Shown: piece after piece, positions 1-64,000 of the stretch
Layout: every line of letters begins with the position of its first letter
Position numbering within the stretch: the first letter of the stretch is position 1
Assembly (NCBI GenBank): GCA_910579435.1
Contig: CAJTVF010000001.1
Coordinates: 34,412 to 98,411, forward strand
Origin: an uncultured Oscillibacter sp.
Lineage (GTDB): Bacteria > Bacillota > Clostridia > Oscillospirales > Oscillospiraceae
Length of the DNA: 64,000 nucleotides
Direction of reading: 5' to 3'
Program-made: the position numbers and the translations under genes
Notes under the pieces: generated by a model
Seen by the model: only the letters and a program-made list of their open reading frames with translations
Databases searched by the model: none
Told to the model about the DNA's origin: nothing

Positions 1-436
1 TCATGTACTCCCAAGTTGCAGAGACAATATCCCGGAGCTGATCCAGGGCTTTCTCTCTGCCGACGGCATCCTCCTTGAAATATTGGAGATTGCCGGTGTC
101 GCAGACCTGACACAGCGGGTTGCCGTCCAGTTCTACTTGGAGAGTATGGTCATCCTTGTACTCAACCGTATACTCCGCCGACAGGAGCTGCGCCCGCACT
201 TCCTTCAGGTATTTTGTTCTCATTTCCTGCTTCATAGTAATATCTGCAGCCTTCTTTCCTCTGAATTTGTTTGCGGCGCCCTTTTTGCCGCAGCTCATAT
301 GGGGGTATAAAACAACGTTGTTATTGGTGAGCTTGAAGCTCTCAAATGGCTTTCGTCCTGCCCTCCTGGTCATTGCCGCTTTACGCGGTTCGATCTCTTC
401 TGGCGTCAGAGACGGACCGCCGTAGTTGGTAGGCAA
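1..436 (-). CDS. Hypothetical protein of ICE/conjugative-element type, 3' end runs off the window (start could be TTG 436 or ATG 235)
   Basis: Hand translation gives an open frame from TTG at 436 (RBS AAAGGAG upstream) to position 1: MPTNYGG...MKQEMRTKYLKEVRAQLLSAEYTVEYKDDHTLQVELDGNPLCQVCDTGNLQYFKEDAVGREKALDQLRDIVSATWEYM. It resembles hypothetical proteins I associate with clostridial ICEs. Not in the ORF track because it has no stop in the window. Confidence 0.55.
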   Translation of the reverse strand, partial: MPTNYGGPSLTPEEIEPRKAAMTRRAGRKPFESFKLTNNNVVLYPHMSCGKKGAANKFRGKKAADITMKQEMRTKYLKEVRAQLLSAEYTVEYKDDHTLQVELDGNPLCQVCDTGNLQYFKEDAVGREKALDQLRDIVSATWEYM

Positions 437-784
437 CGTGATCGCTCCTTTCATCGATTGGTATCCGAAACGATATCACAACTGGTTTGTAACGGCTATT
501 CACTATTTTTAACTAATTTTGAGCGGTTCTCTCTCCGAAATGTTCAGAGCGCCCTTTTTGAAATAGAAAAGCACCGAATCTGCTGACTGGCATAGTCAAC
601 AAATTCGGCGCTGAAACTTCGTATAAAATACTGCTGTCAAATACCGTGTGCCTGTGCCCTTGAAAAAGGGCACTTTTGGATAAGCGGCGGGTTTTTTCGG
701 AAATAGGGGAGTTCGAACCCCTCCGGTCGTAGTGGAAAGGGGCAAAATATCCACTTTTGCGAATTTTGAAATCCGGGAAAACAA

Positions 785-845
785 AAAGACGAAACAATTG
801 GGGCTCTAGGCGTTCATGCCCAGATATCCAGATTGTTTCGTCTTT
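785..845 (-). terminator. Inverted repeat/terminator directly downstream of the duplicated tRNA 3' end
   Basis: AAAGACGAAACAAT (785-798) pairs with ATTGTTTCGTCTTT (832-845); followed by a T-rich tail on the minus strand. Confidence 0.55.
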
Positions 846-891
846 ATGGTGGAGACTACTGGACTCGAACCAGTGGCCTCATGCGTGTGAA
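846..891 (-). repeat. Distal att site: 46-bp copy of the tRNA-Val(CAC) 3' half
   Basis: ATGGTGGAGACTACTGGACTCGAACCAGTGGCCTCATGCGTGTGAA is identical to 19024-19069. Identity ends exactly at the 5' base of the anticodon loop (TTCACAC). Confidence 0.95.
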
Positions 892-1005
892 TATTCGATA
901 GGGAGAGTAGGAGTGACCTTTCCGTTCCATCCGGGCCTTTCGTGCCCGGATTTTGTCATTTCAGCATCCTATCCGCTCCATTGCCTCCGTCCAGATTTTT
1001 CTATC

Positions 1006-1025
1006 GTGGGTCAAGTTGTGGGTCA
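1006..1025 (+). repeat. Putative integrase arm-type sites (left end)
   Basis: GTGGGTCAAGTTGTGGGTCA, a tandem GTGGGTC repeat matched at 18920-18938. Confidence 0.65.
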
Positions 1026-1029
1026 GAAC

Positions 1030-1320
1030 TCAGATCACCTCTTGAAGCGGGTCTGCGGCGGAAGGACAGTTGTCGTACAGCTCACAAGGGTCAAGGTCAA
1101 TACAGGTGCTGGTATCTCGTGTCCCTTCTAAATCCCAGGCAACAGTGCCGTTCATGACCGTCAGGCTGTTTCGGAACACGGCCTCATCACAGAGCGGAGA
1201 AAAAACGCCACCCTGCTTCAAAAGCGGCTTTGCGTCTAAGAGCCGGATTGCGCCGTCAAGAAAATAAACATAAACTGTAAAGTCTTCTCCCGCTAAGACT
1301 TGGACAACTTGTGGGATCAT
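1030..1320 (-). CDS. DUF2442-like protein, putative antitoxin
   Basis: 96 aa, MIPQVVQV...VYFLDG..RLLDAKPLL..GGVF..L.D..VF.....NGTVAW pattern; directly downstream of a DUF4160-like gene. Confidence 0.75.
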   Translation of the reverse strand: MIPQVVQVLAGEDFTVYVYFLDGAIRLLDAKPLLKQGGVFSPLCDEAVFRNSLTVMNGTVAWDLEGTRDTSTCIDLDPCELYDNCPSAADPLQEVI

Positions 1321-1335
1321 ATAGTCTGCCTCCTC

Positions 1336-1596
1336 TCACATGAGCGGGTTAATACGGTTCAAAGGCTTTGCGTCTTTGGAGAGTTTCCAGTTTTGCATGA
1401 GCTCATCCCGGTGAAGCTCACACCAAGCCAAAATTAGCTTCAACTGCCGAGCGGGCAGTGCGCCTCGTATCACACAGCCTTCCTGAATATCGACCAGAGC
1501 TTTCTGGCCAGCATATTCTGCGTGAAAATGAGGAGGGTTATGATCGCTGTAAAACATTGTGATACGAATACCGCAGAACAAACTGATTTCAGGCAT
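1336..1596 (-). CDS. DUF4160-like (HicA-like) protein, putative toxin
   Basis: MPEISLFCGIRITMFYSDHNPPHFHAEY...W..LH.DELMQNW motif. ATG 1596 has RBS GGAGG; the ORF-track start at 1665 is probably too long. Confidence 0.85.
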   Translation of the reverse strand: MPEISLFCGIRITMFYSDHNPPHFHAEYAGQKALVDIQEGCVIRGALPARQLKLILAWCELHRDELMQNWKLSKDAKPLNRINPLM

Positions 1597-1666
1597 AGGA
1601 ATCGCCTCCGTCCTTAATATTTTCAGTATACCACAATTGTGAGAGAAAGAAAAGGGATTCTCCAAC

Positions 1667-1697
1667 TCAAAATTTGCGCTGCTATAAACAAAGATAA
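1667..1697 (+). repeat. Bipartite direct repeat, copy 1 (TCAAAATTTG-N7-ATAAACAAAGATAA)
   Basis: Both blocks recur at 17253-17282 with a 6-nt spacer. Confidence 0.6.
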
Positions 1698-1773
1698 GTC
1701 TTTCCAGTTTTTCCAGGCCGCTGCAGCGCCTATTTGGCTTGCGAGCAGGTGAGAAACGGTCTTATGGATGCTG

Positions 1774-2808
1774 CTAAGATCTGTCGGCCTGTCCGACTGT
1801 ACGGCAGGTGGCTCGCTGGATGAGCGTAGGAGTGATCAGCTTCCGGGTGAATTCCCCCTGGTCCCCGCTGCCGATGAGCTCCAGCATCAGCCGGACGGCG
1901 GCCCGGGCCAGCCGGGGCGTGTTCTGAGAGAGGGTAGTCAGCCGGATATTGGGCAGCGCGGCGTACTCGATGCCGTCGAATCCCAGGATGGACAGGCGGC
2001 CCGGGATGGCGATGCCCAGCTCGTCCGCCACTTGGATGAAGCCCAGGGCCACCGCGTCAGACACGGCGAAAACGGCTGTTTGAGAGAAGGGGCCGGAAAG
2101 GAATCCCCGGGCCAGCTGGCAGCCGCTCTCAATGGTGGAGGAGGACAAGGGATTGGGGACCGTCTCCACCGACATGCCCAGTTCCGTGGCGGCGGAGAGG
2201 AAACCTTGATGGCGCAGGACGTGGGTGGCGCTGCCGCTCCGATAGCCTAGGTAGGCCACGTTCCTGTGACCCAAGCCATGGAGATACTCCGCCGCCATGC
2301 GGCCTCCGGCGTAATTGTCTGTGCTCACCGTATTGGCCCGGAGGGGAGAATCCTCCGGCGCACAGGCCCCAAGGAGAATGCAGGGGACCTTCCCCATGGA
2401 GCGGCGGGCCAAGTCGTAAGCCCCGTCTCCGGCGCTGCTGAGGAGGATGCCGTCCACCCGCTGGCTGTAAAGGAAGTCAAATAGATCCTCAAGCCGGCCG
2501 TCTTCCCGGCGGCTGGAGCAGAACATCAGCTGATAGCCCGCCTCCTGGGCGCAGAGCTCGATGTTCAGGGCCAGGGCGGCGTGAAAGGGGTTGGCCATGT
2601 CGGGGACCACCAGCCCCAGCAGCTTGGAGCGGCTGGAGCTGAGGCTTCTGGCCAGCAGGTTGGCGCGGTAGCCCTGCTCCCGGCAAACCCGCAGGACCTT
2701 GTCCCGGGTCTCGCTGTGGATCTCCGGGGCGTCGTTGAGGGCCCGGGAAACCGTGGTGACGGAGACGCCGGCTAGGCGGGCGATGTCTTTGATGGTGACG
2801 CGTTGCAT
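1774..2808 (-). CDS. LacI-family transcriptional regulator
   Basis: N-terminal TIKDIARLAGVSVTTVSRALN HTH plus periplasmic-binding-like domain; divergent from the ABC operon. Confidence 0.95.
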   Translation of the reverse strand: MQRVTIKDIARLAGVSVTTVSRALNDAPEIHSETRDKVLRVCREQGYRANLLARSLSSSRSKLLGLVVPDMANPFHAALALNIELCAQEAGYQLMFCSSRREDGRLEDLFDFLYSQRVDGILLSSAGDGAYDLARRSMGKVPCILLGACAPEDSPLRANTVSTDNYAGGRMAAEYLHGLGHRNVAYLGYRSGSATHVLRHQGFLSAATELGMSVETVPNPLSSSTIESGCQLARGFLSGPFSQTAVFAVSDAVALGFIQVADELGIAIPGRLSILGFDGIEYAALPNIRLTTLSQNTPRLARAAVRLMLELIGSGDQGEFTRKLITPTLIQRATCRTVGQADRS

Positions 2809-2846
2809 GGGCCTTCCTCCTTTTCCCAGAAGAAACCAGACGGCTT

Positions 2847-2860
2847 TGGTAACGTTTGCA
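2847..2860. promoter_or_regulatory. LacI-type operator 1
   Basis: TGGTAACGTTTGCA fits the TGNAANCGNTTNCA pattern; ~40 bp upstream of the lacI start. Confidence 0.6.
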
Positions 2861-3094
2861 GAAATTCTCCCAAGACCAAGACAGAGAATGGGCGGCGGTG
2901 AGGAAAACGGAGGATACAGTGGCCGTCCGCCTAGAAAAGTTTTAACGATTTGTAAAATGCGTTGCTTTTTTCAGGAAGAAATAGCGACTTCTGACACTCT
3001 TATTATAACAGAGAATGCATAGCCTGGATATTGTGCAAACCTGATAAAAAAGAGCGGGCGTTGTGCATACATCTGTGGAAAATTTAAAACCGTC

Positions 3095-3151
3095 TTGACA
3101 AACTTCGGAAGTAAATGGTATTCTAACATCAGAAAACCGGAAACGTTTGCA
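3095..3151 (+). promoter_or_regulatory. Sigma-A promoter of ABC operon with downstream LacI-type operator 2
   Basis: TTGACA (3095-3100), 18 nt, TG-n-TATTCT (3119-3124); operator CGGAAACGTTTGCA at 3138-3151. Confidence 0.65.
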
Positions 3152-3205
3152 TAAATTATGCCGGCGTTTCCTGACTCAAGGAGAAAGAGAGGTTGCCTGT
3201 CTGAG

Positions 3206-5071
3206 ATGAAACCGAACGAGCAGAGTTATTCCAAGTCCAGGCGGCTGAAGAACCAGATCAAAGAAGTGGTGACGAATCCCTACAATGTCATTGTGGTCAT
3301 CGCCATCGTCCTTCTGACATATCTGATCGTCTTCCCGCTGGTGGATATGCTGTCCACCACCTTCCACCTGGCCCAGCGGGACCTGCGGTCCGTGCCCGGC
3401 GGGGTGGCCGGAGAATTCACCTTCTATTATTGGCAGCGGCTGCTGGCCAGCGACCTGACCATGAAGCTGCTGGTGCAGCCCCTGGTAAACTCCCTGATCA
3501 TCGGTGCCGGCGTGTCTATCTGCGCCATTGCTCTGGGCTCCGTCCTGGCGTGGCTGATGGTCCGGTCGGATCTGCCTTTCAAGCCCTTCTTCTCCCTGGC
3601 GGTGATCATCCCCTATATGATCCCCTCTTGGGTGAAGTCCCAGGCGTGGCTGTCCATGTTCAAGACGCCCCGGGTCGGCGGCGCGCCGGGCTTCGTGGCC
3701 TCCATCATGCTCAATATGGGCATGTCCCCGGATGCCATCGAGACGGTGCTGGGCCCCATCGCCTACGGTGAAATTGCCGTCATCATCGTGTTGAGCCTGC
3801 ATTACTACGCCTATACATACCTCCTGGTCTCTGCGGCGCTGAACTCCATCAACTCCGAGCTGGAGGAGATGGGCGAGATTCAGGGCGCCAGCAAGAGCCT
3901 GATCCTCCGGCGGATCACCCTGCCCTTGGTGCTGCCCGCCATGCTGTCGGCGGTCATCTTGACCTTCTCCAAGGCCATCGGCACCTTCGGTACCATCAAC
4001 TATCTGGGCTCCCCGGTAAACTTCCGCACCCTGTCCAGCGAGCTCTACTCCAATAACCGTTCCCAGAACACCCAGACGGCCTTCGCCATGGCGATTCTGA
4101 TGATTTGCATAGCCTCTCTGTCCGTCTTTATCAACCAGAAGCTCATTGGGTCCCGGAAGTCCTACGCCACCATCGGCGGCAAGGGCGGACGGTCCACTCC
4201 CATTGGCTTGGGCGGCTGGAAACCCATCATCACCCTGATCCTCATTGTGTTCTTCATCGTGGGCATCATTATGCCGGTGATCATCCTGATCGTGGAGAGC
4301 TGTATGCTGAAGGAGGGCACCTATTCCCTGGAGAATTTCACCTTGTATTACTGGATAGGCGAGGGGAACCCGAACATCATGGAGGGCGTCCCGGGGATCT
4401 TTAAGAACAGCAACTTCAAGCTGTCCCTGTGGAACTCCCTGAAGCTGACCCTGGTCAACGGCGTCTTTGGCACCATCTTCGGCCAGATGCTGGGCTATAT
4501 CTGCGCCAAGGGCCGGGGAACCTTCCATGGCCGCCTGGTAGAGCAGCTGGTCTTTATCCCCTACCTGATCCCCTCCGTGGCCTTCGGCGGCATCTACCTG
4601 AGCATGTTCTCCAAACCTCAGACGGTCTTTGGCGTGACCTTGGTCCCGGCGCTGTACGGCACCTTCGCCCTGCTGACGCTGACCAGCGTCGTGAAGCATC
4701 TGCCCTTCGCCTCCCGGGCGGGCACTTCCAACATGATGCAGATCAGCGGCGAGCTGGAGGAGGCCGCCACCATTGAGGGCGCGGGCTTCTTCAAGCGGTT
4801 CATTAAGATCGTGTTCCCCCTGTCCAAGGGCGGATTCATTTCCGGCTTCATGCTGATCTTCGTCTCCATCATGAAGGAGCTGGACCTGATCATCCTGATC
4901 ATGACCCCGACGACCTCCACGCTGCCCTATCTCGCGTTCCAGTACCAGAACCAGAACTGCCCCCAGGCGTCCGACTGCGTGGCCATCGTGATGTTCTCCA
5001 TCGTGTTCCTGGTATACGCGCTGGCCAATATCTTCGGAGACGCCGACCTCGCCAAGAGCATGGCGGGCTGA
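3206..5071 (+). CDS. ABC transporter permease, fused double domain (FbpB/AfuB-like)
   Basis: Two EAA-like loops (ELEEMGEIQGAS, ELEEAATIEGAG) and many TM segments; start approximate. Confidence 0.9.
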   Translation: MKPNEQSYSKSRRLKNQIKEVVTNPYNVIVVIAIVLLTYLIVFPLVDMLSTTFHLAQRDLRSVPGGVAGEFTFYYWQRLLASDLTMKLLVQPLVNSLIIGAGVSICAIALGSVLAWLMVRSDLPFKPFFSLAVIIPYMIPSWVKSQAWLSMFKTPRVGGAPGFVASIMLNMGMSPDAIETVLGPIAYGEIAVIIVLSLHYYAYTYLLVSAALNSINSELEEMGEIQGASKSLILRRITLPLVLPAMLSAVILTFSKAIGTFGTINYLGSPVNFRTLSSELYSNNRSQNTQTAFAMAILMICIASLSVFINQKLIGSRKSYATIGGKGGRSTPIGLGGWKPIITLILIVFFIVGIIMPVIILIVESCMLKEGTYSLENFTLYYWIGEGNPNIMEGVPGIFKNSNFKLSLWNSLKLTLVNGVFGTIFGQMLGYICAKGRGTFHGRLVEQLVFIPYLIPSVAFGGIYLSMFSKPQTVFGVTLVPALYGTFALLTLTSVVKHLPFASRAGTSNMMQISGELEEAATIEGAGFFKRFIKIVFPLSKGGFISGFMLIFVSIMKELDLIILIMTPTTSTLPYLAFQYQNQNCPQASDCVAIVMFSIVFLVYALANIFGDADLAKSMAG

Positions 5072-5092
5072 GAGAAAGGAGACGAAACGATC

Positions 5093-6214
5093 ATGAGCAA
5101 AATTGTTCTGACGAATGTTGATAAATTCTATGGCAAGAACCATGTCTTGAAAAATTTGAACCTGACCATCGAAGACGGGGACTTCATGACCCTGCTGGGT
5201 CCCTCCGGCTGCGGCAAGACCACCACTCTCCGCGTGGTCTCCGGCCTGGAGAAGCCCCAGAGCGGCTTTATCCACATGGACGGCCAGGAGATCGTCAACG
5301 CGGCGGAGGCCAAATTCGCCCCGCCCAGCAAGCGAAACCTGAATCTGGTCTTCCAGTCCTACGCCCTGTGGCCCCACATGACGGTGTTCGACAACGTGTC
5401 CTTTGGATTGAAGATCCGCAAGGAGCCCGCCGACGTCATTGAGAAGAAGGTCGCCTCCGCCCTGGAGCGGATGCAGATCGGCGAGTACGCCAAGCGCTAT
5501 CCCACCGAGCTCTCCGGCGGCCAGCAGCAGCGTGTGGCCATTGCCCGGGCCATCGTGTCCGAGCCCCGGCTGCTCCTCCTGGACGAGCCGCTTTCCAACC
5601 TGGACGCCAAGCTCCGGGTGGACATGCGGTCCGAGCTCAAGCGTCTCCACCATGAGACGGGCACCACCATCATCTACGTTACCCACGACCAGGTGGAGGC
5701 CCTGACCATGTCTACCCGCATCGCCCTCTACCGCAAGGGCGAGCTGGTCCAGGTGGCTCCGCCCCTGGAGCTGTACGACAACCCCTGCAACCTGTACACG
5801 GCGGACTTCATAGGAAACCCCAGCATCAATTTCATCAAGGGCACGGCCCGGGTTGAGGCGTCTGGGATGACCGTGGACAGCGCCATGGGCCAGCAGACTT
5901 ATGACCGGGCTGATATGACTCCCGATGCCCCCACGAGCGGCACGGTGGAAGTGACCCTGGGCCTCCGGCCCGAGCAGGTGACCATTTCCAAGACCCAGGA
6001 CGACGAGCACCAGGTGGAAGCTCACGTTTACTCCGGTATGCCCGCCGGGTCCGAGACCCTGGTCACCGTCCGGGTGGGGAAGGACCTGGTGACGGTGAAG
6101 GAGCTGGGCTCCACCCACTACGGCAGCGACGAAAAAGTGTTCCTGGGCTTCAATCCCAAGAAGATCAACGTCTTCGAGACCGCCAGTGAAAACCTCATCA
6201 AGTACTGCGTCTGA
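5093..6214 (+). CDS. ABC transporter ATP-binding protein (PotA/FbpC/MalK-like, C-terminal TOBE)
   Basis: Walker A GPSGCGKTT, signature LSGGQQQR, Walker B LLLLDEP. Confidence 0.95.
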   Translation: MSKIVLTNVDKFYGKNHVLKNLNLTIEDGDFMTLLGPSGCGKTTTLRVVSGLEKPQSGFIHMDGQEIVNAAEAKFAPPSKRNLNLVFQSYALWPHMTVFDNVSFGLKIRKEPADVIEKKVASALERMQIGEYAKRYPTELSGGQQQRVAIARAIVSEPRLLLLDEPLSNLDAKLRVDMRSELKRLHHETGTTIIYVTHDQVEALTMSTRIALYRKGELVQVAPPLELYDNPCNLYTADFIGNPSINFIKGTARVEASGMTVDSAMGQQTYDRADMTPDAPTSGTVEVTLGLRPEQVTISKTQDDEHQVEAHVYSGMPAGSETLVTVRVGKDLVTVKELGSTHYGSDEKVFLGFNPKKINVFETASENLIKYCV

Positions 6215-6286
6215 GCTGTGACCCCGCGGCAAAGGCCGCTTATACCCGAGGAATAAAACGGAAGATTTTTAAGGAGGAAAAGAATC

Positions 6287-7540
6287 ATGTTGAAGCGCAA
6301 AAATATCCTGGCCTGTCTGCTGGCCCTGGTGATGCTGCTGAGCCTGGCCGCCTGTGGAGGCGGCGGCGGAGACAGCCAGCCCAGCGGCGGAGACTCCCAG
6401 CCCTCCGGCGATGCCGGGCAGGCCGCTCCGGCGGACCCCGCCTCCGGAGACCTGACGGAGTGGGAGCAGAGTTCCGGCATCTACAACACCGATGAGACCG
6501 ACGAGGAGCTGTATCAGAAGGCCCTGGAAGAGGGCGCCACGGTGACCCTGTATTCCATCTCCTCCCGCTGCACCAAAGTGGCCGACGCCTTTATGGAGAA
6601 GTATCCCGGCCTGGAGTGCGTTCCCTTTGACATCTCCACCAACGACCTGCTGGAGAAGGTGACCAAGGAGTACGAGGCGGGAGCCCCCACGGCGGACGTG
6701 GTCCACATCAAGGACCAGGACGGCTCCATGTACCTGGAGTATGTAGCGAATAAGATTTTCTATAACTTCAAGCCCGCCGACATTTTCTCTCACATCGATC
6801 CCATCTACACCGAGACCCAGACCCCGCTGTACATTGAGCTGACCCAGCTTTTCTACAACACCGAAGCCTATCCCGACGGTTCCCCCATCACCAACCTCTG
6901 GCAGCTCACCGAGCCCCAGTGGAAGGGCAAGATCATGATGCAGAACCCTCTGGACAACTTGGCCTGGGGCTCCTGGATCGCCGGCTTCTGCGTGGGCGAG
7001 GAGCCCCAGCGCTTGGCCGACGCTTATAAAAACCTCTACGGTGAGGAGCTGACCCTCTCCGACGGCTGCGAGAACGCGGGCTATGAGTTCCTCAAGCGGC
7101 TCCATGCCAACGAGCCCATCTTCACCGCTTCCTCCGACGAAATCGCCGAGTCCGTGGGCACCCCCGGCCAGTCCGATCCCCCGGTGGGCTTCTGCGCCTC
7201 CTCCAAGCTCCGTAAGGCGGAGGAGAACGGCTGGCTGTTCGCTCCCGTGAACCTGGAGCCCGACACCGGCATCCCCGCCGTGAACACCCTGTATATTGTG
7301 GAAGGCAGCGAGCATCCCTCCGCCGCCAAGCTCCTGGTCCGCTTCATGATGGGCGGCGTGGACGGCGATATCGGCGGCTACAAGCCCTTCAACACCCTGG
7401 GCGGCTGGCCCGTCCGGGACGACCTGGCTCCCGCCGAGGGCTCCACTCCCTTCGCCGAAATCAACGTGGCTCCTTTCGACGCTACCGAGATCTATTACAA
7501 CTACAACACCGTCCGCGATTTCTGGCAGCAGCTGGGCTAA
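6287..7540 (+). CDS. ABC substrate-binding lipoprotein (AfuA/FbpA-like class)
   Basis: Lipobox LLSLAAC, G/S-rich linker, acidic binding domain with W.DL..P.WKGKI-like segment (WQLTEPQWKGKI). Confidence 0.85.
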   Translation: MLKRKNILACLLALVMLLSLAACGGGGGDSQPSGGDSQPSGDAGQAAPADPASGDLTEWEQSSGIYNTDETDEELYQKALEEGATVTLYSISSRCTKVADAFMEKYPGLECVPFDISTNDLLEKVTKEYEAGAPTADVVHIKDQDGSMYLEYVANKIFYNFKPADIFSHIDPIYTETQTPLYIELTQLFYNTEAYPDGSPITNLWQLTEPQWKGKIMMQNPLDNLAWGSWIAGFCVGEEPQRLADAYKNLYGEELTLSDGCENAGYEFLKRLHANEPIFTASSDEIAESVGTPGQSDPPVGFCASSKLRKAEENGWLFAPVNLEPDTGIPAVNTLYIVEGSEHPSAAKLLVRFMMGGVDGDIGGYKPFNTLGGWPVRDDLAPAEGSTPFAEINVAPFDATEIYYNYNTVRDFWQQLG

Positions 7541-7586
7541 GCGGAGGGAGAAAAACCATCCTGTTTTGATTTGAGCACCGCAAGAA

Positions 7587-7619
7587 GCGGCGGGCGGATG
7601 TCTGCCCGCCGCTTCTTCT
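7587..7619 (+). terminator. Rho-independent terminator after ABC operon
   Basis: GCGGCGGGCGGA/TCTGCCCGCCGC stem followed by TTCTT. Confidence 0.6.
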
Positions 7620-7638
7620 GCCAAGCTTGCTTTTATCA

Positions 7639-7667
7639 TTGCGTTTCACCCGCCCGGTGTTTATAAT
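7639..7667 (+). promoter_or_regulatory. Sigma-A promoter for second cargo operon
   Basis: TTGCGT, 17 nt, TATAAT. Confidence 0.6.
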
Positions 7668-7729
7668 GCAAAGGGAGAGTCTGCGTATTTTGACCCGAGC
7701 TGATCGCCCGGCTCTGGAGAGGAGCGCCT

Positions 7730-8434
7730 ATGAGTCTTTTTATCGACAAGCACAACCGGAGAAAAAGCCCCTTAGCCCTGGCAGCTTTCGGTGCGGCCCT
7801 ACTGTATTTTTGTGTGTTCGGGTTCCTTTACGCCGTCTTGGCGGAGCCCCTTTACGGCCATGTGCGGCTGGGCAGTCCGGCGGCTACCACGGCCGCCCAT
7901 AGTGTGATAATCGCTCTGGTGGGAACAGCGGCTTGCTGCCTGCTTTTCCTGCTGGAAGATAAACGGGTGGCGCCTCTGGGCTTTGCCGGATTGACAGTAG
8001 TTCTGGGGATGTTTTACGCCGCCGCCTTGATGCTGGAAGGAGAGGCGCGGAGCCTGATGATCCAGTTGATCACTATGTACGGCCTGTCCCCGGTCCTGAT
8101 AGGCAACGCCGTGGCTTGGCCGATCTATTTCAAGATGAAAAAGGCTGCTCCCACGCCAAAGCGCAGGAAGACCGTTCAGCAGGAGCTGATGGAGGCGGCG
8201 GCCCGAGAAGCCGAGAAGCAGGAGCGGAAACAAGCGCGGCAGGTGAAAAAGGGCCGGATTCCGGCCCCGCCGGAGGCGGCGGAGCCCGATCCTCCCCCCA
8301 AGCCGCCGGAGTCCCCCTCTCCGGAGGAGGCCCTGTTCGGCCCGGAGCCCGGGCCCAGCGCGTTCCGCTCTGAGGAAGAGGAAGCCATGCTTCTCTACAT
8401 GGACGACGATGATGATGAAACAGGCGACGATTAA
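7730..8434 (+). CDS. Hypothetical membrane protein (about 4 TM helices, Pro/acidic C-tail)
   Basis: Hydrophobic N-terminal two-thirds, then a charged coiled segment, Pro-rich stretch and DDDDDETGDD end; RBS GGAGGAG. Confidence 0.7.
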   Translation: MSLFIDKHNRRKSPLALAAFGAALLYFCVFGFLYAVLAEPLYGHVRLGSPAATTAAHSVIIALVGTAACCLLFLLEDKRVAPLGFAGLTVVLGMFYAAALMLEGEARSLMIQLITMYGLSPVLIGNAVAWPIYFKMKKAAPTPKRRKTVQQELMEAAAREAEKQERKQARQVKKGRIPAPPEAAEPDPPPKPPESPSPEEALFGPEPGPSAFRSEEEEAMLLYMDDDDDETGDD

Positions 8435-9434
8435 GGATGTGGCGGCCATGGCGGGAGTCAGCGCCGCCACGGTGTCCCGGGCCCTGGACGACCGCCCGGA
8501 GATCAGCGCCGAGACCAAGGAAAAGGTCCGGGAGGCCTGCCGCTGCCTGGGCTATGTGCCCAACGCCGCCGCCCGGGGCCTGACGGGCCGCAAGACCCAC
8601 GTCATCGGCATGGTGGTGCCCGACGTGTCCAACCCCTATTTCTCCGGCATGGCCACGGCCATCGAGGCCCGGGCCGCTCAGGAGGGCTACCGGGTCCTGC
8701 TGAGCAATTCCATGCGCAGCGAGGAGCAGGAGATTCGGGCCATCGACCAGTTTCTGGCCAGGCAGATCGACGGGCTGCTGGTGGCGGCCATCTCGCCCCA
8801 GTCCCAGGCCCGCCACGGGGCGCTGCTCCGGGGACTGCCCTGCGTGTATCTGGGGGTGAACCACAGCGAGGCGTGCAGCTATGTGATGACGGACAACACC
8901 GTGGGAGCCTATGAGGCCACCCGGTATCTGCTGGACCTGGGCCACCGGGACATCCTCTTCTTCGGCGGGCGGGAGACCTCCCGCACCCGGGAGCTCCGGG
9001 TCGAGGGCTTCCACCGGGCTATGGCGGAGGAGGGCCTGACGGGCCGGGAGCTGGCGGCTGTGGGAGATGTGCGCCAGCTGCGCCAGTGGAGCTATGAGCG
9101 GGCCCTGGAGCTCTTCGAGTCCGGGCCGCCGCCGGACGCCATCTTCGCCTTTTCGGACATTACGGCCCTGAAGATTATGGAGGCGGCGGAGGAGCGGGGC
9201 GTCCGCATCCCGGAGGACGTGTCCCTGCTGGGCTACGACAACATCTCCTTCGCGGCCCTGCCCCGCATCGACCTGACCACCGTCTCCCAGCGGAAATTCC
9301 GGGCGGGGGAGATCGCGGTAACCCGGCTGCTGGAGCAGATCCGGGGGAAAAAGGAACAGACGGCGGACCTGCTCCAGCCGGAGCTGATTGTGCGGTCCAC
9401 CTGCATTAAAAAAGAAGGAGGCGGGTCACTATGA
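8409..9434 (+). CDS. LacI-family transcriptional regulator (second copy)
   Basis: ATIKDVAAMAGVSAATVSRAL HTH; start is one of ATG 8409/8412/8415 and overlaps the upstream gene. Confidence 0.95.
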   Translation: MMMKQATIKDVAAMAGVSAATVSRALDDRPEISAETKEKVREACRCLGYVPNAAARGLTGRKTHVIGMVVPDVSNPYFSGMATAIEARAAQEGYRVLLSNSMRSEEQEIRAIDQFLARQIDGLLVAAISPQSQARHGALLRGLPCVYLGVNHSEACSYVMTDNTVGAYEATRYLLDLGHRDILFFGGRETSRTRELRVEGFHRAMAEEGLTGRELAAVGDVRQLRQWSYERALELFESGPPPDAIFAFSDITALKIMEAAEERGVRIPEDVSLLGYDNISFAALPRIDLTTVSQRKFRAGEIAVTRLLEQIRGKKEQTADLLQPELIVRSTCIKKEGGGSL

Positions 9435-10465
9435 GGGGACTGCCCAACGAGGAGCGGCAGCGCTTGGGAGCTCTGCTGGAACATGCTTCCCAGGAGGAAG
9501 TCATGGCGAGGATTCCCCAGTTTTCCCAGGCGGAGGTTCACAATCTGGCCCCCGTCTCGCCCCAGGCCCGGCTGGACCTGGGCGTGCTGGTGTTCAACAT
9601 GGAGCGGGGCGTGTGCCTGGAGGAGCTGGGGGACTTCCTGGAGGACTGCCCGGCGGTCCGGCCCTTTGACGTGATCCTCGCCAACGAGCTGGACGACGGC
9701 TGCGTCCGCTCCGGGGGAAAGAACACCACCCTGGAGCTGGCGGAGCGGCTGGGGATGAACGCGGTGTTCGGCCTGGAGTTCATCGAGCTGGTGAACGGGG
9801 AGGACCCCAAGGGCTTCCACGGCAACGCCATTTTCTCCCGCTGGCCCGTTAAGCGGGCCAAGGTGGTCCGCCTGCCGGAGCAGTACAACTGGTACTTTGA
9901 CCGCCAGAGGCGCATCGGCGGGCGGCTGGCTATCCTGGCGGAGCTGGACGCGGCGGGAAAATCCATAGGCGTGGGGACCATCCATCTGGAGAACCGGACC
10001 CACGGGCCGGGCCGCCGGGCCCAGCTGGAGGCCGTGCTGAGGGAGGCGGAGGCCATGTTCCCCGGCATGCCCGTCGTCCTGGGCGGCGACCTGAACACCA
10101 ACACCTTCGACGGCCGGGACAAGGACGCCATCCAGGCCGTGGCGGGGAGCGCGGAGCTCCAGCGCCGCTGCCTGGAGGATGTGGCCGCCTGGGAGGAGTG
10201 CCTCCCGGCGGCGGAGGCGGCGGGTTACCGCCTCCTGCCGGAGCGGGCCGTGCCCACCCGGCGCAAGCCCCTCCCCGGTGGAGGACACCTGGACCTTCGG
10301 CTGGACTGGCTGCTGGTCCGGGGCCTGGAGGCGAAGGAGAGCCGCACCATCTCCACCCGGAAGGCGGACTGCGGCTTCGCCCGGCCCGGCAGCGCCCTGG
10401 CGGCGTTCACCGGGGAGGAGCTTTCCGATCACAACGCGGTCTGGGCGTCCTGCGCCCTGGAGTGA
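9431..10465 (+). CDS. Endonuclease/exonuclease/phosphatase (EEP) family phosphoesterase, cytoplasmic
   Basis: Motifs FN(M), ANELD, GNAIFSR, HLE, GGDLNT, LDWLL, SDH; no signal peptide. Confidence 0.85.
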   Translation: MRGLPNEERQRLGALLEHASQEEVMARIPQFSQAEVHNLAPVSPQARLDLGVLVFNMERGVCLEELGDFLEDCPAVRPFDVILANELDDGCVRSGGKNTTLELAERLGMNAVFGLEFIELVNGEDPKGFHGNAIFSRWPVKRAKVVRLPEQYNWYFDRQRRIGGRLAILAELDAAGKSIGVGTIHLENRTHGPGRRAQLEAVLREAEAMFPGMPVVLGGDLNTNTFDGRDKDAIQAVAGSAELQRRCLEDVAAWEECLPAAEAAGYRLLPERAVPTRRKPLPGGGHLDLRLDWLLVRGLEAKESRTISTRKADCGFARPGSALAAFTGEELSDHNAVWASCALE

Positions 10466-10479
10466 AAAGGAGAAATCAC

Positions 10480-11262
10480 ATGCTGAACACCGTATTATTT
10501 GATATGGGCGGGACCCTGGAGGACATTTGGAACAACGAGGAGACCCTGGCCGCGGTGATGGAAAAGCTCCAGGCCATGCTCCGCGCGGCGGGGCTGGAGC
10601 CCGGCTGCGGGCCGGAGGCGTTCCGGGAAAAGGTCCTGGCGGGACTGAGAGCCTACAAGAGCTGGAGCGAGTCCGTGTGGCTGGAGAAGAAGCCGGAGGA
10701 AATCTGGCCGGACTTCTATCTGAAGGCCTTTGACTTCGACCGGGAGAAGCTGATCCCCATCACCGAGGACCTGGCCAACATGTGGGAGCTGACCTATTTC
10801 CACCGGGAGCTCCGGCCCGGGGTCCGGGAGATGCTGGAGGAGCTGGAGCGCCGGGGCTACAAGCTGGGCGTGGTGTCCAACAACGCCTCCCTCTACAACG
10901 TGTTCAACGTGCTGGAGGACTACGGCATCCGGCATTTCATGCGGGACGTGACGGTATCCAGCGTCACGGGCTACCGCAAGCCCCACCCGGAGATTTTCCG
11001 GATTTCCTTCCGGCAGATGCAGGTGAGGGCGGAGGACTGCGTCTATGTGGGGGACACGATCTCCCGGGACATCATCGGCGCCAAGCGGGCGGGCTTCGCC
11101 AAAGCGGTGCAGATCGGCTCCCATCTCTCCGCCGAGAAGGACGCGGCGGTGAAAGACGCGGCGGAGAAGCCGGACGCGGTCATTTCGGACATCCGGGAGC
11201 TAACGGCGTGGCTGGACGAAATCAACCCCGCCATGGCGCCCAAGGCGGCGCGGGAGGTGTGA
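10480..11262 (+). CDS. HAD-superfamily hydrolase (subfamily IA)
   Basis: Motif I FDMGGTL, motif II VSN, motif III RKPHPEIF, motif IV VGDTISRDIIGA; ATG 10480 with RBS AAGGAG. Confidence 0.9.
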   Translation: MLNTVLFDMGGTLEDIWNNEETLAAVMEKLQAMLRAAGLEPGCGPEAFREKVLAGLRAYKSWSESVWLEKKPEEIWPDFYLKAFDFDREKLIPITEDLANMWELTYFHRELRPGVREMLEELERRGYKLGVVSNNASLYNVFNVLEDYGIRHFMRDVTVSSVTGYRKPHPEIFRISFRQMQVRAEDCVYVGDTISRDIIGAKRAGFAKAVQIGSHLSAEKDAAVKDAAEKPDAVISDIRELTAWLDEINPAMAPKAAREV

Positions 11263-11265
11263 GCG

Positions 11266-12156
11266 ATGAAAAAACAGTATGACGTTCTGGTGATTGGCCC
11301 CGTGTCCCTGGACCACAACATCGACTACCAGGGCAACGAGCGGAAAGAAGTGGGCGGGGCCGTGGTGGCCTCCGGCTTCGCGGCGGCGGGGAGCGGAAAC
11401 AAAACCGCCCTCTTCACCAAGCTGAACCCCGCCGACGCCGACGTTGAGGCCCGTTTCGCCGGGTCCGGCGCGGACCTGTACTGGAAGCCCTCCAGGGCCA
11501 CCTGCTCCATCCGGAACCAGTACTTCACCGCCGACAAGGAGAAGCGCTCCTGCACCTCCATGGGGGTCTGCGATCCCTTCCGGTTCGACGAGCTGCCGGA
11601 CGTGGAGGCGAAGATTTACCACTTCGCCGGGCTGGTCTACGGGGACTTCGACGGCCCCCTCTTCGCCGAGGCGGCGAAGCACGGCAAGGTGGCCGTGGAC
11701 GTCCAGTGCCTCCTGCGGCACGTGGAGCCGGACAAGACCATGGCCTTCCATGACTGGGCGGAGAAGCGGGAGTACCTGCCCTGCATCGACTACCTGAAGA
11801 CCGACGCCGCCGAGGCGGAAATTCTCACGGGCCTGACGGACCGGGCGGAGGCGGCGAAGCTGCTCCACAGCTGGGGAGCGAAAGAGGTCCTGATTACCCA
11901 CAACACGGAGGTGCTGGCCTACGGCGGGGACAAGATTTACACCTGCCCCATCAAGGCCCGGAACCTCTCCGGCCGGACGGGCAGGGGGGACACCACCTTC
12001 GCCGGGTATATCACGGAGCGCCAGCGGGCGGGCATTGAGGAGGCCCTGCTGTACTGCACGGCCCTGGTGTCCCTGAAAATGGAGACCCCCGGCCCCTTCC
12101 AGGGGAGCCGGGAGGATGTGCTGGCGTATATCCGTGCGTTCTACCAGGGGGCGTAA
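11266..12156 (+). CDS. PfkB/ribokinase-family kinase, probable PPi-dependent myo-inositol kinase (TM0415-like)
   Basis: GRTGRGDT replaces the usual GAGD anion-hole motif; DVQCLLR, YLKTD and SLKMETPGP segments match my recollection of Thermotoga TM0415. Confidence 0.8.
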   Translation: MKKQYDVLVIGPVSLDHNIDYQGNERKEVGGAVVASGFAAAGSGNKTALFTKLNPADADVEARFAGSGADLYWKPSRATCSIRNQYFTADKEKRSCTSMGVCDPFRFDELPDVEAKIYHFAGLVYGDFDGPLFAEAAKHGKVAVDVQCLLRHVEPDKTMAFHDWAEKREYLPCIDYLKTDAAEAEILTGLTDRAEAAKLLHSWGAKEVLITHNTEVLAYGGDKIYTCPIKARNLSGRTGRGDTTFAGYITERQRAGIEEALLYCTALVSLKMETPGPFQGSREDVLAYIRAFYQGA

Positions 12157-12167
12157 TAGAGAAGGAC

Positions 12168-12213
12168 AGAGGCGGCGTGTTCCTTGACGCGGGGGACACG
12201 CCGCCTTGTTTTT
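12168..12213 (+). terminator. Terminator closing the cargo operon
   Basis: GGCGGCGTGT/ACACGCCGCC stem followed by TTGTTTTT. Confidence 0.6.
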
Positions 12214-12406
12214 GCCGGTTTACTTGGAACATTTTATAATATTGCATATTGGCAAATAAAGAAATAGTTCCTTAAGTGGATCCCGGTATCCATAGTGGAA
12301 CATACCATAAACGGTAAAAATGCAAAAGCGAAAAACTATTTTGTCTTAGTGCCTTATAAGCTTGAGCTTCGGTGTGTTCTAATAAAAATTGATATAAGGA
12401 TTTTTA

Positions 12407-13834
12407 TTAGGATGATCGCTTGCGCCGATTCGGCATACTTTCTTCCAGCCATTCTGTGAACGCATCCAGGGTCAAGTTTCCACTCAAGCAATCATCTCGT
12501 TTTTGAACGGCCTCATATTGCCACTGCTTGAATTTGTCTCGCTTGAGGCTTCCGGCCTGGACCCTGGCAAAGTAGCGTTTGTAGTATTTCTGATAGACGC
12601 TCAGAGGATTCCTGCCGTCGTTGTCTTTCAGCTTTTCCAGATATGTTTCCTGTGCCGCAAGCTGCTGGCAGGTGCGGTGCTCTCCATCCGCGATGCGGTC
12701 ACAGTAGGCCCCGTGGTAGTTGCCTTTGACGATGAAATATTTCCCGCAGCGTCTGCACTTTTGAAACTCCAGTCCGGCCTCTAAGATTTTTGTGAATTCC
12801 AGATACAGCATGTCGCGCAGGTTGCTGCAGGTATAGCTTGAGGAAATGAAGCAGGGAATTTTGTAACAGAGCTCCAGCTCATACTCCGGCAGACCGTACT
12901 CCTCACAAAACGCTTTCTGCTCAGGGGACAGGATGATCTCTTGGTCAACGTCAATTTTATCAAGGTCAGTACCAAATGGCATTTGCGTGCCACGGGGATC
13001 GCAGGAATCCGGCTGAAAGGTCTCCTGACGCTTATGGCAGGAGGGAACGCCTTTGATTTTACACCAAAGGCTGTAGCGTTCCGACGGATACAACCGGCCA
13101 AGGACTTCTGGGCGGTAGCTTTTGTCCAGACAGAACTCGATGAGCTCCAGGAACTCTGTCTGCAAGAACAAGAGATAATGTCGGTAATACTCCAACGCTT
13201 TTTCTGTCCTGCGTGTGAACTGTGGAGGAAAGGTGGCAGTGTAAATGGAAGAGTAGGAGACCTCGCTCAGAGTAGGGAAGACCTCTGCGTACAACTCGTA
13301 GAGTTGGATAACGCTCTCCTCTATACGATGAATCTTTTTCGGATCGTCAGTGGTCTGGGCCAGTTCCTGATACGTTGCGGCACAATGATCAAAAGCGGAC
13401 TTGAAGTCAGCGTAGCAAAAGTTCAAGACGCCCTCGCCCAGCGGCACGACAACCGTCGTGCCGCTGAGCGCGTTAATCCTCTGCTCTGCTGCGTCGTAAG
13501 GGTAGAGCGGGTCTGGCGGCTGCACCTCAAAAATGCTTCCAAACTTCTCTCGGATTCTTTGAAGCTCCGCACGCCAGAACTCCACCTCCGCTTCGGTGAC
13601 CTCCCGTTGATAAGTCTTGGGAATGGGATACTCCAAATCCTCGTACAGATCAAACATGCATTCGAACTCGTAAACTGGGCTGACGTTGATGTACAGCCTT
13701 TTCTCTTTCTCCAAATAAGAAACGCTATTCTCAAAGAAGGAGGGGGAGAGGTCCTCGCAGCCGCTCCACTGTGATCGGTAATTTGCGTGTTCAGAATTCT
13801 GGTATTCGGACAGATCAAAGTTGGGACGAACCAT
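12407..13834 (-). CDS. DUF6076-like protein with C-terminal Cys cluster (IME-associated)
   Basis: C-terminal LEFTKILE...KCRRCGKYF...YCDR...TC...YKRYFARV pattern; RBS AGGAGG. Confidence 0.65.
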   Translation of the reverse strand: MVRPNFDLSEYQNSEHANYRSQWSGCEDLSPSFFENSVSYLEKEKRLYINVSPVYEFECMFDLYEDLEYPIPKTYQREVTEAEVEFWRAELQRIREKFGSIFEVQPPDPLYPYDAAEQRINALSGTTVVVPLGEGVLNFCYADFKSAFDHCAATYQELAQTTDDPKKIHRIEESVIQLYELYAEVFPTLSEVSYSSIYTATFPPQFTRRTEKALEYYRHYLLFLQTEFLELIEFCLDKSYRPEVLGRLYPSERYSLWCKIKGVPSCHKRQETFQPDSCDPRGTQMPFGTDLDKIDVDQEIILSPEQKAFCEEYGLPEYELELCYKIPCFISSSYTCSNLRDMLYLEFTKILEAGLEFQKCRRCGKYFIVKGNYHGAYCDRIADGEHRTCQQLAAQETYLEKLKDNDGRNPLSVYQKYYKRYFARVQAGSLKRDKFKQWQYEAVQKRDDCLSGNLTLDAFTEWLEESMPNRRKRSS

Positions 13835-13919
13835 GAGAGATGCCGCCTCCTTTTTGAAAATCAGGTTTCGTTCAAAAATCGAGAATCTATATCACGCCAG
13901 AAAATATTATACAGAACTC

Positions 13920-13948
13920 TTGAGCCCGTGTCAAATCTCTGCTATCCT
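13920..13948 (+). promoter_or_regulatory. Promoter of HTH-xis-mob transcript
   Basis: TTGAGC, 17 nt, extended -10 TG-c-TATCCT. Confidence 0.45.
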
Positions 13949-13972
13949 GTTCGCAGGACAGGAGGAGATTGG

Positions 13973-14296
13973 ATGCGGTATTTTAGCAAACAGCTTTTTC
14001 AAATCGACGCGGAGATTTTTTATCACAATCTCACCGCGCACCAACTGGCGGTGTACAGTTATCTGGTATTCTGCTCCGGCAGCCGGAACGCCTGCCAATT
14101 GAACGTTCGGACCATCGCCACCGCCTGCGGCTGTTCGGAATCCAGCGTCAGGCGCGCACTGCACGGATTGAGGGAACGTGGTTTTATTGATGTGAAGGGT
14201 GCTGTGCAAAAGCTAAGGAGCGGCGGTTATCGGCGGACCTGCAACCGCTACTATCTGCTGGACCGGAGCGAGTGGAGACCGCCGAATGAAGCGTAG
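13973..14296 (+). CDS. Small winged-HTH protein (HTH_36/replication-organiser-like)
   Basis: LTAHQLAVYSYL...TIATACGCSESSVRRALHGLRERGFI; ATG 13973 with RBS AGGAGG. Confidence 0.7.
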   Translation: MRYFSKQLFQIDAEIFYHNLTAHQLAVYSYLVFCSGSRNACQLNVRTIATACGCSESSVRRALHGLRERGFIDVKGAVQKLRSGGYRRTCNRYYLLDRSEWRPPNEA

Positions 14297-14352
14297 TGCC
14301 GTTCCAAATAGAGCGAGGAAATGTATGAATAAAAAGGCGTCGGAGGGTGACA

Positions 14353-14583
14353 ATGAAAGATTCTGTGTACAAGAGCTACGATGAGCTGCCGCTGTTCCTC
14401 AACGCAAAAACAGTGGCAAAGGTGCTGGGCGTCTCTCTGTCCAGCGGTTATGAGTTAATGCACCAGCAGGACTTCCCAACGCTGAAAATAGGGAACCGCA
14501 TTGTGGTTCCCAAAGAGAGGTTTGTCCAGTGGGTGGAGCGAAACACGAGTGGTGGTGACGACGATGGAAGTCTCGAAATTTGA
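14353..14583 (+). CDS. Excisionase-like HTH_17 protein
   Basis: YDELPLFLNAKTVAKVLGVS...YELM...FP.LKIG.RIVVPKE.F..W pattern; RBS GGAGG. Confidence 0.85.
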   Translation: MKDSVYKSYDELPLFLNAKTVAKVLGVSLSSGYELMHQQDFPTLKIGNRIVVPKERFVQWVERNTSGGDDDGSLEI

Positions 14584-14920
14584 GACTGGTAAAGATAAGA
14601 GCAAGATGCCCCGTGTGACGACTTGTGAGCCCTCGTGTGCGATTTTCTATCGAGGGCAGGGCAGACCTCCGGGGAAGCAGTCTGCACCAAAATGCAACGA
14701 GTTACGAGGGATGAAAGAAAAGCAGGAGAAAGCCCTGGCGCTTTCCGCGCGCCAGGGCGGGTACTTCTGCCCGCAGTGCGGGCAGTTGCGGGGGCAAAGA
14801 CTGACGCTTTTTTGACGGGGGAGCAGACCGATTGACGCTGATATTCCCAAGGGTCCCTCTAAGCCCTGCCGTTGAAGGCTTTGGCATGACGCTAATTTGG
14901 AATAAGGAGGATATTTCAGC

Positions 14921-15343
14921 ATGAATGAAGATAAAAAGCGGCACACGGTCTGGCTCACTCCGGATGCGTGGAGTCAGGTGGAAAGCAGCTATACAAAAGA
15001 CAACTGCACCACGAAAAATGAGTACATCGAGAAGGCAATCCGGTTCTACACTGGCTACCTAAATACGCAAAACGCCGCCAGCTATCTCCCGCGTGTCCTT
15101 GCGGATGTGCTGGAGGGCAAGCTGGGAGCATTAGGCACCCGGATCGGCAAGTTGCTGTTCAAGCTGGTCGTGGAGCAGGACATGACCTCGAATATCACCG
15201 CGGCAGTGAATCAGATTCCCTTGGATGATCTGGAACGTCTGCGGGCACGCTGCATACGGGACGCCAAAAAGACCAACGGGGTCATCAATCTCGAGGATGC
15301 CGTCAGGTACCAGAATGGATGGAGTGATCAATGGTCAGGCTGA
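14921..15343 (+). CDS. Putative relaxosome accessory (ribbon-helix-helix) protein
   Basis: N-terminal RHTVWL beta-strand plus NEYIEKAIRFY helix; overlaps the relaxase start. Confidence 0.6.
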   Translation: MNEDKKRHTVWLTPDAWSQVESSYTKDNCTTKNEYIEKAIRFYTGYLNTQNAASYLPRVLADVLEGKLGALGTRIGKLLFKLVVEQDMTSNITAAVNQIPLDDLERLRARCIRDAKKTNGVINLEDAVRYQNGWSDQWSG

Positions 15344-17247
15344 TTCAAAAGAGCGGCTACATCAAAACAGGCAACGCGTCCGGGTACATGAAGTACATCG
15401 CAACTCGTGAGCGAGTGGAAAAGCTGGAAGGCAGTGCTCCTGTGACGAAAGGTCAACAGCAGCTCATTGAAAATCTGCTCCGAGATTTTCCCGACGCCAA
15501 TAAGTTGGACGAATACAGCGGCTATCGTTTGGCGCCAACCACTGGCAACGCCTCCGCGTTGATCTCTGCGGTGCTGGATGCGAACGCGCACAAGTTCACG
15601 GATAGAGATGGCTACATGAAGTATATCGCAACCCGGCCCCGTGTTGAGCGCCACGGTGAGCATGGCCTATTCAGTAATCGGCCGGTGTCGCTGGACGCCG
15701 CGCTCAAAGAAGTCGAGACGCACACCGGAAACGTGTGGACGTTCATCTGGTCCCTGCGTCGTGAGGATGCGGCGCGTCTTGGCTATGACCATGCAGAGAG
15801 CTGGCGAAAGCTGATCAAGGCCCATCAGGCGGAGATAGCGGAGGCCATGAAAATTCCACCGGACCAGCTCCGCTGGTATGCTGCGTTTCACGACGAAGGT
15901 CACCACCCTCATGTCCACGCCATGGTCTGGTCAGCCGATCCAAAGCAGGGTCGGCTGACTAAAGAGGGCGTCAAGATGATTCGCTCCAAGCTCACCAATG
16001 ATATTTTCCAGGATGAGATGTACACGCTCTATCAAGAGAAAGATGTTTCCTACAAGGAGCTCGTCGCAATGTCACGGCGGACCATGAAAGAACTGCTAGA
16101 GAAGATGCGTTCAGGCTCCTGCGGCAGCCCGGTGATTGAAAACAAGCTGCTGGAGCTGTCACAGTTGCTGGAAACGGTCAAGGGTAAAAAGGTCTATGGC
16201 TACTTGAAGAAGCCGGTCAAGGCTCAGGTGGATGCCATCGTGGACGAGCTGGCGAAGCTCCCAGAGGTGGCGGAGTGCTATGAAGTTTGGAACGGCCTGC
16301 GAGATGAACTGGAGGGTTACTACAAGGACGTGCCTCGTCATCGGCTACCGCTCTCACAGCAGAAGGAATTCCGTACCATCAAGAATCTGGTCATTCAGGA
16401 GGCGGAAAATCTGCGGCAGGGTGTGTTCACCTTCGAGGACGCGGAGATGAACGATGAGCCGGAAATGGATTCGGAAGTCCTTCCGCAAGGCGTTGGCTAC
16501 CAGGCGGCAACGCTGCTTTACGATGACGAAATCACGCAGGCAGAAAAACGAGAAGCGCTGAGAGTGCTGGAGCAATTGTGGGACAAAGATTTTACCTCAG
16601 CTGCATACCACTTGGGCAGAGCGTACCGGGATGGCCTTGGCTTGCTGCCGGATGATGAGAAGGCGGAAAAGTGGTTCCGGCGCTCTGCTGATACAGGAAA
16701 TGTGCATACGCTGTATGTGTTGGGAAAACTGCTTCAAGAGCAAGGGCGGCTCAGTGAGGCGGTGTCGTGGTACGAGCATGCCTGTAAATCTGACAGCCAG
16801 TACGCTCAGTACTCCCTTGGAAAGATGTACCTCCTGGGCAATGGCGTTCCGAAAGACGTCAGCAGGGCAATTCAGTTGCTGAGGTCTTCCGCAAATCAAG
16901 GAAACCAATATGCACAGTATGTTCTCGGAAAGCTCTGCCTGCAGGGCAAGGAGGTAGAAAAGAATCCCGAGGCGGCAGAGTATTGGCTGACGAGGTCTGC
17001 CGTTCAGGGTAACGCACCTGCCCAGTTCCTCCTGGACCACCGGCAGCATAATCCGTCAGTTCTTCTCTGTACTGCGAGGCTCCTCCACCACATGAGCAAT
17101 ATTTTCTGGGAGACGCTTCCGCCGCCTAATCCGGCGGGCGGCCATGTGGAGAGTAAGCTCATGGGGCGGATTCGTGAAAAGAAAATCGCCATGGGCCATA
17201 AGCCGGACGATCACGAGGAATACCAGGGTCCATCAATGTCGATGTGA
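15331..17247 (+). CDS. MobP3/MobL-type relaxase with C-terminal Sel1-like repeats
   Basis: Two YMKYIATR motifs, HUH motif HDEGHHPHVH, Sel1 repeats (AAYHLGRAYRDG, AQYSLGKMYLLG, AQYVLGKLCLQG). Confidence 0.85.
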   Translation: MVRLIQKSGYIKTGNASGYMKYIATRERVEKLEGSAPVTKGQQQLIENLLRDFPDANKLDEYSGYRLAPTTGNASALISAVLDANAHKFTDRDGYMKYIATRPRVERHGEHGLFSNRPVSLDAALKEVETHTGNVWTFIWSLRREDAARLGYDHAESWRKLIKAHQAEIAEAMKIPPDQLRWYAAFHDEGHHPHVHAMVWSADPKQGRLTKEGVKMIRSKLTNDIFQDEMYTLYQEKDVSYKELVAMSRRTMKELLEKMRSGSCGSPVIENKLLELSQLLETVKGKKVYGYLKKPVKAQVDAIVDELAKLPEVAECYEVWNGLRDELEGYYKDVPRHRLPLSQQKEFRTIKNLVIQEAENLRQGVFTFEDAEMNDEPEMDSEVLPQGVGYQAATLLYDDEITQAEKREALRVLEQLWDKDFTSAAYHLGRAYRDGLGLLPDDEKAEKWFRRSADTGNVHTLYVLGKLLQEQGRLSEAVSWYEHACKSDSQYAQYSLGKMYLLGNGVPKDVSRAIQLLRSSANQGNQYAQYVLGKLCLQGKEVEKNPEAAEYWLTRSAVQGNAPAQFLLDHRQHNPSVLLCTARLLHHMSNIFWETLPPPNPAGGHVESKLMGRIREKKIAMGHKPDDHEEYQGPSMSM

Positions 17248-17252
17248 CAAGT

Positions 17253-17282
17253 TCAAAATTTGAGTCGCATAAACAAAGATAA
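17253..17282 (+). repeat. Bipartite direct repeat, copy 2 (TCAAAATTTG-N6-ATAAACAAAGATAA)
   Basis: Immediately after the relaxase stop; matches 1667-1697. Confidence 0.6.
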
Positions 17283-17381
17283 AACTCTCCCCGCAAAAAG
17301 TTCTCAAAAAGTTTCGGTTAAAGGGTAGCTATTGGCGCGGAGTTAGGGTATTGTGTGTTGCTGCAAAGGAGGTAGGCGGAA

Positions 17382-17678
17382 ATGAGAAAAACCCTGGAAG
17401 ATCTCTACTACGGCAACATCACACCCTGTGAACAGCAAATGACGCCTGGCTCAGAGTTGAAGCGGGCAGTGGACCGTGCCGCTAAGTGCGAGGAGCAGCT
17501 GATGGAACTCCTCAACGAGGAGGGTCAGCATATTCTCACGAGGCTTACCCGCTCTCAGCAGGAGGCCAACAGCATTACAGCAACCGAAAATTTCATCCTG
17601 GGCTTCCGTCTCGGTATTCGCCTGATGGCGGAGTGCATGGATGACAACGACGGCGCAATCAGAAGCGGAGGTGAATAG
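17382..17678 (+). CDS. DUF6809-like small protein
   Basis: LEDLYYGNI.P...E.FI.GFRLG.RLM.E pattern typical of clostridial mobile elements. Confidence 0.7.
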   Translation: MRKTLEDLYYGNITPCEQQMTPGSELKRAVDRAAKCEEQLMELLNEEGQHILTRLTRSQQEANSITATENFILGFRLGIRLMAECMDDNDGAIRSGGE

Positions 17679-17681
17679 CAA

Positions 17682-18839
17682 GTGGCAAAGCGCAGGGCAA
17701 ACGGCGAAGGAAATATTCGCAAACGCAAGGATGGCCGCTGGGAAGGGCGCTATACGGCAGGCTATGATTCAGAAACTGGAAAGCGCGTTACGAAAAATGT
17801 CCTTGGCAGAACCCAGGCTGAGGTCAAAGAAAAATTGAAATCCGCCATAGGCGATAGCCAGCGGCTGGATATTTCCAAGGCCGGGAATTACACAGTAGCG
17901 ACGTGGGTACGAACATGGTATGAGGTTTACGCCGAGCCTCGTATCCGGCCAAACACACGGGAGTACTACATGAATTATATTGAAAACCACATCGTTCCAG
18001 GTATCGGCAAAATCATGCTGGACAAATTGACGACCATTCAAATTCAGCGGTTTTACAACAATCTCCAGAAAAATGGCCGAGTCCAGCGCAAGGGATATCC
18101 TGAACTGAAAGATAAGACGCTCAGCCCGCGAGTGGTCAGAGGTGTTCATACGCTTTTGAGCAACTGTCTGGACCAAGCGGTATCGGAGCGATTGATTCTC
18201 GTGAATCCTGCTCAGGGCTGTAAATTGCCAAAGCTGGAGAAAAAGGAAATGCACATCCTGCCGCAGGAGAAGATTGGTATGTATCTGGCAGAGGCAGAAC
18301 GCCGGGGACTGCTGGCAGCCTTCTATCTAGAACTGACGACGGGCTTGAGAAGGGGAGAACTGCTTGCCCTCCTTTGGACGGACTTGAATGCCGAGGCCAG
18401 AACGATCTCCGTTACAAAACAGGTCAACCGTATTAAAGGGGAATTGGTGGTCAGTCCGCCGAAGACGCAGAACTCTGTACGGACGCTGGCAATTCCTCAG
18501 CAAGCAGTTGACCTCCTGATTGAGGAACACAAAAAGCACCCAGGTAATGCATATATGTTCCCATCGCCAAAAACCGGAACGATGTATGATCCGGATGCGT
18601 TCCGGCGGACTCATGATAAAATCCTGAAAGCAATAGGCGCGGAACACGTTCGGTTCCACGATATGAGGCACCTTTTTGCAACTCTGTCCTTGAAGAATGG
18701 TGTGGACGTGAAAACCCTCTCCGGTGCCCTGGGGCACTACTCGGCAGGGTTTACGCTGAACACGTATACCCACGCCACAACACAGATGAAGCAGGATGCG
18801 GCAGACACCATCGGAGCGGTGATCAGCAGTCAAATGTGA
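17682..18839 (+). CDS. Tyrosine integrase (Tn916/phage-like, with N-terminal arm-binding domain)
   Basis: RANGEGNIRKRKDGRWEGR N-terminus; catalytic R (TGLRRGE), HxxR (HDMRH), LGH, Y (YTH). Confidence 0.95.
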   Translation: MAKRRANGEGNIRKRKDGRWEGRYTAGYDSETGKRVTKNVLGRTQAEVKEKLKSAIGDSQRLDISKAGNYTVATWVRTWYEVYAEPRIRPNTREYYMNYIENHIVPGIGKIMLDKLTTIQIQRFYNNLQKNGRVQRKGYPELKDKTLSPRVVRGVHTLLSNCLDQAVSERLILVNPAQGCKLPKLEKKEMHILPQEKIGMYLAEAERRGLLAAFYLELTTGLRRGELLALLWTDLNAEARTISVTKQVNRIKGELVVSPPKTQNSVRTLAIPQQAVDLLIEEHKKHPGNAYMFPSPKTGTMYDPDAFRRTHDKILKAIGAEHVRFHDMRHLFATLSLKNGVDVKTLSGALGHYSAGFTLNTYTHATTQMKQDAADTIGAVISSQM

Positions 18840-18864
18840 GAAGGGAAGAGTTCCAAATAGCAGC

Positions 18865-18888
18865 ACCGGGCAGAAATTCCTGCCCGGT
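18865..18888 (+). terminator. Hairpin after integrase
   Basis: ACCGGGCAG/CTGCCCGGT stem; a similar CCGGGC/GCCCGG hairpin is at 929-951. Confidence 0.45.
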
Positions 18889-18919
18889 ACTCTTTCGTCC
18901 TTTCGGGTCGTTTCCTCGT

Positions 18920-18938
18920 GTGGGTCAAATTGTGGGTC
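18920..18938 (+). repeat. Putative integrase arm-type sites (right end)
   Basis: GTGGGTCAAATTGTGGGTC matches 1006-1024 with one mismatch. Confidence 0.65.
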
Positions 18939-18977
18939 GGACCAAAACACCAAAAATAAAGTCTGCGAAAAAGTTGC

Positions 18978-19020
18978 AAAAAACAGAGAAAACCCGCCGA
19001 AACTATATAGTTTCGGCGGG
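18978..19020 (-). terminator. Element-supplied terminator for the tRNA operon
   Basis: CCCGCCGAAACT-ATAT-AGTTTCGGCGGG perfect 12-bp stem followed by a T-rich run on the minus strand. Confidence 0.8.
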
Positions 19021-19024
19021 CCGA

Positions 19025-19101
19025 TGGTGGAGACTACTGGACTCGAACCAGTGGCCTCATGCGTGTGAAGCATGCGCTCTAACCAGCTGAGCTAAGCCTC
19101 C
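19025..19101 (-). tRNA. tRNA-Val (CAC)
   Basis: 77-nt cloverleaf GGAGGCTTAGCTCAG...CATGC-TTCACAC-GCATG...GGTTCGAGTCC...CTCCACCA. Confidence 0.97.
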
Positions 19102-19158
19102 AGATACGTATTTGATTTTCTGCCCATAAGACGCCGTGCATCACGACGTCTTATGGGG

Positions 19159-19233
19159 TGGTGACCCGTACGGGATTCGAACCCATGTTACAGCCGTGAA
19201 AGGGCCGTGTCTTAACCACTTGACCAACGGGCC
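19159..19233 (-). tRNA. tRNA-Glu (TTC)
   Basis: 75-nt GGCCCGTTGGTCAAG...CTTTCAC...GGTTCGAATCC...GGTCACCA. Confidence 0.97.
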
Positions 19234-19353
19234 GTCGTCAGAGCAAAATCCGTTCTGATCCTTTTCTTCAAAAATCTGTGGATTTCTGAAGAGCTTGGGT
19301 AAAGAGGGGGAGACGGGCTTCCATGAAGCGCCGCAAGGCGCTTCATGGAAACT

Positions 19354-19430
19354 TGGTAGCGGCACCTGGATTTGAACCGGGGACACTGCGGGTATGAACC
19401 GCATGCTCTAGCCAACTGAGCTATGCCGCC
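19354..19430 (-). tRNA. tRNA-Met (CAT), elongator type
   Basis: 77-nt GGCGGCATAGCTCAG...GTTCATACC...GCCGCTACCA; paired G1-C72. Confidence 0.93.
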
Positions 19431-19459
19431 ATGTCTGCCATCCGTAACGGACAAGTGAT

Positions 19460-19489
19460 ACTATAGCAGAAAGCCCCGGGTTTTGTCAA
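19460..19489 (-). promoter_or_regulatory. tRNA operon promoter
   Basis: TTGACA, 18 nt, extended -10 TG-c-TATAGT. Confidence 0.75.
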
Positions 19490-19571
19490 GCCCTTCCTTA
19501 ATTTTTCTTCAAAATTTTCTTCTGGGCCAAGAGGGCTCCGCTGAGAAGGAAAAATTTTTTGAAATTTCCCC

Positions 19572-19602
19572 TTGACTCTTCCCCCGGGAGAGGGCTTATG
19601 CT
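19572..19602 (+). promoter_or_regulatory. MerR-type promoter with 19-bp spacer and internal dyad
   Basis: TTGACT, 19 nt, TATGCT; imperfect dyad CTCTTCCC/GGGAGAG. Confidence 0.7.
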
Positions 19603-19643
19603 GTTTTTGAGCTCAACATTCGCAACGTTGTGGAGGTACCGCT

Positions 19644-20462
19644 ATGCTGAAGATCGGCGAATTTTCCAGACTCTCCAGAGTCGGCATCCGCTCCCTGCGC
19701 CGCTACGACGAGGCCGGGCTTCTGGCCCCGGCGTCCATTGACCCCTTTACCGGCTACCGCTACTACAGCGAGCGCCAGCTTCCTGTCGCCAACCGCATCC
19801 GGGCCCTCCGGGACATGGGCTTTTCCCTGGCCGCTGTCCGGGAGGTGCTGGGCTGCTACGACGACCCTGGGGCGCTGGAGCGATGCCTGCTGCTCCAGCG
19901 GGCGTCGGCTTGGGAGGAGATGGAGGAGGCGCGGAAGCGGCTTCGCCTATTGGACACAGCCTTGGAACGGCTGAGAAAGGACGAAACGATGATGAAATAC
20001 GATGTTACCATTAAAACCCTGCCTGAGCGTCATGTCGCCAGTGTCCGGCAGATCATCCCCAGCTATGACCGGGAAGGGGACCTGTGGCATATCTACTGCC
20101 AGGAGACTGCCCGGATGAACATTCAGGACGGGGACCCGGTGCTCTGCACCGCCATGTACTGCGACGGGGAGTTCAAAGACCAGGACGTGGATGTGGAAAT
20201 CCAGAAAAACGTGGTGGGAACTTACCCCGATACGGAACACGTAAAGTTCAAGACCGTCCCGGCGGTGCAGGTGGCCTCCGCCACGTTCCGGGGAAGCTAC
20301 GACCAAATTTCCGCCGTGAACGAGGCTGTGGCGGCCTGGGTGGAGGACAACGGCTGGACCTTTGACGGCCTCTTCTTCAACATTTACCACGTCAGCCCCC
20401 ACGAGACCCGGAATCCCGGCGAGTTCGTCACCGAGGTCTGCTATCCTGTGAAGCGGAAATGA
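19644..20462 (+). CDS. MerR-family regulator with GyrI-like effector domain (BmrR/BltR type)
   Basis: MLKIGEFSRL...LRRYDEAGLL.P..D.FTGYRYY; C-terminal ATFRGSYD...VTEVCYPV. Confidence 0.95.
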   Translation: MLKIGEFSRLSRVGIRSLRRYDEAGLLAPASIDPFTGYRYYSERQLPVANRIRALRDMGFSLAAVREVLGCYDDPGALERCLLLQRASAWEEMEEARKRLRLLDTALERLRKDETMMKYDVTIKTLPERHVASVRQIIPSYDREGDLWHIYCQETARMNIQDGDPVLCTAMYCDGEFKDQDVDVEIQKNVVGTYPDTEHVKFKTVPAVQVASATFRGSYDQISAVNEAVAAWVEDNGWTFDGLFFNIYHVSPHETRNPGEFVTEVCYPVKRK

Positions 20463-20467
20463 GAAAG

Positions 20468-20495
20468 GTCCCCCGGCGGTTTTCCGCCGGGGGAC
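20468..20495. terminator. Terminator between convergent genes
   Basis: GTCCCCCGGCGG-TTTT-CCGCCGGGGGAC perfect stem. Confidence 0.75.
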
Positions 20496-20501
20496 TGCTT
20501 T

Positions 20502-22283
20502 TTACCGCGGGAGGAACTGAATGTTCACATCCACATTGCCGCCGATGCCGGCGACGGAGCACTTGCTGGAGAACTGCCAGTAGTCCGGCTGATAGTAAAG
20601 GGTCGGGCACAGCTTCTCCGAGCTCTCGCTTTTATACTCGGGATACCAGCAGAGGTACGGCGCGATGGCCCCCTGGTCGTACTTCACGTAGCTGACATAG
20701 GTCCCGGCGTAGATCATGGGCGTGTAGCCCGCCTCCTGAATGCGTTTGCAGAAGGCGATGGCGCAGGCGGTGGCCATCTCCGGCGAGGTGCCGTAGACCC
20801 GGTAGGTAGAGTCGTGCATTTCCCAGTCATAGGCTACAGGGCCGTTGATGTTCAGGCCCCGGAGGCGATCGATGACGAAATCCGCCTCCTCGATGGCCTC
20901 CTCTACGGTGATGGCCTGGGCGAAGAAGTACACGCCGGTCTCGATCCCGGCGGCCATGGCACCCTCGATATTCTGGCGGTAGAAGGCGTCCTCGCTGATT
21001 TTGCCGGAGGAGTAGCCCCGGAGGCCGATGCGGACCATGGCGAACTCCACACCGTCGCTCCGAACCGCCTGCCAGTCGATGGTCTCGTTTGCGCTGGCCC
21101 GGTTCTGATAGGCGGAGACGTCGATGCCGAAGCGGGTGCGGAACTGGGAGCCGGTGTAAACCAGCCGGTCCGGGTGGTCCGCAGCCCAGATGAAGTCTCC
21201 GTTCTGGAGCTGATTCCGCTCTGTGCCCGCGTAGACGGGGATCTTCCGGTCGTTGTAGTCGATGGTCTCCCCGGTGGTAACGCCGGGGGTGTAGACCTCG
21301 CTGGGCTGGATGCCGGGCCCGGCGGGCTGTTCCGGCGTTACCGGGGCGCTGGGGTCCGCAGGAGTGGGCACCACGACAATGCCCCAGTCAAAGTCATTCC
21401 CCGAGCCGGGGGTCCCGGGCTCTTCGGGGCGGACAGGCTGCGCCGGGGTCACCGGGTCCACAGGCGTGACGGGGGCCTCGGTTGAAGTGTTGAGAATCTG
21501 AGGCGTGACAGAGCTGAAATTCCGGATTTCCCCGGAGACCGTCACGTTGTCCAGGGTAACGGCCCCGGTGACGCCGGGGGCGATGAGCAGGTCTCCGGTG
21601 ACGGTCATATTGGACAGGTCCGCGCCGCCCGCGGCGTTGATGAGGAGACTGCCCTCCACGCTGCTGGAGTAGCTTCCGCTGGTTTGGATCAGGACCTGGA
21701 TCATGTTGTTCAGCAGGTTCACCAGCTCCGCCCGGGTCAGGGCCTCCGTGGGGCGGAAGCTGTTGTCCGTCGCGTCGGTGATCCAGCCCCGGGCGGTGAG
21801 CTCCGCGATGTAAGGCCGGGCGTAGCCCGCCACCTGGGCCTCGTCGTAGTAAGCCAGGGCGTTGTCCGTTCCCCCTAGCTGGAAGGCCCGGGCCACCATG
21901 GTCATGGCCTGCTGGCGGGTGATGCTGTCTCCCGGCAGGGCCTTGCCCTCGCTGCCCAGGTATACCCCGGCGGCGTTGAGCTTCAAAATGGAGTCCTCCC
22001 AGCGGTTCCCCGTGGTGTCGGAGAAGGTCCCGGCGGGGGCGGCGGACTGGAACTGGAGGAAGCGGTCCAGAATTCCGGCGAAGGCCCCCCGGGTGATGGA
22101 GGCGTCAGGCCGGAAGGACCCGTCGTCGTAGCCCTGGAGCACGCCGTACTCCTGGCTCCACTTGTTTACGCTTGCCTCGGCCCAGTGTCCGCCGGTGTCG
22201 GTGAAGGCCATGGCGGGGGTGAGGAGCAGAGCCCCGGTCATAAGGCCGGAGAGGATGCGCTTGGGCAGTCGAATGTGACGCAT
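20502..22283 (-). CDS. Secreted SLH-anchored GH25 muramidase
   Basis: Signal peptide, three SLH repeats (FTDTGGHWA, FRPDASITRG, FRPTEALTRAE), Pro-rich linker, GH25 motifs GIDVSAYQ and AYDWE; start ATG 22283. Confidence 0.9.
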   Translation of the reverse strand: MRHIRLPKRILSGLMTGALLLTPAMAFTDTGGHWAEASVNKWSQEYGVLQGYDDGSFRPDASITRGAFAGILDRFLQFQSAAPAGTFSDTTGNRWEDSILKLNAAGVYLGSEGKALPGDSITRQQAMTMVARAFQLGGTDNALAYYDEAQVAGYARPYIAELTARGWITDATDNSFRPTEALTRAELVNLLNNMIQVLIQTSGSYSSSVEGSLLINAAGGADLSNMTVTGDLLIAPGVTGAVTLDNVTVSGEIRNFSSVTPQILNTSTEAPVTPVDPVTPAQPVRPEEPGTPGSGNDFDWGIVVVPTPADPSAPVTPEQPAGPGIQPSEVYTPGVTTGETIDYNDRKIPVYAGTERNQLQNGDFIWAADHPDRLVYTGSQFRTRFGIDVSAYQNRASANETIDWQAVRSDGVEFAMVRIGLRGYSSGKISEDAFYRQNIEGAMAAGIETGVYFFAQAITVEEAIEEADFVIDRLRGLNINGPVAYDWEMHDSTYRVYGTSPEMATACAIAFCKRIQEAGYTPMIYAGTYVSYVKYDQGAIAPYLCWYPEYKSESSEKLCPTLYYQPDYWQFSSKCSVAGIGGNVDVNIQFLPR

Positions 22284-22437
22284 AGCAGGTTCCTTTCGTC
22301 GTTTTTTGTCGATTGAATGTGTAAAAAAATTCCGCCGCCCGTCGGAGCCGCGGAAGAGGGTCCTCGCTGACAATTGCTTATTATATAGGAAAACCACCCG
22401 ATGGTCAAGACGCCGGGTGGTTTTTTGTGGAAACCAA

Positions 22438-23802
22438 TTATTGGTACTCAATGCGGAGCCGCAGCCGTTTTCGCTGGGGGAGGGGGCCGCCTGGCTCCTC
22501 CCGGGCGACGGAATCTCCCCGGAACACCGACAGGGCCAGGCCGATAAGGGCCATGTCCACCACTGTCTGGAAGTTCCCCACCACCAAGGGCAGGCTGGCG
22601 GAGAACAGCACAAAGCCGAAGTTCAGCGCCGCACTGAACAGGGTTTGAAGCCCCAGCGTCAAGGTTACCGCCAGCACCACCAGACGGCCCGGCAGATAGC
22701 TCTGCCGCAGGCCCTTCACCAGCAGCCAGAGGAACCGCCCCCCCAGCGCCGCCAGCAGGACCAGCAGGGGGACCCAGCCCCAGGCCGCCGCCATGGAGGC
22801 GGGGAGGAAGCCGTGGGAGAAGTCAATGGGCCGCATCTCCTGGCCGCCGCTGGTTAAGACGCGGACCCGCACCCCGGCGTGGACGGCGGCGCCAACGCTC
22901 CCGTGCTGCCGGAGGGGCGGGACGTCCTGCCAGAAAGCCTGGAGAATAAAGCCCCTGAAGCCCCTGCCCAATTTATCCTGTTCCGGGTGGAGGGCGATTT
23001 GAAGCCTTCCGCGAAGAGAGCTGAGATAGCCCTGGGAAAGAAGCCAGGTTAGCAGAAGGGCAGGGATCGCCAGGGCCGACGCAAGCCCCTTCCACCGGCC
23101 CACGCCGAACCAGTCCCGCCCCACGGCGTAAAGTGTCACCACCAGGCCGGAGAGCAGCAGCACCGAAAGACTTGACATGGAGGGGATGACCTCGCAGCTC
23201 ACCGCCAGGGGAACGCCGCCTAGAATGACAAGGACAAACCCTTTCCAGCCTTTGCCCCGGAAGCTGTAAAGCCAGAGAGCATAGATAAGAGGATACAGCG
23301 CTGACATGAGGGCGTTGTAATAGGTGGGATACAGGACCGCCCGGAGCAGAACCGTCATTGCCAGAGTTCCTATGTACACGGCCCTTGCGTGCCGGACCAG
23401 CCGGGATACGTCGAAAAAGTACATCCCCAGCATGGCCACTGTGCCCAGACCTAGGGAGGCCAGGAACCTCATGATACCCATCTGCTGGACATAGGACTGG
23501 CGGAAAAGCACCAGCAGGACCACCCCGATTGCCGCCAGGGCAATGGTCAGCCCCAGCAATCCCCACTGGGGCCGGGGCCGGTGCACCCGGTCCAGCTCGG
23601 TCCCCACGGTCACCGGGTCGCCCATGTCCTCCACCGCCAGCCGCTCCGCCTCATCGGGGGCCTTGCCCTCTTTTAGGAAATCGTCTCGCTGGTCCTCCAG
23701 GTGCCGCTCCAGCTCCCGGACCAGCAGGGGACGGGCCCGCTTCCAGCGAATCTGCCCCTGCACCGCCTCCAGATAGGCGGCGATGGTCTTACGCTCCGGC
23801 AA
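22438..23802 (-). CDS. FtsW/RodA/SpoVE-like membrane protein with N-terminal permease-prefix domain
   Basis: N-terminal YLEAVQGQIRW...ELERHLED...AVEDMGDP..VG.EL..VHRP; multi-TM body; TLGLQT..S...NFG motif. Confidence 0.75.
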   Translation of the reverse strand: MPERKTIAAYLEAVQGQIRWKRARPLLVRELERHLEDQRDDFLKEGKAPDEAERLAVEDMGDPVTVGTELDRVHRPRPQWGLLGLTIALAAIGVVLLVLFRQSYVQQMGIMRFLASLGLGTVAMLGMYFFDVSRLVRHARAVYIGTLAMTVLLRAVLYPTYYNALMSALYPLIYALWLYSFRGKGWKGFVLVILGGVPLAVSCEVIPSMSSLSVLLLSGLVVTLYAVGRDWFGVGRWKGLASALAIPALLLTWLLSQGYLSSLRGRLQIALHPEQDKLGRGFRGFILQAFWQDVPPLRQHGSVGAAVHAGVRVRVLTSGGQEMRPIDFSHGFLPASMAAAWGWVPLLVLLAALGGRFLWLLVKGLRQSYLPGRLVVLAVTLTLGLQTLFSAALNFGFVLFSASLPLVVGNFQTVVDMALIGLALSVFRGDSVAREEPGGPLPQRKRLRLRIEYQ

Positions 23803-24299
23803 GGCACGCGCCCCCTTTCAGAACCCGGCCCACGGCACGGGCGTAGGCGTTCCAGGCCGTTTCCTTCTCCTGGAGCGCGCTCCGGCCCTGCTTGGTCAGG
23901 TGGTAATACCGCCGGGTTTTCCCGGACTCCGCCGTCTGCTCATAAGCGGTGACAAACCCCTTTTCCTCCAGGCTGTGGAGGAGGGGGTAGAGGGTCCCCG
24001 CTTTCAGGCGGAAGGCGTCCTCGCTCCGCCGCCGCAGCTCGTCGATCATCTGGTAGCCGTACAGGTCCCTGTCCTCCAGCAGCTTTAAGGAAGCACTGAT
24101 TTAATCCCCGCGCACATCTTTACGCCTTAAATTTCCGCTGATCTGCGTCAGAAAATCTTGAAATCCGCCAGGATTTCTGCGATTTTCTTCCTTGCCAGCG
24201 AAAATTTCTGGCGCAAATCTGCACACGTTGATTAAATCAGCGCTTCCTTAAAACCAGCAGGGACATGCTTCCGCTGACCAGGCCCTTTTCCAGTTCCAT
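23789..24299 (-). pseudogene. PadR-family repressor interrupted by a MITE
   Basis: Removing the insert restores MELEKGLVSGSMSLLVLKLLEDRDLYGYQMIDEL...GTLYPLLHSLEEKG...RRYYHLT in one frame. Confidence 0.92.
24088..24248. mobile_element. MITE type A (161 bp with TA duplication; equivalently 159 bp with TTAA duplication)
   Basis: TIRs GGAAGCACTGATTTAATC / GATTAAATCAGCGCTTCC (1 mismatch); clean interruption of padR. Confidence 0.9.
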
Positions 24300-24312
24300 G
24301 AGCGGCCTCCTT

Positions 24313-24368
24313 ATATATAGATTACCGATATATTGACTGTCTATATTATAGATCGGAAGCCTATATAT
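24313..24368. promoter_or_regulatory. Inverted repeat upstream of padR, probable autoregulatory operator
   Basis: ATATATAGATTACCGAT ... ATCGGAAGCCTATATAT imperfect dyad. Confidence 0.45.
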
Positions 24369-24499
24369 GTTAAGAGGGAAACGAGAGAATTTCGCGGCTT
24401 CCACCAAAATCCGGGAGAATTTTTCTAAAATTCCTTGACAGGGCGGGAAGGCGGCGGATACAATAGAAAAATCATATTTTAAAAATGCGAGGTCGTTTT

Positions 24500-25759
24500 A
24501 TGAAAACACCCTTTATGACAAAAGAGCAGCTGGAGGCCGTTGCCGCTCAATACCCCACGCCCTTCCACATTTACGACGAGAAGGGCATCCGGGAGAACGC
24601 CCGGCGGCTGAAGGCCGCCTTTGCCTGGAATCCCGGCTTCCGGGAGTACTTCGCCGTCAAGGCCACCCCCACCCCCGCCATTTTGAAGATTCTTCACCAG
24701 GAGGGCTGCGGCTGCGACTGCTCGTCTCTGGCGGAGCTGGCCCTGGCGGAGCGCTGCGGGATCACCGGGGAGGAGGGGATCATGTTCTCCTCCAACAACA
24801 CCACGGAGGAGGAGTTCCAGGCCGCCCAGCGCCTGGGGGGGATCATCAATCTGGACGACATTACCCTCATCGACACCCTGGTGGACGCCGTGGGGAAGGT
24901 CCCGGAGAAGATCTGCTGCCGCTACAACCCCGGCGGGGTGTTCACCCTGGGGGAGAGCCGGGACGGCGTGCAGGTGATGGACACCCCCGGCGACGCGAAA
25001 TACGGCATGACCCGGCCCCAGCTGGCGGAGGCGTTCCGGCGGCTGAAGGAGCTGGGGGTCAAGGAGTTCGGCCTTCACGCCTTCCTGGCCTCCAATACGC
25101 TGTCCAACGACTATTATCCCGCCCTGGCCCGCATCCTCTTCCAGCTGGCGGCGGAGCTCCAGGCGGAGACGGGTTGCCGGGTCACGTTCATCAACCTCTC
25201 CGGCGGCGTGGGTGTGCCCTACCGCCCGGAGGAGCCGGAGAACGACATCGCCGTCATTGGCGAGGGCGTGCGGAAAGCCTATGAGGAGATTCTGCTCCCC
25301 GCCGGGATGGACGGCGTGGCGCTGTATACGGAGCTGGGCCGCTATATGCTGGCTCCTTACGGCCATCTGGTCACCCGGGTGATCCATGAGAAACACATTT
25401 ATAAGGAGTATATCGGCGTGGATGCATGTGCCTGTAACCTGATGCGCCCCGCCATGTACGGCGCGTACCACCATATCACGGTGATGGGGAAGGAGGATGC
25501 CCGCCGGGACCACAAGTACGACGTGGCGGGGAGCCTCTGCGAGAACAACGACAAATTCGCCGTGGACCGAATGCTGCCCAAGGTGGACGTGGGGGACCTG
25601 CTGGTGATTCACGACGCGGGGGCCCACGGGTTTTCCATGGGCTACAACTATAACGGCAAGCTCCGCTCGGCGGAGCTGCTCCTCCGGGAGGACGGCGGCG
25701 TGGAGCTGATCCGCCGGGCGGAGACGCTGGAGGATTATTTCGCGACGCTGGTCTGGTAA
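24500..25759 (+). CDS. lysA: Diaminopimelate decarboxylase
   Basis: PLP-lysine motif FAVKA, HAFLASN, INLSGG.G, ELGRY, GSLCENND; adjacent dap genes. Confidence 0.93.
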   Translation: MKTPFMTKEQLEAVAAQYPTPFHIYDEKGIRENARRLKAAFAWNPGFREYFAVKATPTPAILKILHQEGCGCDCSSLAELALAERCGITGEEGIMFSSNNTTEEEFQAAQRLGGIINLDDITLIDTLVDAVGKVPEKICCRYNPGGVFTLGESRDGVQVMDTPGDAKYGMTRPQLAEAFRRLKELGVKEFGLHAFLASNTLSNDYYPALARILFQLAAELQAETGCRVTFINLSGGVGVPYRPEEPENDIAVIGEGVRKAYEEILLPAGMDGVALYTELGRYMLAPYGHLVTRVIHEKHIYKEYIGVDACACNLMRPAMYGAYHHITVMGKEDARRDHKYDVAGSLCENNDKFAVDRMLPKVDVGDLLVIHDAGAHGFSMGYNYNGKLRSAELLLREDGGVELIRRAETLEDYFATLVW

Positions 25760-25846
25760 GTTCCTTTCCTTGAAAGGAAAGGAACCAAAGGAACTTTCGT
25801 TCGCTCTGGTCGCCTGGAGTTCAGCCGGGGCGAAGCGGCGGCAGCG
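25760..25846 (+). repeat. Dispersed intergenic repeat, copy A
   Basis: AAAGGAACCAAAGGAAC (25778) ... GCGGCGGCAGCG (25835); homologous to 43930-43999. Confidence 0.65.
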
Positions 25847-25885
25847 AAAAACCGCCTGGGAAGTACAGTCCCAGGCGGTCTTTTC
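25847..25885. terminator. Bidirectional terminator lysA/dapH
   Basis: ACCGCCTGGGA/TCCCAGGCGGT stem with A run before and T run after. Confidence 0.75.
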
Positions 25886-25889
25886 TGTT

Positions 25890-26585
25890 TTAAAGTTTAC
25901 GGAGTGCGTCCACCAGAGCGGTTTTGCCTTCGGTCTTTTCGTCCTTCATCTTGATGACCCGGGCGGGGCTTCCCGCTACAACGGCGTTGTCGGGCACGTC
26001 CTCAATAACCACGGCCCCGGCGGCTACCACGGCGTTTTTGCCGATATGGACCCCCTCAATGACCACGGCGTTGGCGCCTACCAGCACCCCGTCCTCCACG
26101 ATGACGGGCGTGGCGGAGGCAGGCTCCACCACTCCGGCCAGCACGGCTCCCGCGCCGATGTGGCAGCGGGCCCCCACGGTGGCCCGGCCGCCCAGCACGG
26201 CCCCCATGTCAATCATGGTGCCCGGGCCCACCACGGCGCCGATGTTGATAACGGCCCCCATCATAATGACGGCGCCCTGGCCGATTTCCACCTTCTCCCG
26301 GATGATGGCGCCGGGCTCAATCCGGGCCTGGACGCCTTTCAGGTCCAGCAGGGGAACGCCGGAGTTCCGGCGGTCGTTTTCCACAACATAGTCGGTAACC
26401 TTATCCCGGCTGGCCTCCAGAATGGGGGCCAGCTCGGCCCAGTCGCCGAAAACCGTGAAGCTGTTCCCGGAGCCGAAGACTTTGGCGGAACCGAAGTCCA
26501 CGGGGCCGGTGGTGTTGATGTAGAGCTTCACCGGGGTCTTTTTTTCCGAGTTTGCGATATAGTCGATGATTTCCTGGGCGTTCAT
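25890..26585 (-). CDS. dapH: Tetrahydrodipicolinate N-acetyltransferase
   Basis: [10 protein letters not shown]...[25 protein letters not shown], hexapeptide repeats. Confidence 0.95.
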
Positions 26586-26612
26586 AAAAAACCTCCGTAA
26601 AAATGCTGGCTG

Positions 26613-26745
26613 CGCTGCCGCCGCATAGACTTGGTGTTAGTACAGGGTACATAGCGTGTTAACGTTCTTTTGGTTCCTTTGCCGCAAGCGGCTCTGAGGC
26701 TCTGCTGCTCATGCTCTGCATTCGCAAAGAGCCTCACATCTTTCA
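26613..26745 (-). repeat. Dispersed intergenic repeat, copy B (diverged)
   Basis: Minus strand AAAGGAACCAAAAGAAC ... GCGGCGGCAGCG with 56-nt offset; lies between dapB and dapH. Confidence 0.55.
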
Positions 26746-26756
26746 AGAAAAGGAAC

Positions 26757-27476
26757 TCACTCTCCGAATAAGATTTTTTGCAGGCTGTATACCCCGTTGG
26801 GCTTCCCTGGCAGCAGCCGGGCCATGTGCAGCGCGCCGTTGACGAAAATCTGGCGGCTGGCCGCCCGGTGGGTGAACTCCAGCTCCTCGTCGGGGCCGAA
26901 GAAGTGGACGGTGTGGGTCCCCGCCGCGGTGCCGCCCCGGAGGGCGTGGACGCCGATCTCCTCCTTCCGCCGCCGGCCGGTGGTTCCCTCCCGGCCATAG
27001 ACCGGCGTCAGGGCGTGGGCGGGGTCGATGGCCTCCAGCAGCAGCTTGGCGGTGCCGCTGGGGGCGTCGGCCTTCTGGTTGTGGTGGGTTTCCGTCAGCT
27101 CGATGTCAAAATCGGGCTTCAGCACCCCGGAGACCGCCGCCAGGGCCCGGTAGAGCACGGCGACGCCCAGGGAGAAGTTGGCGCTCCACAGCACCGGGGC
27201 GGAGGTCCCCAGGGCCTCGACCTGCCGGAGCTGCTCCGGGGTGAAGCCGGTAGTGCCGGAGAGCAGGGGGGTCCCGGTCCGGCGGACGTAGGAGGCGATT
27301 TCCGGCAGGGCCTCGGGCCGGGAGAAGTCGATGACCACGTCGGCCGCCCGGCCCAGCTTCCCCAGCCGGTCCAGGTCCTCCCGGCCGAAGGCGGCTTCGA
27401 TCTCGTCCCCGGCAGCCTGGGCGGTCTCCTGGATCAGGCGGCCCATTTTCCCCCGGCCGATCAGAATATACCTCAC
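26757..27476 (-). CDS. dapB: 4-hydroxy-tetrahydrodipicolinate reductase
   Basis: GRGKMG, IDFS.P, GTTG, SANFSLGV, ETHHNQKADAPSGTA. Confidence 0.95.
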   Translation of the reverse strand: MRYILIGRGKMGRLIQETAQAAGDEIEAAFGREDLDRLGKLGRAADVVIDFSRPEALPEIASYVRRTGTPLLSGTTGFTPEQLRQVEALGTSAPVLWSANFSLGVAVLYRALAAVSGVLKPDFDIELTETHHNQKADAPSGTAKLLLEAIDPAHALTPVYGREGTTGRRRKEEIGVHALRGGTAAGTHTVHFFGPDEELEFTHRAASRQIFVNGALHMARLLPGKPNGVYSLQKILFGE

Positions 27477-28360
27477 AGCAGTCCCGCCTCCTCCAGCATG
27501 GCCCGGAGGGCCTTCTGGTGCTCACCGCTCATCTCGCACAGGGGCAGGCGCATGGGGCCCGCGTTCAGGCCCATCATATTCATGGCGGACTTGACGGGAA
27601 TGGGATTCACCTCCATGAAGAGGCCGTTCATCAGCTCCAGGTATTTCAGCTGGTTCTCCAGGGCCCGGGCCTGGTTTCCGCCGGCGTAGTCCGCCACGAT
27701 TTGATGGCACATGCCGGGCATCACGTTGGCGAAGACGGAGATGACCCCGCTGCCGCCGATGCTCATCAGGGGCAGGGTGATATCGTCGTTGCCGGAGTAG
27801 AGGGCGAAGTCCGGGCCCACGCAGCGGGCGATCTTCATGGCGTAGGACATGTCTCCGCTGGCCTCCTTGATGCCGCAGATCTGAGGATGCCTGCTGAGCT
27901 GTTCCACCACGGAGACGGGGATGGAGCAGCCGGTGCGGCCCGGAACGTTGTAGAGGAGGCAGGGGATCTTCACCCGGTCCGCCGTATCGGCGAAGTGGCG
28001 GACCATGCCCTGGGGATTGGCCTTGTTGTAGTAGGGGGCGATAAGCAGCAGGGCGTCGGCCCCCATATCCTGGTATTCCACGCTCTTCTCGATTTGGGTG
28101 GCGGTGCAGTTGGAGCCGCTGCCCACGATGACGGGCACCCGGCCGTTCACCACCTTGACGGTGTGGGCTACCACGGAGGCGTCCTCCTCGTGGCTCATGG
28201 TGGGGTATTCTCCGGTGGTGCCCAGGGTGAGGATGCCGTCGGTCCCGGCGGCGATCTGCCGCTCCAGGAGTTCGGTGAGGACGTCGAAGTTGACGCTGCC
28301 GTCCTCGTGGAAGGGGGTAATCATGGCGACGATGGAGCCGGTGGGGTTGTTGAATTTCAT
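27473..28360 (-). CDS. dapA: 4-hydroxy-tetrahydrodipicolinate synthase
   Basis: GTTGE, APYYNK, LYNVPGRTG, IKEASG. Confidence 0.97.
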   Translation of the reverse strand: MKFNNPTGSIVAMITPFHEDGSVNFDVLTELLERQIAAGTDGILTLGTTGEYPTMSHEEDASVVAHTVKVVNGRVPVIVGSGSNCTATQIEKSVEYQDMGADALLLIAPYYNKANPQGMVRHFADTADRVKIPCLLYNVPGRTGCSIPVSVVEQLSRHPQICGIKEASGDMSYAMKIARCVGPDFALYSGNDDITLPLMSIGGSGVISVFANVMPGMCHQIVADYAGGNQARALENQLKYLELMNGLFMEVNPIPVKSAMNMMGLNAGPMRLPLCEMSGEHQKALRAMLEEAGLL

Positions 28361-28409
28361 TTGAGTGCCCTCCAGATGTTGATATAGTTGGGGGATGGCG
28401 GTTTCATAT

Positions 28410-28443
28410 AAAAAAAGCCGGTAGAGGCCGCGCTCCTACCGAC
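28410..28443 (-). terminator. Riboswitch-controlled terminator
   Basis: GTCGGTAGGAG/CTCTACCGGC stem followed by TTTTTTT on the minus strand. Confidence 0.8.
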
Positions 28444-28482
28444 AGGCTCCACGCCGGAAACGGCATGGCGGTTCTGTAAGCG

Positions 28483-28640
28483 GATAGCGCCCCCGCGGCG
28501 CATCGCCGCGGACAGTCCCGAAGGTCTTCCCGCCGGGCCCACCCTCCGCCCATGCCTGGGCGAAAGATTCGGCGGAGCTGCCTCCCTCGCGTTCCCAGCC
28601 TGCCGGCTCCCGCGACCTCATCGTCTCCGCGCCTCTATCT
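28483..28640 (-). ncRNA. Lysine riboswitch (L-box)
   Basis: Minus strand AGATAGAGGCGCG...ATGAG...GCCGAA...CTGTC...GGGGCGCTATC, upstream of dapA, followed by a terminator; promoter TTGCAA-17-TATGAT at about 28652-28680. Confidence 0.88.
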
Positions 28641-28779
28641 CATTTTTTGCTATCATATCATCTTCCAACCTCGGTTGCAAGGGGGTAGGCGGAAAAAACT
28701 CTTGTGGAAACCGACAAAAACACTGCTGGCCCTTGCCTCCCGCCAACAAGGCGTGTTATATTAGAAAGCGCTGAATATC

Positions 28780-29907
28780 ATGGAAAAAGAAGGAGGCAAC
28801 GCCATGCTGTCCGTTGTCGAGTACCGCCGCGCCCTGCACCGTATCCCCGAGCTGGACGACCGTCTGCCGGAGACCTGCGCCTATGTCCGTTCCGCCCTGG
28901 CCAGCTTTGAGCTGGAGGCGTTTTCCCCCATTCCCTCCAGTGTCTGCGCCTTCCTGGACGCGGGAAAGCCGGAGACCGCGGCCTTCCGGGCGGATATGGA
29001 CGCACTGCCCATTGAAGAGGCCACCGGCCTGGCCTTTTCCTCCGGAAATACCGGGGCCATGCACGCCTGCGGCCACGACGGAAACACCGCCATGGCCCTG
29101 GCCCTGGCGGAGTACGCCGCTTCCCACCGGGAAGCGCTGCCCCGGAACGTGCTCTTTCTCTTCCAGCCCTCCGAGGAGACCACCGGCGGCGCGGAGCGGC
29201 TCTGCGAAACCGGTATTTTGGAGCAGTACCACGCGGCCCGGGTGTTCGCCATGCATCTGTGGCCCAAGCTGGAGCAGGGGAGGGTCTATTGCCGCCCCGG
29301 CCCCATCATGGCCCGGTCCAACGAGGTAACGGTGACCCTCACCGGCAAAAGCGTCCACATCGGCAAGGCAGAGGAGGGGATCGACGCCTTGGCGGCGGGA
29401 GCGGAGTATCTCCGCCGGGCCTATGCCATGGCGGGGACCCTGCCGGGAGAAGAGCCGGTGGTTCTGCGCTTTGGGAAGATGGTCTCCGGCACGGTGCGGA
29501 ACGCCGTCAGCGGGAAGACCGTGCTGGAGGGGAGCCTCCGCACCTTCCGGGACGAGACCCAGGTTCTCTGCCGCCAGGGGCTGGAGCGGATCGGGCGGGA
29601 GATCGCGTCGGAGACCGGCTGCGGCGTGAAGGTTTATTTAAACGAGGGCTACCCCGCCGTCTGGAACCATGAGGGGCTTTATGAGACGGTCCGCTCCGGG
29701 CTGGGGGAGGCCGCGCCCCTGCCGCTGGAGGCCCCCACCCTGACGGCGGAGGATTTCTCCTTCTACCAGCGGCGGGTCCCGGGCCTGTTCTTCCTGCTGG
29801 GGGTAGGCGGCACGCCGGAGCTCCACTCCCCGGAGTTCTGCTTCGACGACGAGACGGTGCTTCCCAAGGGCGTGGAATTTTTAAAGCGTCTGCTCCTGCT
29901 GGCGTAG
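28780..29907 (+). CDS. dapL: M20 amidohydrolase, probable N-acetyldiaminopimelate deacetylase
   Basis: LHRIPE, FRADMDALP, MHACGHDG, FQPSEE, AEDF motifs; divergent from dapABH. Confidence 0.75.
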   Translation: MEKEGGNAMLSVVEYRRALHRIPELDDRLPETCAYVRSALASFELEAFSPIPSSVCAFLDAGKPETAAFRADMDALPIEEATGLAFSSGNTGAMHACGHDGNTAMALALAEYAASHREALPRNVLFLFQPSEETTGGAERLCETGILEQYHAARVFAMHLWPKLEQGRVYCRPGPIMARSNEVTVTLTGKSVHIGKAEEGIDALAAGAEYLRRAYAMAGTLPGEEPVVLRFGKMVSGTVRNAVSGKTVLEGSLRTFRDETQVLCRQGLERIGREIASETGCGVKVYLNEGYPAVWNHEGLYETVRSGLGEAAPLPLEAPTLTAEDFSFYQRRVPGLFFLLGVGGTPELHSPEFCFDDETVLPKGVEFLKRLLLLA

Positions 29908-30054
29908 GCTGCGGGAGGCGCTCTAAGGCGCCGGCAAAACGGATACAAAGAACCAGGGCAGGACCGCCGGCACTCGGCAGTCCTGCCCTGGATTTTGTCA
30001 GGCTGTAAAAGGGCGGCGCTTCACGCTGGCGCGGTGAAACCCGGGGAAAGGCGC

Positions 30055-31572
30055 TTACTGTACGATCAGGGTCTTTCCGTCCATCTCCGGCGGGCAGGCC
30101 AGGCCCATCACATCCAGCATGGTCGGCGCGATATCCGCCAGCCGTCCGTCCGCCCGCAGCTCGGACCCCGCGCCGCAGAGGATAAAGGGCACGGGATTGG
30201 TGGTGTGGGCGGTCATGGGGCTTCCGTCGGGCTCCACCATTTGCTCCGCGTTTCCGTGGTCGGCGGTGATCATGGCAATACCGCCCATTTTCAAGGTGGC
30301 GTCCACCACCTTGCCTACGCAGGTATCCACGGTCTCCACGGCCTTGACGGCGGCGTCGAATACGCCGGTGTGGCCCACCATGTCGCAGTTGGCAAAGTTC
30401 AGGATGATGACGTCATAGGCCCCGGACTCGATGCGCTCCACGCACTTTTCGCAAACCTCCGGGGCGCTCATTTCCGGCTGGAGGTCATAGGTAGCCACCT
30501 TGGGGGAGGGAATCAGCACCCGGTCCTCGCCCGGGAAAACGGTCTCGCTGCCGCCGTTGAAGAAGAAGGTCACGTGGGCGTACTTCTCCGTTTCGGCAAT
30601 GCGGAGCTGGGTCATGCCCATTTTGCTGAGGTACTCGCCCAAGCCGTTGTTCACCAGCACCCGGGGGAAGGCCACCTCCACGTTGGGCATGGAGGCGTCA
30701 TACTCCGTGTTGCAGACAAAGGCCAGGGGGAAAATCTGCCGGGTAAAGCCGTCGAATTCCGGGTCCACCAGGGCCCGGGTGATCTCCCGGGCCCGGTCAG
30801 GGCGGAAGTTGAAGAAGATTACGCTGTCGTTGTCGGAAATGGACCCGTCGGCGTCGCAGACCACAGGCTCCACAAACTCGTCGGTGACGCCCTTTTCATA
30901 GGATTTCTTCACCGCGTCCACAGGGTCCGGATTGTTGATGGGGCTCTCGCCGTAGACCATGGCGTCATAGGCCTGCTCCACCCGGTCCCAGCGCTTGTCC
31001 CGGTCCATGGCATAGTAACGGCCCATGACCGTGGCGATCTTGCCCACGCCGATTTCCTCGCACTTGGCGGCGGTTTGGGCGACAAAGCCCGCGCCGGAGG
31101 TGGGGGACACGTCCCGCCCGTCCAGGAAGGCGTGGATATAGACCCGGGTGAGCCCCTTGTCCTTCGCCATTTTCAGCAGGGCGAAGAGGTGGGTCAGGTG
31201 GGAGTGAACGCCGCCGTCGGACAAAAGCCCGAACAGGTGCAGGGCAGAGCCCTTTTCCAGGCACGCGTCCATGGCGTGGAGATAGGCGGGGTTCTGAAAG
31301 AAGCTGCCGTCCTCGATGGCCCGGGTGATGCGGGGCAGGTCCTGGAAGACCACCCGGCCGCCACCGATGTTGGTGTGGCCCACCTCGCTGTTGCCCATCT
31401 GCCCGTCGGGCAGGCCCACGTCCAGCCCGGAGGCGGAGAGGGTGGTGTGGGCGAACTCCTGGAAGAACTTGTCCAGCCGGGGCGTTTTCGCGGTTTTGAC
31501 GGCGTTTCCCGTCTCGCCGCCGCCGGTGCCGAAGCCATCCATGATGATTAAAGTAGTCGGTGTTTTGTTCAT
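30055..31572 (-). CDS. gpmI: 2,3-bisphosphoglycerate-independent phosphoglycerate mutase
   Basis: IIMDG, GQMGNSEVGH, AETEKYAHVTFFFNGG, TADHGNAE. Confidence 0.98.
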   Translation of the reverse strand: MNKTPTTLIIMDGFGTGGGETGNAVKTAKTPRLDKFFQEFAHTTLSASGLDVGLPDGQMGNSEVGHTNIGGGRVVFQDLPRITRAIEDGSFFQNPAYLHAMDACLEKGSALHLFGLLSDGGVHSHLTHLFALLKMAKDKGLTRVYIHAFLDGRDVSPTSGAGFVAQTAAKCEEIGVGKIATVMGRYYAMDRDKRWDRVEQAYDAMVYGESPINNPDPVDAVKKSYEKGVTDEFVEPVVCDADGSISDNDSVIFFNFRPDRAREITRALVDPEFDGFTRQIFPLAFVCNTEYDASMPNVEVAFPRVLVNNGLGEYLSKMGMTQLRIAETEKYAHVTFFFNGGSETVFPGEDRVLIPSPKVATYDLQPEMSAPEVCEKCVERIESGAYDVIILNFANCDMVGHTGVFDAAVKAVETVDTCVGKVVDATLKMGGIAMITADHGNAEQMVEPDGSPMTAHTTNPVPFILCGAGSELRADGRLADIAPTMLDVMGLACPPEMDGKTLIVQ

Positions 31573-31589
31573 TAAAAGCTCCTCCTCAT

Positions 31590-31781
31590 GGGAGAATTGA
31601 AATCATTTTCGTGACGGCATGCGCGTCACGGAAATTCCTGGCCCCAGCCGCCTTGCCCCCGCAGGGGGGGATCCGGCATCCGGAAAGCGGCAAAGCCGCT
31701 AACGGCTGTCCGAGGCGGCATCAGTCCAAGGACTGATGGCGGGGGAGGCCGGGGGGGAGCCTGCTCCCCCCCGAAATTCCA
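31590..31781. repeat. Hairpin-rich REP-like intergenic element between tpiA and gpmI
   Basis: Four stacked hairpins, e.g. TTTCGTGACG/CGTCACGGAAA, CATCAGTCC/GGACTGATG, GGGGGGGAG/CTCCCCCCC. Confidence 0.4.
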
Positions 31782-32555
<774 letters not shown>

Positions 32556-32719
32556 GATGTTCAAAACTCCTTTATATTTATGTTTTCGCAATGGCGGGCG
32601 GAAGGGCCCGTGAGAAAGCTGAAAAGCAATCAACTATTATATAGCCGAATTAGGGGGAAATGTCAAGGGCGTCAAGGACTTTTCCTGAACTTTTTTCCCT
32701 CAAACCGGCGGAAAGGCCC

Positions 32720-33988
32720 TTACTTGTCCAGCAGGCACGCCACGCCGGGCAGCTCCTTGCCCTCCAGGAATTCCAGGGAGGCGCCGCCGCCGGTGGAGAT
32801 ATGGCTCATCTTATCGGCGTAGCCCAGCTGCTCAACCGCCGCCGCGCTGTCTCCGCCGCCGATGACGGTGATGGCGGAGGTCTTGCTCAGGGCCTCCGCC
32901 ATGGCCTCGGTGCCCTTGGCGAAGGCGGGGAACTCAAACACGCCCATGGGGCCGTTCCAGATGACGGTACCCGCGCCGGCCACGGCGTCACAATAGAGCT
33001 TCACGGTCTCAGGCCCGATGTCCAGGCCCTCCCAGCCGTCGGGGATCTCGCCGCCCTTGACAATCTGGCTCTTGGCGTCGGGAGCGAATTTGTCGCCGCA
33101 GACGGTGTCCACCGGCAGGAGGAACTTCACGCCCTTGGCCGCGGCCTTGGCGATCATCTCCTTGGAATAGTCTATCCAGTCGGCCTCCAGCAGGCTGTCG
33201 CCCACCTTGCCGCCCTGGGCGGCGGAGAAGGTGTAGGACATTCCGCCGCCGATGATGATGGTGTCCGCAATCTCCAGCAGGTTGTTGATGACGCCGATCT
33301 TGGATGAGACCTTGGCCCCGCCCAGGATGGCCACCAGAGGCCGCTTGGGATTGGCGATGGCGCCGCCCAGGAAGTCCAGCTCCTTCTGGATCAGGAAGCC
33401 GGAGACGGCGGGCAGGTAGGCCGCCACGCCGGCGGTGGAGGCGTGGGCCCGGTGCACCGCGCCGAAGGCGTCGGAGACGTAGATCTCCGCCATGGAGGCC
33501 ATAGCCTTGGCCAGCTCCGGGTCGTTCTTGGTCTCGCCCTTTTCAAAACGGGTGTTCTCCAGCAGCAGAATCTCGCCGGGCTTCAGGGCGGCGGCCTTGG
33601 CCCTGGCGTCCTCGCCCACCACGTCGGCGGCTATGGAGACGGGCTTGCCCAGCAGCTCGCCCAGGCGCTTGGCCACGGGGGCCAGGCTCAGCTTTGCCAG
33701 GGACTTCTTCCACGCCTCCTCGGTGAGGGAGGCAGGGTCTTTTCCTTTTTCGGTCTGCTTCTTCACCCACTTGTCAAAGCTGGCCTCAGGCTTGCCCAGG
33801 TGAGAGCAGGCGATGACGGCGGCGTTGTTCTCCAGCAGATATTGAATCGTGGGCAGAGCGGACACGATGCGCTTGTCGCTGGTGATGGCGCCGGTCTCCT
33901 TGTCCTGGGGGACGTTGAAGTCGCAGCGCAGCAGCACCTTTTTGCCGGATACTTCCACATCTTTGACGGTTTTCTTGCTGTAATTCAT
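32720..33988 (-). CDS. pgk: Phosphoglycerate kinase
   Basis: [50 protein letters not shown]. Confidence 0.98.
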
Positions 33989-34012
33989 ATCAGGACTCCT
34001 CCTAAAAAGAAC

Positions 34013-34546
34013 TTATTTCTCGGCGCGAACGCCGGTTGAAACATCATCGAGGGCCATTTCCCCCGTGCCCAGCAGGCCGGGGAAGCCGTTTTGCCGCAGG
34101 GCCTCATACACGCAGACGGCCACGGCGTTGCTCAGGTTCAGGCTCCTGGCCCCGCCCGCCATGGGCAGGCGGACGCAGCGGTCCCGGAACCTCTCCCGGA
34201 AGGGGAGGGGCAGTCCGGCGGTCTCCTTGCCGAAAAAGAGCCAGCTGTCCGCCGTGAACGCCGCCCCGGCGTATGGCCGGGGGGCCTTGGTGGTAGCGAG
34301 CCAGAGATCCCGCGCGGCCTCGGGATGGCGGCGGAACAGGTCCTCCAGGCTTTCATAGTCGGTAACCTCCACCAGGTGCCAGTAGTCCAGGCCGCAGCGC
34401 TTCATATTCCGCCGGATGGCGGACTGGGAGATGTCGAAGCCCAGGGGGCGGATCAGGTGAAGGCTGGAGCCGGTGGCGGCGCAGGTGCGGGCGATGTTCC
34501 CGCAGTTCTGGGGGATCTCCGGCTCTACCAGCACGACGTGCAGCAT
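34013..34546 (-). CDS. trmL: tRNA (cytidine/uridine-34 2'-O)-methyltransferase
   Basis: VLVEPEIPQNCGNIARTCA, GLDYW, FGKETAGLP, RSLNLSN. Confidence 0.95.
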   Translation of the reverse strand: MLHVVLVEPEIPQNCGNIARTCAATGSSLHLIRPLGFDISQSAIRRNMKRCGLDYWHLVEVTDYESLEDLFRRHPEAARDLWLATTKAPRPYAGAAFTADSWLFFGKETAGLPLPFRERFRDRCVRLPMAGGARSLNLSNAVAVCVYEALRQNGFPGLLGTGEMALDDVSTGVRAEK

Positions 34547-34876
34547 GACCTCCGGCCTCGCTTTCTCTACAGATTCTTTGGAATGGTATTATTGTAATCC
34601 ATTACCTGGACAAATTCAACTATATTCTTTGCAGAAATTGCATTTTTGAGTAAAACGTACCAGTGGAAAAAATCAAATTCTGCGAAACGACGAAAAATTT
34701 GGGGAGAAGCAGGGGCTTTTTTTCCGTTTTCCGTAGGCTCTGACAAAAACGAACAAGAAAAAGGAAAAGATTTGGAAAAAATTTTAGAGACAAATTCAAA
34801 GGAACCACTGGATTTTCCCCAAAAATTTGATATAATGTACTTACCTTTAGTAAAAATATGCAAAGGAGGGACGCTT

Positions 34877-35365
34877 ATGAGATGCCTGGAGAGGGCTGTT
34901 TTGATGTTTGAGGAAGATGCCGCCGTCCCGGCGGGCTTGAAGCCGCTGATGCTGGAAACCGTGCTGTCCCGTCCCATCCTGTCCTGGGTATGCGACCGAT
35001 TGCGGGCCGAAGGCGTTCAGCGGCTTTTCGCTGTCTGCGGGCCCCGGTTCGCGGAGGAGGCCCGCGGGCTCCTGCCCCCAGAGGCGCAGGTTTCCGAGCA
35101 GTGGACGGAGCTGGAGGCGTTTTTGGATACGGACGAGCCGGTGCTGGTGCTCCCCCGGGCCGCGTTCCCCATGGAGCAGGCCGGGCCGGGCTTTGCCTAC
35201 GCCGCCCCGGGCCGGGAGCTTCGGGAGATCTGGCGGGTGAAGATGACCAACAGCGTGCAGGGGGCGGAGCTGGTTTCCGGCTGGCTGCCGGTCTACGGGC
35301 CGGAGACCGTGGCGGAGATCGAGGCGCTGCTGCGGCCGGAAAAGGCCCCGGAAGGGAGCCGGTAA
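34877..35365 (+). CDS. Degenerate GlmU-like nucleotidyltransferase-fold protein (162 aa)
   Basis: Occupies the glmU position before prs; KPLMLETVLSRPILSWVCDRLRAEGVQRLFAVCG echoes the GlmU N-domain; RBS AAGGAGG. Confidence 0.6.
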   Translation: MRCLERAVLMFEEDAAVPAGLKPLMLETVLSRPILSWVCDRLRAEGVQRLFAVCGPRFAEEARGLLPPEAQVSEQWTELEAFLDTDEPVLVLPRAAFPMEQAGPGFAYAAPGRELREIWRVKMTNSVQGAELVSGWLPVYGPETVAEIEALLRPEKAPEGSR

Positions 35366-35453
35366 GGGAGCGGAGTGAATTCGTCCGGCCCGCTGGCGCG
35401 GCTGGACAAAAAATAAAATGACCGACCGGTCATGGAAAGAGAGCGTTTAGGAT

Positions 35454-36410
35454 ATGATTTCACACGGGAAAGACATCAAGGTGTTCTCCGGCAACGCGAA
35501 CCTGAAGCTGGCGAAGGAAATCTGCGCACAGATGGGCACGAAGCTGGGAGAGGCCGAGGTCGGCGCCTTTTCCGACGGCGAGGTGTTCGTCTCCCTGTAT
35601 GAGACCGTCCGGGGCAGCGACGTTTTCGTGGTCCAGCCCACCTGCAGCCCGGTCAATAACAACCTGATGGAGCTGCTGATCATCATCGACGCCCTGAAGC
35701 GGGCCTCGGCGGGCCGGATCACCGCCGTCATACCTTATTACGGCTATGCCCGCCAGGACCGGAAGGCCAAGGCCCGGGACCCCATCACCGCCAAGCTGGC
35801 GGCCAACATGATCACCGCCGCCGGGGCGGACCGGGTGCTGACCATGGACCTCCACGCCGCCCAGATCCAGGGCTTCTTCGATATCCCGGTGGACAATCTG
35901 GCAGGCAATCCCATCTTCGTGGACTACTACGCCAAGAAGTTCGGCGGCAGCTGCGAGGACATGGTGGTGGTGTCCCCGGACGTGGGCTCCGTCTCCCGGG
36001 CCCGGGCCTTTGCCCAGAAGCTGCACATGCAGCTGGCCATCGTGGATAAGCGCCGCCAGCGGGCCAACCAGTGCGAGGTCATGAACGTCATCGGCGACGT
36101 GGAGGGCCGGGACTGCATCCTCTTCGACGACCTGGTGGACACCGGCGGGTCCCTCTGCAACGCCGCCCAGGCTCTGATGGAGAACGGGGCCCGCAGCGTC
36201 CACGCCTGCGCCTCCCACGGGGTGCTCTCCGGCCCGGCCATCGACCGGATCAACGCCAGCCCCATTCAGGAGCTGGCCCTGCTGGACACCATCCCGGCCA
36301 TCAAGCCGGAGCTGAGCGCGAAGATCAAGTATCTTTCTGTGGCCCCCATGTTCTGCGAGGCCATTGAGCGCATCTATCAGGAGGTTTCCATCTCCAAGCT
36401 GTTCCGCTGA
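35454..36410 (+). CDS. prs: Ribose-phosphate pyrophosphokinase
   Basis: FSDGE, PYYGYARQDRK, DLHAAQIQGFF, VVVSPDVG, DDLVDTGGS. Confidence 0.98.
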   Translation: MISHGKDIKVFSGNANLKLAKEICAQMGTKLGEAEVGAFSDGEVFVSLYETVRGSDVFVVQPTCSPVNNNLMELLIIIDALKRASAGRITAVIPYYGYARQDRKAKARDPITAKLAANMITAAGADRVLTMDLHAAQIQGFFDIPVDNLAGNPIFVDYYAKKFGGSCEDMVVVSPDVGSVSRARAFAQKLHMQLAIVDKRRQRANQCEVMNVIGDVEGRDCILFDDLVDTGGSLCNAAQALMENGARSVHACASHGVLSGPAIDRINASPIQELALLDTIPAIKPELSAKIKYLSVAPMFCEAIERIYQEVSISKLFR

Positions 36411-36429
36411 GGCCCCTTTCCCGAGAGAA

Positions 36430-36497
36430 AAAGGACCCAAAGGGAACCTTGTGCGCTCCATGCCTGGCGCTTCTCCCGGCGTTCCGCACGATGGCGG
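36430..36497 (+). repeat. Dispersed intergenic repeat, copy C (degenerate)
   Basis: AAAGGACCCAAAGGGAAC...CGCTC..GCCTGG just after the prs stop. Confidence 0.45.
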
Positions 36498-36629
36498 AGA
36501 CGGTGGGGCGGGGGGAGGGCTCCATCCATACGGATAAGGCCATACAAGGCGGGGAAGTGCTACTTCCCCGCCTAAGTGGGTTATTCGGATTTGTCGAATC
36601 TTTTGTTAAAGTGGAAAGGCGGGACCGAT

Positions 36630-37220
36630 ATGCTGTTTGGAAACAAGGGCGGCTCCTCTGTGGAGTGGTTGATCGCGGGGCTGGGGAATCCCGGCCCGAA
36701 GTATGAGAACACCCGGCACAACATGGGCTTCCGCGCCGTGGAGCTGCTGGCGGAGCAAAAGGGCGTGAAGCTGAACAAGGTGAAGTTCAAGTCCGCCTAT
36801 AATCTGATGGAATTCGCCGGGGCCAGGTGCCTGGTGATGAAGCCCCAGACCTACATGAACCTCTCCGGCGAGGCGGTGCGGGAGGCGGCGCAGTTCTACA
36901 AGATCCCGCCGGACCGCGTGCTGGTGATCTACGACGACGTGTCCCTCCCCGCCGGGAAGCTGCGGGTCCGGCCCAGCGGCTCCGCCGGAGGGCACAACGG
37001 GATCAAGAACATCATCGCCCACCTGGGGACCCAGGATTTTCCCCGTGTCAAGATTGGCACCGGGGCTCCGGAGGACAAGGACGGCATGATCGACTGGGTC
37101 ATCGGCGTTCCCTCCCAGAAGGAGCGGGAGGTCCTGCTGAAAGCCTTCAAGCGGGCCATTGAGGCGGCGGCGTGCGTCATAGAGCACGGCTGCCAGAGGG
37201 CCATGAACGACTTTAACTGA
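36630..37220 (+). CDS. pth: Peptidyl-tRNA hydrolase
   Basis: GLGNPG.KY..TRHNMGF, KPQTYMNLSG, YDD, GGHNGIK. Confidence 0.97.
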   Translation: MLFGNKGGSSVEWLIAGLGNPGPKYENTRHNMGFRAVELLAEQKGVKLNKVKFKSAYNLMEFAGARCLVMKPQTYMNLSGEAVREAAQFYKIPPDRVLVIYDDVSLPAGKLRVRPSGSAGGHNGIKNIIAHLGTQDFPRVKIGTGAPEDKDGMIDWVIGVPSQKEREVLLKAFKRAIEAAACVIEHGCQRAMNDFN

Positions 37221-37238
37221 ATTATAAAGGGATTAGTC

Positions 37239-40200
37239 ATGAAGCATCTGCTGGAAACATTGATGACCCTTCCAGAGGCGGGGGAGCTCCTGCGCCGTGT
37301 GGAGGACGGCGGCTGTCCCGCTGCGGTGACGGGGCTCCAGCCCGTTCAGCGGGCCTGCCTGGGTGCGGCTGTGGCCCGGGCGGCGGGCCGCCCGGCGGTG
37401 TTCGTCTGCGGCGACGAGGGAGAGGCCCGCCAGCTGGCGGGGGACCTGGAGGCCCTTTTGGGTGAGCCGCCGGTAACGCTGCTCTCCCGGGAGTGGCAGC
37501 TCCGCCCCGGAGCCGTATCCTCCCGGGATTGGGAGCGGGGCCGCCTGGCGGCGCTGTACGCCATGGCCCAGGGCGCTCCCGGGGCTGTCGTAGCCGCCGC
37601 CGACGCCCTGATGGCCCGGACCCTGCCCCCAAGGCTGCTGAGGGAGCTGTCCGTGACCCTGCGGGCAGGGGACCGGCAGGACTTGCCGGAGCTGGCGGAC
37701 CGGCTTCTCTCCGCCGGGTATGTCCGCTGCCAGCAGGTGGAGGGCGTGGGCCAGTTTGCCCTCCGGGGAGGCATCCTGGACGTGTTCTCCCCCCTGATGG
37801 ACCAGCCCCTCCGCTGTGAGTTCTTCGACGATGAGATCGACTCCATGGGGGCCTTCGACCCCGGCACCCAGCGGCGGACGGCGAACCTGGACTCCGCCCT
37901 GATCCTTCCCGCCGCCGAGGTCCTGCCCCGGCAGGCGGAGGGGGGCCTGGAGGGCCTGGGGGAGAAGCTGCTGGCGCTGGCGGCAAAATTGGAGAAAAAA
38001 GGGGCTCCCGCCGCCGCCCGCCTCCGGGAGGACGGCGAACGGCTGAAAAGCGGGGCCGTTCCCAACGGCATGGACCGCTACCTGGCCGCCGTCTATCCGG
38101 ACGCCGTGGCGGGCGTCCATTACCTGCCGCAGGACGCCGTGGTGTTCCTCTGCGAGGCGGGCCGGGTGGACGAGCGGGTGAAGGGGACCCTGCTCCAGAA
38201 CCGGCAGGACCTGGAGGCCCTGATGGAGGCGGGCGTCCTGGCGGGGGACTGCGCGAAGCTGCTGCTCTCCGCCGAGGAGCTCTACGCCGCCCTGGAGGCG
38301 TTCCCCGTCATTATGGCCAATGCCCTGCCCACATCCCGCTATCCCTATCCGCCCAAGGGCCTTTTGAGCGTCAACGCCCGGCAGCTCAGCTCTTACGGCG
38401 GTAGCCTGGAGACCGCCGTCGCGGACCTGGAGCAGTACCGGGAAAACGGCAGCGCCGTGCTGCTCCTCTGCGGCGGGGAGACCCGGGCGAACAACCTGCA
38501 CAATCTTCTGTCGGAACGGGGGATTCCCGCCGCCTTGGATGTAAAGGGAACCGCCATGCCAGCCCCTGGGGAGATTCGGATTGCCGTGGGGGCCCTTTCC
38601 GCCGGATGCGAGTGGCCGGCCCTGAAGCTGGCGGTTCTGACAGAGGGCCAGCTGATGGCTCCCTCCCGGAAGCGGGGCCGGCTCAAAAAGGACTCCAACC
38701 GCCAGAAGATTCAGTCCTACACGGACTTGAAGCCTGGGGACCTGGTGGTCCACACCCACCACGGCGTGGGCCGCTTCGCCGGCATCCAGCGGATGCCGGT
38801 GGACGGCGTGGAGAAGGACTATATCAAAATCGACTACGCCGGGGGAGACTGCCTCTACGTCCCCGCCACGGCGCTGGACCTGGTGAGCAAGTATATCGGC
38901 GGGGGCGAGGACGGCGAGGGCCGCCAGAAGCTGAACAAGCTGGGCGGCGCCGAATGGGCCAAGCAGAAGACCCGGGCCAAGAAGGCCGTCAAGGACCTGG
39001 CCAAGGGTCTGACGAAGCTCTACGCCGAGCGCCAGCGCTGTCCCGGCTTCGCCTTCTCCCCGGACTCCCCCTGGCAGCGGGAGTTTGAGGAGGCGTTCCC
39101 CTACGCGGAGACCGACGACCAGCTCCGGGCGGTGGCGGAGATCAAACAGGACATGGAAAAGTCCCGGCCCATGGACCGCCTCCTCTGCGGCGACGTGGGC
39201 TACGGCAAGACGGAGGTGGCCCTCCGGGCGGTGATGAAGTGCGTGCTGGACGGGAAGCAGGCGGCCATTCTGGTGCCCACCACCGTCCTGGCCCAGCAGC
39301 ACTACGCCACGGCCATGGGACGCTTCCGGGATTTCCCGGTGCGGATTGAGGTGCTGTCCCGCTTCACGCCGGCCAAGGACCAGAAGCGCATTTTAGAGCT
39401 GGCGAAGGAGGGCCGGGTGGACCTCCTCATCGGCACCCACAAGCTGCTGCAAAAGGGCATGGAGTTCAAGGACCTGGGGCTGCTCATCATCGACGAGGAG
39501 CAGCGCTTCGGTGTTACCCACAAGGAGCGGCTGAAGGAACTGAGCCGCCAGGTGGACGTGCTGACCCTCTCCGCCACGCCCATTCCCCGGACGCTGAACA
39601 TGGCCCTGTCGGGCCTCCGGGACATGTCCGCCATCGAGGAACCCCCGGCGGACCGCCAGCCGGTCCAGACCTATGTGCTGGAGCACGACTGGGCCATTTT
39701 GGAGGACGCTATGCGGAAGGAACTCGGCCGGGGCGGGCAGATTTACTACCTTCACAACCGGGTGGAGAGCATTGACCTGACCGCTTCCCGGATCCAGAAG
39801 CTGCTGGGCCCGGAAACCAGGGTAGTCACCGGTCACGGGAAAATGAGCGAGCAGGAGCTGTCCGCCGTTATGCGGGCCATGGTGGAGGGGGAGGCGGACG
39901 TGCTGGTCTGCACCACCATTATTGAAACCGGCATCGACATCTCCAATGTGAACACCCTTATCATAGAGGACGCGGACAAAATGGGCCTGGCCCAGCTCCA
40001 CCAGATCCGGGGCCGCATCGGCCGCAGCGCCCGGCGGGCTTACGCCTACCTGACCTACCGGAAAGGGAAGGTCCTCCAGGAGATCGCCGCCAAGCGCCTC
40101 TCCGCCATCCGGGAGTACGTGGAGTTCGGCTCCGGCTTCCGTATCGCCATGCGGGATTTGGAGATCCGGGGGGCGGGGAACCTCCTGGGCCCGGAGCAGT

Positions 40201-40739
40201 CCGGTTATCTCATGAGCGTGGGCTATGACCTCTATTTAAAGCTGCTGGAGGAGGCGGTGCTGGAGGAGCGGGGCGAGGAGAAGCAGATCGAGACGGAGTG
40301 CTCCGCCGACCTGACGGTCAATGCCAACATCCCGGAACGCTATGTATCCTCGCCGGAGCAGCGGATGGATCTCTACCGCCGCATCGCCGCCATTCGCTCC
40401 AACGACGACGCGTCGGACCTGCTGGACGAGCTGCTGGACCGCTACGGCGAGGCTCCCAAACCGGTGCTGGCCCTGCTGGACGTGGCCCTTTTGCGGGCGG
40501 CGGCGGCGAAAGCGGGAGTGTCGGACATCACCCAGAAGCGGGACGTCCTCCGCTTCCAGCTGGCGGTGTTCCGCCCGGAGTCGGTGGTGCGGGTCTGCGG
40601 CTTGAACAAGTACCGCCAGCGCCTCACCGTGGCCGCCGGGGAGGACCCGGCCCTGACCCTGAAGCTGAAGCCGGGGGCCGACGCTTTGGAGAGCGCCATG
40701 GAACTGGTGGAGGATTTAAAGCTGTCCGCCAAGGAATGA
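37239..40739 (+). CDS. mfd: Transcription-repair coupling factor
   Basis: CarD-like RID (VVHTHHGVGRF), GDVGYGKTEVA, DEEQRFGV, TATPIPRTL, QIRGRIGR, TRG motif RDLEIRGAG. Confidence 0.98.
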   Translation: MKHLLETLMTLPEAGELLRRVEDGGCPAAVTGLQPVQRACLGAAVARAAGRPAVFVCGDEGEARQLAGDLEALLGEPPVTLLSREWQLRPGAVSSRDWERGRLAALYAMAQGAPGAVVAAADALMARTLPPRLLRELSVTLRAGDRQDLPELADRLLSAGYVRCQQVEGVGQFALRGGILDVFSPLMDQPLRCEFFDDEIDSMGAFDPGTQRRTANLDSALILPAAEVLPRQAEGGLEGLGEKLLALAAKLEKKGAPAAARLREDGERLKSGAVPNGMDRYLAAVYPDAVAGVHYLPQDAVVFLCEAGRVDERVKGTLLQNRQDLEALMEAGVLAGDCAKLLLSAEELYAALEAFPVIMANALPTSRYPYPPKGLLSVNARQLSSYGGSLETAVADLEQYRENGSAVLLLCGGETRANNLHNLLSERGIPAALDVKGTAMPAPGEIRIAVGALSAGCEWPALKLAVLTEGQLMAPSRKRGRLKKDSNRQKIQSYTDLKPGDLVVHTHHGVGRFAGIQRMPVDGVEKDYIKIDYAGGDCLYVPATALDLVSKYIGGGEDGEGRQKLNKLGGAEWAKQKTRAKKAVKDLAKGLTKLYAERQRCPGFAFSPDSPWQREFEEAFPYAETDDQLRAVAEIKQDMEKSRPMDRLLCGDVGYGKTEVALRAVMKCVLDGKQAAILVPTTVLAQQHYATAMGRFRDFPVRIEVLSRFTPAKDQKRILELAKEGRVDLLIGTHKLLQKGMEFKDLGLLIIDEEQRFGVTHKERLKELSRQVDVLTLSATPIPRTLNMALSGLRDMSAIEEPPADRQPVQTYVLEHDWAILEDAMRKELGRGGQIYYLHNRVESIDLTASRIQKLLGPETRVVTGHGKMSEQELSAVMRAMVEGEADVLVCTTIIETGIDISNVNTLIIEDADKMGLAQLHQIRGRIGRSARRAYAYLTYRKGKVLQEIAAKRLSAIREYVEFGSGFRIAMRDLEIRGAGNLLGPEQSGYLMSVGYDLYLKLLEEAVLEERGEEKQIETECSADLTVNANIPERYVSSPEQRMDLYRRIAAIRSNDDASDLLDELLDRYGEAPKPVLALLDVALLRAAAAKAGVSDITQKRDVLRFQLAVFRPESVVRVCGLNKYRQRLTVAAGEDPALTLKLKPGADALESAMELVEDLKLSAKE

Positions 40740-40768
40740 AAGGAAGCCCTGACGTTTGCAAAAAGGCG

Positions 40769-40993
40769 TCAGGGCTTCTTTTGGGGATAGGGCGTTTTGA
40801 CCTCCTTGCGGCCCAGAAGATAGTCGACGCTGGTGTGGTAATAGTCGGCCAGCTGGTCCGCCAGTTCCAGCGGAAGCGGGCGCTCGCCCCGCTCATACTT
40901 GGAATAAAGGCTCTGGTCACAGCGCAGGGCCGCAGCTACCGCTTTTTGCGTCAGGTCTGAATCCTCGCGGAGGTCTCGAATCCGCAAATTCAT
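40769..40993 (-). CDS. Small XRE-family HTH regulator
   Basis: RIRDLREDSDLTQKAVA..L...QS.YSKYERGER...LA.YY.TSVDYLLG. Confidence 0.9.
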   Translation of the reverse strand: MNLRIRDLREDSDLTQKAVAAALRCDQSLYSKYERGERPLPLELADQLADYYHTSVDYLLGRKEVKTPYPQKKP

Positions 40994-41021
40994 ACAGTAT
41001 CACCGGGAACCAGTATAGTCT

Positions 41022-41059
41022 GGACAAAATGTCCTACTGCTTTTTTGGACTATTTGTCC
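41022..41059. promoter_or_regulatory. Twin palindromic operators between divergent genes
   Basis: GGACAAAATGTCC (41022-41034) and GGACTATTTGTCC (41047-41059). Confidence 0.65.
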
Positions 41060-41085
41060 TAAAATAGAGGGAGAGGTGATATAGT

Positions 41086-41271
41086 ATGCCGGATTATAAG
41101 GAAATGTATTTGATGATGGTGCGGGAAACGGAAAAAGCGGTTCAGACCTTGATTCAGGTCCAGAAAGCGTGTGAGGAGTTATACATCCAGGATGAAGGGC
41201 CTGTCCTGCGGGTACTTCCGAGGAGAAGCGGGGAAGAAATCCCGAATGAACCGGAGAATAGTTTGACATGA
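41086..41271 (+). CDS. Small helical hypothetical protein (61 aa)
   Basis: RBS GGAGAGGTG; MPDYKEMYLMMVRETEKAVQTLIQVQKACEELYI, a pattern I recall next to XRE genes in related taxa. Confidence 0.7.
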   Translation: MPDYKEMYLMMVRETEKAVQTLIQVQKACEELYIQDEGPVLRVLPRRSGEEIPNEPENSLT

Positions 41272-41353
41272 TTCAGCTGGATCTGCGCCAGTCATAACCG
41301 CCGCTACCGTCCCATATAATGGTTCGGACAACCTTATGGGAGGAGTGTGAGCA

Positions 41354-42358
41354 ATGCGGAAACGGATGGCGGCCCTGACCCTGGCCCTCTGCCTGGGGCT
41401 CAGCGGCTGCGCCCTGAAAAAAGAGGAGGAAAACGCCTCCCTGCTGGGCCGGGCGGCGGAGCTGGGGGAGGAGCTGGTGCTGCTGACGGTGGACGGCCGG
41501 GAGGTCCCGGCCTGGCGGTATCTCTATTGGCTGGCCTTTACCTGCGACCAGATCCGGGAGAAGTACAAGGACTCCGGCCTGACCCTGGACTGGGAAACCC
41601 CCGTCCCCGGCGGCACCCTGGCGGATTACGCCAAGGACCAGGCCCTGGCCAACACGGCGCTTTACGCCACGGTGGAGAACTGGGCGGCGCGCTATGGCTG
41701 CGTGCTCAGCGAGGCGGAGCGGGAGGCCCTGGCGAAAACCTGGGCGGAGCAGTCCGAGGCCCGGGGCGGGGAGGAGGCGTACTTAAGGGAGCTGGCGGAC
41801 CTGGGACTGGACCGCCTCCGGGCGGAGGAGCTGACGGAGGTGGGGATGCTCTATGCCAAGCTCTATAATCTCTGCCTCACGGAGGGCAGCGAGCTTTCCG
41901 GCCTCCTGGACCAGGTGGACAGCCTGACGGTGGACCGCATCCTGATTTCCGCCGGAGAGGACCGGGAGGCGGCCCGGGAGAAAGCGGCGGAGGTGTTCTC
42001 CCGCCTCAACGGCGCGGAGGACCCGGCGGCGGCTTTCCCGGCCCTGGCGGCGGAGGGGGACGACGGGGCCGGGCCCCGGACGCTGCTGCCGGGAGACGGG
42101 ACCCTGCCCCAGGCCCTGGAGGAGGCGGCGAAGGCCCTGGAGGAGGGCCAGTACTCCGGGATTCTGGAGTCGGAGGAGGGCTTCTCCATTCTCCGCCGCC
42201 TGGCGTCCGAGGGCGGGACCTTGGCGGGAGAGGCCTTTGACAGCCTGCTCCAGGAAGCCGCCGAGGGAGCCCTGGTCCAGACCGCCCCGGCTTATGACGG
42301 CCTGGACGCCGCCGCGTTTGACAAGGCCCTGACGGAGCTGCGGGAGGAGGGGGAGTAG
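41354..42358 (+). CDS. Lipoprotein with SurA/PrsA-like foldase architecture
   Basis: Lipobox LGLSGC; helical N-domain; parvulin-like segment (VDRILI...F..LA...D...LP.ALEEAAKALEEGQYSGILESEEGFSIL). Confidence 0.6.
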   Translation: MRKRMAALTLALCLGLSGCALKKEEENASLLGRAAELGEELVLLTVDGREVPAWRYLYWLAFTCDQIREKYKDSGLTLDWETPVPGGTLADYAKDQALANTALYATVENWAARYGCVLSEAEREALAKTWAEQSEARGGEEAYLRELADLGLDRLRAEELTEVGMLYAKLYNLCLTEGSELSGLLDQVDSLTVDRILISAGEDREAAREKAAEVFSRLNGAEDPAAAFPALAAEGDDGAGPRTLLPGDGTLPQALEEAAKALEEGQYSGILESEEGFSILRRLASEGGTLAGEAFDSLLQEAAEGALVQTAPAYDGLDAAAFDKALTELREEGE

Positions 42359-42404
42359 GGGGCACCTGGAAAATTTCGTCACCTTGACGAAAACGGCCCT
42401 GATG

Positions 42405-42422
42405 TTGTCAAAGATTTAACGA
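42405..42422. promoter_or_regulatory. Rex operator
   Basis: TTGTCAA-AGAT-TTAACGA vs clostridial consensus TTGTTAA-N4-TTAACAA (2 mismatches), upstream of thiolase. Confidence 0.65.
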
Positions 42423-42447
42423 AATTGTAAAACCTGACGAAAGGCCA

Positions 42448-42476
42448 TTGACGAAACGGGGAAGAATCTCTATAAT
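42448..42476 (+). promoter_or_regulatory. Thiolase promoter
   Basis: TTGACG, 17 nt, TATAAT. Confidence 0.8.
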
Positions 42477-42596
42477 GATAGGCAGAGAAAGGCGGTCAGC
42501 GGTTTGTCAAAAAATTGGCAATCCGCGCCCCGTCTCGCCCGTTGAGACTCCGGCGGCCCGCCGAGCCGCCAAAATATTACAAAACGGAGGAACATC

Positions 42597-43853
42597 ATGA
42601 AAGATCTTTATGTCGTGAACTGCTGCCGTACCGCCATCGGCTCCTTTGGCGGCAGTCTGAAGAACACTCCCGCTGCGGAGCTGGGCGCGATCGTGGTCAA
42701 GGAGGCCCTGAACCGCGCCGGTGTTGCGCCGGAGAACGTGGATGAGGTCATGTTCGGCTGCATCCTCACCGCCGCCCAGGGCCAGAACGTGGCCCGCCAG
42801 GTCTCCATCAAGGCCGGCATCCCCTATTCCGTTCCCGCCTACACCGTCGGCATGGTCTGCGGCTCCGGCATGAAGTCTCTCATTGAGGGCGCCCGTTCTA
42901 TCCTGGCCGGCGATTCCGACATTGTCGTCTGCGGCGGCACGGAAAACATGAGCGCCGCTCCCTTCGCCTCCATGGACGCCCGCTGGGGCGCCCGCATGGG
43001 CGACAAGAAGCTGGTGGACACTATGATCAAGGACGGCCTGTGGGACGCCTATAACAACTACCACATGGGCACCACCGCGGAAAACATCAACGACATCTGG
43101 GGCATCAGCCGTCAGGAGCAGGACGAGTTTGCCGCCGCTTCCCAGCAGAAGACCGAGGCCGCTCAGGCCGCCGGCAAGTTCGAGGCGGAGATCGTTCCCG
43201 TCCCCGTGAAGGTGAAGAAGCAGGTTGTGGACTTCAAGGTCGACGAGTTCCCCAAGGCCGGCGTTACCGCCGAGGGCATCGCCAAGCTGCGCGGCGCGTT
43301 CCCCGTGGGTCCCGAGTCCCCCAATCCCGAGGTGGTCCATACCTTCGAGGTTACCGGCAAAAAGGAAACCGAGGATAAGGGACAGCAGCGGGTCACCGCG
43401 GCCAACGCCTCCGGCATCAACGACGGCGCCGCCGCCATCGTCCTGGCCTCCGGCGAGGCCGTGGAGAAGTACGGCCTGAAGCCCATGGCCAAGCTGATCG
43501 GCTGGGGCCAGGGCGGTGTGGATCCCAAAATCATGGGCGTGGGCCCCGTGCCCGCTTCCCGTCAGGCCATGGCGAAAGCCGGCGTGACCATCGACGACAT
43601 CGACCTCATTGAAGCCAACGAGGCCTTTGCCGCGCAGTCCATCGCCGTAGGCCGTGAGCTGGGCTTCGACACCGCCAAGCTGAATGTCAACGGCGGTGCC
43701 ATCGCCCTGGGCCACCCCGTGGGTGCTTCCGGCGCGCGGATCATCGTCACCCTGCTCCACGAGATGCAGAAGCGCCCCGAGGCCAAGAAGGGCCTGGCCA
43801 CCCTCTGCATCGGCGGCGGCATGGGCGTCGCCACCGTCTTCGAGAAGTGCTGA
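42597..43853 (+). CDS. thlA: Acetyl-CoA C-acetyltransferase (thiolase)
   Basis: VCGSG, NASGINDGAAA, NEAFAAQ, GHPVGASG, LCIGGGMG. Confidence 0.97.
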   Translation: MKDLYVVNCCRTAIGSFGGSLKNTPAAELGAIVVKEALNRAGVAPENVDEVMFGCILTAAQGQNVARQVSIKAGIPYSVPAYTVGMVCGSGMKSLIEGARSILAGDSDIVVCGGTENMSAAPFASMDARWGARMGDKKLVDTMIKDGLWDAYNNYHMGTTAENINDIWGISRQEQDEFAAASQQKTEAAQAAGKFEAEIVPVPVKVKKQVVDFKVDEFPKAGVTAEGIAKLRGAFPVGPESPNPEVVHTFEVTGKKETEDKGQQRVTAANASGINDGAAAIVLASGEAVEKYGLKPMAKLIGWGQGGVDPKIMGVGPVPASRQAMAKAGVTIDDIDLIEANEAFAAQSIAVGRELGFDTAKLNVNGGAIALGHPVGASGARIIVTLLHEMQKRPEAKKGLATLCIGGGMGVATVFEKC

Positions 43854-43883
43854 CCTGCTTTTCTCAAGAGACTGTAACACACT

Positions 43884-43999
43884 TGATTTTGCGAAGCAAA
43901 ATCTTTGCGGAGTACGTTCCCGAAGGGGAAAAGGAACCGAAAAGAGCTTTCGCCCGCTCTGATTGCCTGGCAGTTGACCGGGCTGGAGCGACGGCAGCG
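43884..43999 (+). repeat. Dispersed intergenic repeat, copy D
   Basis: AAAGGAACCGAAAAGAGC (43930) ... GCGACGGCAGCG (43988); aligns with copy A over about 70 nt. Confidence 0.65.
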
Positions 44000-44061
44000 T
44001 AGGGTTGCTGAATGATCAAAGAGGGGCCTTCGGGTCCCTCTTTGGCTGTGAGGGGAGATAC

Positions 44062-44457
44062 ATGAACGAGCGTTGTCAGGGTTTGGGCCATGTGGCCGTT
44101 TATACCCGGGATATCGAAGAGAGCATCACGTTTTATGAGAAGCTGGGCGGCTCCGTAAAGGACCGGGGCGGGGTGCCCACGCCGGAGGGGGAGAAGAAGC
44201 TGGCGCTAGTGTCCTTTGGCGGTATTACGCTGGAGCTGATCCAGAGCCCCGGGGCCATGCCCATGGGGGAGGGGAACGTCCCTCATTTTGCCATTCTGGT
44301 GGACGATTTGGACGCCGCCGCAGTTGCGGTCCGGGCGGCGGGAGTCCAATTTCTGACGCCGGAGAAGAAGGTCCTGCCGGACCTGTTCGGAGGCTTGCAA
44401 AATTGGTTCTTTGCGGGCCCGTCCGGAGAGCAAATTGAGCTGCTGCAAATGCTGTAA
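44062..44457 (+). CDS. VOC/glyoxalase-family protein
   Basis: GLGHVAVYTRDIEESITFYE, LELIQ, HFAILVDDLD, FF.GPSGEQIELL. Confidence 0.9.
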   Translation: MNERCQGLGHVAVYTRDIEESITFYEKLGGSVKDRGGVPTPEGEKKLALVSFGGITLELIQSPGAMPMGEGNVPHFAILVDDLDAAAVAVRAAGVQFLTPEKKVLPDLFGGLQNWFFAGPSGEQIELLQML

Positions 44458-44508
44458 AGGAAAAGAGCTTTCACGTTTAAGTGAAAGCTCTTTTTTATAA
44501 TAGTGGGC

Positions 44509-44754
44509 TTAGCGGAACAATTTCCGCCCTATCCAGATGAACAGGCACGCACCCGCGACGCTGACGATCAGATTGGCGATCCAGCCGTGAGCGTAAAAGC
44601 CCAAAAGGCCAAACACGGTGCCGCCCACGGCGGAACCGACAATGCCGATCAGGATATTGCGGAGCAGGCTGCCTTCCGCATCCATCAGCTTTCCGGCGAT
44701 CCAGCCCACCAGTGCGCCCATGACCAGGGAGCCCAACAGTCCAAATACATTCAT
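44509..44754 (-). CDS. GlsB/YeaQ/YmgE-family small membrane protein
   Basis: GALVGWIAGKLM...NILIGIVGSAVGG...IVSVAGACLFI. Confidence 0.9.
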   Translation of the reverse strand: MNVFGLLGSLVMGALVGWIAGKLMDAEGSLLRNILIGIVGSAVGGTVFGLLGFYAHGWIANLIVSVAGACLFIWIGRKLFR

Positions 44755-44768
44755 GGTTGCACGCTCCT

Positions 44769-45389
44769 TCAATCTTCAATATATTCCCGCACCCGGTAAA
44801 CCGCGCCGATTTCTTCTTCGCAGATTTTCCGGCAGTTCTCAATTTCCTCTTTGGGAATGGTGTCCACCACCGTCATCATGACCGTGGGCACGTATTGCCG
44901 CAGCTTCTTGGCAAAGGACTTCATGGCCTCATAGGCCCCGTTTTGGACCGGGTGGCAGAGGGCGTCGTACTTCTCCGCCGTGTCGGTGTTCAGGGAGATG
45001 GACACCATGTCGAACCGTCCGGCGAAATCCGGGCAGATATCCCGGCCGTGAATCAGATTCCCGGTGCCGTTGGTGTCCATGCGGACGAAGGGCTTTTTGC
45101 CCTTGGCCTTGAGCTGGTCGATGACCCAGCAGATATCTTCAATGCGGTAGCTGGGCTCGCCGAAGCCGCAGAAGACCAGCTGCTTGTATTTTGCGAGGTC
45201 CCGGCTTTCGATGTCCACCAGGATTTCCTCCTTTGTGGGCTCCCGCTCCAGCCACAGATTGTGGGTGTAGATGCTGCCGCCGCGGCCGTTGTGCCGGAGG
45301 CAGAATTCACAGTTGAAGTTGCAGCGGTTGGTGACGTTGACATACAGGTTTTCCCCATACTCATAGGTGATGGTAAATCCTTTTTTCAT
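44769..45389 (-). CDS. TatD-associated radical SAM protein
   Basis: LYVNVTNRCNFNCEFC (CxxxCxxC), VFCGFGEP, DTNG; near tatD. Confidence 0.9.
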   Translation of the reverse strand: MKKGFTITYEYGENLYVNVTNRCNFNCEFCLRHNGRGGSIYTHNLWLEREPTKEEILVDIESRDLAKYKQLVFCGFGEPSYRIEDICWVIDQLKAKGKKPFVRMDTNGTGNLIHGRDICPDFAGRFDMVSISLNTDTAEKYDALCHPVQNGAYEAMKSFAKKLRQYVPTVMMTVVDTIPKEEIENCRKICEEEIGAVYRVREYIED

Positions 45390-45402
45390 AGGTGGCACTC
45401 CT

Positions 45403-46299
45403 TCATTGGTCATAGCTGTAAAGGTGAAAATCTTGCAGGGTAAATATGCCGTTTTCATAGAGAATTTGGGCGGAGGTTTCCGCCACATAGCAGGGCATCG
45501 CGCTGTCTGGCGGACTCAGGCAGAAGGCGCCCCGGAAGCGGAGACCGCCCTGGTCTTCCGTGCTGAAATCAGCAATCATGCCGGAGGAAGCCGACTCCAA
45601 GTCCAGCTCCAATCCCTCATAATGGAACTCTACCAGCTCATGGCCCAGTATGGCGAAGGTCCATCCGTTGAGCTCGGCGGTGTCAAAGAGCTTGGGGATT
45701 TCCTCCTGCCAGAGGCTTTCGGGAAAGGTGTAGGCGGTCAAGGTCCCGTCCGGGCCCTTCTCCAGAATATGCAGTTCCTCAATGGAGACCCCGGTGCCGC
45801 TGCCCACTTGGCAGATGACGGCGAGTCTGTTCACTCCGAGACCGCCGTCAAGGCCCTTTATTTGAGGAAGGGTCATGCTGGGACCGGGGAAGAGTGTCCA
45901 GTCGAACTCCGCTAAACTGTCTCCCCAGCGGATAAGGGCGGTTTCCTGAGAGGTATTGGCGTACAGGGGCAGGCCGTAAAGAACCGCGTCCGCCTCCCGG
46001 TCCTCCGCCAGGACGGCAATGTTCGGACCGTCTGTGACCCAGTGGTCCGCGTTGATTCGATATGTCGTCCAGTCCGTATCCCGGGGAAGGGGAGGCAGGT
46101 CATAGTCCTCCGCCGGTTCCCGCCCCTCCGTCACGACGGCGGGGGCGGAGATGGGCTTCAGCCGTCGGGGCTCCGGCAGGGAGGCGGTTTCTTCCACCGC
46201 CGGGGGCTCGTCCGGCAAAGGTTCCGGCTCTGCCGGGGCGGGAGCGGCGCAGCCTGTTAGAAGCGTCAGGGCCAGCAGGAGGAAGAATATCTTCTTCAT
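45403..46299 (-). CDS. Hypothetical lipoprotein
   Basis: MKKIFFLLLALTLLTGC lipobox, Pro/Glu-rich linker; ATGA overlap with the tatD stop. Confidence 0.75.
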   Translation of the reverse strand: MKKIFFLLLALTLLTGCAAPAPAEPEPLPDEPPAVEETASLPEPRRLKPISAPAVVTEGREPAEDYDLPPLPRDTDWTTYRINADHWVTDGPNIAVLAEDREADAVLYGLPLYANTSQETALIRWGDSLAEFDWTLFPGPSMTLPQIKGLDGGLGVNRLAVICQVGSGTGVSIEELHILEKGPDGTLTAYTFPESLWQEEIPKLFDTAELNGWTFAILGHELVEFHYEGLELDLESASSGMIADFSTEDQGGLRFRGAFCLSPPDSAMPCYVAETSAQILYENGIFTLQDFHLYSYDQ

Positions 46300-47090
46300 T
46301 TGCCGATCTCCCGATAGGTTTCCCGAATCCTGGGAAACAGCCGCAGGCCGTTTTCCCAGGTAATTCGGGTCATCTCCTCCGGCGTGACGCCTTTCCACTC
46401 CGCCAGCTTCTCCATGACATAGGGAAGATACCGGCTGTCGTTCCGCTTCCCCCGGAAGGGCACCGGCGTGAGGTAGGGGGAATCCGTCTCCACCACGATG
46501 CGGTCCAGCGGCGTAACGGCGGCCACCTCCGGGGCCTTCTGGGCGTTCTTGTAGGTGATGGGCCCGTCGAAGCCCAAATACCAGCCCCGTTTTAAAAGCT
46601 CCTCCGCCATCTCGGGACTGCCGGAAAAGCAGTGGAACACCCCCCGCGCCTCGGGATAGTCCAGCACAATGGCCAGGGAATCCCCGTGGGCCTCCCGGTC
46701 GTGGACGATGACGGGCAGATCCAGCTCAATAGCCAGCTCAATCTGCCGCCGGAAGACCATCTGCTGGAACTCCTTGGAAGGGTTGTCCTTCCAATAATAA
46801 TCCAGGCCGATTTCTCCTACGGCCACCACCTTTTCGTGGCCGCAGAGCTTCCGGAGGGCGGCAAATTCCGCCTCGCCCGTCCCGGCGCAGTCGGAAGGGT
46901 GGATGCCAACAGCGGCGTAGACAAAGGGATACCGCTCCGCCAGGGCGATGGCTGCCTGGGAGCTCTCCAGCTCGCAGCCCGGGTCCACCACCAGCCCCAC
47001 CCCGGCGGTGGGAAGGGCGGAGAGGACCTGGTCCCGGTCGGCGTTGAAGCCGCCGGAGTCGTAATGGGCGTGTGTATCGAAAATAGGCAT
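46296..47090 (-). CDS. tatD: TatD-family hydrolase
   Basis: FDTHAH, GIHP, VGEIGLDYY, HDREAH, FHCFSG, ETDSPYL. Confidence 0.96.
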   Translation of the reverse strand: MPIFDTHAHYDSGGFNADRDQVLSALPTAGVGLVVDPGCELESSQAAIALAERYPFVYAAVGIHPSDCAGTGEAEFAALRKLCGHEKVVAVGEIGLDYYWKDNPSKEFQQMVFRRQIELAIELDLPVIVHDREAHGDSLAIVLDYPEARGVFHCFSGSPEMAEELLKRGWYLGFDGPITYKNAQKAPEVAAVTPLDRIVVETDSPYLTPVPFRGKRNDSRYLPYVMEKLAEWKGVTPEEMTRITWENGLRLFPRIRETYREIGK

Positions 47091-47206
47091 GGAAAATACC
47101 TCCTGGCAAAACAAAAAGGACATCCGGATGGATGCCCTTTTGGCCTGACGGCCTCCGGGCATTCACACGGAAGCGTCATTCCCCCGGGAACGGGGATATG
47201 TTGGGA

Positions 47207-47470
47207 TCAACCGATCCGATTGAGCTTCAGGGTCATGGCGCTCTTCTTGTGAGCGGCCGCGTTCTTGTGGAGAACACCCTTCGCCACAGCCTGATCGACC
47301 TTCTTCACCGCAACCTTGTAAGCGCCATCGGCATCGGTGCGATTGCCCTCCGCCGCGGCGGCCTCGAACTTTTTGATCGCGGTCTTGAGATCGGACTTCG
47401 TGGCCTTGTTGCGGGCGTTCCTCGCCTTCCCGATGAGGACGCGCTTCTTGGCAGACTTGATATTCGGCAA
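47207..47470 (-). CDS. rpsT: 30S ribosomal protein S20
   Basis: PNIKSAKKR...N...KS.LKTAIKK...LHKNAAA.KKS; TTG start with RBS AGGAGG. Confidence 0.97.
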   Translation of the reverse strand: MPNIKSAKKRVLIGKARNARNKATKSDLKTAIKKFEAAAAEGNRTDADGAYKVAVKKVDQAVAKGVLHKNAAAHKKSAMTLKLNRIG

Positions 47471-47715
47471 ACCAAACACCTCCTTTGGCCGTTGATTTCA
47501 TGCGGGCAGGACAAGTCCTACCGTACAGACCTATATTCTAGCAGGGAAAGCTCCAAAAAGCAAGGTTTTTTTTTCATATTTTCGTAAGATTATCAGAATC
47601 GGGATGGAGAACCCGCCCGCTGGAGGGCCTGCCCTTGGTTTTTCCGGCATTTTTCCAGGGGCAAGCTCATAAAATAGAGAAAAACAAGCCAAGACTCCAG
47701 AAGGAGGGGACGGAT

Positions 47716-48672
47716 ATGACTTCAAGGCAGGCGGGACGGCGAATCGCCGCAAGTACGCGGAGAAAGTCCAGGAGCGTCCGCGGCGGGGCCCGGAGGAGCG
47801 AGCCCCTGGCGGCGAAGGACCTGCGGCTGATGCTGCGGCTGGTGGCCTGCGGCGGCATCTTCGTGGCGCTGGTGGCGGCCAAGCTGCTGCTGCCGGCGAA
47901 GATGGCGGGGTTCAATGAAAAGCTCTCCGCCGCCATGGAGCGGAACATGGACGTTCAGGCGGTGTTCTCCGCCGTAGGCCGGGCCTTCTCCGGGGAGGAA
48001 GGGGTGGCGGAGGTCTACCAGGCGGTGTTCCATCCCCAGGAGGAGGCCGTCCAGACCGCAACCGGCGGGGAAGCGCCGGAGAAGTCGGAAAAGATGACCA
48101 CGCAAACGGCAAAGCTCCGGGACAGCGCAGCGCTGGACACGCTGCGGAGCTTCCGGGCGGAGAAGGAAGCAGCCCCGGAACCAGCGGCGGGCGGGCTCCA
48201 GCCGGCCTCCAACCTGGCCTATGTGCTCTATTCCCAGGAAAACCTTCCCGAGGGCGTCAGCATGGAGCAGGACCGGCTGGGCTTTGACTACTGCGTTCCG
48301 GTGGCGGGGACCCTGAGCTCGGACTTTGGCTACCGGGAACACCCCACGGAGGGGGAGGACCGCTTCCATTACGGCGTGGACCTGGCGGCGGACACCGGGA
48401 CGGAGGTGCTCTGCTTTGCCGACGGCACCGTCACCGCTGTGGGGGACAGCAGCAGCTATGGGCGCTACTGCGTCGTGTCCCACGAGGGGGGCTACTCCAC
48501 GCTTTACGCCCATTGCAGCCGCGTCACGGCCGCCTCCGGAACGGCGGTGGAGCGGGGGCAGAAGATTGCTGAAGTCGGAGAGACGGGCATGGCTACCGGG
48601 CCCCATCTTCACTTTGAGCTCCAGCGGGACGGCGTCTATCTGAATCCCATTTACTATGTCTCGTCCCTGTAG
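47716..48672 (+). CDS. Membrane-anchored M23 peptidase (SpoIVFA/SpoIIQ-like)
   Basis: Basic N-terminus, one TM helix, HYGVD, YAHC, TGPHLHFE; upstream of an M50 protease. Confidence 0.85.
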   Translation: MTSRQAGRRIAASTRRKSRSVRGGARRSEPLAAKDLRLMLRLVACGGIFVALVAAKLLLPAKMAGFNEKLSAAMERNMDVQAVFSAVGRAFSGEEGVAEVYQAVFHPQEEAVQTATGGEAPEKSEKMTTQTAKLRDSAALDTLRSFRAEKEAAPEPAAGGLQPASNLAYVLYSQENLPEGVSMEQDRLGFDYCVPVAGTLSSDFGYREHPTEGEDRFHYGVDLAADTGTEVLCFADGTVTAVGDSSSYGRYCVVSHEGGYSTLYAHCSRVTAASGTAVERGQKIAEVGETGMATGPHLHFELQRDGVYLNPIYYVSSL

Positions 48673-49249
48673 GGTCCGGGTCTCCGGAGGCTTTGTGCTG
48701 CTGGCCGCCTGGTTCGCCCTGGCCAACGGCTGGAAGCCCCTGGTCACAGTGCTGGGGGCCGCCGTTGTCCATGAAGCGGGGCACTGGCTGGTGCTCCGGC
48801 GCCAGGGAGCGGCGGTGACGTGCTTCCGCCTCAGCGTCCTGGGGGCGGCCATGGAGACGGACAGCGGGCGGTTGTCCTACGGCGGGGAGCTGGCGGCGGT
48901 GCTGGCGGGCCCCGCCGCGAACCTGCTGGCGGCGCTGGCCCTGACCGCCGTGGGAAAAGGGCGCTGGCCCGCCGCCGTGGGGGCGAATCTGGTGCTGTGC
49001 CTGTTCAACCTGCTGCCCATCCGCCCCTTGGACGGAGGCCGGGCGCTGTACCTGCTGGCTTCCTGGGCGGCGGGCCCGGCGGCTGGGGAGGCTGTATGCC
49101 GCTGGGCGGGGACCGTCACGGCGGCGGCTCTGGCGGCGCTGATCGGAGGGGTCATCTGGAGGACTGGGGGAAGCCTGTGGCTCCTGCCCGCGCTGTTTGC
49201 CGGGGTATTTTGGAGCGCACGGCCCTGGCTTCCCGGCGCGTATGTATGA
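48656..49249 (+). CDS. M50 site-2 protease (SpoIVFB-like)
   Basis: HEAGH, AGPAAN, NLLPIRPLDGG. Confidence 0.88.
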   Translation: MSRPCRVRVSGGFVLLAAWFALANGWKPLVTVLGAAVVHEAGHWLVLRRQGAAVTCFRLSVLGAAMETDSGRLSYGGELAAVLAGPAANLLAALALTAVGKGRWPAAVGANLVLCLFNLLPIRPLDGGRALYLLASWAAGPAAGEAVCRWAGTVTAAALAALIGGVIWRTGGSLWLLPALFAGVFWSARPWLPGAYV

Positions 49250-49288
49250 AAGCGCCCCGCGGCGCTGTCCGGGCCGCGGGGCGCTCCG

Positions 49289-49732
49289 TCAACCGGCCAG
49301 GGCTCCGGCCAGCCGCTCCAGGAGAAGACCGCCCAGGTCCTTCCGGCCGGCCTTGTCCTCGGTCAGGTCGGCCTGAAGGGCGGCGTAAGCCCGGGCGGAT
49401 CTCTCGATATCGGCGCCGTCCTCTTGGAGAGACTCGATCCAGGCGTCCAAATATTCCATGAGCTTTTCCCAGGACTGCTGTTCCTCCGTCTTCTCCTTGC
49501 TCAGCTCCATCCGGTTCAGCACCGTGCTCTTGAGGTCGAAGAGGGAGGAGAGAAGCTCGCTTTTGGTAAAGGCGGTCCGTCCGGAGCTTGCGGCGGGAGC
49601 GGGAGCCGGATTCGCCTGGGCGGCGGTTTGGAGCAGCCGGTCCTGGAAGGAGCCTCCCGCCGTTTGGGCGCGCCCGGCGGCGGGACGGCTTTCGGTACGG
49701 GGCTGGGAGCTGCTGAGGCCTTGAATACTCAT
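49289..49732 (-). CDS. Hypothetical protein
   Basis: 147-aa ORF with plausible RBS (AAGG); low-complexity N-terminus, helical C-terminus. Confidence 0.55.
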   Translation of the reverse strand: MSIQGLSSSQPRTESRPAAGRAQTAGGSFQDRLLQTAAQANPAPAPAASSGRTAFTKSELLSSLFDLKSTVLNRMELSKEKTEEQQSWEKLMEYLDAWIESLQEDGADIERSARAYAALQADLTEDKAGRKDLGGLLLERLAGALAG

Positions 49733-49846
49733 GGGGGCAACATCCTTTCTTTTTTCAATAAAAAAGCAGAAAGCGGCTGTGACGTATCACGGCCGCTTTC
49801 TGTTCCCTGCGGATTTGTCCTCCGCAGTCCGTTGCGAAGGGGCTTC

Positions 49847-51394
49847 TTATTTCGCGTACTCGACCACTTTGGTCTCCCGGAGGACGTGGACCTTGATCTG
49901 ACCGGGGTACTCCATTTCCTCCTCGATCTTCTTGGCCAGGTCCCGGGCCAGAATGACCATCTGATCCTCGGATACCTGCTCGGGCTTCACCATGACCCGG
50001 ACCTCGCGGCCCGCCTGGATGGCGAAGGCCTTATCCACGCCGGGATAGGAGCCGGTGATGGTCTCAAGCTGCTCCAGGCGCTTGATGTAGTTCTCCAGGT
50101 TCTCCCGGCGGGCGCCGGGCCGGGCGGCGGAAATGGCGTCTGCGGCCTGGACCAGGCAGGCGATGATGGTCCTGGGCTCCACATCGTTGTGGTGGGCCTC
50201 GATGGCGTGGATGATGTCTTCCTTTTCCTTATACTTCCGGGCGAATTCCACGCCCAGGGCCACGTGGGTGCCCTCCATCTCATGGTCCACGGACTTGCCC
50301 AGGTCGTGGAGCAGGCCCGCCCGCTTGGCGGCCTGGACGTCCACGCCCAGCTCTGCGGCCATCATGCCGGCGATGTGGCTGACCTCCACGGAGTGCTGGA
50401 GGACGTTTTGTCCGTAGCTGGTGCGGTAGTGAAGGCGGCCCAGCATCTTTACCAGCTCCGGGTGGAGGCTGCGGACGCCGCACTCAAAGACGACCCGCTC
50501 GCCCTCGGCCTTGATGGTGGCGTCCACCTCCCGGCGGGCCTTTTCCACCATCTCCTCGATGTGGGTGGGATGGATGCGCCCGTCGGAGATCAGTTTCTCC
50601 AGGGCAAGGCGGGCGATCTCCCGGCGCACCGGCTCGAAGCAGGAGACGGTAATGGCCTCCGGCGTGTCGTCGATGATGAGGTCTACGCCCGTCAGGGTCT
50701 CGATGGTGCGGATATTCCGGCCTTCCCGGCCGATGATCCGGCCCTTCATCTCGTCATTGGGCAGGGGAACCACACTGACGGTCATATCGGCCACCTGGTC
50801 GGCGGCGCAGCGCTGGATGGCCTGGGCCACAATTTCCCGGGCCCGGGCGTCGCACTCCTCCTTCATCCGGGACTCCACCTCTTTGATCTTGAGGGCGGTC
50901 TCATGGGTGACTTCGGCCTCCACCTGGTCGATGAGGTACTGCTTCGCCTCCTCGGTGGTGAAGCCGGAGATGCGCTCCAGCATTTCGGTCTGGCCGCGCT
51001 TGACAAGCTTGATCTCTTCGGCCTCCTTGTCGATGGCGGCATGCTTCTGGGTCAGGGACTCTTCTTTCTTTTCCACGGCCTCGATCTTCCGGTCGAGGTT
51101 TTCCTCCTTCTGCTGCAGGCGGTTCTCCTGCCGCTGAAGGTCGGCGCGGCGTTCCTTGACTTCCTTTTCGTACTCGCTGCGGTTTTTTAAGATCTCCTCC
51201 TTGGCTTCCAGCAGGGCCTCGCGCTTTTTGGATTCGGCGCTTTTGATGGCCTCGTTGACGATGCGCTTTCCCTCTTCCTCGGCGCTGGAGATTTCTTTTT
51301 CAGAGACGTTCTTCCGATAGCGAATACCAAGCGGGAAGCAGATCACGCCGCCGACCACCAACCCGATGAGAAGGGTGATGATGCTCTGAATCAC
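49847..51394 (-). CDS. rny: Ribonuclease Y
   Basis: N-terminal TM, coiled coil, KH ([13 protein letters not shown]), HD (GLLHDLGK); GTG start at 51394 with GGAGG. Confidence 0.98.
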
Positions 51395-51719
51395 GGCTGC
51401 TGATTCCTCCATTCCATGTTTGGTATTGCCGCAGGAAGCCCGCTTCAAAAAACCGTCAACACGCCCGTACGGCGGAGGGGATTTCTCTCCCTCCAAGGGC
51501 ATGGATGTCCCCGGGGCGGTATGGCCGCCGGCGGTTTTTGGACATGGGTTGTTCCTTGTGCTCCGCCCGCGCCCCGAATGGGGGGCGCTTGTGTTCCGGG
51601 GGCGGAATAACTTTCGCTGTTGGGCGTATTGCCGGCTTCCAAAACAGGACCTGCGGACAGGAGCGTTTTAGAAAACGACCGGTGGGCACCCCTTTGCCCT
51701 CCGACGGCAATCTGCCTTT

Positions 51720-51748
51720 AGTTTAAACGTTTACTGGACCGCTGTCAA
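51720..51748 (-). promoter_or_regulatory. Promoter about 325 nt upstream of rny
   Basis: TTGACA, 17 nt, TAAACT. Confidence 0.6.
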
Positions 51749-51836
51749 GCAAAATCCTCAAACCGGCGGCAAAATCAGAAGAAAATTTTGGCAGGACCGG
51801 AAAAAGCTTCCCTCCGGCTGCGGAAAAGGAGGCCGC

Positions 51837-52577
51837 TCAGGTGTCGATAAACGCCGCCGCGGCGTAGCCCACATGGCCGTCGTGGTGGACGACATACCAG
51901 CCCTGCCACTCGCCGTAAATGGTCACTTCGGCGCCGTTGGGGAGATTCGCGAGGATGGTTCCGGTGGGGGAGGGATAACTCCGCAGGTTCAGCGTCCCCC
52001 AGTTGACGGCTACCCTGCCCTGAATGGGGTCCGTGGGGTAGATGAAGGGAAGGCCGAAGAACTCCGTGAGGGCCCGGGCCAGCTGCTGGGCGATGGCGTC
52101 CATGTGCCCCTCCACCCAGGTGGCGTCGGACCAGTTGTCGTGGTAGCCGATCTCCACCAGCACCGCCGGGGCGTTGGACTGGGCCACTTCGCCCAGGGTG
52201 GTGGTGGAGCGGGTGGTGACCTTGTTGGGAAGGGGGTAGATCTTCCGCAGCTCCTGGGCGATGAGCTCCGCCGCCCGCTGGCCCTGGCGGCTGCCGGGAT
52301 AGTAAAAGGCGATGATGCCCCGCTCCTCGCCATAGCGCCCCTCCGGCGCGCCGTTGGAGTGCAGGGCCAGATAGAGGTCGTAGGTGCCCCGGTTGGCCTC
52401 CCGGATGGAGGACCCGGCGGTCATATCGGGCGTGTTCCGCTTGTATTGGATGCCGTTGGACAGCAGGTAGGGGACCAGGGCATCCGCCAGCAGGTTCATA
52501 TTGTATTCCTCCGAGCCGCTGCCGGTGACGTAGCTGTTCCACTCCTGTGTGGACGGGCTTAAATAAATCGTGGGCAT
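51837..52577 (-). CDS. N-acetylmuramoyl-L-alanine amidase (Amidase_3) with C-terminal SH3b
   Basis: IYLSPSTQE, ALHSN, LVEIGYHDN, then LNLRSYPS...WYVV...GYAAA.FI. Confidence 0.9.
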   Translation of the reverse strand: MPTIYLSPSTQEWNSYVTGSGSEEYNMNLLADALVPYLLSNGIQYKRNTPDMTAGSSIREANRGTYDLYLALHSNGAPEGRYGEERGIIAFYYPGSRQGQRAAELIAQELRKIYPLPNKVTTRSTTTLGEVAQSNAPAVLVEIGYHDNWSDATWVEGHMDAIAQQLARALTEFFGLPFIYPTDPIQGRVAVNWGTLNLRSYPSPTGTILANLPNGAEVTIYGEWQGWYVVHHDGHVGYAAAAFIDT

Positions 52578-52663
52578 AGCAATTCCTCCTTACTGAATCC
52601 TATGGCAAAGCCGCTGAAAGTGTGATACACTGGGGAGGAAAAAAGCCGGGAGGTTCTTGAATT

Positions 52664-53893
52664 ATGAAAGCAGAGCGCGCGTATCCCATTGTCACCGTGA
52701 CGCCGAAGGCCGAGGCGGCCATTCTCCGGGGGCACCCCTGGGTCTATGACGCGGAACTTTTATCTATGGACGGATCGCCGGAAAACGGCGGCCTGGTGGA
52801 CGTGCGGAGCCGGAAGGGCGCGTATCTCGGCACCGGGTTCCTGTCGGAGGCGTCGAAAATCCGTGTCCGCCTGGTCTCCCGGAACGCCAACGACCGTTTT
52901 GACGCCGCTTTCTGGGAGCGGAAGCTCCGCTGGGCCTGGGAGTACCGGAAGACCGTCATGGCCCCCGGGGACCTGGACGCCTGCCGGATCATCTTCGGCG
53001 AGGCGGACATGTTTCCCGGCCTGACGGTGGACAAGTTCCACGACCTCCTCAGCGTCCAGGTGCTGTCTGTGGGCATGGAGAAGGTCAAGGACCTGCTGCT
53101 TCCCCTGCTGGTCCGCGTCCTCCGGGAGGACGGGCAGACGGTCCGGGGGGTGTTTGAGCGCAATGACGTTGCTTTACGGGAGAAAGAGGGCCTGCCCCAG
53201 TGCAAGGGCTGGTTCCCGCTGCCGGGGGAGGCCCCGCCGGGATCTCCGGTGACGGAGATCGTGGAAAATGGGGTGCGCTATTTAGTGGATGTAGAAAACG
53301 GCCAGAAAACCGGATTTTTTCTGGACCAGAAGTACAACCGCCGTGCGGTGGGGCGGCTGGCGGAGGGGAAGACGGTGCTGGACTGCTTCACCCACACCGG
53401 TTCCTTTGCCCTGAACGCCGCTATGGGCGGGGCGAAGCATGTCACCGCTGTGGACGTGTCGGCCTCCGCCGTGGAGATGGCCCGGGCCAACGCGGAGCGA
53501 AACGGCTTGGGCGGCGTGGTGGACTGCGTGGCCGCCAACGTCTTCGAGCTGCTCCCGGCGCTGGAAAAAGAGCCGGTGAAATACGATTTCATCATCCTGG
53601 ACCCGCCGGCCTTTACGAAGTCCCGGAGGACGGCGGCGAACGCGATGGCGGGATATAAGGAGATTAACTACCGGGCCATGAAGCTGCTGCCCAGGGGCGG
53701 GTATCTGGCTACCTGCTCCTGCTCCCACTTCGCGGAGGAGGAGAAGTTCGCGGCCATGCTGCATTCCGCCGCCCGGGACGCCGGGGTCCGCCTCCGGCAG
53801 ATCGAGGCCCGGCAGCAGAGCTGCGACCACCCCATTTTGTGGGGCGTGGAGGAGACGAACTATTTGAAATTCTTTTTGTTTCAAGTAGTGTAA
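52664..53893 (+). CDS. RlmI/YwbD-like class I SAM-dependent rRNA methyltransferase
   Basis: PUA-like GHPWVY, GQKTGFFLDQK, LDCFTHTGSF, ILDPPAF, TCSCS. Confidence 0.9.
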   Translation: MKAERAYPIVTVTPKAEAAILRGHPWVYDAELLSMDGSPENGGLVDVRSRKGAYLGTGFLSEASKIRVRLVSRNANDRFDAAFWERKLRWAWEYRKTVMAPGDLDACRIIFGEADMFPGLTVDKFHDLLSVQVLSVGMEKVKDLLLPLLVRVLREDGQTVRGVFERNDVALREKEGLPQCKGWFPLPGEAPPGSPVTEIVENGVRYLVDVENGQKTGFFLDQKYNRRAVGRLAEGKTVLDCFTHTGSFALNAAMGGAKHVTAVDVSASAVEMARANAERNGLGGVVDCVAANVFELLPALEKEPVKYDFIILDPPAFTKSRRTAANAMAGYKEINYRAMKLLPRGGYLATCSCSHFAEEEKFAAMLHSAARDAGVRLRQIEARQQSCDHPILWGVEETNYLKFFLFQVV

Positions 53894-53908
53894 AGGAGAA
53901 TTACTTTC

Positions 53909-54718
53909 GTGAAGAAAGTGGGGGATTTTGTGCGCCAGCGACACGGAACTCGCGCCTTTTTTGGAGAACATGAAGATCAGCTGGGTTACGGAAAAGGCGA
54001 TGCTTCGCTTCCATGAGGGAACTATAGGAGGCATTCCCGCCGCAGCGGTATACAGCGGCGTGTGCAAGGTGAATGCCGCCATAGCGGCGGAGCTGCTGGT
54101 GGAAGTTTTCGGCGTGGACGCGGTGATTATTACTTCCGAACTGAAAGGTCGGAAGTAATATGTGCCATGTTTTGCGGTTGCCGCTGTAAACAGCGGCGAG
54201 CAAAACGGCTTGAATCAAATTTATTATTTCCGAGCTTTAAACTCGGAAATAATAACGCCGGAACAGCCGGGGGATCGACCCGAGGGTCAGGCCGTTCGAT
54301 ACGGTGGTCGCGGAGCGGTCGGTTTATCATGATGTGGCGGGGGATGTGCTGACAGACTTTCATCCGTGGCTGCCATCGGTTTATTTTCCATCGGACGAGG
54401 GGCTGCTTTCCGCCGGGAAAAAATACGCGGAAACGGCAAAGCGCCCCATTTTATTTGGAACAATCGCCACGGGCGAGTTCTTTGTTGAAAATCAGGACCG
54501 GGAACGCATTCGTCAATACTGCGCCTCCCTGGCGGCGGATATGGAAACGGCAGGCGCCGCCCCATGTGTGCTATGTGAACCGGATCCCCTTTTTGGCGGT
54601 AAGGAGCATTACCGATACCAGCGGGGACATCGGGGCGGAAGCCTTTGATCGAAACTGTGAGCGGGCCTCCGAAATCGCGGCGGAAGTTACGAGCGGGCTG
54701 CTGCGGTCATGGATTTGA
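53909..54718 (+). pseudogene. mtnN: 5'-methylthioadenosine/SAH nucleosidase pseudogene
   Basis: Fragments SGVCKVNAA, (I)NAGTAGG, GTIATGEFF, DMETAG, FLAVRSITD. Frameshifts at G runs 53920-53924 and 54269-54273 and near 54560, plus a 123-bp insertion. Confidence 0.88.
54130..54252. mobile_element. 123-bp miniature element with two 29-bp palindromic ends, flanked by TA
   Basis: TTACTTCCGA-N9-TCGGAAGTAA and TTATTTCCGA-N9-TCGGAAATAA; removal restores GTG ATT AAC GCC (VINA). Confidence 0.8.
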
Positions 54719-54804
54719 TCTGGGGTTGTTTGCCCCCCCCCCAAAACGCCTTGACTGTCAGAAAAATCCGCCTTGATCCGGCATCCCCCGGCTTTCAAAC
54801 AGAC

Positions 54805-55323
54805 CTAGGGAAACACCGCCGCCCGCATTCCCTTCAGGTCCCCCGTGACCCGGAGGAACCAGAGGGAGCAGACCGCATCGGCGGTAAAAACCAGCAGGAA
54901 AAGATAGGCCAGCCATGCCGGAGCCGCCGCTGCCAGCGCCGCCGCGCCCGGCTGGACGAACCGCACTGCCGCCCACACCAGAGCCCCCCAGGCCAGGGTG
55001 AAGGGCAGGCAGACCCGTCCCCGGAGATTCCCGGGGACCCCGGTATAGTCCCAGAACCGGACGCCCAGAAACCGCTCCCCGGCCCAGTGGTAGGCGTACT
55101 CCACCGCCGTGGCCGCCAGGCCGCCGGAGACGGCCAGCGCCAACCCGCCCATAGGCGGCAGGGCCAGGACTGCCAGCATTCCCAGCCCGTACACCGGGCA
55201 CAGGGGCAGAAGCAGCAGGCAGCGCCGCCGCTTCTCCTCCGACCGGGAAGCGGCGGCGAAGGCCAGCTCCGTCAGCCAGCCCAGAAAGCTGTAAATCCAA
55301 AAATACCAGAGCAGGGGAGCCAT
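54805..55323 (-). CDS. Putative ABC-transporter permease-like membrane protein (CmpB-like)
   Basis: YSFLGWL.E, LCPVYGLG, EY.......G.RFWDY......L.GRVCL.F...WG. Confidence 0.8.
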   Translation of the reverse strand: MAPLLWYFWIYSFLGWLTELAFAAASRSEEKRRRCLLLLPLCPVYGLGMLAVLALPPMGGLALAVSGGLAATAVEYAYHWAGERFLGVRFWDYTGVPGNLRGRVCLPFTLAWGALVWAAVRFVQPGAAALAAAAPAWLAYLFLLVFTADAVCSLWFLRVTGDLKGMRAAVFP

Positions 55324-55438
55324 CGTATCACCTCGGCTACAGTGTCCCCGGAGGACAGAACGGTATCCGCCTCTTGCGCCGGTAGTTTTTTCATGGTACA
55401 ATGGTCGAAAAGCAGCGAAAAAGATAGACTAACTATTA

Positions 55439-55599
55439 GGCCTTGTTTGAAAAAAGTCTAAACGCCCAAAACGGCGGATCATTTTCCGCCACTCTGCGTT
55501 AAATTTTCTTGCCGGGCGTCAGCCCGCCCGCGAAAATTTGCCTTGATTGGCGAAAAAATCTCTCACCGTTGGGCATTCCGTCAATTTTCAAACAAGGCC
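55439..55599. mobile_element. MITE type B, copy 1 (161 bp), inserted in the IS110 end
   Basis: Perfect 15-bp TIR GGCCTTGTTTGAAAA, TA on both flanks; near-identical to 59383-59543. Confidence 0.92.
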
Positions 55600-55720
55600 T
55601 AAAAGTCAAGCTCTGAAATGATGAAAATTGAAAGAGTGGATACAGAAACATAAGACGGAAAAAAGGGAGCAAGAAAGTAGGCATCCGTGAGGACACCAAG
55701 ACAAGAGGTATTGGAGCGAG

Positions 55721-56903
55721 TTACGCAGCCGTTATCGGCTGGTAAGGTAGCCTAGACTTCTCCATAGCGCAGACGAGCCGCACCAGCTTTTTGCCGGCAT
55801 GGGAGATGGCCACGTTGTAGTGCTTGCCCTCAGTGCGCTTTTTGGCAAGATAAGCGGCAAAGGTAGGATCCCAAATACAGACGTACTTTGTGGCGTTGAA
55901 GATGGCGTAGCGCAGGTATCTGGAGCCCCGCTTCCCCATGTGGGCATAGCAGTTGTTGAGCTGCCCGGATTGGTAGGTGGAGGGAGACAGACCGGCGTAA
56001 GCCAGAACCTTATCTGGAGAATCAAAGCGGGAGAAGTCGCCCGCCTCGGCCAAGATCATGGCTCCCATCCGCAGGCCCATACCTGGAATGGTAGTAATTG
56101 GAGAGTGCAATTCCTCCATGGCGGATTGGATGGAGGCTTCAATGTCCGCAATCTCAGCGTTCAGTTCCCGAATGAGGCGGATGGTGTGCCGGAGTTCCAG
56201 AGACTTGGCGGGCATAGCAGAGCCAACGGAGGCTCTGGCGGCGTCCTGGATGTCCACCGCTGCATCACGACCATACCGGCCATTAGAGGCATCAGCCAGC
56301 AAGAACTTCAGCCGGGTAAGATTGGCTTGGGCAATCTGCTTGGCACCAGGGAATACCTCCAGGAGCGCATAGACGGAGTTCATGTGAAGGGTAGGAACCA
56401 GCTTTTCCAGCTCGGGGAACAGTATGCAGACAAGACGGGAAACTGATTGCTTGTGCTTTGATCGCTCCCGGACTTTATCGAATCTGTATCTTGTGAGTGA
56501 CTTTAGCTCCTCGTTGTGGTATGCTGTATCCGTGTAGGGCTTGAGGTCCAAATCGGACAAGAGCATAGCCGCAATGGTACGTGCGTCAACTTTGTCGGTC
56601 TTTGTTTTCCGCAAGGAAAGGCTTTTCCGGTACAGGTTGGTGTGCAGGGGATTCAAGACGTAGGTTGGTAGGCCGCTGTCAAGAAGGAACCCCCAGGAGG
56701 TTATAGCTGTAATGCCCGGTAGCCTCAAGTCCTACTTTTATGCTGTCTTTGGGTGAAACACAACTGTGTATTCGCTCCAGGAGGAACTGGAACCCCTCTA
56801 TGCTGTTTGGGATGGTGAATACGTCCGCTAATACCTTCCCCTCCGAGGACAGGATGAAGCAGTCATGCTTGTCCTTGGCGACATCAATTCCGACACAAAC
56901 CAT
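55721..56903 (-). pseudogene. IS110 transposase/recombinase with +1 frameshift
   Basis: VGIDVAK, LEATGHY, KTDKVDA (DEDD domain) and LAYAGLSP..YQSG; the frame breaks at a 5-C run 56690-56694. Confidence 0.9.
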
Positions 56904-57154
56904 AAGTAAATCCCCCAAATGTAAGATTTGATGCTGTACCCATAGAACACCTTACCTTGTAACCTTGTTCTACATCAACCGTCTGGCGGTATCTAACTGA
57001 TTAACAAAACTGCAAGGGGCTGTGGTTGGAGCCTATCCATAACCATCTCGTGGTAGGAGGATTTTACCAATCCACAGCATCCCTTTTAGTGTAGCACAGC
57101 CCTTGGAGAGAGGCTATAAAAACTACTACTCTATAATACAAGGAGGATCAAAAG

Positions 57155-57724
57155 ATGGATACCTGGGAGAGCTTGAAAAACGAGTGCCTTGCCTGTAAAG
57201 GCTGTTCCCTTGCGGATACCCGCCATAACGTGGTTTTCGGGGACGGTGCGGAGGACGCGGAGATTTTGTTCATCGGCGAGGGTCCCGGACAGCACGAGGA
57301 CGAGCAGGGCCTGCCCTTTGTGGGCCGGGCGGGGAAGCTGCTGGACGAGATGCTGGAGATGGTGAACCTGGACCGAAGCAAGGTCTACATCGCCAACATC
57401 GTCAAATGCCGCCCGCCCCAGAACCGGGACCCTCTGGGGGTGGAGCAGGATGCCTGCATTGACTGGCTCCGCCGCCAGACGGCGCTGCTGCGGCCCAAGA
57501 TCATTGTCTGCCTGGGCCGTATCGCCGCCAAGGTCATCATCAAGGATGATTTCCGCATTACTCAGGAGCATGGCCAGTGGTTTGAGCGGAACGGCGTGTG
57601 GATGACCGCCCTGTACCACCCGGCGGCGCTGCTGCGGGACGTTCGCAAGCGCCCCGACACCTTTGAGGACTTGAAAGCCATTCAGGCCAAGGCCCGGGAG
57701 CTGTGCGGGCACACGGAACTCTGA
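57155..57724 (+). CDS. udg: Family-4 uracil-DNA glycosylase (Fe-S)
   Basis: C..C.L, GEGPG..ED..G.PFVGRAG, NIVKCRPP.NR, LYHPAA. Confidence 0.95.
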   Translation: MDTWESLKNECLACKGCSLADTRHNVVFGDGAEDAEILFIGEGPGQHEDEQGLPFVGRAGKLLDEMLEMVNLDRSKVYIANIVKCRPPQNRDPLGVEQDACIDWLRRQTALLRPKIIVCLGRIAAKVIIKDDFRITQEHGQWFERNGVWMTALYHPAALLRDVRKRPDTFEDLKAIQAKARELCGHTEL

Positions 57725-57857
57725 GCGGCCAAACGGGGAGAGGACCGGCCTCTCCCCGCGTTTTTGAAAAATTGTAAACCAATTATGAAAATATGGTTGA
57801 CAATATGGGAAATTTGCGCTATCCTCAGAGCCAGGAAAGAAAAGGAGGAACCCATCT

Positions 57858-58418
57858 ATGACCGAACAAACCGCGTCCCGCCTGCGGACGAGAGACCTGA
57901 CCCTGATCGCCCTGTTTACCGTCCTGACGGCGGTATGCGCCTGGATCTCCGTGCCTGTCCCCGCGCCCCTGATTCAGTTCACAATGCAGACCTTTGCCGT
58001 TTTCGCCGCCCTGCTGGCCCTGGGAGGGAAGCGGGGGACCTACGCCGTCACTGCTTACCTGCTGCTGGGGGCTGTGGGCGCGCCGGTGTTCAGCAATTTC
58101 CGGGGGGGCCTGAGCGTGCTGCTGGGGGCCACCGGCGGCTATATTCTGGGATTCTTTTTCCAGGCGCTGCTCTACTGGTGGATGACCGCCAGGCTGGGGG
58201 AGGCCCTGAGGGTGAAAATTGCCGCCAGCGTCCTGGGACTGATCCTGTGCTATGCCTTTGGCACAGCCTGGTATCTGGTTCTCTATGTTCAGATGGGAAA
58301 GCCTATGGGCCTGTTGACCGCTCTTGGCTACTGCGTGTTTCCCTTCATTGTCCCGGATCTGGTCAAGCTGGCTCTGGCGGTGCTGCTGTCCCAGCGGGTC
58401 GGAAAATATGTCCAATGA
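57858..58418 (+). CDS. bioY: Biotin ECF transporter S component
   Basis: FTMQTF, YLLLGAVG.PVFS...GG.......TGGYILGF, PFI..D..K. Confidence 0.95.
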   Translation: MTEQTASRLRTRDLTLIALFTVLTAVCAWISVPVPAPLIQFTMQTFAVFAALLALGGKRGTYAVTAYLLLGAVGAPVFSNFRGGLSVLLGATGGYILGFFFQALLYWWMTARLGEALRVKIAASVLGLILCYAFGTAWYLVLYVQMGKPMGLLTALGYCVFPFIVPDLVKLALAVLLSQRVGKYVQ

Positions 58419-58469
58419 TTCTCGGTTTCAAAAGAAACGGGCCGGCGCTTACAGCGCCGGCCCGTTTCC

Positions 58470-58940
58470 TTATCCCGCGGATTCAGCGGGATTTTGCAGG
58501 TATTGATATTCCAGCAGCAGCCGCCCGGTGCCGCTGGACATGTTCCCGAAGTGGTAGGGCTGGTCCGCCTTGAACCGGATGGCGTCCCGCTCTAAAAGCT
58601 GGAAATCCTGGCCCTCCGCCGTTAGGCTGACGGTGCCGTAGATCACCGTGGCGTGGCAGACGCAGCCGGGAAGGGAAGGAGCGGGAGCGTATTTCGCCCC
58701 GATGTACAGGTCCAGGAAGCAGCTCATCATGTGGCTTTTGTCATCGTAGGGAAGGCTGGGCCGCAGGACGGTTCTGCCGCCGTCCAAATGCCGGGGCCGG
58801 GTGTCCTGGACCCGGGCCAGAATGGGGCCGTTCTTGGGAAGCTCCGGCTTCGGCTTGTCCGTCTCCGGCTTGTGGGGCATCACGCCCTCGCCGGGTATGG
58901 GCTTGAACAGATCGTCCTCCATGCGCGCGCGTCCCCCCAT
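58470..58940 (-). CDS. Cupin-domain protein (XRE-cupin C-terminal type, no HTH)
   Basis: YG.V.L......FQLLERDAIRFKADQPYHFGN; start 58940 or 58922. Confidence 0.65.
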   Translation of the reverse strand: MGGRARMEDDLFKPIPGEGVMPHKPETDKPKPELPKNGPILARVQDTRPRHLDGGRTVLRPSLPYDDKSHMMSCFLDLYIGAKYAPAPSLPGCVCHATVIYGTVSLTAEGQDFQLLERDAIRFKADQPYHFGNMSSGTGRLLLEYQYLQNPAESAG

Positions 58941-59128
58941 TCTCTCTCCTCAGGATAACTTGCTTTATACTACCCGTTTTGTCGAAATTTGTCAAGGCGC
59001 ATTGCCGGACCTCCCGTCTGCCTTTTGCGCGGCTGGCCGCTGACTCCGCCGATCTCGCCGCCGCCGTTGCAATGGACGTTTTGATATGTTAGAATCCAAG
59101 TAACAAATTAGAATTGGGAGATTTTGCT

Positions 59129-59382
59129 ATGGAAACACTATGGAATGAACTATTGAAGCAAATCAAATCGATATCGAATGACATATATTTGAGCATCAAT
59201 ACTCCTGCTGGCTTTTCAGAATTACAGCTCTTGGAAGAAACTGTGGGTGTAAAACTTCCGCAAGCATTTTCTGGGTATTTATCTACTATGAACGGGCAGA
59301 AGAATACAGAAGAAAATACAAGGAATAAAAATACGGAAATTCCATGCTTGGATTTAATACGTTTTTATCTGTTGCTGGAATA
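59129..59382 (+). pseudogene. Truncated SMI1/KNR4-family (immunity-like) gene
   Basis: AT-rich; INTPAGFSELQLLEETVGVKLPQAFSGYLSTMNGQ motif; frameshift near 59345; cut off by the MITE. Confidence 0.7.
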
Positions 59383-59543
59383 GGCCTTGTTTGAAAAAAG
59401 TCTAAACGCCCAAAACGGCGGATCTTTTTCCGGCACTCTGCGTTAAATTTTCTTGCCGGGCGTCAGCCCGCCCGCGAAAATTTGCCTTGATTGGCGAAAA
59501 AATCTCTCACCGTTGGGCATTCCGCCAATTTTCAAACAAGGCC
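59383..59543. mobile_element. MITE type B, copy 2 (161 bp)
   Basis: Three substitutions vs copy 1; same TIRs and TA flanks. Confidence 0.92.
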
Positions 59544-59747
59544 TAGACATGAAGAATAGGCTTTTCGGCCCCGCCGCCGCCGAAAACGGCATATAAAAGT
59601 AAAAGGGATTGCCGGACCGGCGGAGGCCGGGCGGAATGCAGGGCTTGAAACCGTAAGAAAACCGTAAGATTTTTGTCGAGTTGTTTGTAAGAAACGTCCT
59701 GTATACTCTCCTTAGAATCGGTTCAGGCCGAATAGAAGGAGGACGTC

Positions 59748-60584
59748 ATGAATTACAAACAACTGAAAATCTTCGCCATGTGCTGCATGGTCTTTGACCA
59801 CGCGGCGCGCATTTTCCCCCTGGGGCAGATCTTCGCACCCCTGGCGGACCTCTTGTGGAGCAAGGGGTACGGGGACCTCGCCGACTGGCTGCTGGACGAC
59901 TGCGTTTTATATGTAATGTATATCGGCCGTCTGGCGGCTCCCATCTTCGTGTACTGCGTCGCGCAGGGGTTTGCCCATACCTCCAATGTCCGCCGCTATG
60001 CGGGCCGCGTTTTCCTGACGGCGGTGATCGCGCAGGTTCCCTATACGCTGTTTGATCTGGCGGAAATGCGGGTGCTGGGCGTGGAGGGAGATTGGCGGGA
60101 GACGGGGCTGAACATCCTGTTCACGCTGGCCCTGGCCCTGTGCGTCCTCTGGGCTCACGAGGAGCTGAAGCGCCGGAAGCTGCTTTTCCTGAGCCCCTTG
60201 GCCGTGGCGGCGGCCACCTGGCTTGCCATGGAGCTCCGCATGGAAGGCGGGAAAGGTTATATCATCCTGGCTTGGGTCTATTATATTACCCGGAACCGTC
60301 CCCGCCGGCACAGGGCTCTCCTCTATATCCCCGCCGTGATGCTGTCCCGCCGGGGATTGGTGCTGTGGGTCGTGGAGAGCCTGGGAACACCGGAGCTGTC
60401 CGGAGTCCTGCGGAACTGCCTTTTGAACGTGCTGGGCAATTACTTCGGGATGCTGGTCACGCTGGCGGACAACGGCGAAAAGGGGAGGGCCGGGAAGGGC
60501 TTCCAGCGGTTCTGCTACGCGTTTTACCCCGCGCATTTCGCCGTTCTGGCCCTGATCGGCTTTCTCAGGCCGCCCCTGGTGTGA
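59748..60584 (+). CDS. TraX-family membrane protein (putative acyltransferase)
   Basis: LKIFAMCCMVFDH, IGRLAAPIF.Y...QGF.HTSN...Y..R, NILFTL, FYAFYPAHF. Confidence 0.85.
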   Translation: MNYKQLKIFAMCCMVFDHAARIFPLGQIFAPLADLLWSKGYGDLADWLLDDCVLYVMYIGRLAAPIFVYCVAQGFAHTSNVRRYAGRVFLTAVIAQVPYTLFDLAEMRVLGVEGDWRETGLNILFTLALALCVLWAHEELKRRKLLFLSPLAVAAATWLAMELRMEGGKGYIILAWVYYITRNRPRRHRALLYIPAVMLSRRGLVLWVVESLGTPELSGVLRNCLLNVLGNYFGMLVTLADNGEKGRAGKGFQRFCYAFYPAHFAVLALIGFLRPPLV

Positions 60585-60643
60585 GCGGAGCCGGGGAAAT
60601 CCCTGGAAAAACAGGAAAATTAAAATCTTTTTGCCAAAAACGC

Positions 60644-60672
60644 TTGACGGCGGGGGAAGGTCATGCTATAAT
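60644..60672 (+). promoter_or_regulatory. str operon promoter
   Basis: TTGACG, 17 nt, TG-c-TATAAT. Confidence 0.85.
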
Positions 60673-60751
60673 GCCTACTTACGCGGACCCAGAGCCCGTG
60701 AATTTTGCTGTGCGCTCCTCAGCGGAAGCGTCGCCGGAGGAGGTCTGCCCC

Positions 60752-60985
60752 ATGGAGCTTGAAAAGCGGGCCGTCGGCGTGAAGCAGTCCCGCAAGGCCA
60801 TCCGGGAGGGACGGGCCCGCCGGGCGCATCTTGCCAGCGACGCCGACCCGGCGCTGACCGGGCCCATCGCCGCCGAGTGCGCCGCCGCCGGCATCCCCGT
60901 GGAGACAGGTTGGACCATGGCCCAGCTGGGCCGGGCCTGCGGCATTGCCGTGGGAGCCTCCGTCGCGGTGGAGCTGGCGGACTGA
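60752..60985 (+). CDS. L7Ae/YbxF-like RNA-binding protein
   Basis: VGVKQSRKAI...LASDAD....M.QLGRACGI.VGASV; conserved position before rpsL; RBS GGAGGAGG. Confidence 0.9.
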   Translation: MELEKRAVGVKQSRKAIREGRARRAHLASDADPALTGPIAAECAAAGIPVETGWTMAQLGRACGIAVGASVAVELAD

Positions 60986-61075
60986 GCGCGCGAGAAATTT
61001 TTGGTTTTTACGGAATAGCCCACCGGCTTTCTGTAAAACATATAAAGCAAAAATATGAAAGAAAGGAGAACGTCA

Positions 61076-61492
61076 ATGCCTACTTTTAACCAGCTGGTCC
61101 GGAAAGGAAGAGAACAGGCTTCCTACAAGTCCAATTCTCCCGCCCTGCAGTTCGGTCTGAACACCCTGAAGACCAAGACCACCAATCAGCCCTCCCCTCA
61201 GAAGAGAGGCGTCTGCACCGCCGTGAGAACCGCGACCCCCAAGAAGCCCAACTCCGCCCTGCGTAAGATCGCCCGTGTGCGCCTGACCAACGGCTACGAG
61301 GTCACCGCCTATATTCCCGGCGTGGGCCACTCCCTCCAGGAGCACTCCGTGGTCATGATCCGCGGCGGCCGTGTCAAGGACCTCCCCGGCGTCCGCTACC
61401 ACATCATCCGCGGCACCCTCGACACCCAGGGCGTGTCCGGCCGTATGCAGGCCCGTTCCAAGTACGGCGCCAAGCGGCCCAAGTCCAAGTAA
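61076..61492 (+). CDS. rpsL: 30S ribosomal protein S12
   Basis: [36 protein letters not shown]. Confidence 0.99.
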
Positions 61493-61682
61493 GGATTGGA
61501 TAGCCGCCGGCGTGCGGATACCCCATCCCCCTGCGGGGACGAACCCTGAGAATTACTTTGCCGAACAGGCATTTATATAAATGCGTGGGCGTTGCCCTTC
61601 GGCAGAGGCATTCACGGAAGGCTGAAATACGCCTTTTGAGTACCTATGAGATCATAGAATCATTATGAAGGAGGGAAGCATA

Positions 61683-62153
61683 GTGCCCAGAAGAGGTAAT
61701 GTTCCCAAGAGAGAAATTCTGCCCGACCCTATGTACGGCTCCGTGCTGGTGACCCGTTTGGTCAACAATGTGATGCTGGACGGCAAAAAGGGCGTGGCGC
61801 AGAAGGTGGTCTACGCGGCCTTTGACCAAATTAAGGAGAAGACCGGGAAGGACCCCGTTGAAGTGTTCACCCAGGCCATGGACAACATCATGCCCAGCCT
61901 GGAGGTCAAGGCCCGCCGTGTGGGCGGCGCCAACTACCAGGTCCCCATGGAGGTCCGCCCCGCCCGGCGCACCACGCTGGGCCTGCGGTGGCTGACCACC
62001 TATTCCCGCGCCCGGAGCGAGCGCACCATGGCGGAGCGCCTTGCCGGCGAGATCATGGACGCCGCCGAGAACACCGGCGCGGCTGTGAAAAAGCGCGAGG
62101 ACATGCACAAGCAGGCCGAGGCCAACAAGGCGTTCGCGCACTTCCGCTGGTAA
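61683..62153 (+). CDS. rpsG: 30S ribosomal protein S7
   Basis: GTG start; [31 protein letters not shown]. Confidence 0.99.
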
Positions 62154-62174
62154 GCTAGTTAGGAGAAATCAAGT

Positions 62175-64000
62175 ATGCCGAGAAAAACACCGCTTGAAAA
62201 CACCAGAAACATCGGCATTATGGCTCACATCGACGCGGGCAAGACCACGACCACCGAGCGGATCTTGTTCTACACCGGCGTGAACTATAAGATCGGCGAA
62301 ACCCACGACGGTACCGCCACGATGGACTGGATGGCCCAGGAGCAGGAGCGCGGTATTACCATCACCTCCGCCGCCACCACCTGTTTCTGGTCTGGTTCCA
62401 AGAACCAGTTCAAGCCCACCCGTATCAACATCATCGACACCCCGGGCCACGTGGACTTCACCGTGGAGGTGGAGCGTTCCCTGCGCGTGCTGGACGGTTC
62501 CGTAACCGTCCTCTGCGCCAAGGGCGGCGTGGAGCCCCAGTCCGAGACCGTGTGGCGTCAGGCCGACAACTACAAGGTCCCCCGGATGATTTATGTCAAC
62601 AAGATGGACATTATGGGCGCGGACTTCTACAACGTGCTCCACATGGTGGAGGATCGCCTGAAGTGCAACGCCGTGCCCATCCAGCTCCCTATCGGCAGCG
62701 AGGATACCTTTAAGGGCATCGTCGACCTGATCGAGATGAACGCGGACGTCTATTATGACGATCTGGGCAAGGACATGCGGGTGGAGGAGATTCCCGCCGA
62801 CATGGCAGACCTTGCCAGCGAGTACCGGGAGAAGCTGATGGACGCCGTCTCCATGTTCGACGAGGAGATTATGGAGATGTACCTGGATGGCCAGGAGATT
62901 CCCCAGGCGAAGATCCGGGCGGCCATCCGCAAGGCCACCATCGCCAACGAGCTGGTGCCCGTCACCTGCGGCACGTCCTACAAAAACAAGGGCGTGCAGA
63001 AGATGCTGGACGCCATCGTGGACTTCATGCCCGCGCCCACGGACATCCCGCCCATCAAGGGCGTGAATCCCAAGACTGATGAAGAGGACGAGCGTCCCTC
63101 CGACGACAGCGCTCCCTTCTCCGCTCTGGCCTTCAAGATCATGACCGACCCCTATGTGGGCCGCCTGAGCTTCTTCCGGGTCTATTCCGGCCACCTCACC
63201 ACCGGCTCCACCGTGCTGAACAGCACGAAAAATGTCAAGGAGCGCATTGGCCGCATCCTCCAGATGCACGCCAATCACCGTGAGGATATTGAGGAAGTCT
63301 TCTCCGGCGATATCGAGGCCGCCGTGGGCCTGAAGCACACCACCACCGGCGACACCCTCTGCGACGAGAAGGCCCCCATCATTCTGGAGTCCATGGAGTT
63401 CCCCGAGCCCGTCATCCGCGTGGCCATCGAGCCCAAGACCAAGGCGGGCCAGGAGAAAATGACCATTGGCCTCATCAAGCTGGCCGAGGAGGACCCCACA
63501 TTCAAGACCTACACCGACGAGGAGACCGGCCAGACCATCATCGCCGGCATGGGCGAGCTCCATCTGGAGATCATCGTGGACCGCCTGCTCCGGGAGTTCA
63601 AGGTGGAGGCCAACGTGGGCGCTCCCCAGGTCGCCTACAAGGAGACCATCAAGAAGTCGGTGGAGCAGGATACCAAGTATGCCCGCCAGTCCGGCGGCAA
63701 GGGCCAGTACGGCCATGTCAAGATCCGCGTGGAGCCCAACGAGTCCGGCAAGGGCTACGAGTTTGTCAACTCCATCGTGGGCGGCGCGGTGCCCAAGGAG
63801 TATATCCCGGCGGTCGACGCCGGCATCCAGGGCGCCATGAACGCCGGCGTGGTGGCCGGCTTCCCCGTGGTGGACGTGAAGGTCACCCTGTACGACGGTT
63901 CCTATCACGAGGTGGACTCCTCCGAAATGGCCTTCAAGATCGCCGGTTCCATGGCCTTTAAGGACGCCTGCCGCAAGGCGGACGCCACGCTGCTGGAACC
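62175..64000 (+). CDS. fusA: Elongation factor G (partial, continues past window)
   Basis: [44 protein letters not shown]. Confidence 0.99.

Follow-up and report, generated by a model that had tools for sequence, protein, structure and literature searches.

An integrative mobilizable element of 18.2 kb, inserted in tRNA-Val of a mouse-gut Oscillibacter, carries as its cargo an expressed operon that joins an ABC importer to an EEP-superfamily phosphoesterase, a HAD hydrolase and a TM0415-type kinase. On balance, we favor the reading that this element-borne, LacI-controlled operon serves to take up an organophosphate that contains inositol and to process it in the cytoplasm. An inositol-organophosphate pathway of this kind is apparently undescribed. 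The stretch analyzed (the window) is 64 kb long, and the element occupies its left part. A perfect 46-bp direct repeat marks the ends: the left copy (attL, 846–891) is identical to positions 19024–19069 (attR), and the attR feature (19024–19101, reverse strand) includes the overlap with the 3′ end of tRNA-Val(cac) (19025–19101). Beyond these repeats, the sequence of other contigs departs from that of the window. The element opens on the left with paired genes, assigned by Pfam, for DUF2442 (PF10387; 1030–1320) and DUF4160 (PF13711; 1336–1665) proteins, both on the reverse strand. A gene for a DUF6076 protein (12407–13834, reverse strand) begins the lower-GC backbone, where a MobL-family relaxase (15331–17247) and a tyrosine integrase that adjoins attR (17682–18839) are encoded on the forward strand. 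Together, the att repeats in tRNA-Val, the integrase and the relaxase mark the element as mobile, as the preliminary description had proposed. That description also noted the absence of iol catabolic genes, and none are found on the element or elsewhere in the 64-kb window.

The region from 1774 to 12156 is composed of a reverse-strand gene for LacI-family regulator 1 (1774–2808) and a divergent, single 9-kb operon encoding, in order, a permease, ATPase, solute-binding protein, 234-residue membrane protein, second LacI-family regulator, EEP phosphoesterase, HAD hydrolase and kinase, all on the forward strand. The regulator within the operon (LacI-2, 8409–9434) is 38% identical to LacI-1. The genes from permease through kinase are enclosed by one promoter and one terminator. 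The promoter is of the sigma-70 type (3095–3124; TTGACA-18-(TG)TATTCT), with 10 of 12 matches and an extended −10 box, and the intrinsic terminator (12169–12207) has an 18-pair stem followed by a T-run. Two candidate LacI operators flank the promoter on the forward strand: a half-palindrome close to the LacI-1 start (GTAACGTTTGCA, 2849–2860) and a second candidate directly downstream of the −10 box (GAAACGTTTGCA, 3140–3151). The same motif recurs in sister clusters, within their promoter regions, and the LacI-controlled operon is presumably inducible by its substrate. A hairpin with a 17-bp stem located 3′ of the binding-protein gene (7582–7617, forward strand) may stabilize the transcript or act as a partial terminator. 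Contigs of four mouse-gut metatranscriptome runs cover 3.0–11.9 kb, and coverage of the mobility genes is near zero.

All gene types named in the preliminary description (the LacI pair, ABC importer, EEP, HAD and kinase) were found where it had placed them; its list omitted the membrane protein positioned between the transporter and LacI-2. This protein (7730–8434) has four hydrophobic, probably membrane-spanning segments, identified by eye, and a Pro-rich, acidic tail. It matches no Pfam family, and its N-terminal ~145 residues are kept in diverged clusters, with 49% identity in locus L134 and 31% in L149.

The importer contains a fused two-domain BPD_transp_1 permease (3158–5071; gene callers favor a start at 3206, giving 621 residues), an ATPase with a C-terminal TOBE domain (5093–6214) and a lipoprotein solute-binding protein with the lipobox LAAC (6287–7540). 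The earlier assignment to the AfuABC class holds at the level of structure, where the binding protein belongs to the Fe3+/AfuA/PotD class, and does not extend to sequence: phmmer detects no similarity to AfuA, and the shared structural class is the only relationship. Sister loci encode a PhnU2/AfuB-like permease, to which this one is 25% identical over 489 residues. Those sister clusters, arranged LacI–LacI–EEP (61–64%)–AfuA–AfuB–ATPase, in some cases followed by the kinase, encode a genuine homologue of AfuA (it matches PDB 4r72 at E = 1e-55), which supports the proposed import of an organophosphate. The nearest structures to the binding protein itself are IbpS, the Mg-citrate protein MctA and ferric-binding proteins, with weak scores and from a model with a pLDDT of 58. 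Such neighbors would suit an importer of metal chelates (Fe3+, Mg-citrate or Fe-citrate) lying beside the enzymes by accident. We consider this extremely improbable: confidence in the structural model is low, the operon has a single promoter and a single terminator, and the transporter genes remain with those for EEP, HAD and kinase at 33–78% identity, including in other gene orders.

The cytoplasmic EEP-superfamily phosphoesterase (PF03372; 9431–10465) retains a complete catalytic set (N56, E86, H185, D220, N222, D292, D333 and H334). In structural comparison it comes closest to Nocturnin, TDP2 and CNOT6L, with TM-scores of about 0.5; inositol 5-phosphatases are missing among the top 50 matches, and the enzyme has no specific relative. 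The HAD-IA hydrolase (10480–11262) has an atypical motif I, F-D-M-G-G-T, that is missing the Asp+2 general acid, so the earlier label of ‘HAD phosphatase’ is secure as to the gene and uncertain as to a plain phosphatase role. It weakly resembles YjjG-type nucleotidases.

The final gene encodes a PfkB/ribokinase-family kinase of the TM0415 type (11266–12156) with the motif RTGRGD. The preliminary description had called it TM0415-like, and the match to TM0415 structures 1vk4 and 5ysp (E = 4e-38; 33% identity) and the preserved acceptor pocket bear this out. Residues D11, I76, N78, L116, Q141 and R145 are shared exactly, and all four of the hydrogen-bonding acceptor residues are conserved. Four of the five PPi-donor residues are also kept (K171, R229, R232 and M266, with F221 replaced by Ile), supporting the predicted PPi dependence. 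Kinases in diverged clusters (48–56% identity) have the same acceptor and donor residues, either identical or conservatively replaced. Within the pocket, Ser89 is replaced by Cys, a change that could alter regiochemistry.

TM0415 (IolK) of Thermotoga maritima is a PPi-dependent myo-inositol 1-kinase of the ribokinase family, and its product is 1D-Ins(1)P rather than Ins(3)P (Nagata et al. 2018, PMC5931981). Its Km for myo-inositol is 12 mM, and its discoverers doubted that this is the true acceptor; nevertheless, when 14 acceptors including ribose, glucose, fructose, inosine, adenosine and cytidine were tried, TM0415 and its active homologues used only myo-inositol (PMC5931981). The regiochemistry leaves the previously proposed phosphorylation at C3 unsupported. 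It also bears on the larger scheme in which an imported inositol phosphate would lose all its phosphate and then gain one from PPi at C3, so that phosphatase and kinase together serve as an ATP-free positional isomerase and provide Ins3P for inositol-lipid synthesis. The presence of hydrolase and kinase in one operon, the PPi-donor signature and a shift in regiochemistry that the Ser89 replacement could bring would fit this scheme, to which we give very little credence. In addition to the Ins(1)P product of TM0415, the HAD is without the general acid required for ordinary phosphomonoesters, no PIP-synthase or lipid gene was seen among the 173 loci, and the inositol-pathway genes found beside kinases in other genomes are all catabolic (IolG, IolE, IolD and MIOX).

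The module is not peculiar to the 18.2-kb element. Species-representative genomes have the kinase orthogroup at 80 loci, almost all of them in Oscillospiraceae, and metagenome contigs with 39–63% GC carry the gene set as well. In diverged clusters, EEP is 34–56% and the kinase 48–56% identical to the window proteins. An EEP gene, one to four HAD genes and homologous permease, ATPase and binding-protein genes occur together in shuffled order in L092, L102, L127, L134, L148, L149 and L150; the kinase is present in L092, L102, L134, L148, L149 and L150, and none is shown in L127. The comparison of homologous neighborhoods suggested earlier thus finds EEP, HAD and importer kept, with the kinase in most clusters. 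Recurrence of the same gene set in other orders at 34–56% EEP identity, together with the single promoter and terminator, indicates that the genes are not clustered by chance.

Neighborhoods of the kinase add to both the phosphodiester and the inositol connections. Four phosphodiesterase superfamilies adjoin the orthogroup (EEP, ComEC-like MBL, GDPD and Menorin), making a phosphodiester substrate plausible; 42 of the 80 loci have an MBL (30), EEP (8) or GDPD (6) neighbor. The MBL protein is ComEC-nuclease-like. In six Oscillospiraceae loci, two of which (L025 and L032) also have a window-type cluster, the kinase gene is immediately next to a UgpQ-like GDPD gene. A gene for Menorin, a PLC-like phosphodiesterase, ends where a TM0415-clade kinase gene begins, at its start codon. 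CUT1 ABC systems precede the kinase in about 19 loci, and kinase, AfuA-type ABC and HAD genes occur together in a Thermotogae MAG. In Thermotoga sp. KOL6 the transporters adjacent to the TM0415-type kinase locus are of the CUT2 and CUT1 sugar types, which leaves unsupported the inositol-phosphate transporter that the preliminary description placed in the T. maritima locus. In L143, an EEP–kinase pair without the rest of the module lies with an IolB-like gene within 10 kb of IolE, IolD and IolG genes (all three above NCBIfam cut-offs), and its EEP gene is preceded by the operator motif of the window operon. TM0415-clade kinases adjoin genes for IolG-like dehydrogenases or MIOX in several phyla. 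With the preserved acceptor pocket, these loci support the inositol link.

These observations also weigh on a rather unlikely alternative, salvage of a non-inositol organophosphate (a hexose or pentose phosphate, nucleotide or oligonucleotide-derived phosphodiester) with a sugar or nucleoside as the kinase acceptor. Hexose phosphates or pyridoxal phosphate are ligands of AfuA-type proteins, the closest folds to EEP are nucleases and a nucleotide phosphatase, and the ComEC-like MBL partner, the weak YjjG resemblance of the HAD and the questioned acceptor of TM0415 point the same way. Against it stand the exclusive use of myo-inositol in the acceptor panel, the conserved pocket and the iol and MIOX genes that flank kinases in several phyla. 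Other neighbors suggest that the main role is acquisition of phosphorus, and perhaps magnesium, more than use of carbon, in which the imported organophosphate is stripped, its phosphate stored as polyphosphate and the PPi/Pi balance buffered by the kinase. PPX and PPK1 genes lie 3′ of cluster variants at no fewer than 8 loci. A pair of MgtC genes stands ahead of the kinase at about 31 loci, as it does in the diverged L092, L149 and L158, and single clusters have several phosphoesterases (up to four HADs, a PHP protein and a purple acid phosphatase). We hold this reading improbable as a separate explanation: the repressors are of LacI type with a sugar-type operator, the cluster genes include no Pho-type regulator, and the PPX–PPK neighborhood may be mere synteny in one lineage. 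It is, moreover, compatible with import of an inositol organophosphate rather than exclusive of it.

For the inositol-organophosphate pathway, we envisage uptake of a negatively charged inositol ester by the ABC importer; glycerophosphoinositol or a similar phosphodiester head group, and lower inositol phosphates, are the likeliest candidates. EEP would cut a phosphoester or phosphodiester bond of this compound, and the HAD may remove or transfer a further, probably activated, phosphate. With PPi/Pi in place of ATP, the kinase would convert free myo-inositol and inositol 1-phosphate into each other, and genes elsewhere in the genome would encode the inositol metabolism that receives the product. 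Several observations count against this reading: the 12 mM Km of TM0415 and the doubts of its discoverers, an EEP with no specific relative, the iron- or Mg-citrate-binding structures nearest to the poorly modeled binding protein, the missing Asp+2 of the HAD, the lack of iol genes on the element and in the window, and the many kinase loci whose only neighbors are MgtC genes. The overall proposal of the preliminary description is thus supported in its organophosphate import, inositol link, PPi donor and mobility, and unsupported in its C3 regiochemistry, its positional isomerase and its plain HAD phosphatase.

The logic of the operon, an importer followed by a cytoplasmic phosphodiesterase, matches that of UgpBAEC–UgpQ of E. 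coli, in which glycerophosphodiesters are taken up by an ABC importer and hydrolyzed by a cytoplasmic phosphodiesterase under Pho regulation. The window operon differs in having EEP instead of GDPD, LacI instead of Pho control, and an additional HAD and predicted PPi-dependent kinase. PusCD loci of plant-associated Bacteroidota, which use phosphatidylinositol and glycerophosphoinositol via an inositol 1-phosphate intermediate (bioRxiv 10.64898/2026.09.03.749221), similarly combine dedicated transport with PLC- or GDPD-like phosphodiesterases for phosphoinositide head groups. They are, however, Gram-negative systems of phosphate limitation, with TonB-dependent outer-membrane transport and periplasmic enzymes, and have no PPi kinase, EEP or window-type ABC importer. 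AfuABC (AfuA, 4R72–4R75; related binding proteins P5PA and VcA0625) shares the single fused permease, TOBE ATPase and class of binding protein, and its true AfuA homologue occurs in sister EEP/kinase clusters, although the window binding protein has no AfuA similarity at the phmmer level and the permease is only distantly AfuB-like. Classical iol operons (IolG, IolE, IolD and IolB) are missing from the element and the window, whereas in L143 one of them encloses the EEP–kinase pair and the shared operator motif. The window kinase departs from TM0415 in its low overall identity, the F221→I and S89→C replacements, an activity that is predicted from sequence, and its location on a mobile element without iol genes but with EEP, an atypical HAD and a fused-permease importer. 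The two have in common their fold and family, the four hydrogen-bonding acceptor residues, the RXGRGD motif, K171 and M266, and TM0415, like relatives of the window kinase, lies in an inositol gene cluster.

The operon consists of eight genes arranged in a tight array on the plus strand (3158/3206–12156) and divergent from a LacI-family regulator gene (LacI-1; 1774–2808, minus strand), as defined by an ORF listing of the window combined with Pfam and NCBIfam scans. The array encodes a fused two-domain ABC permease (3158/3206–5071), an ABC ATPase with a TOBE domain (5093–6214), a solute-binding lipoprotein (6287–7540), a 234-residue membrane protein without a Pfam family (7730–8434), a second LacI regulator (LacI-2; 8409–9434), an EEP-superfamily protein without a signal peptide (9431–10465), a HAD-IA hydrolase (10480–11262) and a PfkB-family kinase (11266–12156). 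A single strong sigma-70-type promoter (3095–3124) upstream of the permease and a strong intrinsic terminator (12169–12207) 3′ of the kinase gene indicate that the eight genes form a single operon. The motif GNAACGTTTGCA occurs twice in the divergent intergenic region, at 2849–2860 and, directly after the −10 box, at 3140–3151, with no further matches in the 64-kb window. This placement is as expected for a candidate LacI-type operator. Among the 173 genome and metagenome loci compared (designated by L-numbers), the motif is found in 19, always in the promoter region of the cluster where a gene map was at hand. None of the cluster genes has a Pfam or NCBIfam match to the iol catabolic operon (IolG, IolE, IolD, IolB, IolC), and tblastn searches of the window with IolG, IolE, IolD and IolB gave no match, bearing out the absence of iol genes noted in the preliminary description. 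That description also listed the genes correctly, but overlooked their actual order, the extra membrane protein and the atypical motif of the HAD protein.

The kinase is most closely related to TM0415, the PPi-dependent myo-inositol kinase of Thermotoga maritima; structures of this enzyme are matched at E = 4e-38, and other PfkB kinases at 1e-4 or worse. TM0415 uses PPi, not ATP or ADP, as phosphoryl donor, converts myo-inositol to 1D-Ins(1)P rather than Ins(3)P, and has a Km for inositol of 12 mM; its discoverers doubt that inositol is the true acceptor (Nagata et al. 2018, PMC5931981). The use of PPi is defined by Lys171, Phe221, Arg229, Arg232 and Met266 together with an RXGRGD motif (PMC5931981). 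Four of these five donor-site residues are identical in the window kinase (Lys178, Arg237, Arg240 and Met272 for Lys171, Arg229, Arg232 and Met266), and the fifth, Phe221, is replaced by Ile229, a conservative change to another bulky hydrophobic residue that is Ile, Leu or Val in diverged versions. The motif, with its catalytic aspartate, is present as R-T-G-R-G-D at residues 237–242. At the acceptor site, Asp11, Ile76, Asn78, Leu116, Gln141 and Arg145 of TM0415 are all conserved, and Ser89 is replaced by cysteine. Kinases from diverged clusters (48–56% identity) display the same residue pattern, except for that of L134, which has three conservative changes. The sequence thus gives good support to the prediction that the window kinase depends on PPi, in keeping with the donor proposed earlier, and that its acceptor resembles that of TM0415. 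Phosphorylation at C3, proposed at the same time, finds no such support; the product of TM0415 is Ins(1)P.

The EEP protein belongs to Pfam PF03372 (1e-7, above cut-off), whose superfamily is characterised by a four-layer alpha/beta sandwich. Its own family is small: of 1.8 billion representatives searched, only about 60 clusters fall below E = 1e-30. The metal-binding and catalytic set (Asn56, Glu86, His185, Asp220, Asn222, Asp292, Asp333 and His334) is invariant among 29 diverse members, and the AF2 model (pLDDT 80) matches EEP structures at E = 1e-11. We therefore predict a catalytically competent phosphoesterase or phosphodiesterase. The sequence alone has no match in the PDB, and the family profile and AF2 model recover only generic EEP relatives, none of which points to a particular subfamily; the best matches to the model are Nocturnin, TDP2, CNOT6L, an uncharacterised bacterial EEP and sphingomyelinases, with TM about 0.5. 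Bacterial sphingomyelinases (SMase C/ISC1-type) are matched at a profile E of 8e-5 and a Foldseek E of 7e-10, values that nucleases equal or better. An inositol polyphosphate 5-phosphatase was rejected, as INPP5-type enzymes are absent from the PDB profile matches and from the top 50 Foldseek matches.

The nearest solved relatives of the HAD protein are uncharacterised archaeal HADs. The protein retains the nucleophilic aspartate and motifs II (S-N), III (K) and IV (G-D-T-x-x-x-D) but departs from the complete DxDx(T/V) signature of HAD phosphatases. Motif I instead reads F-D-x-G-G-T, with glycine at the position of the Asp+2 general acid, in 11 of the 13 cluster-associated paralogues aligned, which include the window protein (10480–11262) and representatives from L092, L102, L127, L134, L149 and L167; the divergent paralogues L102_a and L127_b depart from it. 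Some clusters contain two to four DxGGT-type paralogues in tandem. Asp+2 is typical of HAD phosphomonoesterases; from what is known of HAD catalysis, its loss suggests that the leaving group of the substrate is a good one or that a different type of transfer takes place. The Pfam assignment to the HAD superfamily thus agrees with the preliminary description, whereas the missing Asp+2 makes its label of phosphatase uncertain.

The solute-binding protein contains a lipobox, its mature form spans residues ~24–417, and its sequence relatives in the PDB, IbpS (5e-7, profile) and MctA, are only weak ones. Its structural model is poor (pLDDT 58); Foldseek with this model places the protein in the FbpA/AfuA/PotD class, with IbpS and the Mg-citrate-binding MctA ranking first and the glucose-6-phosphate-binding VcA0625 and AfuA at ranks 18–28. 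The importer had been described as AfuABC-class, and the fused permease agrees with this; the binding protein is placed there by a low-confidence model and weak profile matches. An alternative in which the importer carries a metal chelate and has no connection with the enzymes is unlikely, being at odds with some of the evidence; an iron transporter of this sort was rejected.

An EEP-anchored scan of metagenomes, with distant EEPs as queries, recovered diverged clusters whose EEPs are 34–56% identical to that of the window and whose G+C content ranges from 39 to 63%. Seven of these (L092, L102, L127, L134, L148, L149 and L150) contain one to four DxGGT-type HADs together with homologous permease, ATPase and binding-protein genes, in differing order and orientation. 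The kinase gene lies within the sequenced stretch of all but L127, and several of the diverged clusters also encode the small membrane protein. Further phosphoesterases are found in some, including a PHP protein, a Kelch/purple acid phosphatase and an iPGM-like enzyme. The retention of this gene set through rearrangement is our strongest evidence that the operon genes would work together; chance juxtaposition was considered and rejected. In the 39% G+C cluster of L102, the gene between kinase and EEP (7267–9810) encodes an 847-residue protein that combines Kelch repeats with a purple acid phosphatase/metallophosphoesterase domain. EEP genes also occur without operon context in five human-gut contigs (L096, L099, L104, L133 and L135; 10001–11035, 62–63% identity to the window protein), that of L096 being flanked by a pyruvate-kinase-like gene and genes for ribosomal proteins L7/L12, L10 and L1.

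A second scan used an alignment of the window kinase and TM0415 against species-representative genomes; its matches were all at least 82% identical and came from Oscillospiraceae relatives, with no Thermotoga among them. In all, 80 loci encode the kinase at 82–96% identity, and almost every one belongs to Oscillospiraceae. Among the cultured carriers, Oscillospiraceae bacterium 38-13, Dysosmobacter sp. Sow4_B12 and O. valericigenes An890 have the kinase orthogroup but no window-type EEP–HAD cluster. Clustering of the neighbouring genes indicates that the kinase is constant and its partner modules are interchangeable. One module comprises LacI, a ComEC-like MBL hydrolase and TctCBA (8 loci), and another comprises LacI, a CUT1 ABC system, MBL and two MgtC genes followed by the kinase (about 18 loci). 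The window-type module is found in 5 loci, with a UgpQ-like GDPD gene after the kinase in L025 and L032. In a further module, two LacI genes and EEP are joined by an ABC system annotated as PhnS2/PhnU2; its binding protein is truly homologous to AfuA (E = 1e-55 to 4R72) and also matches P5PA and VcA0625. An MBL (30), EEP (8) or GDPD (6) gene lies within 9 kb of the kinase in 42 of the 80 loci and a transporter in 39, both lower bounds because many contigs are short.

About 31 Oscillospiraceae loci (L026, L028, L033, L040, L058 and about 26 others) carry genes for MgtC-family membrane proteins, singly or more commonly as a tandem pair, immediately before the kinase gene and in its orientation. 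The diverged clusters L092 (5479–6201) and L149 (8178–8891) have one MgtC gene next to the kinase, and a tandem pair follows the EEP–HAD genes in L158 (7424–8530). The association of MgtC with the kinase hints at a link to Mg2+/phosphate homeostasis. Genes for a Ppx-GppA exopolyphosphatase and polyphosphate kinase 1 directly follow cluster variants in L167 (9949–13278), in L142, L153 and L159 (at about 12648–15616), and in L161, L164, L115 and L139; the preceding variant is permease–ATPase–binding protein–membrane protein–HAD in L167 and LacI–LacI–EEP in the L142-type loci. Phosphorus scavenging tied to polyphosphate, a less likely reading, is suggested by these PPX–PPK1 and MgtC neighbours and conflicts with part of the evidence.

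Several loci connect the kinase to inositol metabolism. The 226-kb contig L143 contains an IolB-like gene, EEP (51% identity) and kinase (53%), and the next 10 kb hold IolE, IolD and IolG, all above NCBIfam equivalog cut-offs; here GNAACGTTTGCA lies between the IolB-like gene and EEP. Similar themes recur around TM0415-clade kinases in other phyla. In Thermotoga sp. KOL6, which we read as a proxy for the T. maritima TM0415 locus, ROK, ADH, creatininase-fold, IolG-like dehydrogenase and kinase genes adjoin CUT2 and CUT1 sugar ABC systems. In a Thermotogae MAG, genes for an AfuA-type ABC system and a HAD protein come after that of a TM0415-clade kinase. Two contigs combine an IolG-like dehydrogenase, an MFS transporter, a TM0415-clade kinase and MIOX, with MBL also present in one (L170). 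In another, IolG-like genes accompany a CUT1 ABC system, and a Menorin-family gene runs up to the start codon of a TM0415-clade kinase gene; Menorin/FAM151 falls within the PLC-like phosphodiesterase superfamily (PMC6965129). A non-inositol organophosphate as substrate is a less likely alternative and conflicts with part of the evidence.

The best-supported interpretation is a LacI-controlled pathway in which the ABC importer would take up an inositol-containing organophosphate, EEP would cleave it, and the kinase would interconvert inositol and Ins(1)P using PPi/Pi. The recurrence beside the kinase of four unrelated phosphodiesterase superfamilies (EEP, MBL, GDPD and Menorin) favours a phosphodiester substrate, for which glycerophosphoinositol is the obvious candidate. 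Lower inositol phosphates from phytate would also fit the multiple phosphatases in some clusters. The earlier idea of a positional isomerase supplying Ins(3)P for lipid synthesis finds no support. D-1, the position esterified in phosphatidylinositol, is also the one that bears the phosphate in the Ins(1)P that TM0415 makes or uses. A bolder proposal, which we consider unlikely, is that TM0415-type ‘kinases’ run in reverse in vivo, as inositol-1-phosphate:phosphate phosphotransferases in a route for phosphoinositide-derived head groups. The head groups would be imported and cleaved in PLC style by EEP, MBL, GDPD or Menorin to 1D-Ins(1)P, which would react with Pi to yield inositol and PPi; free inositol would pass to IolG or MIOX, and the phosphoester bond would be saved as PPi, which serves PPi-dependent fermenters as an energy currency. 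What makes the reverse reaction a serious possibility is that TM0415 is specific for Ins(1)P, has a very high Km for inositol and is placed in catabolic iol loci.

The operon is carried by an 18.2-kb integrative mobilizable element, and the mobility claimed for it earlier is supported. The EEP protein of the window recurs in 228 blocks of the assembly collection. Long contigs continue past the cluster with genes for DUF6076, HTH, MobL relaxase, DUF6809 and tyrosine integrase proteins and then diverge from one another. A perfect 46-bp direct repeat forms attL (846–891) and attR (19024–19069), the right copy corresponding to the 3′ end of tRNA-Val(cac). Alignments of the window with other contigs end near these repeats, and the flanks vary between contigs. 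The called genes of the element include those for the integrase and the MobL relaxase but no Pfam-recognisable T4SS gene for a conjugation channel. The element backbone has a G+C content of 50–55%, compared with 59–67% for the cargo. Cargo-like clusters (82–99% protein identity) without detectable element genes nearby are found in Oscillibacter, Dysosmobacter and uncultured Oscillospiraceae loci, so the operon may plausibly have been captured from a genome of this kind.

At its left end, inside attL, the element carries a DUF2442/DUF4160 gene pair (1030–1665). Three tRNA genes, for Val(cac), Glu(ttc) and Met(cat), are grouped at 19025–19430 on the minus strand, and a further copy of the att repeat, 61% similar, falls within tRNA-Met (19353–19398). 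In L001, an otherwise identical element departs from the window at about position 18312 (window 17742), the start of the integrase gene, and continues into HTH_3, D12-class methyltransferase and LysM/peptidase genes; this locus is either a variant without the integrase or an assembly junction. In L003, from one metagenome, small indels interrupt the kinase gene of an otherwise identical element (11836–12336; window ~11585–11927), and the kinase, with a called product of only 166 residues, is probably inactivated.

Contigs from four mouse-gut metatranscriptome runs (X1–X4) cover the operon from ~3.0 to 11.9 kb and hardly touch the mobility genes (12.5–18.9 kb), a contrast that argues for real transcription of the operon in vivo. 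Contig depth, a crude measure of expression, is 100–2700 over the ABC ATPase gene (window ~4938–6205) versus about 5–60 elsewhere in the operon. Differential expression of the ATPase gene was rejected; contigs in this peak contain many internal ‘skips’, and the peak represents chimeric contigs of conserved ABC ATPases from other organisms.

In the library that we searched, a single paper mentions TM0415 and no account of this gene cluster was found, in agreement with the pathway having been called undescribed, and the conserved module, here on a mobile element, is apparently new to the literature. The several phyla that a 2018 survey of PPi-kinase candidates names as examples do not include Firmicutes, and neither Oscillibacter nor Flavonifractor nor any name beginning with Clostridi occurs in its supplement (PMC5931981). 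TM0415 is the only known PPi-dependent enzyme of the ribokinase family, and its physiological role has been open since 2018. The role of TM0415-type enzymes is now testable: the comparative data place their genes, in a consistent pattern, after those for organophosphate importers and phosphodiesterases and next to those for inositol dehydrogenases, and suggest as candidate substrates glycerophosphoinositol, lower InsPn and the monophosphates Ins(1)P and Ins(2)P. If confirmed, the pathway would provide abundant gut Oscillospiraceae with a new route to breakdown products of dietary or host phosphoinositides and phytate, and would show that an inositol-organophosphate trait moves via an integrative mobilizable element. 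Were the reaction to run in reverse, the operon would spread an energy-conserving inositol-organophosphate route among gut Oscillospiraceae. PPi/Pi chemistry is relevant both to energy conservation in anaerobes and to ATP-free phosphorylation in biocatalysis. The parts of the operon all come from known families, and its logic of importer, phosphodiesterase and follow-up enzyme is that of Ugp-type systems. With AfuABC it shares the fused two-domain permease, and the sister clusters contain a true AfuA homologue.

Follow-up and report, generated by a model that had tools for sequence, protein, structure and literature searches.

A TM0415-type kinase, predicted to use pyrophosphate, is cargo of a mobilizable element in a tRNA-Val gene of a gut Oscillibacter

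Organization of the locus

The window, a stretch of 64,000 nucleotides from an uncultured Oscillibacter sp., holds a kinase gene at the end of a short operon, an ABC importer and a set of mobility genes (Table 1). The kinase open reading frame is genuine: it encodes 296 aa from an ATG start, with a ribosome-binding site (GGGAGGTG) 7 nt 5′ of the start, right behind the stop codon of the preceding HAD gene. A second kinase copy was sought within the window and none was found. Mouse-gut metatranscriptome contigs (at least 99% identity) covered the LacI-EEP-HAD-kinase operon and spanned its gene junctions, including that between HAD and the kinase, and read depth fell to about zero past position ~12225 in three of the four runs.

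Table 1. Features of the locus, with positions in the window.
Feature	Position	Strand	Remarks
attL	846..891		46-bp perfect copy of tRNA-Val 3′ part
DUF2442/DUF4160 (DhiT-like toxin) pair	1030..1665	-	element left end
Second LacI-family regulator	1774..2808	-	divergent from ABC genes
ABC importer	3206..7540	+	fused double permease, ATPase with TOBE, Fe3+/2-AEP-type solute-binding protein (SBP)
234-aa protein	7730..8434	+	without family match; same position kept in related operons
LacI-family regulator	8415..9434	+	stop overlaps EEP start (ATGA)
EEP (endonuclease/exonuclease/phosphatase) family protein	9431..10465	+	344 aa
HAD-superfamily hydrolase (TIGR02253/CTE7-like)	10480..11262	+	260 aa; stop 3 nt before kinase ATG
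Kinase, TM0415-like PfkB/ribokinase family	11266..12156	+	predicted PPi-dependent polyol (myo-inositol-type) kinase; key residues K178, I229, R237, R240, D242, M272; acceptor residues D16, N84, Q147, R151
Intrinsic terminator	12169..12217	+	18-bp stem and T-run, 13 nt past kinase stop; operon end
Mobility module	12407..18839		GC 0.50-0.56
DUF6076	12407-13834	-	mobility module
HTH_36	13973-14296		mobility module
Excisionase-type HTH_17	14353-14583		mobility module
140-aa ORF			mobility module, between HTH_17 and MobL
MobL relaxase	15331-17247		mobility module
DUF6809	17382-17678		mobility module
Tyrosine integrase	17682-18839		mobility module
attR	19024..19069		second 46-bp copy, inside intact tRNA-Val(CAC)
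tRNA-Val(CAC)	19025-19101	-	intact

We found no recognizable inositol catabolic gene in the kinase operon, whose other enzymes are of the phosphatase type; this counts against a role on inositol and gives no clear hint as to which way, or to what end, the phosphate is moved. An attempt to read the acceptor from the operon partners was uninformative. Searches of PDB sequences with the EEP protein, the SBP and the 234-aa protein returned nothing, or generic Fe3+-type SBPs only, and NCBIfam gave the partners generic names only. The EEP protein has no apparent signal peptide. Its AlphaFold model was mediocre (pLDDT 72.8) and matched TDP2, nocturnin and sphingomyelinases in Foldseek at a TM score of about 0.5, and therefore only the fold was confirmed.

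The original prediction had placed the gene on a mobile element in a mesophile. This was borne out on both counts, the host being a mouse-gut Oscillibacter-like bacterium and the locus carrying 46-bp repeats, an integrase, an excisionase and a MobL relaxase. The two repeats lie 18,178 bp apart and bound an element of 18.2 kb. An integrase is combined with direct repeats at a tRNA gene, and the relaxase occurs without conjugative genes: no T4SS or coupling-protein family was matched among the scanned ORFs inside the element. The arrangement resembles the Firmicutes MobL/tyrosine-integrase IMEs of tRNA 3′ ends, in which the integrase likewise lies beside an intact tRNA gene, the tRNA 3′ part recurs as a direct repeat at the far end, and an excisionase-type HTH protein, a relaxase without T4SS and a toxin-antitoxin-like pair are present. 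It differs from them in its metabolic cargo, the ABC importer and the LacI-EEP-HAD-kinase operon, with a GC content of 0.66.

We also considered that the kinase might lie outside the mobile element. GC content steps from 0.66 to 0.50 right after the kinase terminator, synteny with related Oscillibacter operons stops at the kinase stop codon, and a search of the interval from 12.1 to 19.2 kb gave no att repeat. This view was rejected because a wider repeat search revealed attL and because operon and mobility genes occurred together in every contig that carried an identical EEP protein. The GC step is thus a mosaic of host-like cargo (0.66) beside a mobility module of lower GC (0.50-0.56), and the LacI-EEP-HAD-kinase operon is cargo of the tRNA-Val-integrated mobilizable island. 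In three metagenome contigs an identical element body was followed by differing right-hand flanks, which may include assembly chimeras, and one of these contigs held a related element in tandem. An empty site or attP junction was sought as evidence of movement and not found. One metagenome variant of the element carried frameshifting deletions in the kinase gene.

Relationship of the kinase to TM0415

A phmmer search against all PDB sequences placed TM0415 at the top (1vk4/5ysp/7e4l; E values 3.5e-38 to 1e-36, residues 7-286). The next PfkB protein reached only 8.8e-5 and the remaining PfkB proteins were worse; the likeness to TM0415 is therefore far above chance. The two proteins are 34% identical over 272 aligned residues. 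The kinase matched the Pfam PfkB family (PF00294) over residues 113-276 with 42.5 bits against a gathering cut-off of 25.8, and it fell far under the cut-off of every NCBIfam equivalog model for ribokinase and other sugar kinases (for example, 15-17 versus 300-341 bits). NCBI and JGI name its close homologues ‘ribokinase’.

The AlphaFold (AF2) model of the kinase (pLDDT 96.9, pTM 0.93) superposed best on TM0415 structures. The seven best Foldseek matches were TM0415 chains (TM 0.82-0.91, rmsd 1.8-2.7 Å), followed by the Thermococcus kodakarensis inositol kinase (TM 0.77-0.84) and then by generic ribokinases at about 0.7; all 50 of the top 50 were ribokinase-family structures. The protein is thus predicted to adopt the ribokinase fold with a β-strand lid, and by sequence and modelled structure no ATP- or ADP-dependent member is as close to it as TM0415. 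Judged by sequence and predicted fold, it is a specific member of the TM0415 subfamily.

The ribokinase-family protein TM0415 of Thermotoga maritima is a kinase that phosphorylates myo-inositol at position 1 in a PPi-dependent reaction (PDB 1VK4, 5YSP, 5YSQ; PMC5931981). It had been taken for a 3-kinase when the gene was first singled out; its product is Ins(1)P, so it is a 1-kinase, and 3-kinase activity belongs to MI3K_TK, the ATP-dependent enzyme of T. kodakarensis (PDB 3W4S, 4XF7). The latter, our second-best structural match, shares the acceptor-binding Asp, Gln and Arg, and phmmer with the kinase against PDB gave no sequence match to it at E≤1. It differs in using ATP, in lacking the basic triad described below and in carrying Leu at the sites that correspond to N78 and S89, by which 3-OH regiochemistry is set according to the title of PDB entry 7E4L. 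TM0415 itself, whose activity has been measured, comes from a hyperthermophile, whereas the present kinase, known from sequence and model, belongs to a mesophilic gut Firmicute; its gene lies outside any iol-type catabolic operon and follows LacI-EEP-HAD on a mobilizable island.

Residues of the donor site

The residues that bind PPi in TM0415 were defined experimentally by Nagata et al. (2018), whose donor signature reads K171/F221/R229/R232/M266 (PMC5931981). In our HMMER alignment 25 of the 25 published residues were recovered at their TM0415 numbers. The residues named in the original prediction, K178 (in YLKTD), I229, R237, R240 and D242 (in GRTGRGD), M272 (in SLKMETPGP) and D145, Q147 and R151, all lie where it had put them, and each falls exactly on a published TM0415 residue, as does the DxQxxxR segment of inositol kinases, which forms the Gln/Arg acceptor segment. 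The donor and catalytic residues K171, T204, R229, T230, R232, D234, K265 and M266 correspond to K178, T211, R237, T238, R240, D242, K271 and M272, and the Mg-site residues D139, D173 and E176 to D145, D180 and E183. The kinase thus has the Lys/Arg/Arg (K/R/R) triad, with both arginines in the RXGRGD motif (G-R-T-G-R-G-D); the GXGD motif with its catalytic Asp (G239-R-G-D242); a large hydrophobic residue, M272, at the ATP-pocket-occluding position of M266; and, as NXXE-type Mg motif, the DxxE variant (D180-A-A-E183) that TM0415 also has. The predicted pyrophosphate-donor signature therefore held for the triad, RxGRGD and the Met, and failed in its second bulky hydrophobic, which is I229, hydrophobic yet smaller, where TM0415 has Phe: four of the five positions are exact and the fifth is a conservative change.

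The published predictive signature demands Phe at 221, both validated homologues carry it and none of the tested enzymes has Ile there (PMC5931981). The smaller Ile could open space in the nucleotide pocket. The protein might accordingly be an ordinary ATP- or ADP-dependent PfkB sugar kinase, its TM0415-like residues reflecting lineage history and the Phe-to-Ile change reopening the nucleotide pocket. The Pfam match above threshold, the database label of the homologues and the Ile itself fit this explanation. We nevertheless consider it very unlikely, given the low scores against the sugar-kinase equivalogs and the invariance of the triad in 119 close homologues. In addition, ATP-dependent members all have a small residue at the second position of GXGD and ADP-dependent ones have Ile or Leu, an Arg there both occludes the nucleotide site and serves to bind PPi, and TM0415 has neither ATP nor ADP activity (PMC5931981).

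Residues of the acceptor site

All four inositol-hydrogen-bonding residues of TM0415, D11, N78, Q141 and R145, are kept, as D16, N84, Q147 and R151. The residues lining the pocket (S9, G24-26, I76, S89, L116 and T230 in TM0415) are S-G-G-A-I-C-L-T in the kinase, so that six of eight are identical and two differ (G26 to Ala and S89 to Cys). This pattern matches candidate No. 17 of Nagata et al., which was classed as having the same acceptor as TM0415 (PMC5931981). Regiochemistry is controlled by two residues, S89 among them, and an N78L/S89L conversion of TM0415 has been made, both according to the title of PDB entry 7E4L.

Levilinea and Acanthamoeba are non-thermophiles by growth temperature. 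Signature-bearing ribokinase-family proteins from both, No. 49 (Levilinea saccharolytica) and No. 7 (Acanthamoeba castellanii), use PPi, not ATP or ADP, on myo-inositol (PMC5931981), and the subclass is therefore not restricted to Thermotogae; its occurrence in a mesophile, put forward as notable in the original prediction, is not new. Both enzymes have Phe at 221, where the present kinase has Ile. Their acceptor pockets are altered (N78L/S89L/L116S in No. 49 and I76C/S89Q in No. 7) and both give products other than Ins(1)P; the pocket of the present kinase is nearer to that of TM0415 than either of these.

It is possible, if rather unlikely in our judgement, that this PPi-dependent kinase of the TM0415 subclass has a physiological acceptor other than myo-inositol, such as a keto-inositol, a different cyclitol, or a sugar or sugar alcohol, which the ABC transporter and the EEP and HAD enzymes of the operon would import or release. 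TM0415 has a Km of 12 mM for myo-inositol, and the authors of that study question whether this is its real acceptor and propose another (PMC5931981). Two of their four tested signature-bearing homologues were inactive on inositol and on all 14 acceptors, so the signature is no guarantee of inositol use (PMC5931981). The pocket changes at S89 and G26 point the same way, as do the variety of operon partners and the fusions described below. Against this stand the four identical hydrogen-bonding and six identical lining residues, and the presence of the Cys and Ala variants in candidates classed as having the same acceptor (PMC5931981); the adjacency and fusion of homologues to GDPD would also suit release of inositol from glycerophosphoinositol.

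Conservation and gene context of the subclass

The mapped donor, Mg-site and acceptor residues were all invariant among the 119 close homologues. Among 80 full-length representatives of 50%-identity clusters, Lys, Arg and Arg were each present in 73-78 and the whole triad in about 70, while KRRFM occurred in only 18. Position 221 was Phe in 34, Leu in 14, Ile in 13, Tyr in 7 and Trp in 5, and KRRIM was the third commonest combination (11 of 80). The acceptor tetrad DNQR was found in 54. Close relatives occurred in more than 546 GTDB species genomes, often in multiple copies, and thousands of metagenome proteins were at least 85% identical to the kinase. Such enzymes had been supposed to be rare; these numbers speak otherwise, and the kinase adds a new predicted member to an enzyme group that is already known and widespread. 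Firmicutes are missing from the published candidate list (PMC5931981), and a limited search of the literature for later work on the subclass gave Nagata et al. 2018 alone. A plasmid database yielded only three distant relatives (31-36% identity) and no plasmid-borne precedent.

Near-identical paralogues varied widely in their operon partners: an MgtC pair, TctABC with an MBL-fold enzyme, GDPD, or EEP with HAD. The MgtC pairing was conserved down to 46% kinase identity. Phosphoesterases of the GDPD, PHP, MBL-fold and PTP-like kinds adjoined homologues or were fused to them, and fusions of homologues to GH65 and Fe-ADH also occurred. A 35%-identical relative was flanked by an IolE/IolI-type TIM-barrel gene on one side and PiT/PhoU on the other, and had polyol-type dehydrogenases as neighbours; for distant representatives most contigs were too short for gene context. 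The gene context is pointing to a polyol/phosphoester theme.

Proposed function

Taken with the residue map, these results lead us to favour, as the probable function, a soluble kinase of the TM0415 subclass that uses Mg-PPi to phosphorylate a cyclitol or polyol, most probably myo-inositol, and is encoded at the operon end on the 18.2-kb IME. The phosphoryl source would most likely be Mg-pyrophosphate and not ATP or ADP. Its distal phosphate would be clamped by K178, R237 and R240 and its proximal phosphate held by the backbone amides of G239, G241 and D242, with R240, M272 and I229 occupying the space used for ribose and adenine in ATP-dependent relatives and D242 acting as the catalytic base. 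The acceptor would be gripped by D16, N84, Q147 and R151. A 1-kinase, with the acceptor oriented as in TM0415, is expected because N84 is kept. The enzyme is encoded by the last cistron of the transcribed operon beside the ABC importer, and the whole block is cargo of the element.

Kinases that depend on PPi, PPi-PFK for example, catalyse reversible reactions. The kinase might then work in reverse or near equilibrium, making PPi from Pi and an imported or internally formed polyol phosphate and so saving phosphoester energy in an energy-limited anaerobe; the recurrence of the gene beside phosphoester-processing enzymes, and PiT/PhoU in the distant relative, could be read in this way. We regard this as the most improbable of the readings considered here, since phosphoester hydrolysis by the HAD and EEP enzymes of the same operon would conserve no energy, and since TM0415 was characterized in the forward direction only (PMC5931981).

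We put forward as a speculation, itself unlikely to hold in full, that in gut Oscillospiraceae the TM0415-like kinase is a shared PPi-driven ‘trapping’ step set on many modules of uptake and phosphoester hydrolysis (the MgtC-family membrane-protein pair; TctABC with the MBL-fold enzyme; GDPD; PHP; EEP and HAD with the ABC importer), one of which was captured by the tRNA-Val element. If this were so, strict anaerobes would salvage cyclitol or polyol head-groups without ATP cost from phosphodiesters of the host, the diet or Bacteroides, the element would spread one module among mouse-gut strains, and the MgtC pairing would imply an unrecognized transport or regulatory role of MgtC-family proteins in the pathway.

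The locus does not overturn current understanding. It shows that enzymes of this subclass abound in Firmicutes of the mammalian gut, that a strict Phe-221 criterion overlooks a large share of the family (KRRFM in 18 of 80 against about 70 with the triad), and that a TM0415-type kinase gene can form part of the cargo of a mobilizable island. That such genes recur beside those for phosphoesterases and MgtC proteins opens a way towards the physiological acceptor of the subclass, and the Ile-221 variant would allow the pocket-filling residues to be weighed against the basic triad. PPi-dependent kinases are few, PPi is about 1000-fold cheaper than ATP, and the TM0415 signature has been proposed as a means of finding more such enzymes and of re-engineering ATP kinases to accept PPi (Nagata et al., PMC5931981).

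Family placement of the kinase

The kinase open reading frame was uninterrupted (296 codons, ATG start), with a ribosome-binding site, GGGAGGTG, 7 nt 5′ of the ATG and the stop codon of the previous gene 3 nt before it. Its Pfam match to PfkB was modest (42.5 bits, cut-off 25.8), and all NCBIfam sugar-kinase equivalogs scored far under their cut-offs (for example, ribokinase at 15–17 bits versus ~300–340), so 'ribokinase', the public name of close homologues, is unsupported. When all PDB sequences were searched, the top matches were three entries of TM0415, the pyrophosphate (PPi)-using kinase of Thermotoga maritima (1VK4, 5YSP/5YSQ and 7E4L; E 3.5e-38 to 1e-36, nearly full length); the next-best PfkB protein had an E value of 8.8e-5. 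An AlphaFold2 model, based on an alignment of 69 family sequences, was highly confident (pLDDT 96.9, pTM 0.93). Foldseek comparison of this model with the PDB returned TM0415 chains as the seven best matches (TM 0.82–0.91, rmsd 1.8–2.7 Å), bearing out the likeness put forward in the original prediction, followed by the ATP-dependent myo-inositol 3-kinase of Thermococcus kodakarensis (TM 0.77–0.84) and then generic ribokinases (~0.7).

Donor and acceptor sites

TM0415 numbering was rebuilt from a HMMER alignment, and 25/25 residues named in PMC5931981 fell on the correct letters; the residue map is therefore reliable. In TM0415 the phosphoryl donor is PPi; ATP and ADP do not serve (Nagata et al. 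2018, PMC5931981). PPi is bound by K171, R229 and R232, whose alanine mutants keep 3–11% activity, the ATP cleft is occluded by F221, R232 and M266, and D234 is the catalytic base (PMC5931981). The donor and catalytic site of the kinase aligned as K178 (K171 in TM0415), R237 (R229), T238 (T230), G239, R240 (R232), G241, D242 (D234), T211 (T204), K271 (K265) and M272 (M266), and the Mg site as D145, D180 and E183 (D139, D173 and E176). All residues listed from reading the sequence, namely K178 (YLKTD), I229, R237, R240 and D242 (GRTGRGD), M272 (SLKMETPGP), D145, Q147 and R151, were correctly positioned, and K178, R237, R240, D242, M272, Q147 and R151 lay on their published counterparts. Of the two bulky hydrophobics invoked, M272 corresponded to M266, whereas I229 replaced F221, the sole donor-site difference from TM0415.

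The acceptor contacts D16, N84, Q147 and R151 aligned with D11, N78, Q141 and R145, which hydrogen-bond myo-inositol in TM0415 (PMC5931981). The pocket lining (S14, G30, G31, A32, I82, C96 and L123) differed from TM0415 in having A for G26 and C for S89, and its pattern was exactly that of candidate No. 17 in Supplementary Table 1 of PMC5931981, classed by Nagata et al. as 'same acceptor as TM0415'. TM0415 had been described to us as a 3-kinase; its product is Ins(1)P (PMC5931981), so it is a 1-kinase, and 3-kinase activity belongs to the ATP-dependent archaeal enzyme. According to the title of PDB 7E4L, N78L/S89L turns TM0415 into a 3-kinase. Because N84 (TM0415 N78) is retained, a TM0415-like inositol orientation is the better guess over the 3-kinase type.

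Conservation and spread of the signature

The K/R/R/I/M positions were invariant in 119 close homologues save one sequence. Among 80 full-length representatives of 50%-identity clusters, the basic triad was widely kept (K171 in 78/80, R229 in 75/80, R232 in 73/80), while position 221 held F (34), L (14), I (13), Y (7) or W (5), position 266 held M (44), L (21) or I (3), and the combinations included KRRFM (18), KRRFL (14) and KRRIM (11). On these counts the true hallmark of the TM0415-type clade is the basic triad plus the RxGRGD motif, the two 'fillers' being simply hydrophobic; the Ile-221 variant is common in the subclass, and the strict published signature picks up only around one-quarter of family members. 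ATP-dependent ribokinase-family members need a small residue at the second GXGD position (PMC5931981), with which the Arg found there is incompatible, strongly arguing for the predicted PPi specificity of the kinase.

Such enzymes had been thought rare, and one borne by a mesophile's mobile element notable. We found 5136 protein matches at E ≤ 1e-5 (identity at least 86% in all 120 listed), 166 clusters at E ≤ 1e-30 in an exhaustive search of cluster representatives, and close relatives in >546 GTDB species genomes, several with two copies; furthermore, PPi-dependent homologues from Levilinea and Acanthamoeba were already published (PMC5931981). Carriers of close relatives were mostly Oscillibacter, Dysosmobacter, Agathobaculum and other Oscillospiraceae, and Firmicutes are absent from the candidate tables of Nagata et al. 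2018 (PMC5931981). The predicted combination of TM0415-type PPi-donor and inositol-type acceptor sites, borne by a mobile element of a mesophile, nevertheless appears largely right. The kinase joins a known enzyme subclass with the common Ile-221 variant, comes from a phylum without earlier listing and is carried as mobilizable-island cargo. It is chiefly useful for testing the donor-selectivity rules and as a lead to the subclass's physiological acceptor in gut anaerobes.

Paired copies within single genomes (L008/L021, L017/L019, L044/L066 and L036/L039) lay in separate operons and were each at least 90% identical to the kinase, unusually high conservation for paralogues in different contexts.

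Operon and gene contexts

The kinase closed a compact series of genes on one strand. An ABC importer, whose permease is fused, and another LacI in divergent orientation lay 5′ of this series.

Coordinates of features in the window
Feature	Position	Strand	Remark
tRNA T-arm-like remnant GGGGAGTTCGAACCCCTCC	~707-726		just left of attL
46-bp repeat, left copy	846-891
DUF2442/DUF4160 pair	1030-1665	-	element left end
234-aa unknown protein	7730-8434	+	first in series
LacI regulator	8415-9434	+
EEP-family protein	9431-10465	+	cytoplasmic
HAD hydrolase	10480-11262	+	directly before kinase
Kinase	11266-12156	+
Strong terminator	12169-12207		3′ of kinase
46-bp repeat, right copy	19024-19069		3′ part of intact tRNA-Val(CAC) gene
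MerR/GyrI-like regulator	19644-20462
SLH/GH25 protein, 703 aa	20502-22613	-	just outside element
IS110-family transposase	55721-56728	-	lower-GC patch
TraX-family protein	59748-60584	+	lower-GC patch

Mouse-gut metatranscriptome contigs of at least 99% identity covered window 7000-12200, and RNA pieces crossed the HAD/kinase and the unknown/LacI/EEP junctions; these RNAs show that the operon is transcribed in vivo, subject to the usual DNA carry-over caveat. Depth was ~0 past ~12225 in 3/4 runs.

In 87 related loci, kinases 80–96% identical occupied very different settings. An MgtC-family tandem pair (membrane proteins) lay directly 5′, usually with a Na/Ala symporter after, in ~37 (for example, L001:8255-10882); LacI, an MBL-fold enzyme and TctCBA preceded the kinase in 8, a GDPD gene adjoined it in 7, an MBL-fold gene came immediately before it in ~8, and 3 shared the window's arrangement. 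Fusions among cluster representatives (P0129, P0131, P0133, P0204 and P0264) joined TM0415-like kinases to GDPD, Fe-ADH, PHP phosphoesterase, GH65 phosphorylase and PTP-like phosphatase, possible clues to acceptors. A 46%-identical relative had PHP then MgtC 3′ of the kinase (L094:29-2522), and the link between MgtC-family proteins and the PPi-type kinase is conserved. A 35%-identical relative (L097:1190-13328) had an IolE/IolI-type TIM-barrel gene on one side and, on the other, a PiT (PHO4) phosphate transporter with a PhoU-like gene; a sugar ABC importer and two Zn-dependent polyol-type dehydrogenases were close by. This cluster is polyol-catabolic and places phosphate-handling genes next to the kinase. 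The recurrent theme is phosphoester hydrolysis or transport together with a TM0415-like kinase. This pairing would suit the freeing of a polyol, perhaps inositol cleaved from glycerophosphoinositol with the help of GDPD.

The mobile element

GC stepped from 0.66 to 0.50 immediately 3′ of the kinase and synteny with related operons ended at its stop codon, suggesting that the gene lay just outside a small island. This was ruled out by the perfect 46-bp direct repeat, whose copies bound an 18,178-bp interval, and by co-travelling contigs: the identical EEP protein was found on 212 contigs, and operon and mobility genes stayed together on those examined. The kinase gene thus sits on the mobile element, as originally proposed. 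From left to right the element held the DUF2442/DUF4160 pair, metabolic cargo, DUF6076, HTH_36, an excisionase-type HTH, MobL relaxase, DUF6809 and a tyrosine integrase adjoining the tRNA, and no ORF scanned inside it matched a conjugation-pore family. Together with the repeats at tRNA-Val, this content gives the interval the organisation of an integrative mobilizable element. The DUF4160 ORF matched the NCBIfam type II toxin DhiT (E 2e-21, under the model's cut-off), and the pair is probably a stabilising toxin-antitoxin module.

The element body was identical in metagenome contigs with differing right-hand junctions: tRNA-Val in L089; in L093 (10740-10960), the left end of a related element, 84% identical, directly behind the att copy (tandem-like); and non-tRNA sequence beginning ATGGAA..GACAATC.GGATATTT in L090 (19430-19560) and L091 (18170-18230). 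These differences suggest movement or tandem accretion; assembly chimeras could also produce them. In L090 (12070-12500, against window 11584-11927), 31-bp and 49-bp deletions left a truncated 166-aa kinase ORF, which points to decay of this copy or else to an error of assembly. In a related Oscillibacter genome the same operon, 87% identical at the nucleotide level, had MnmE and PNPase after it, a chromosomal setting. This setting and the cargo's host-like GC suggest that the element captured a resident operon. Left of attL (window 697-845), the T-arm-like remnant, and the divergence of contigs L089 and L092 left of 697, suggest older integration scars or a variable region. Runs with the exact sequence were mostly mouse-gut metagenomes.

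Window 20-55 kb was core chromosome (DapA, LysA-type decarboxylase, PGK, iPGM, Prs, Mfd, thiolase, RNase Y and TatD). A tRNA cluster and the MerR/GyrI-like regulator lay between the element and the gene for the protein with SLH and GH25 muramidase domains. Near the window's right end, the IS110 and TraX patches belong to separate mobile DNA that has no relation to the kinase element.
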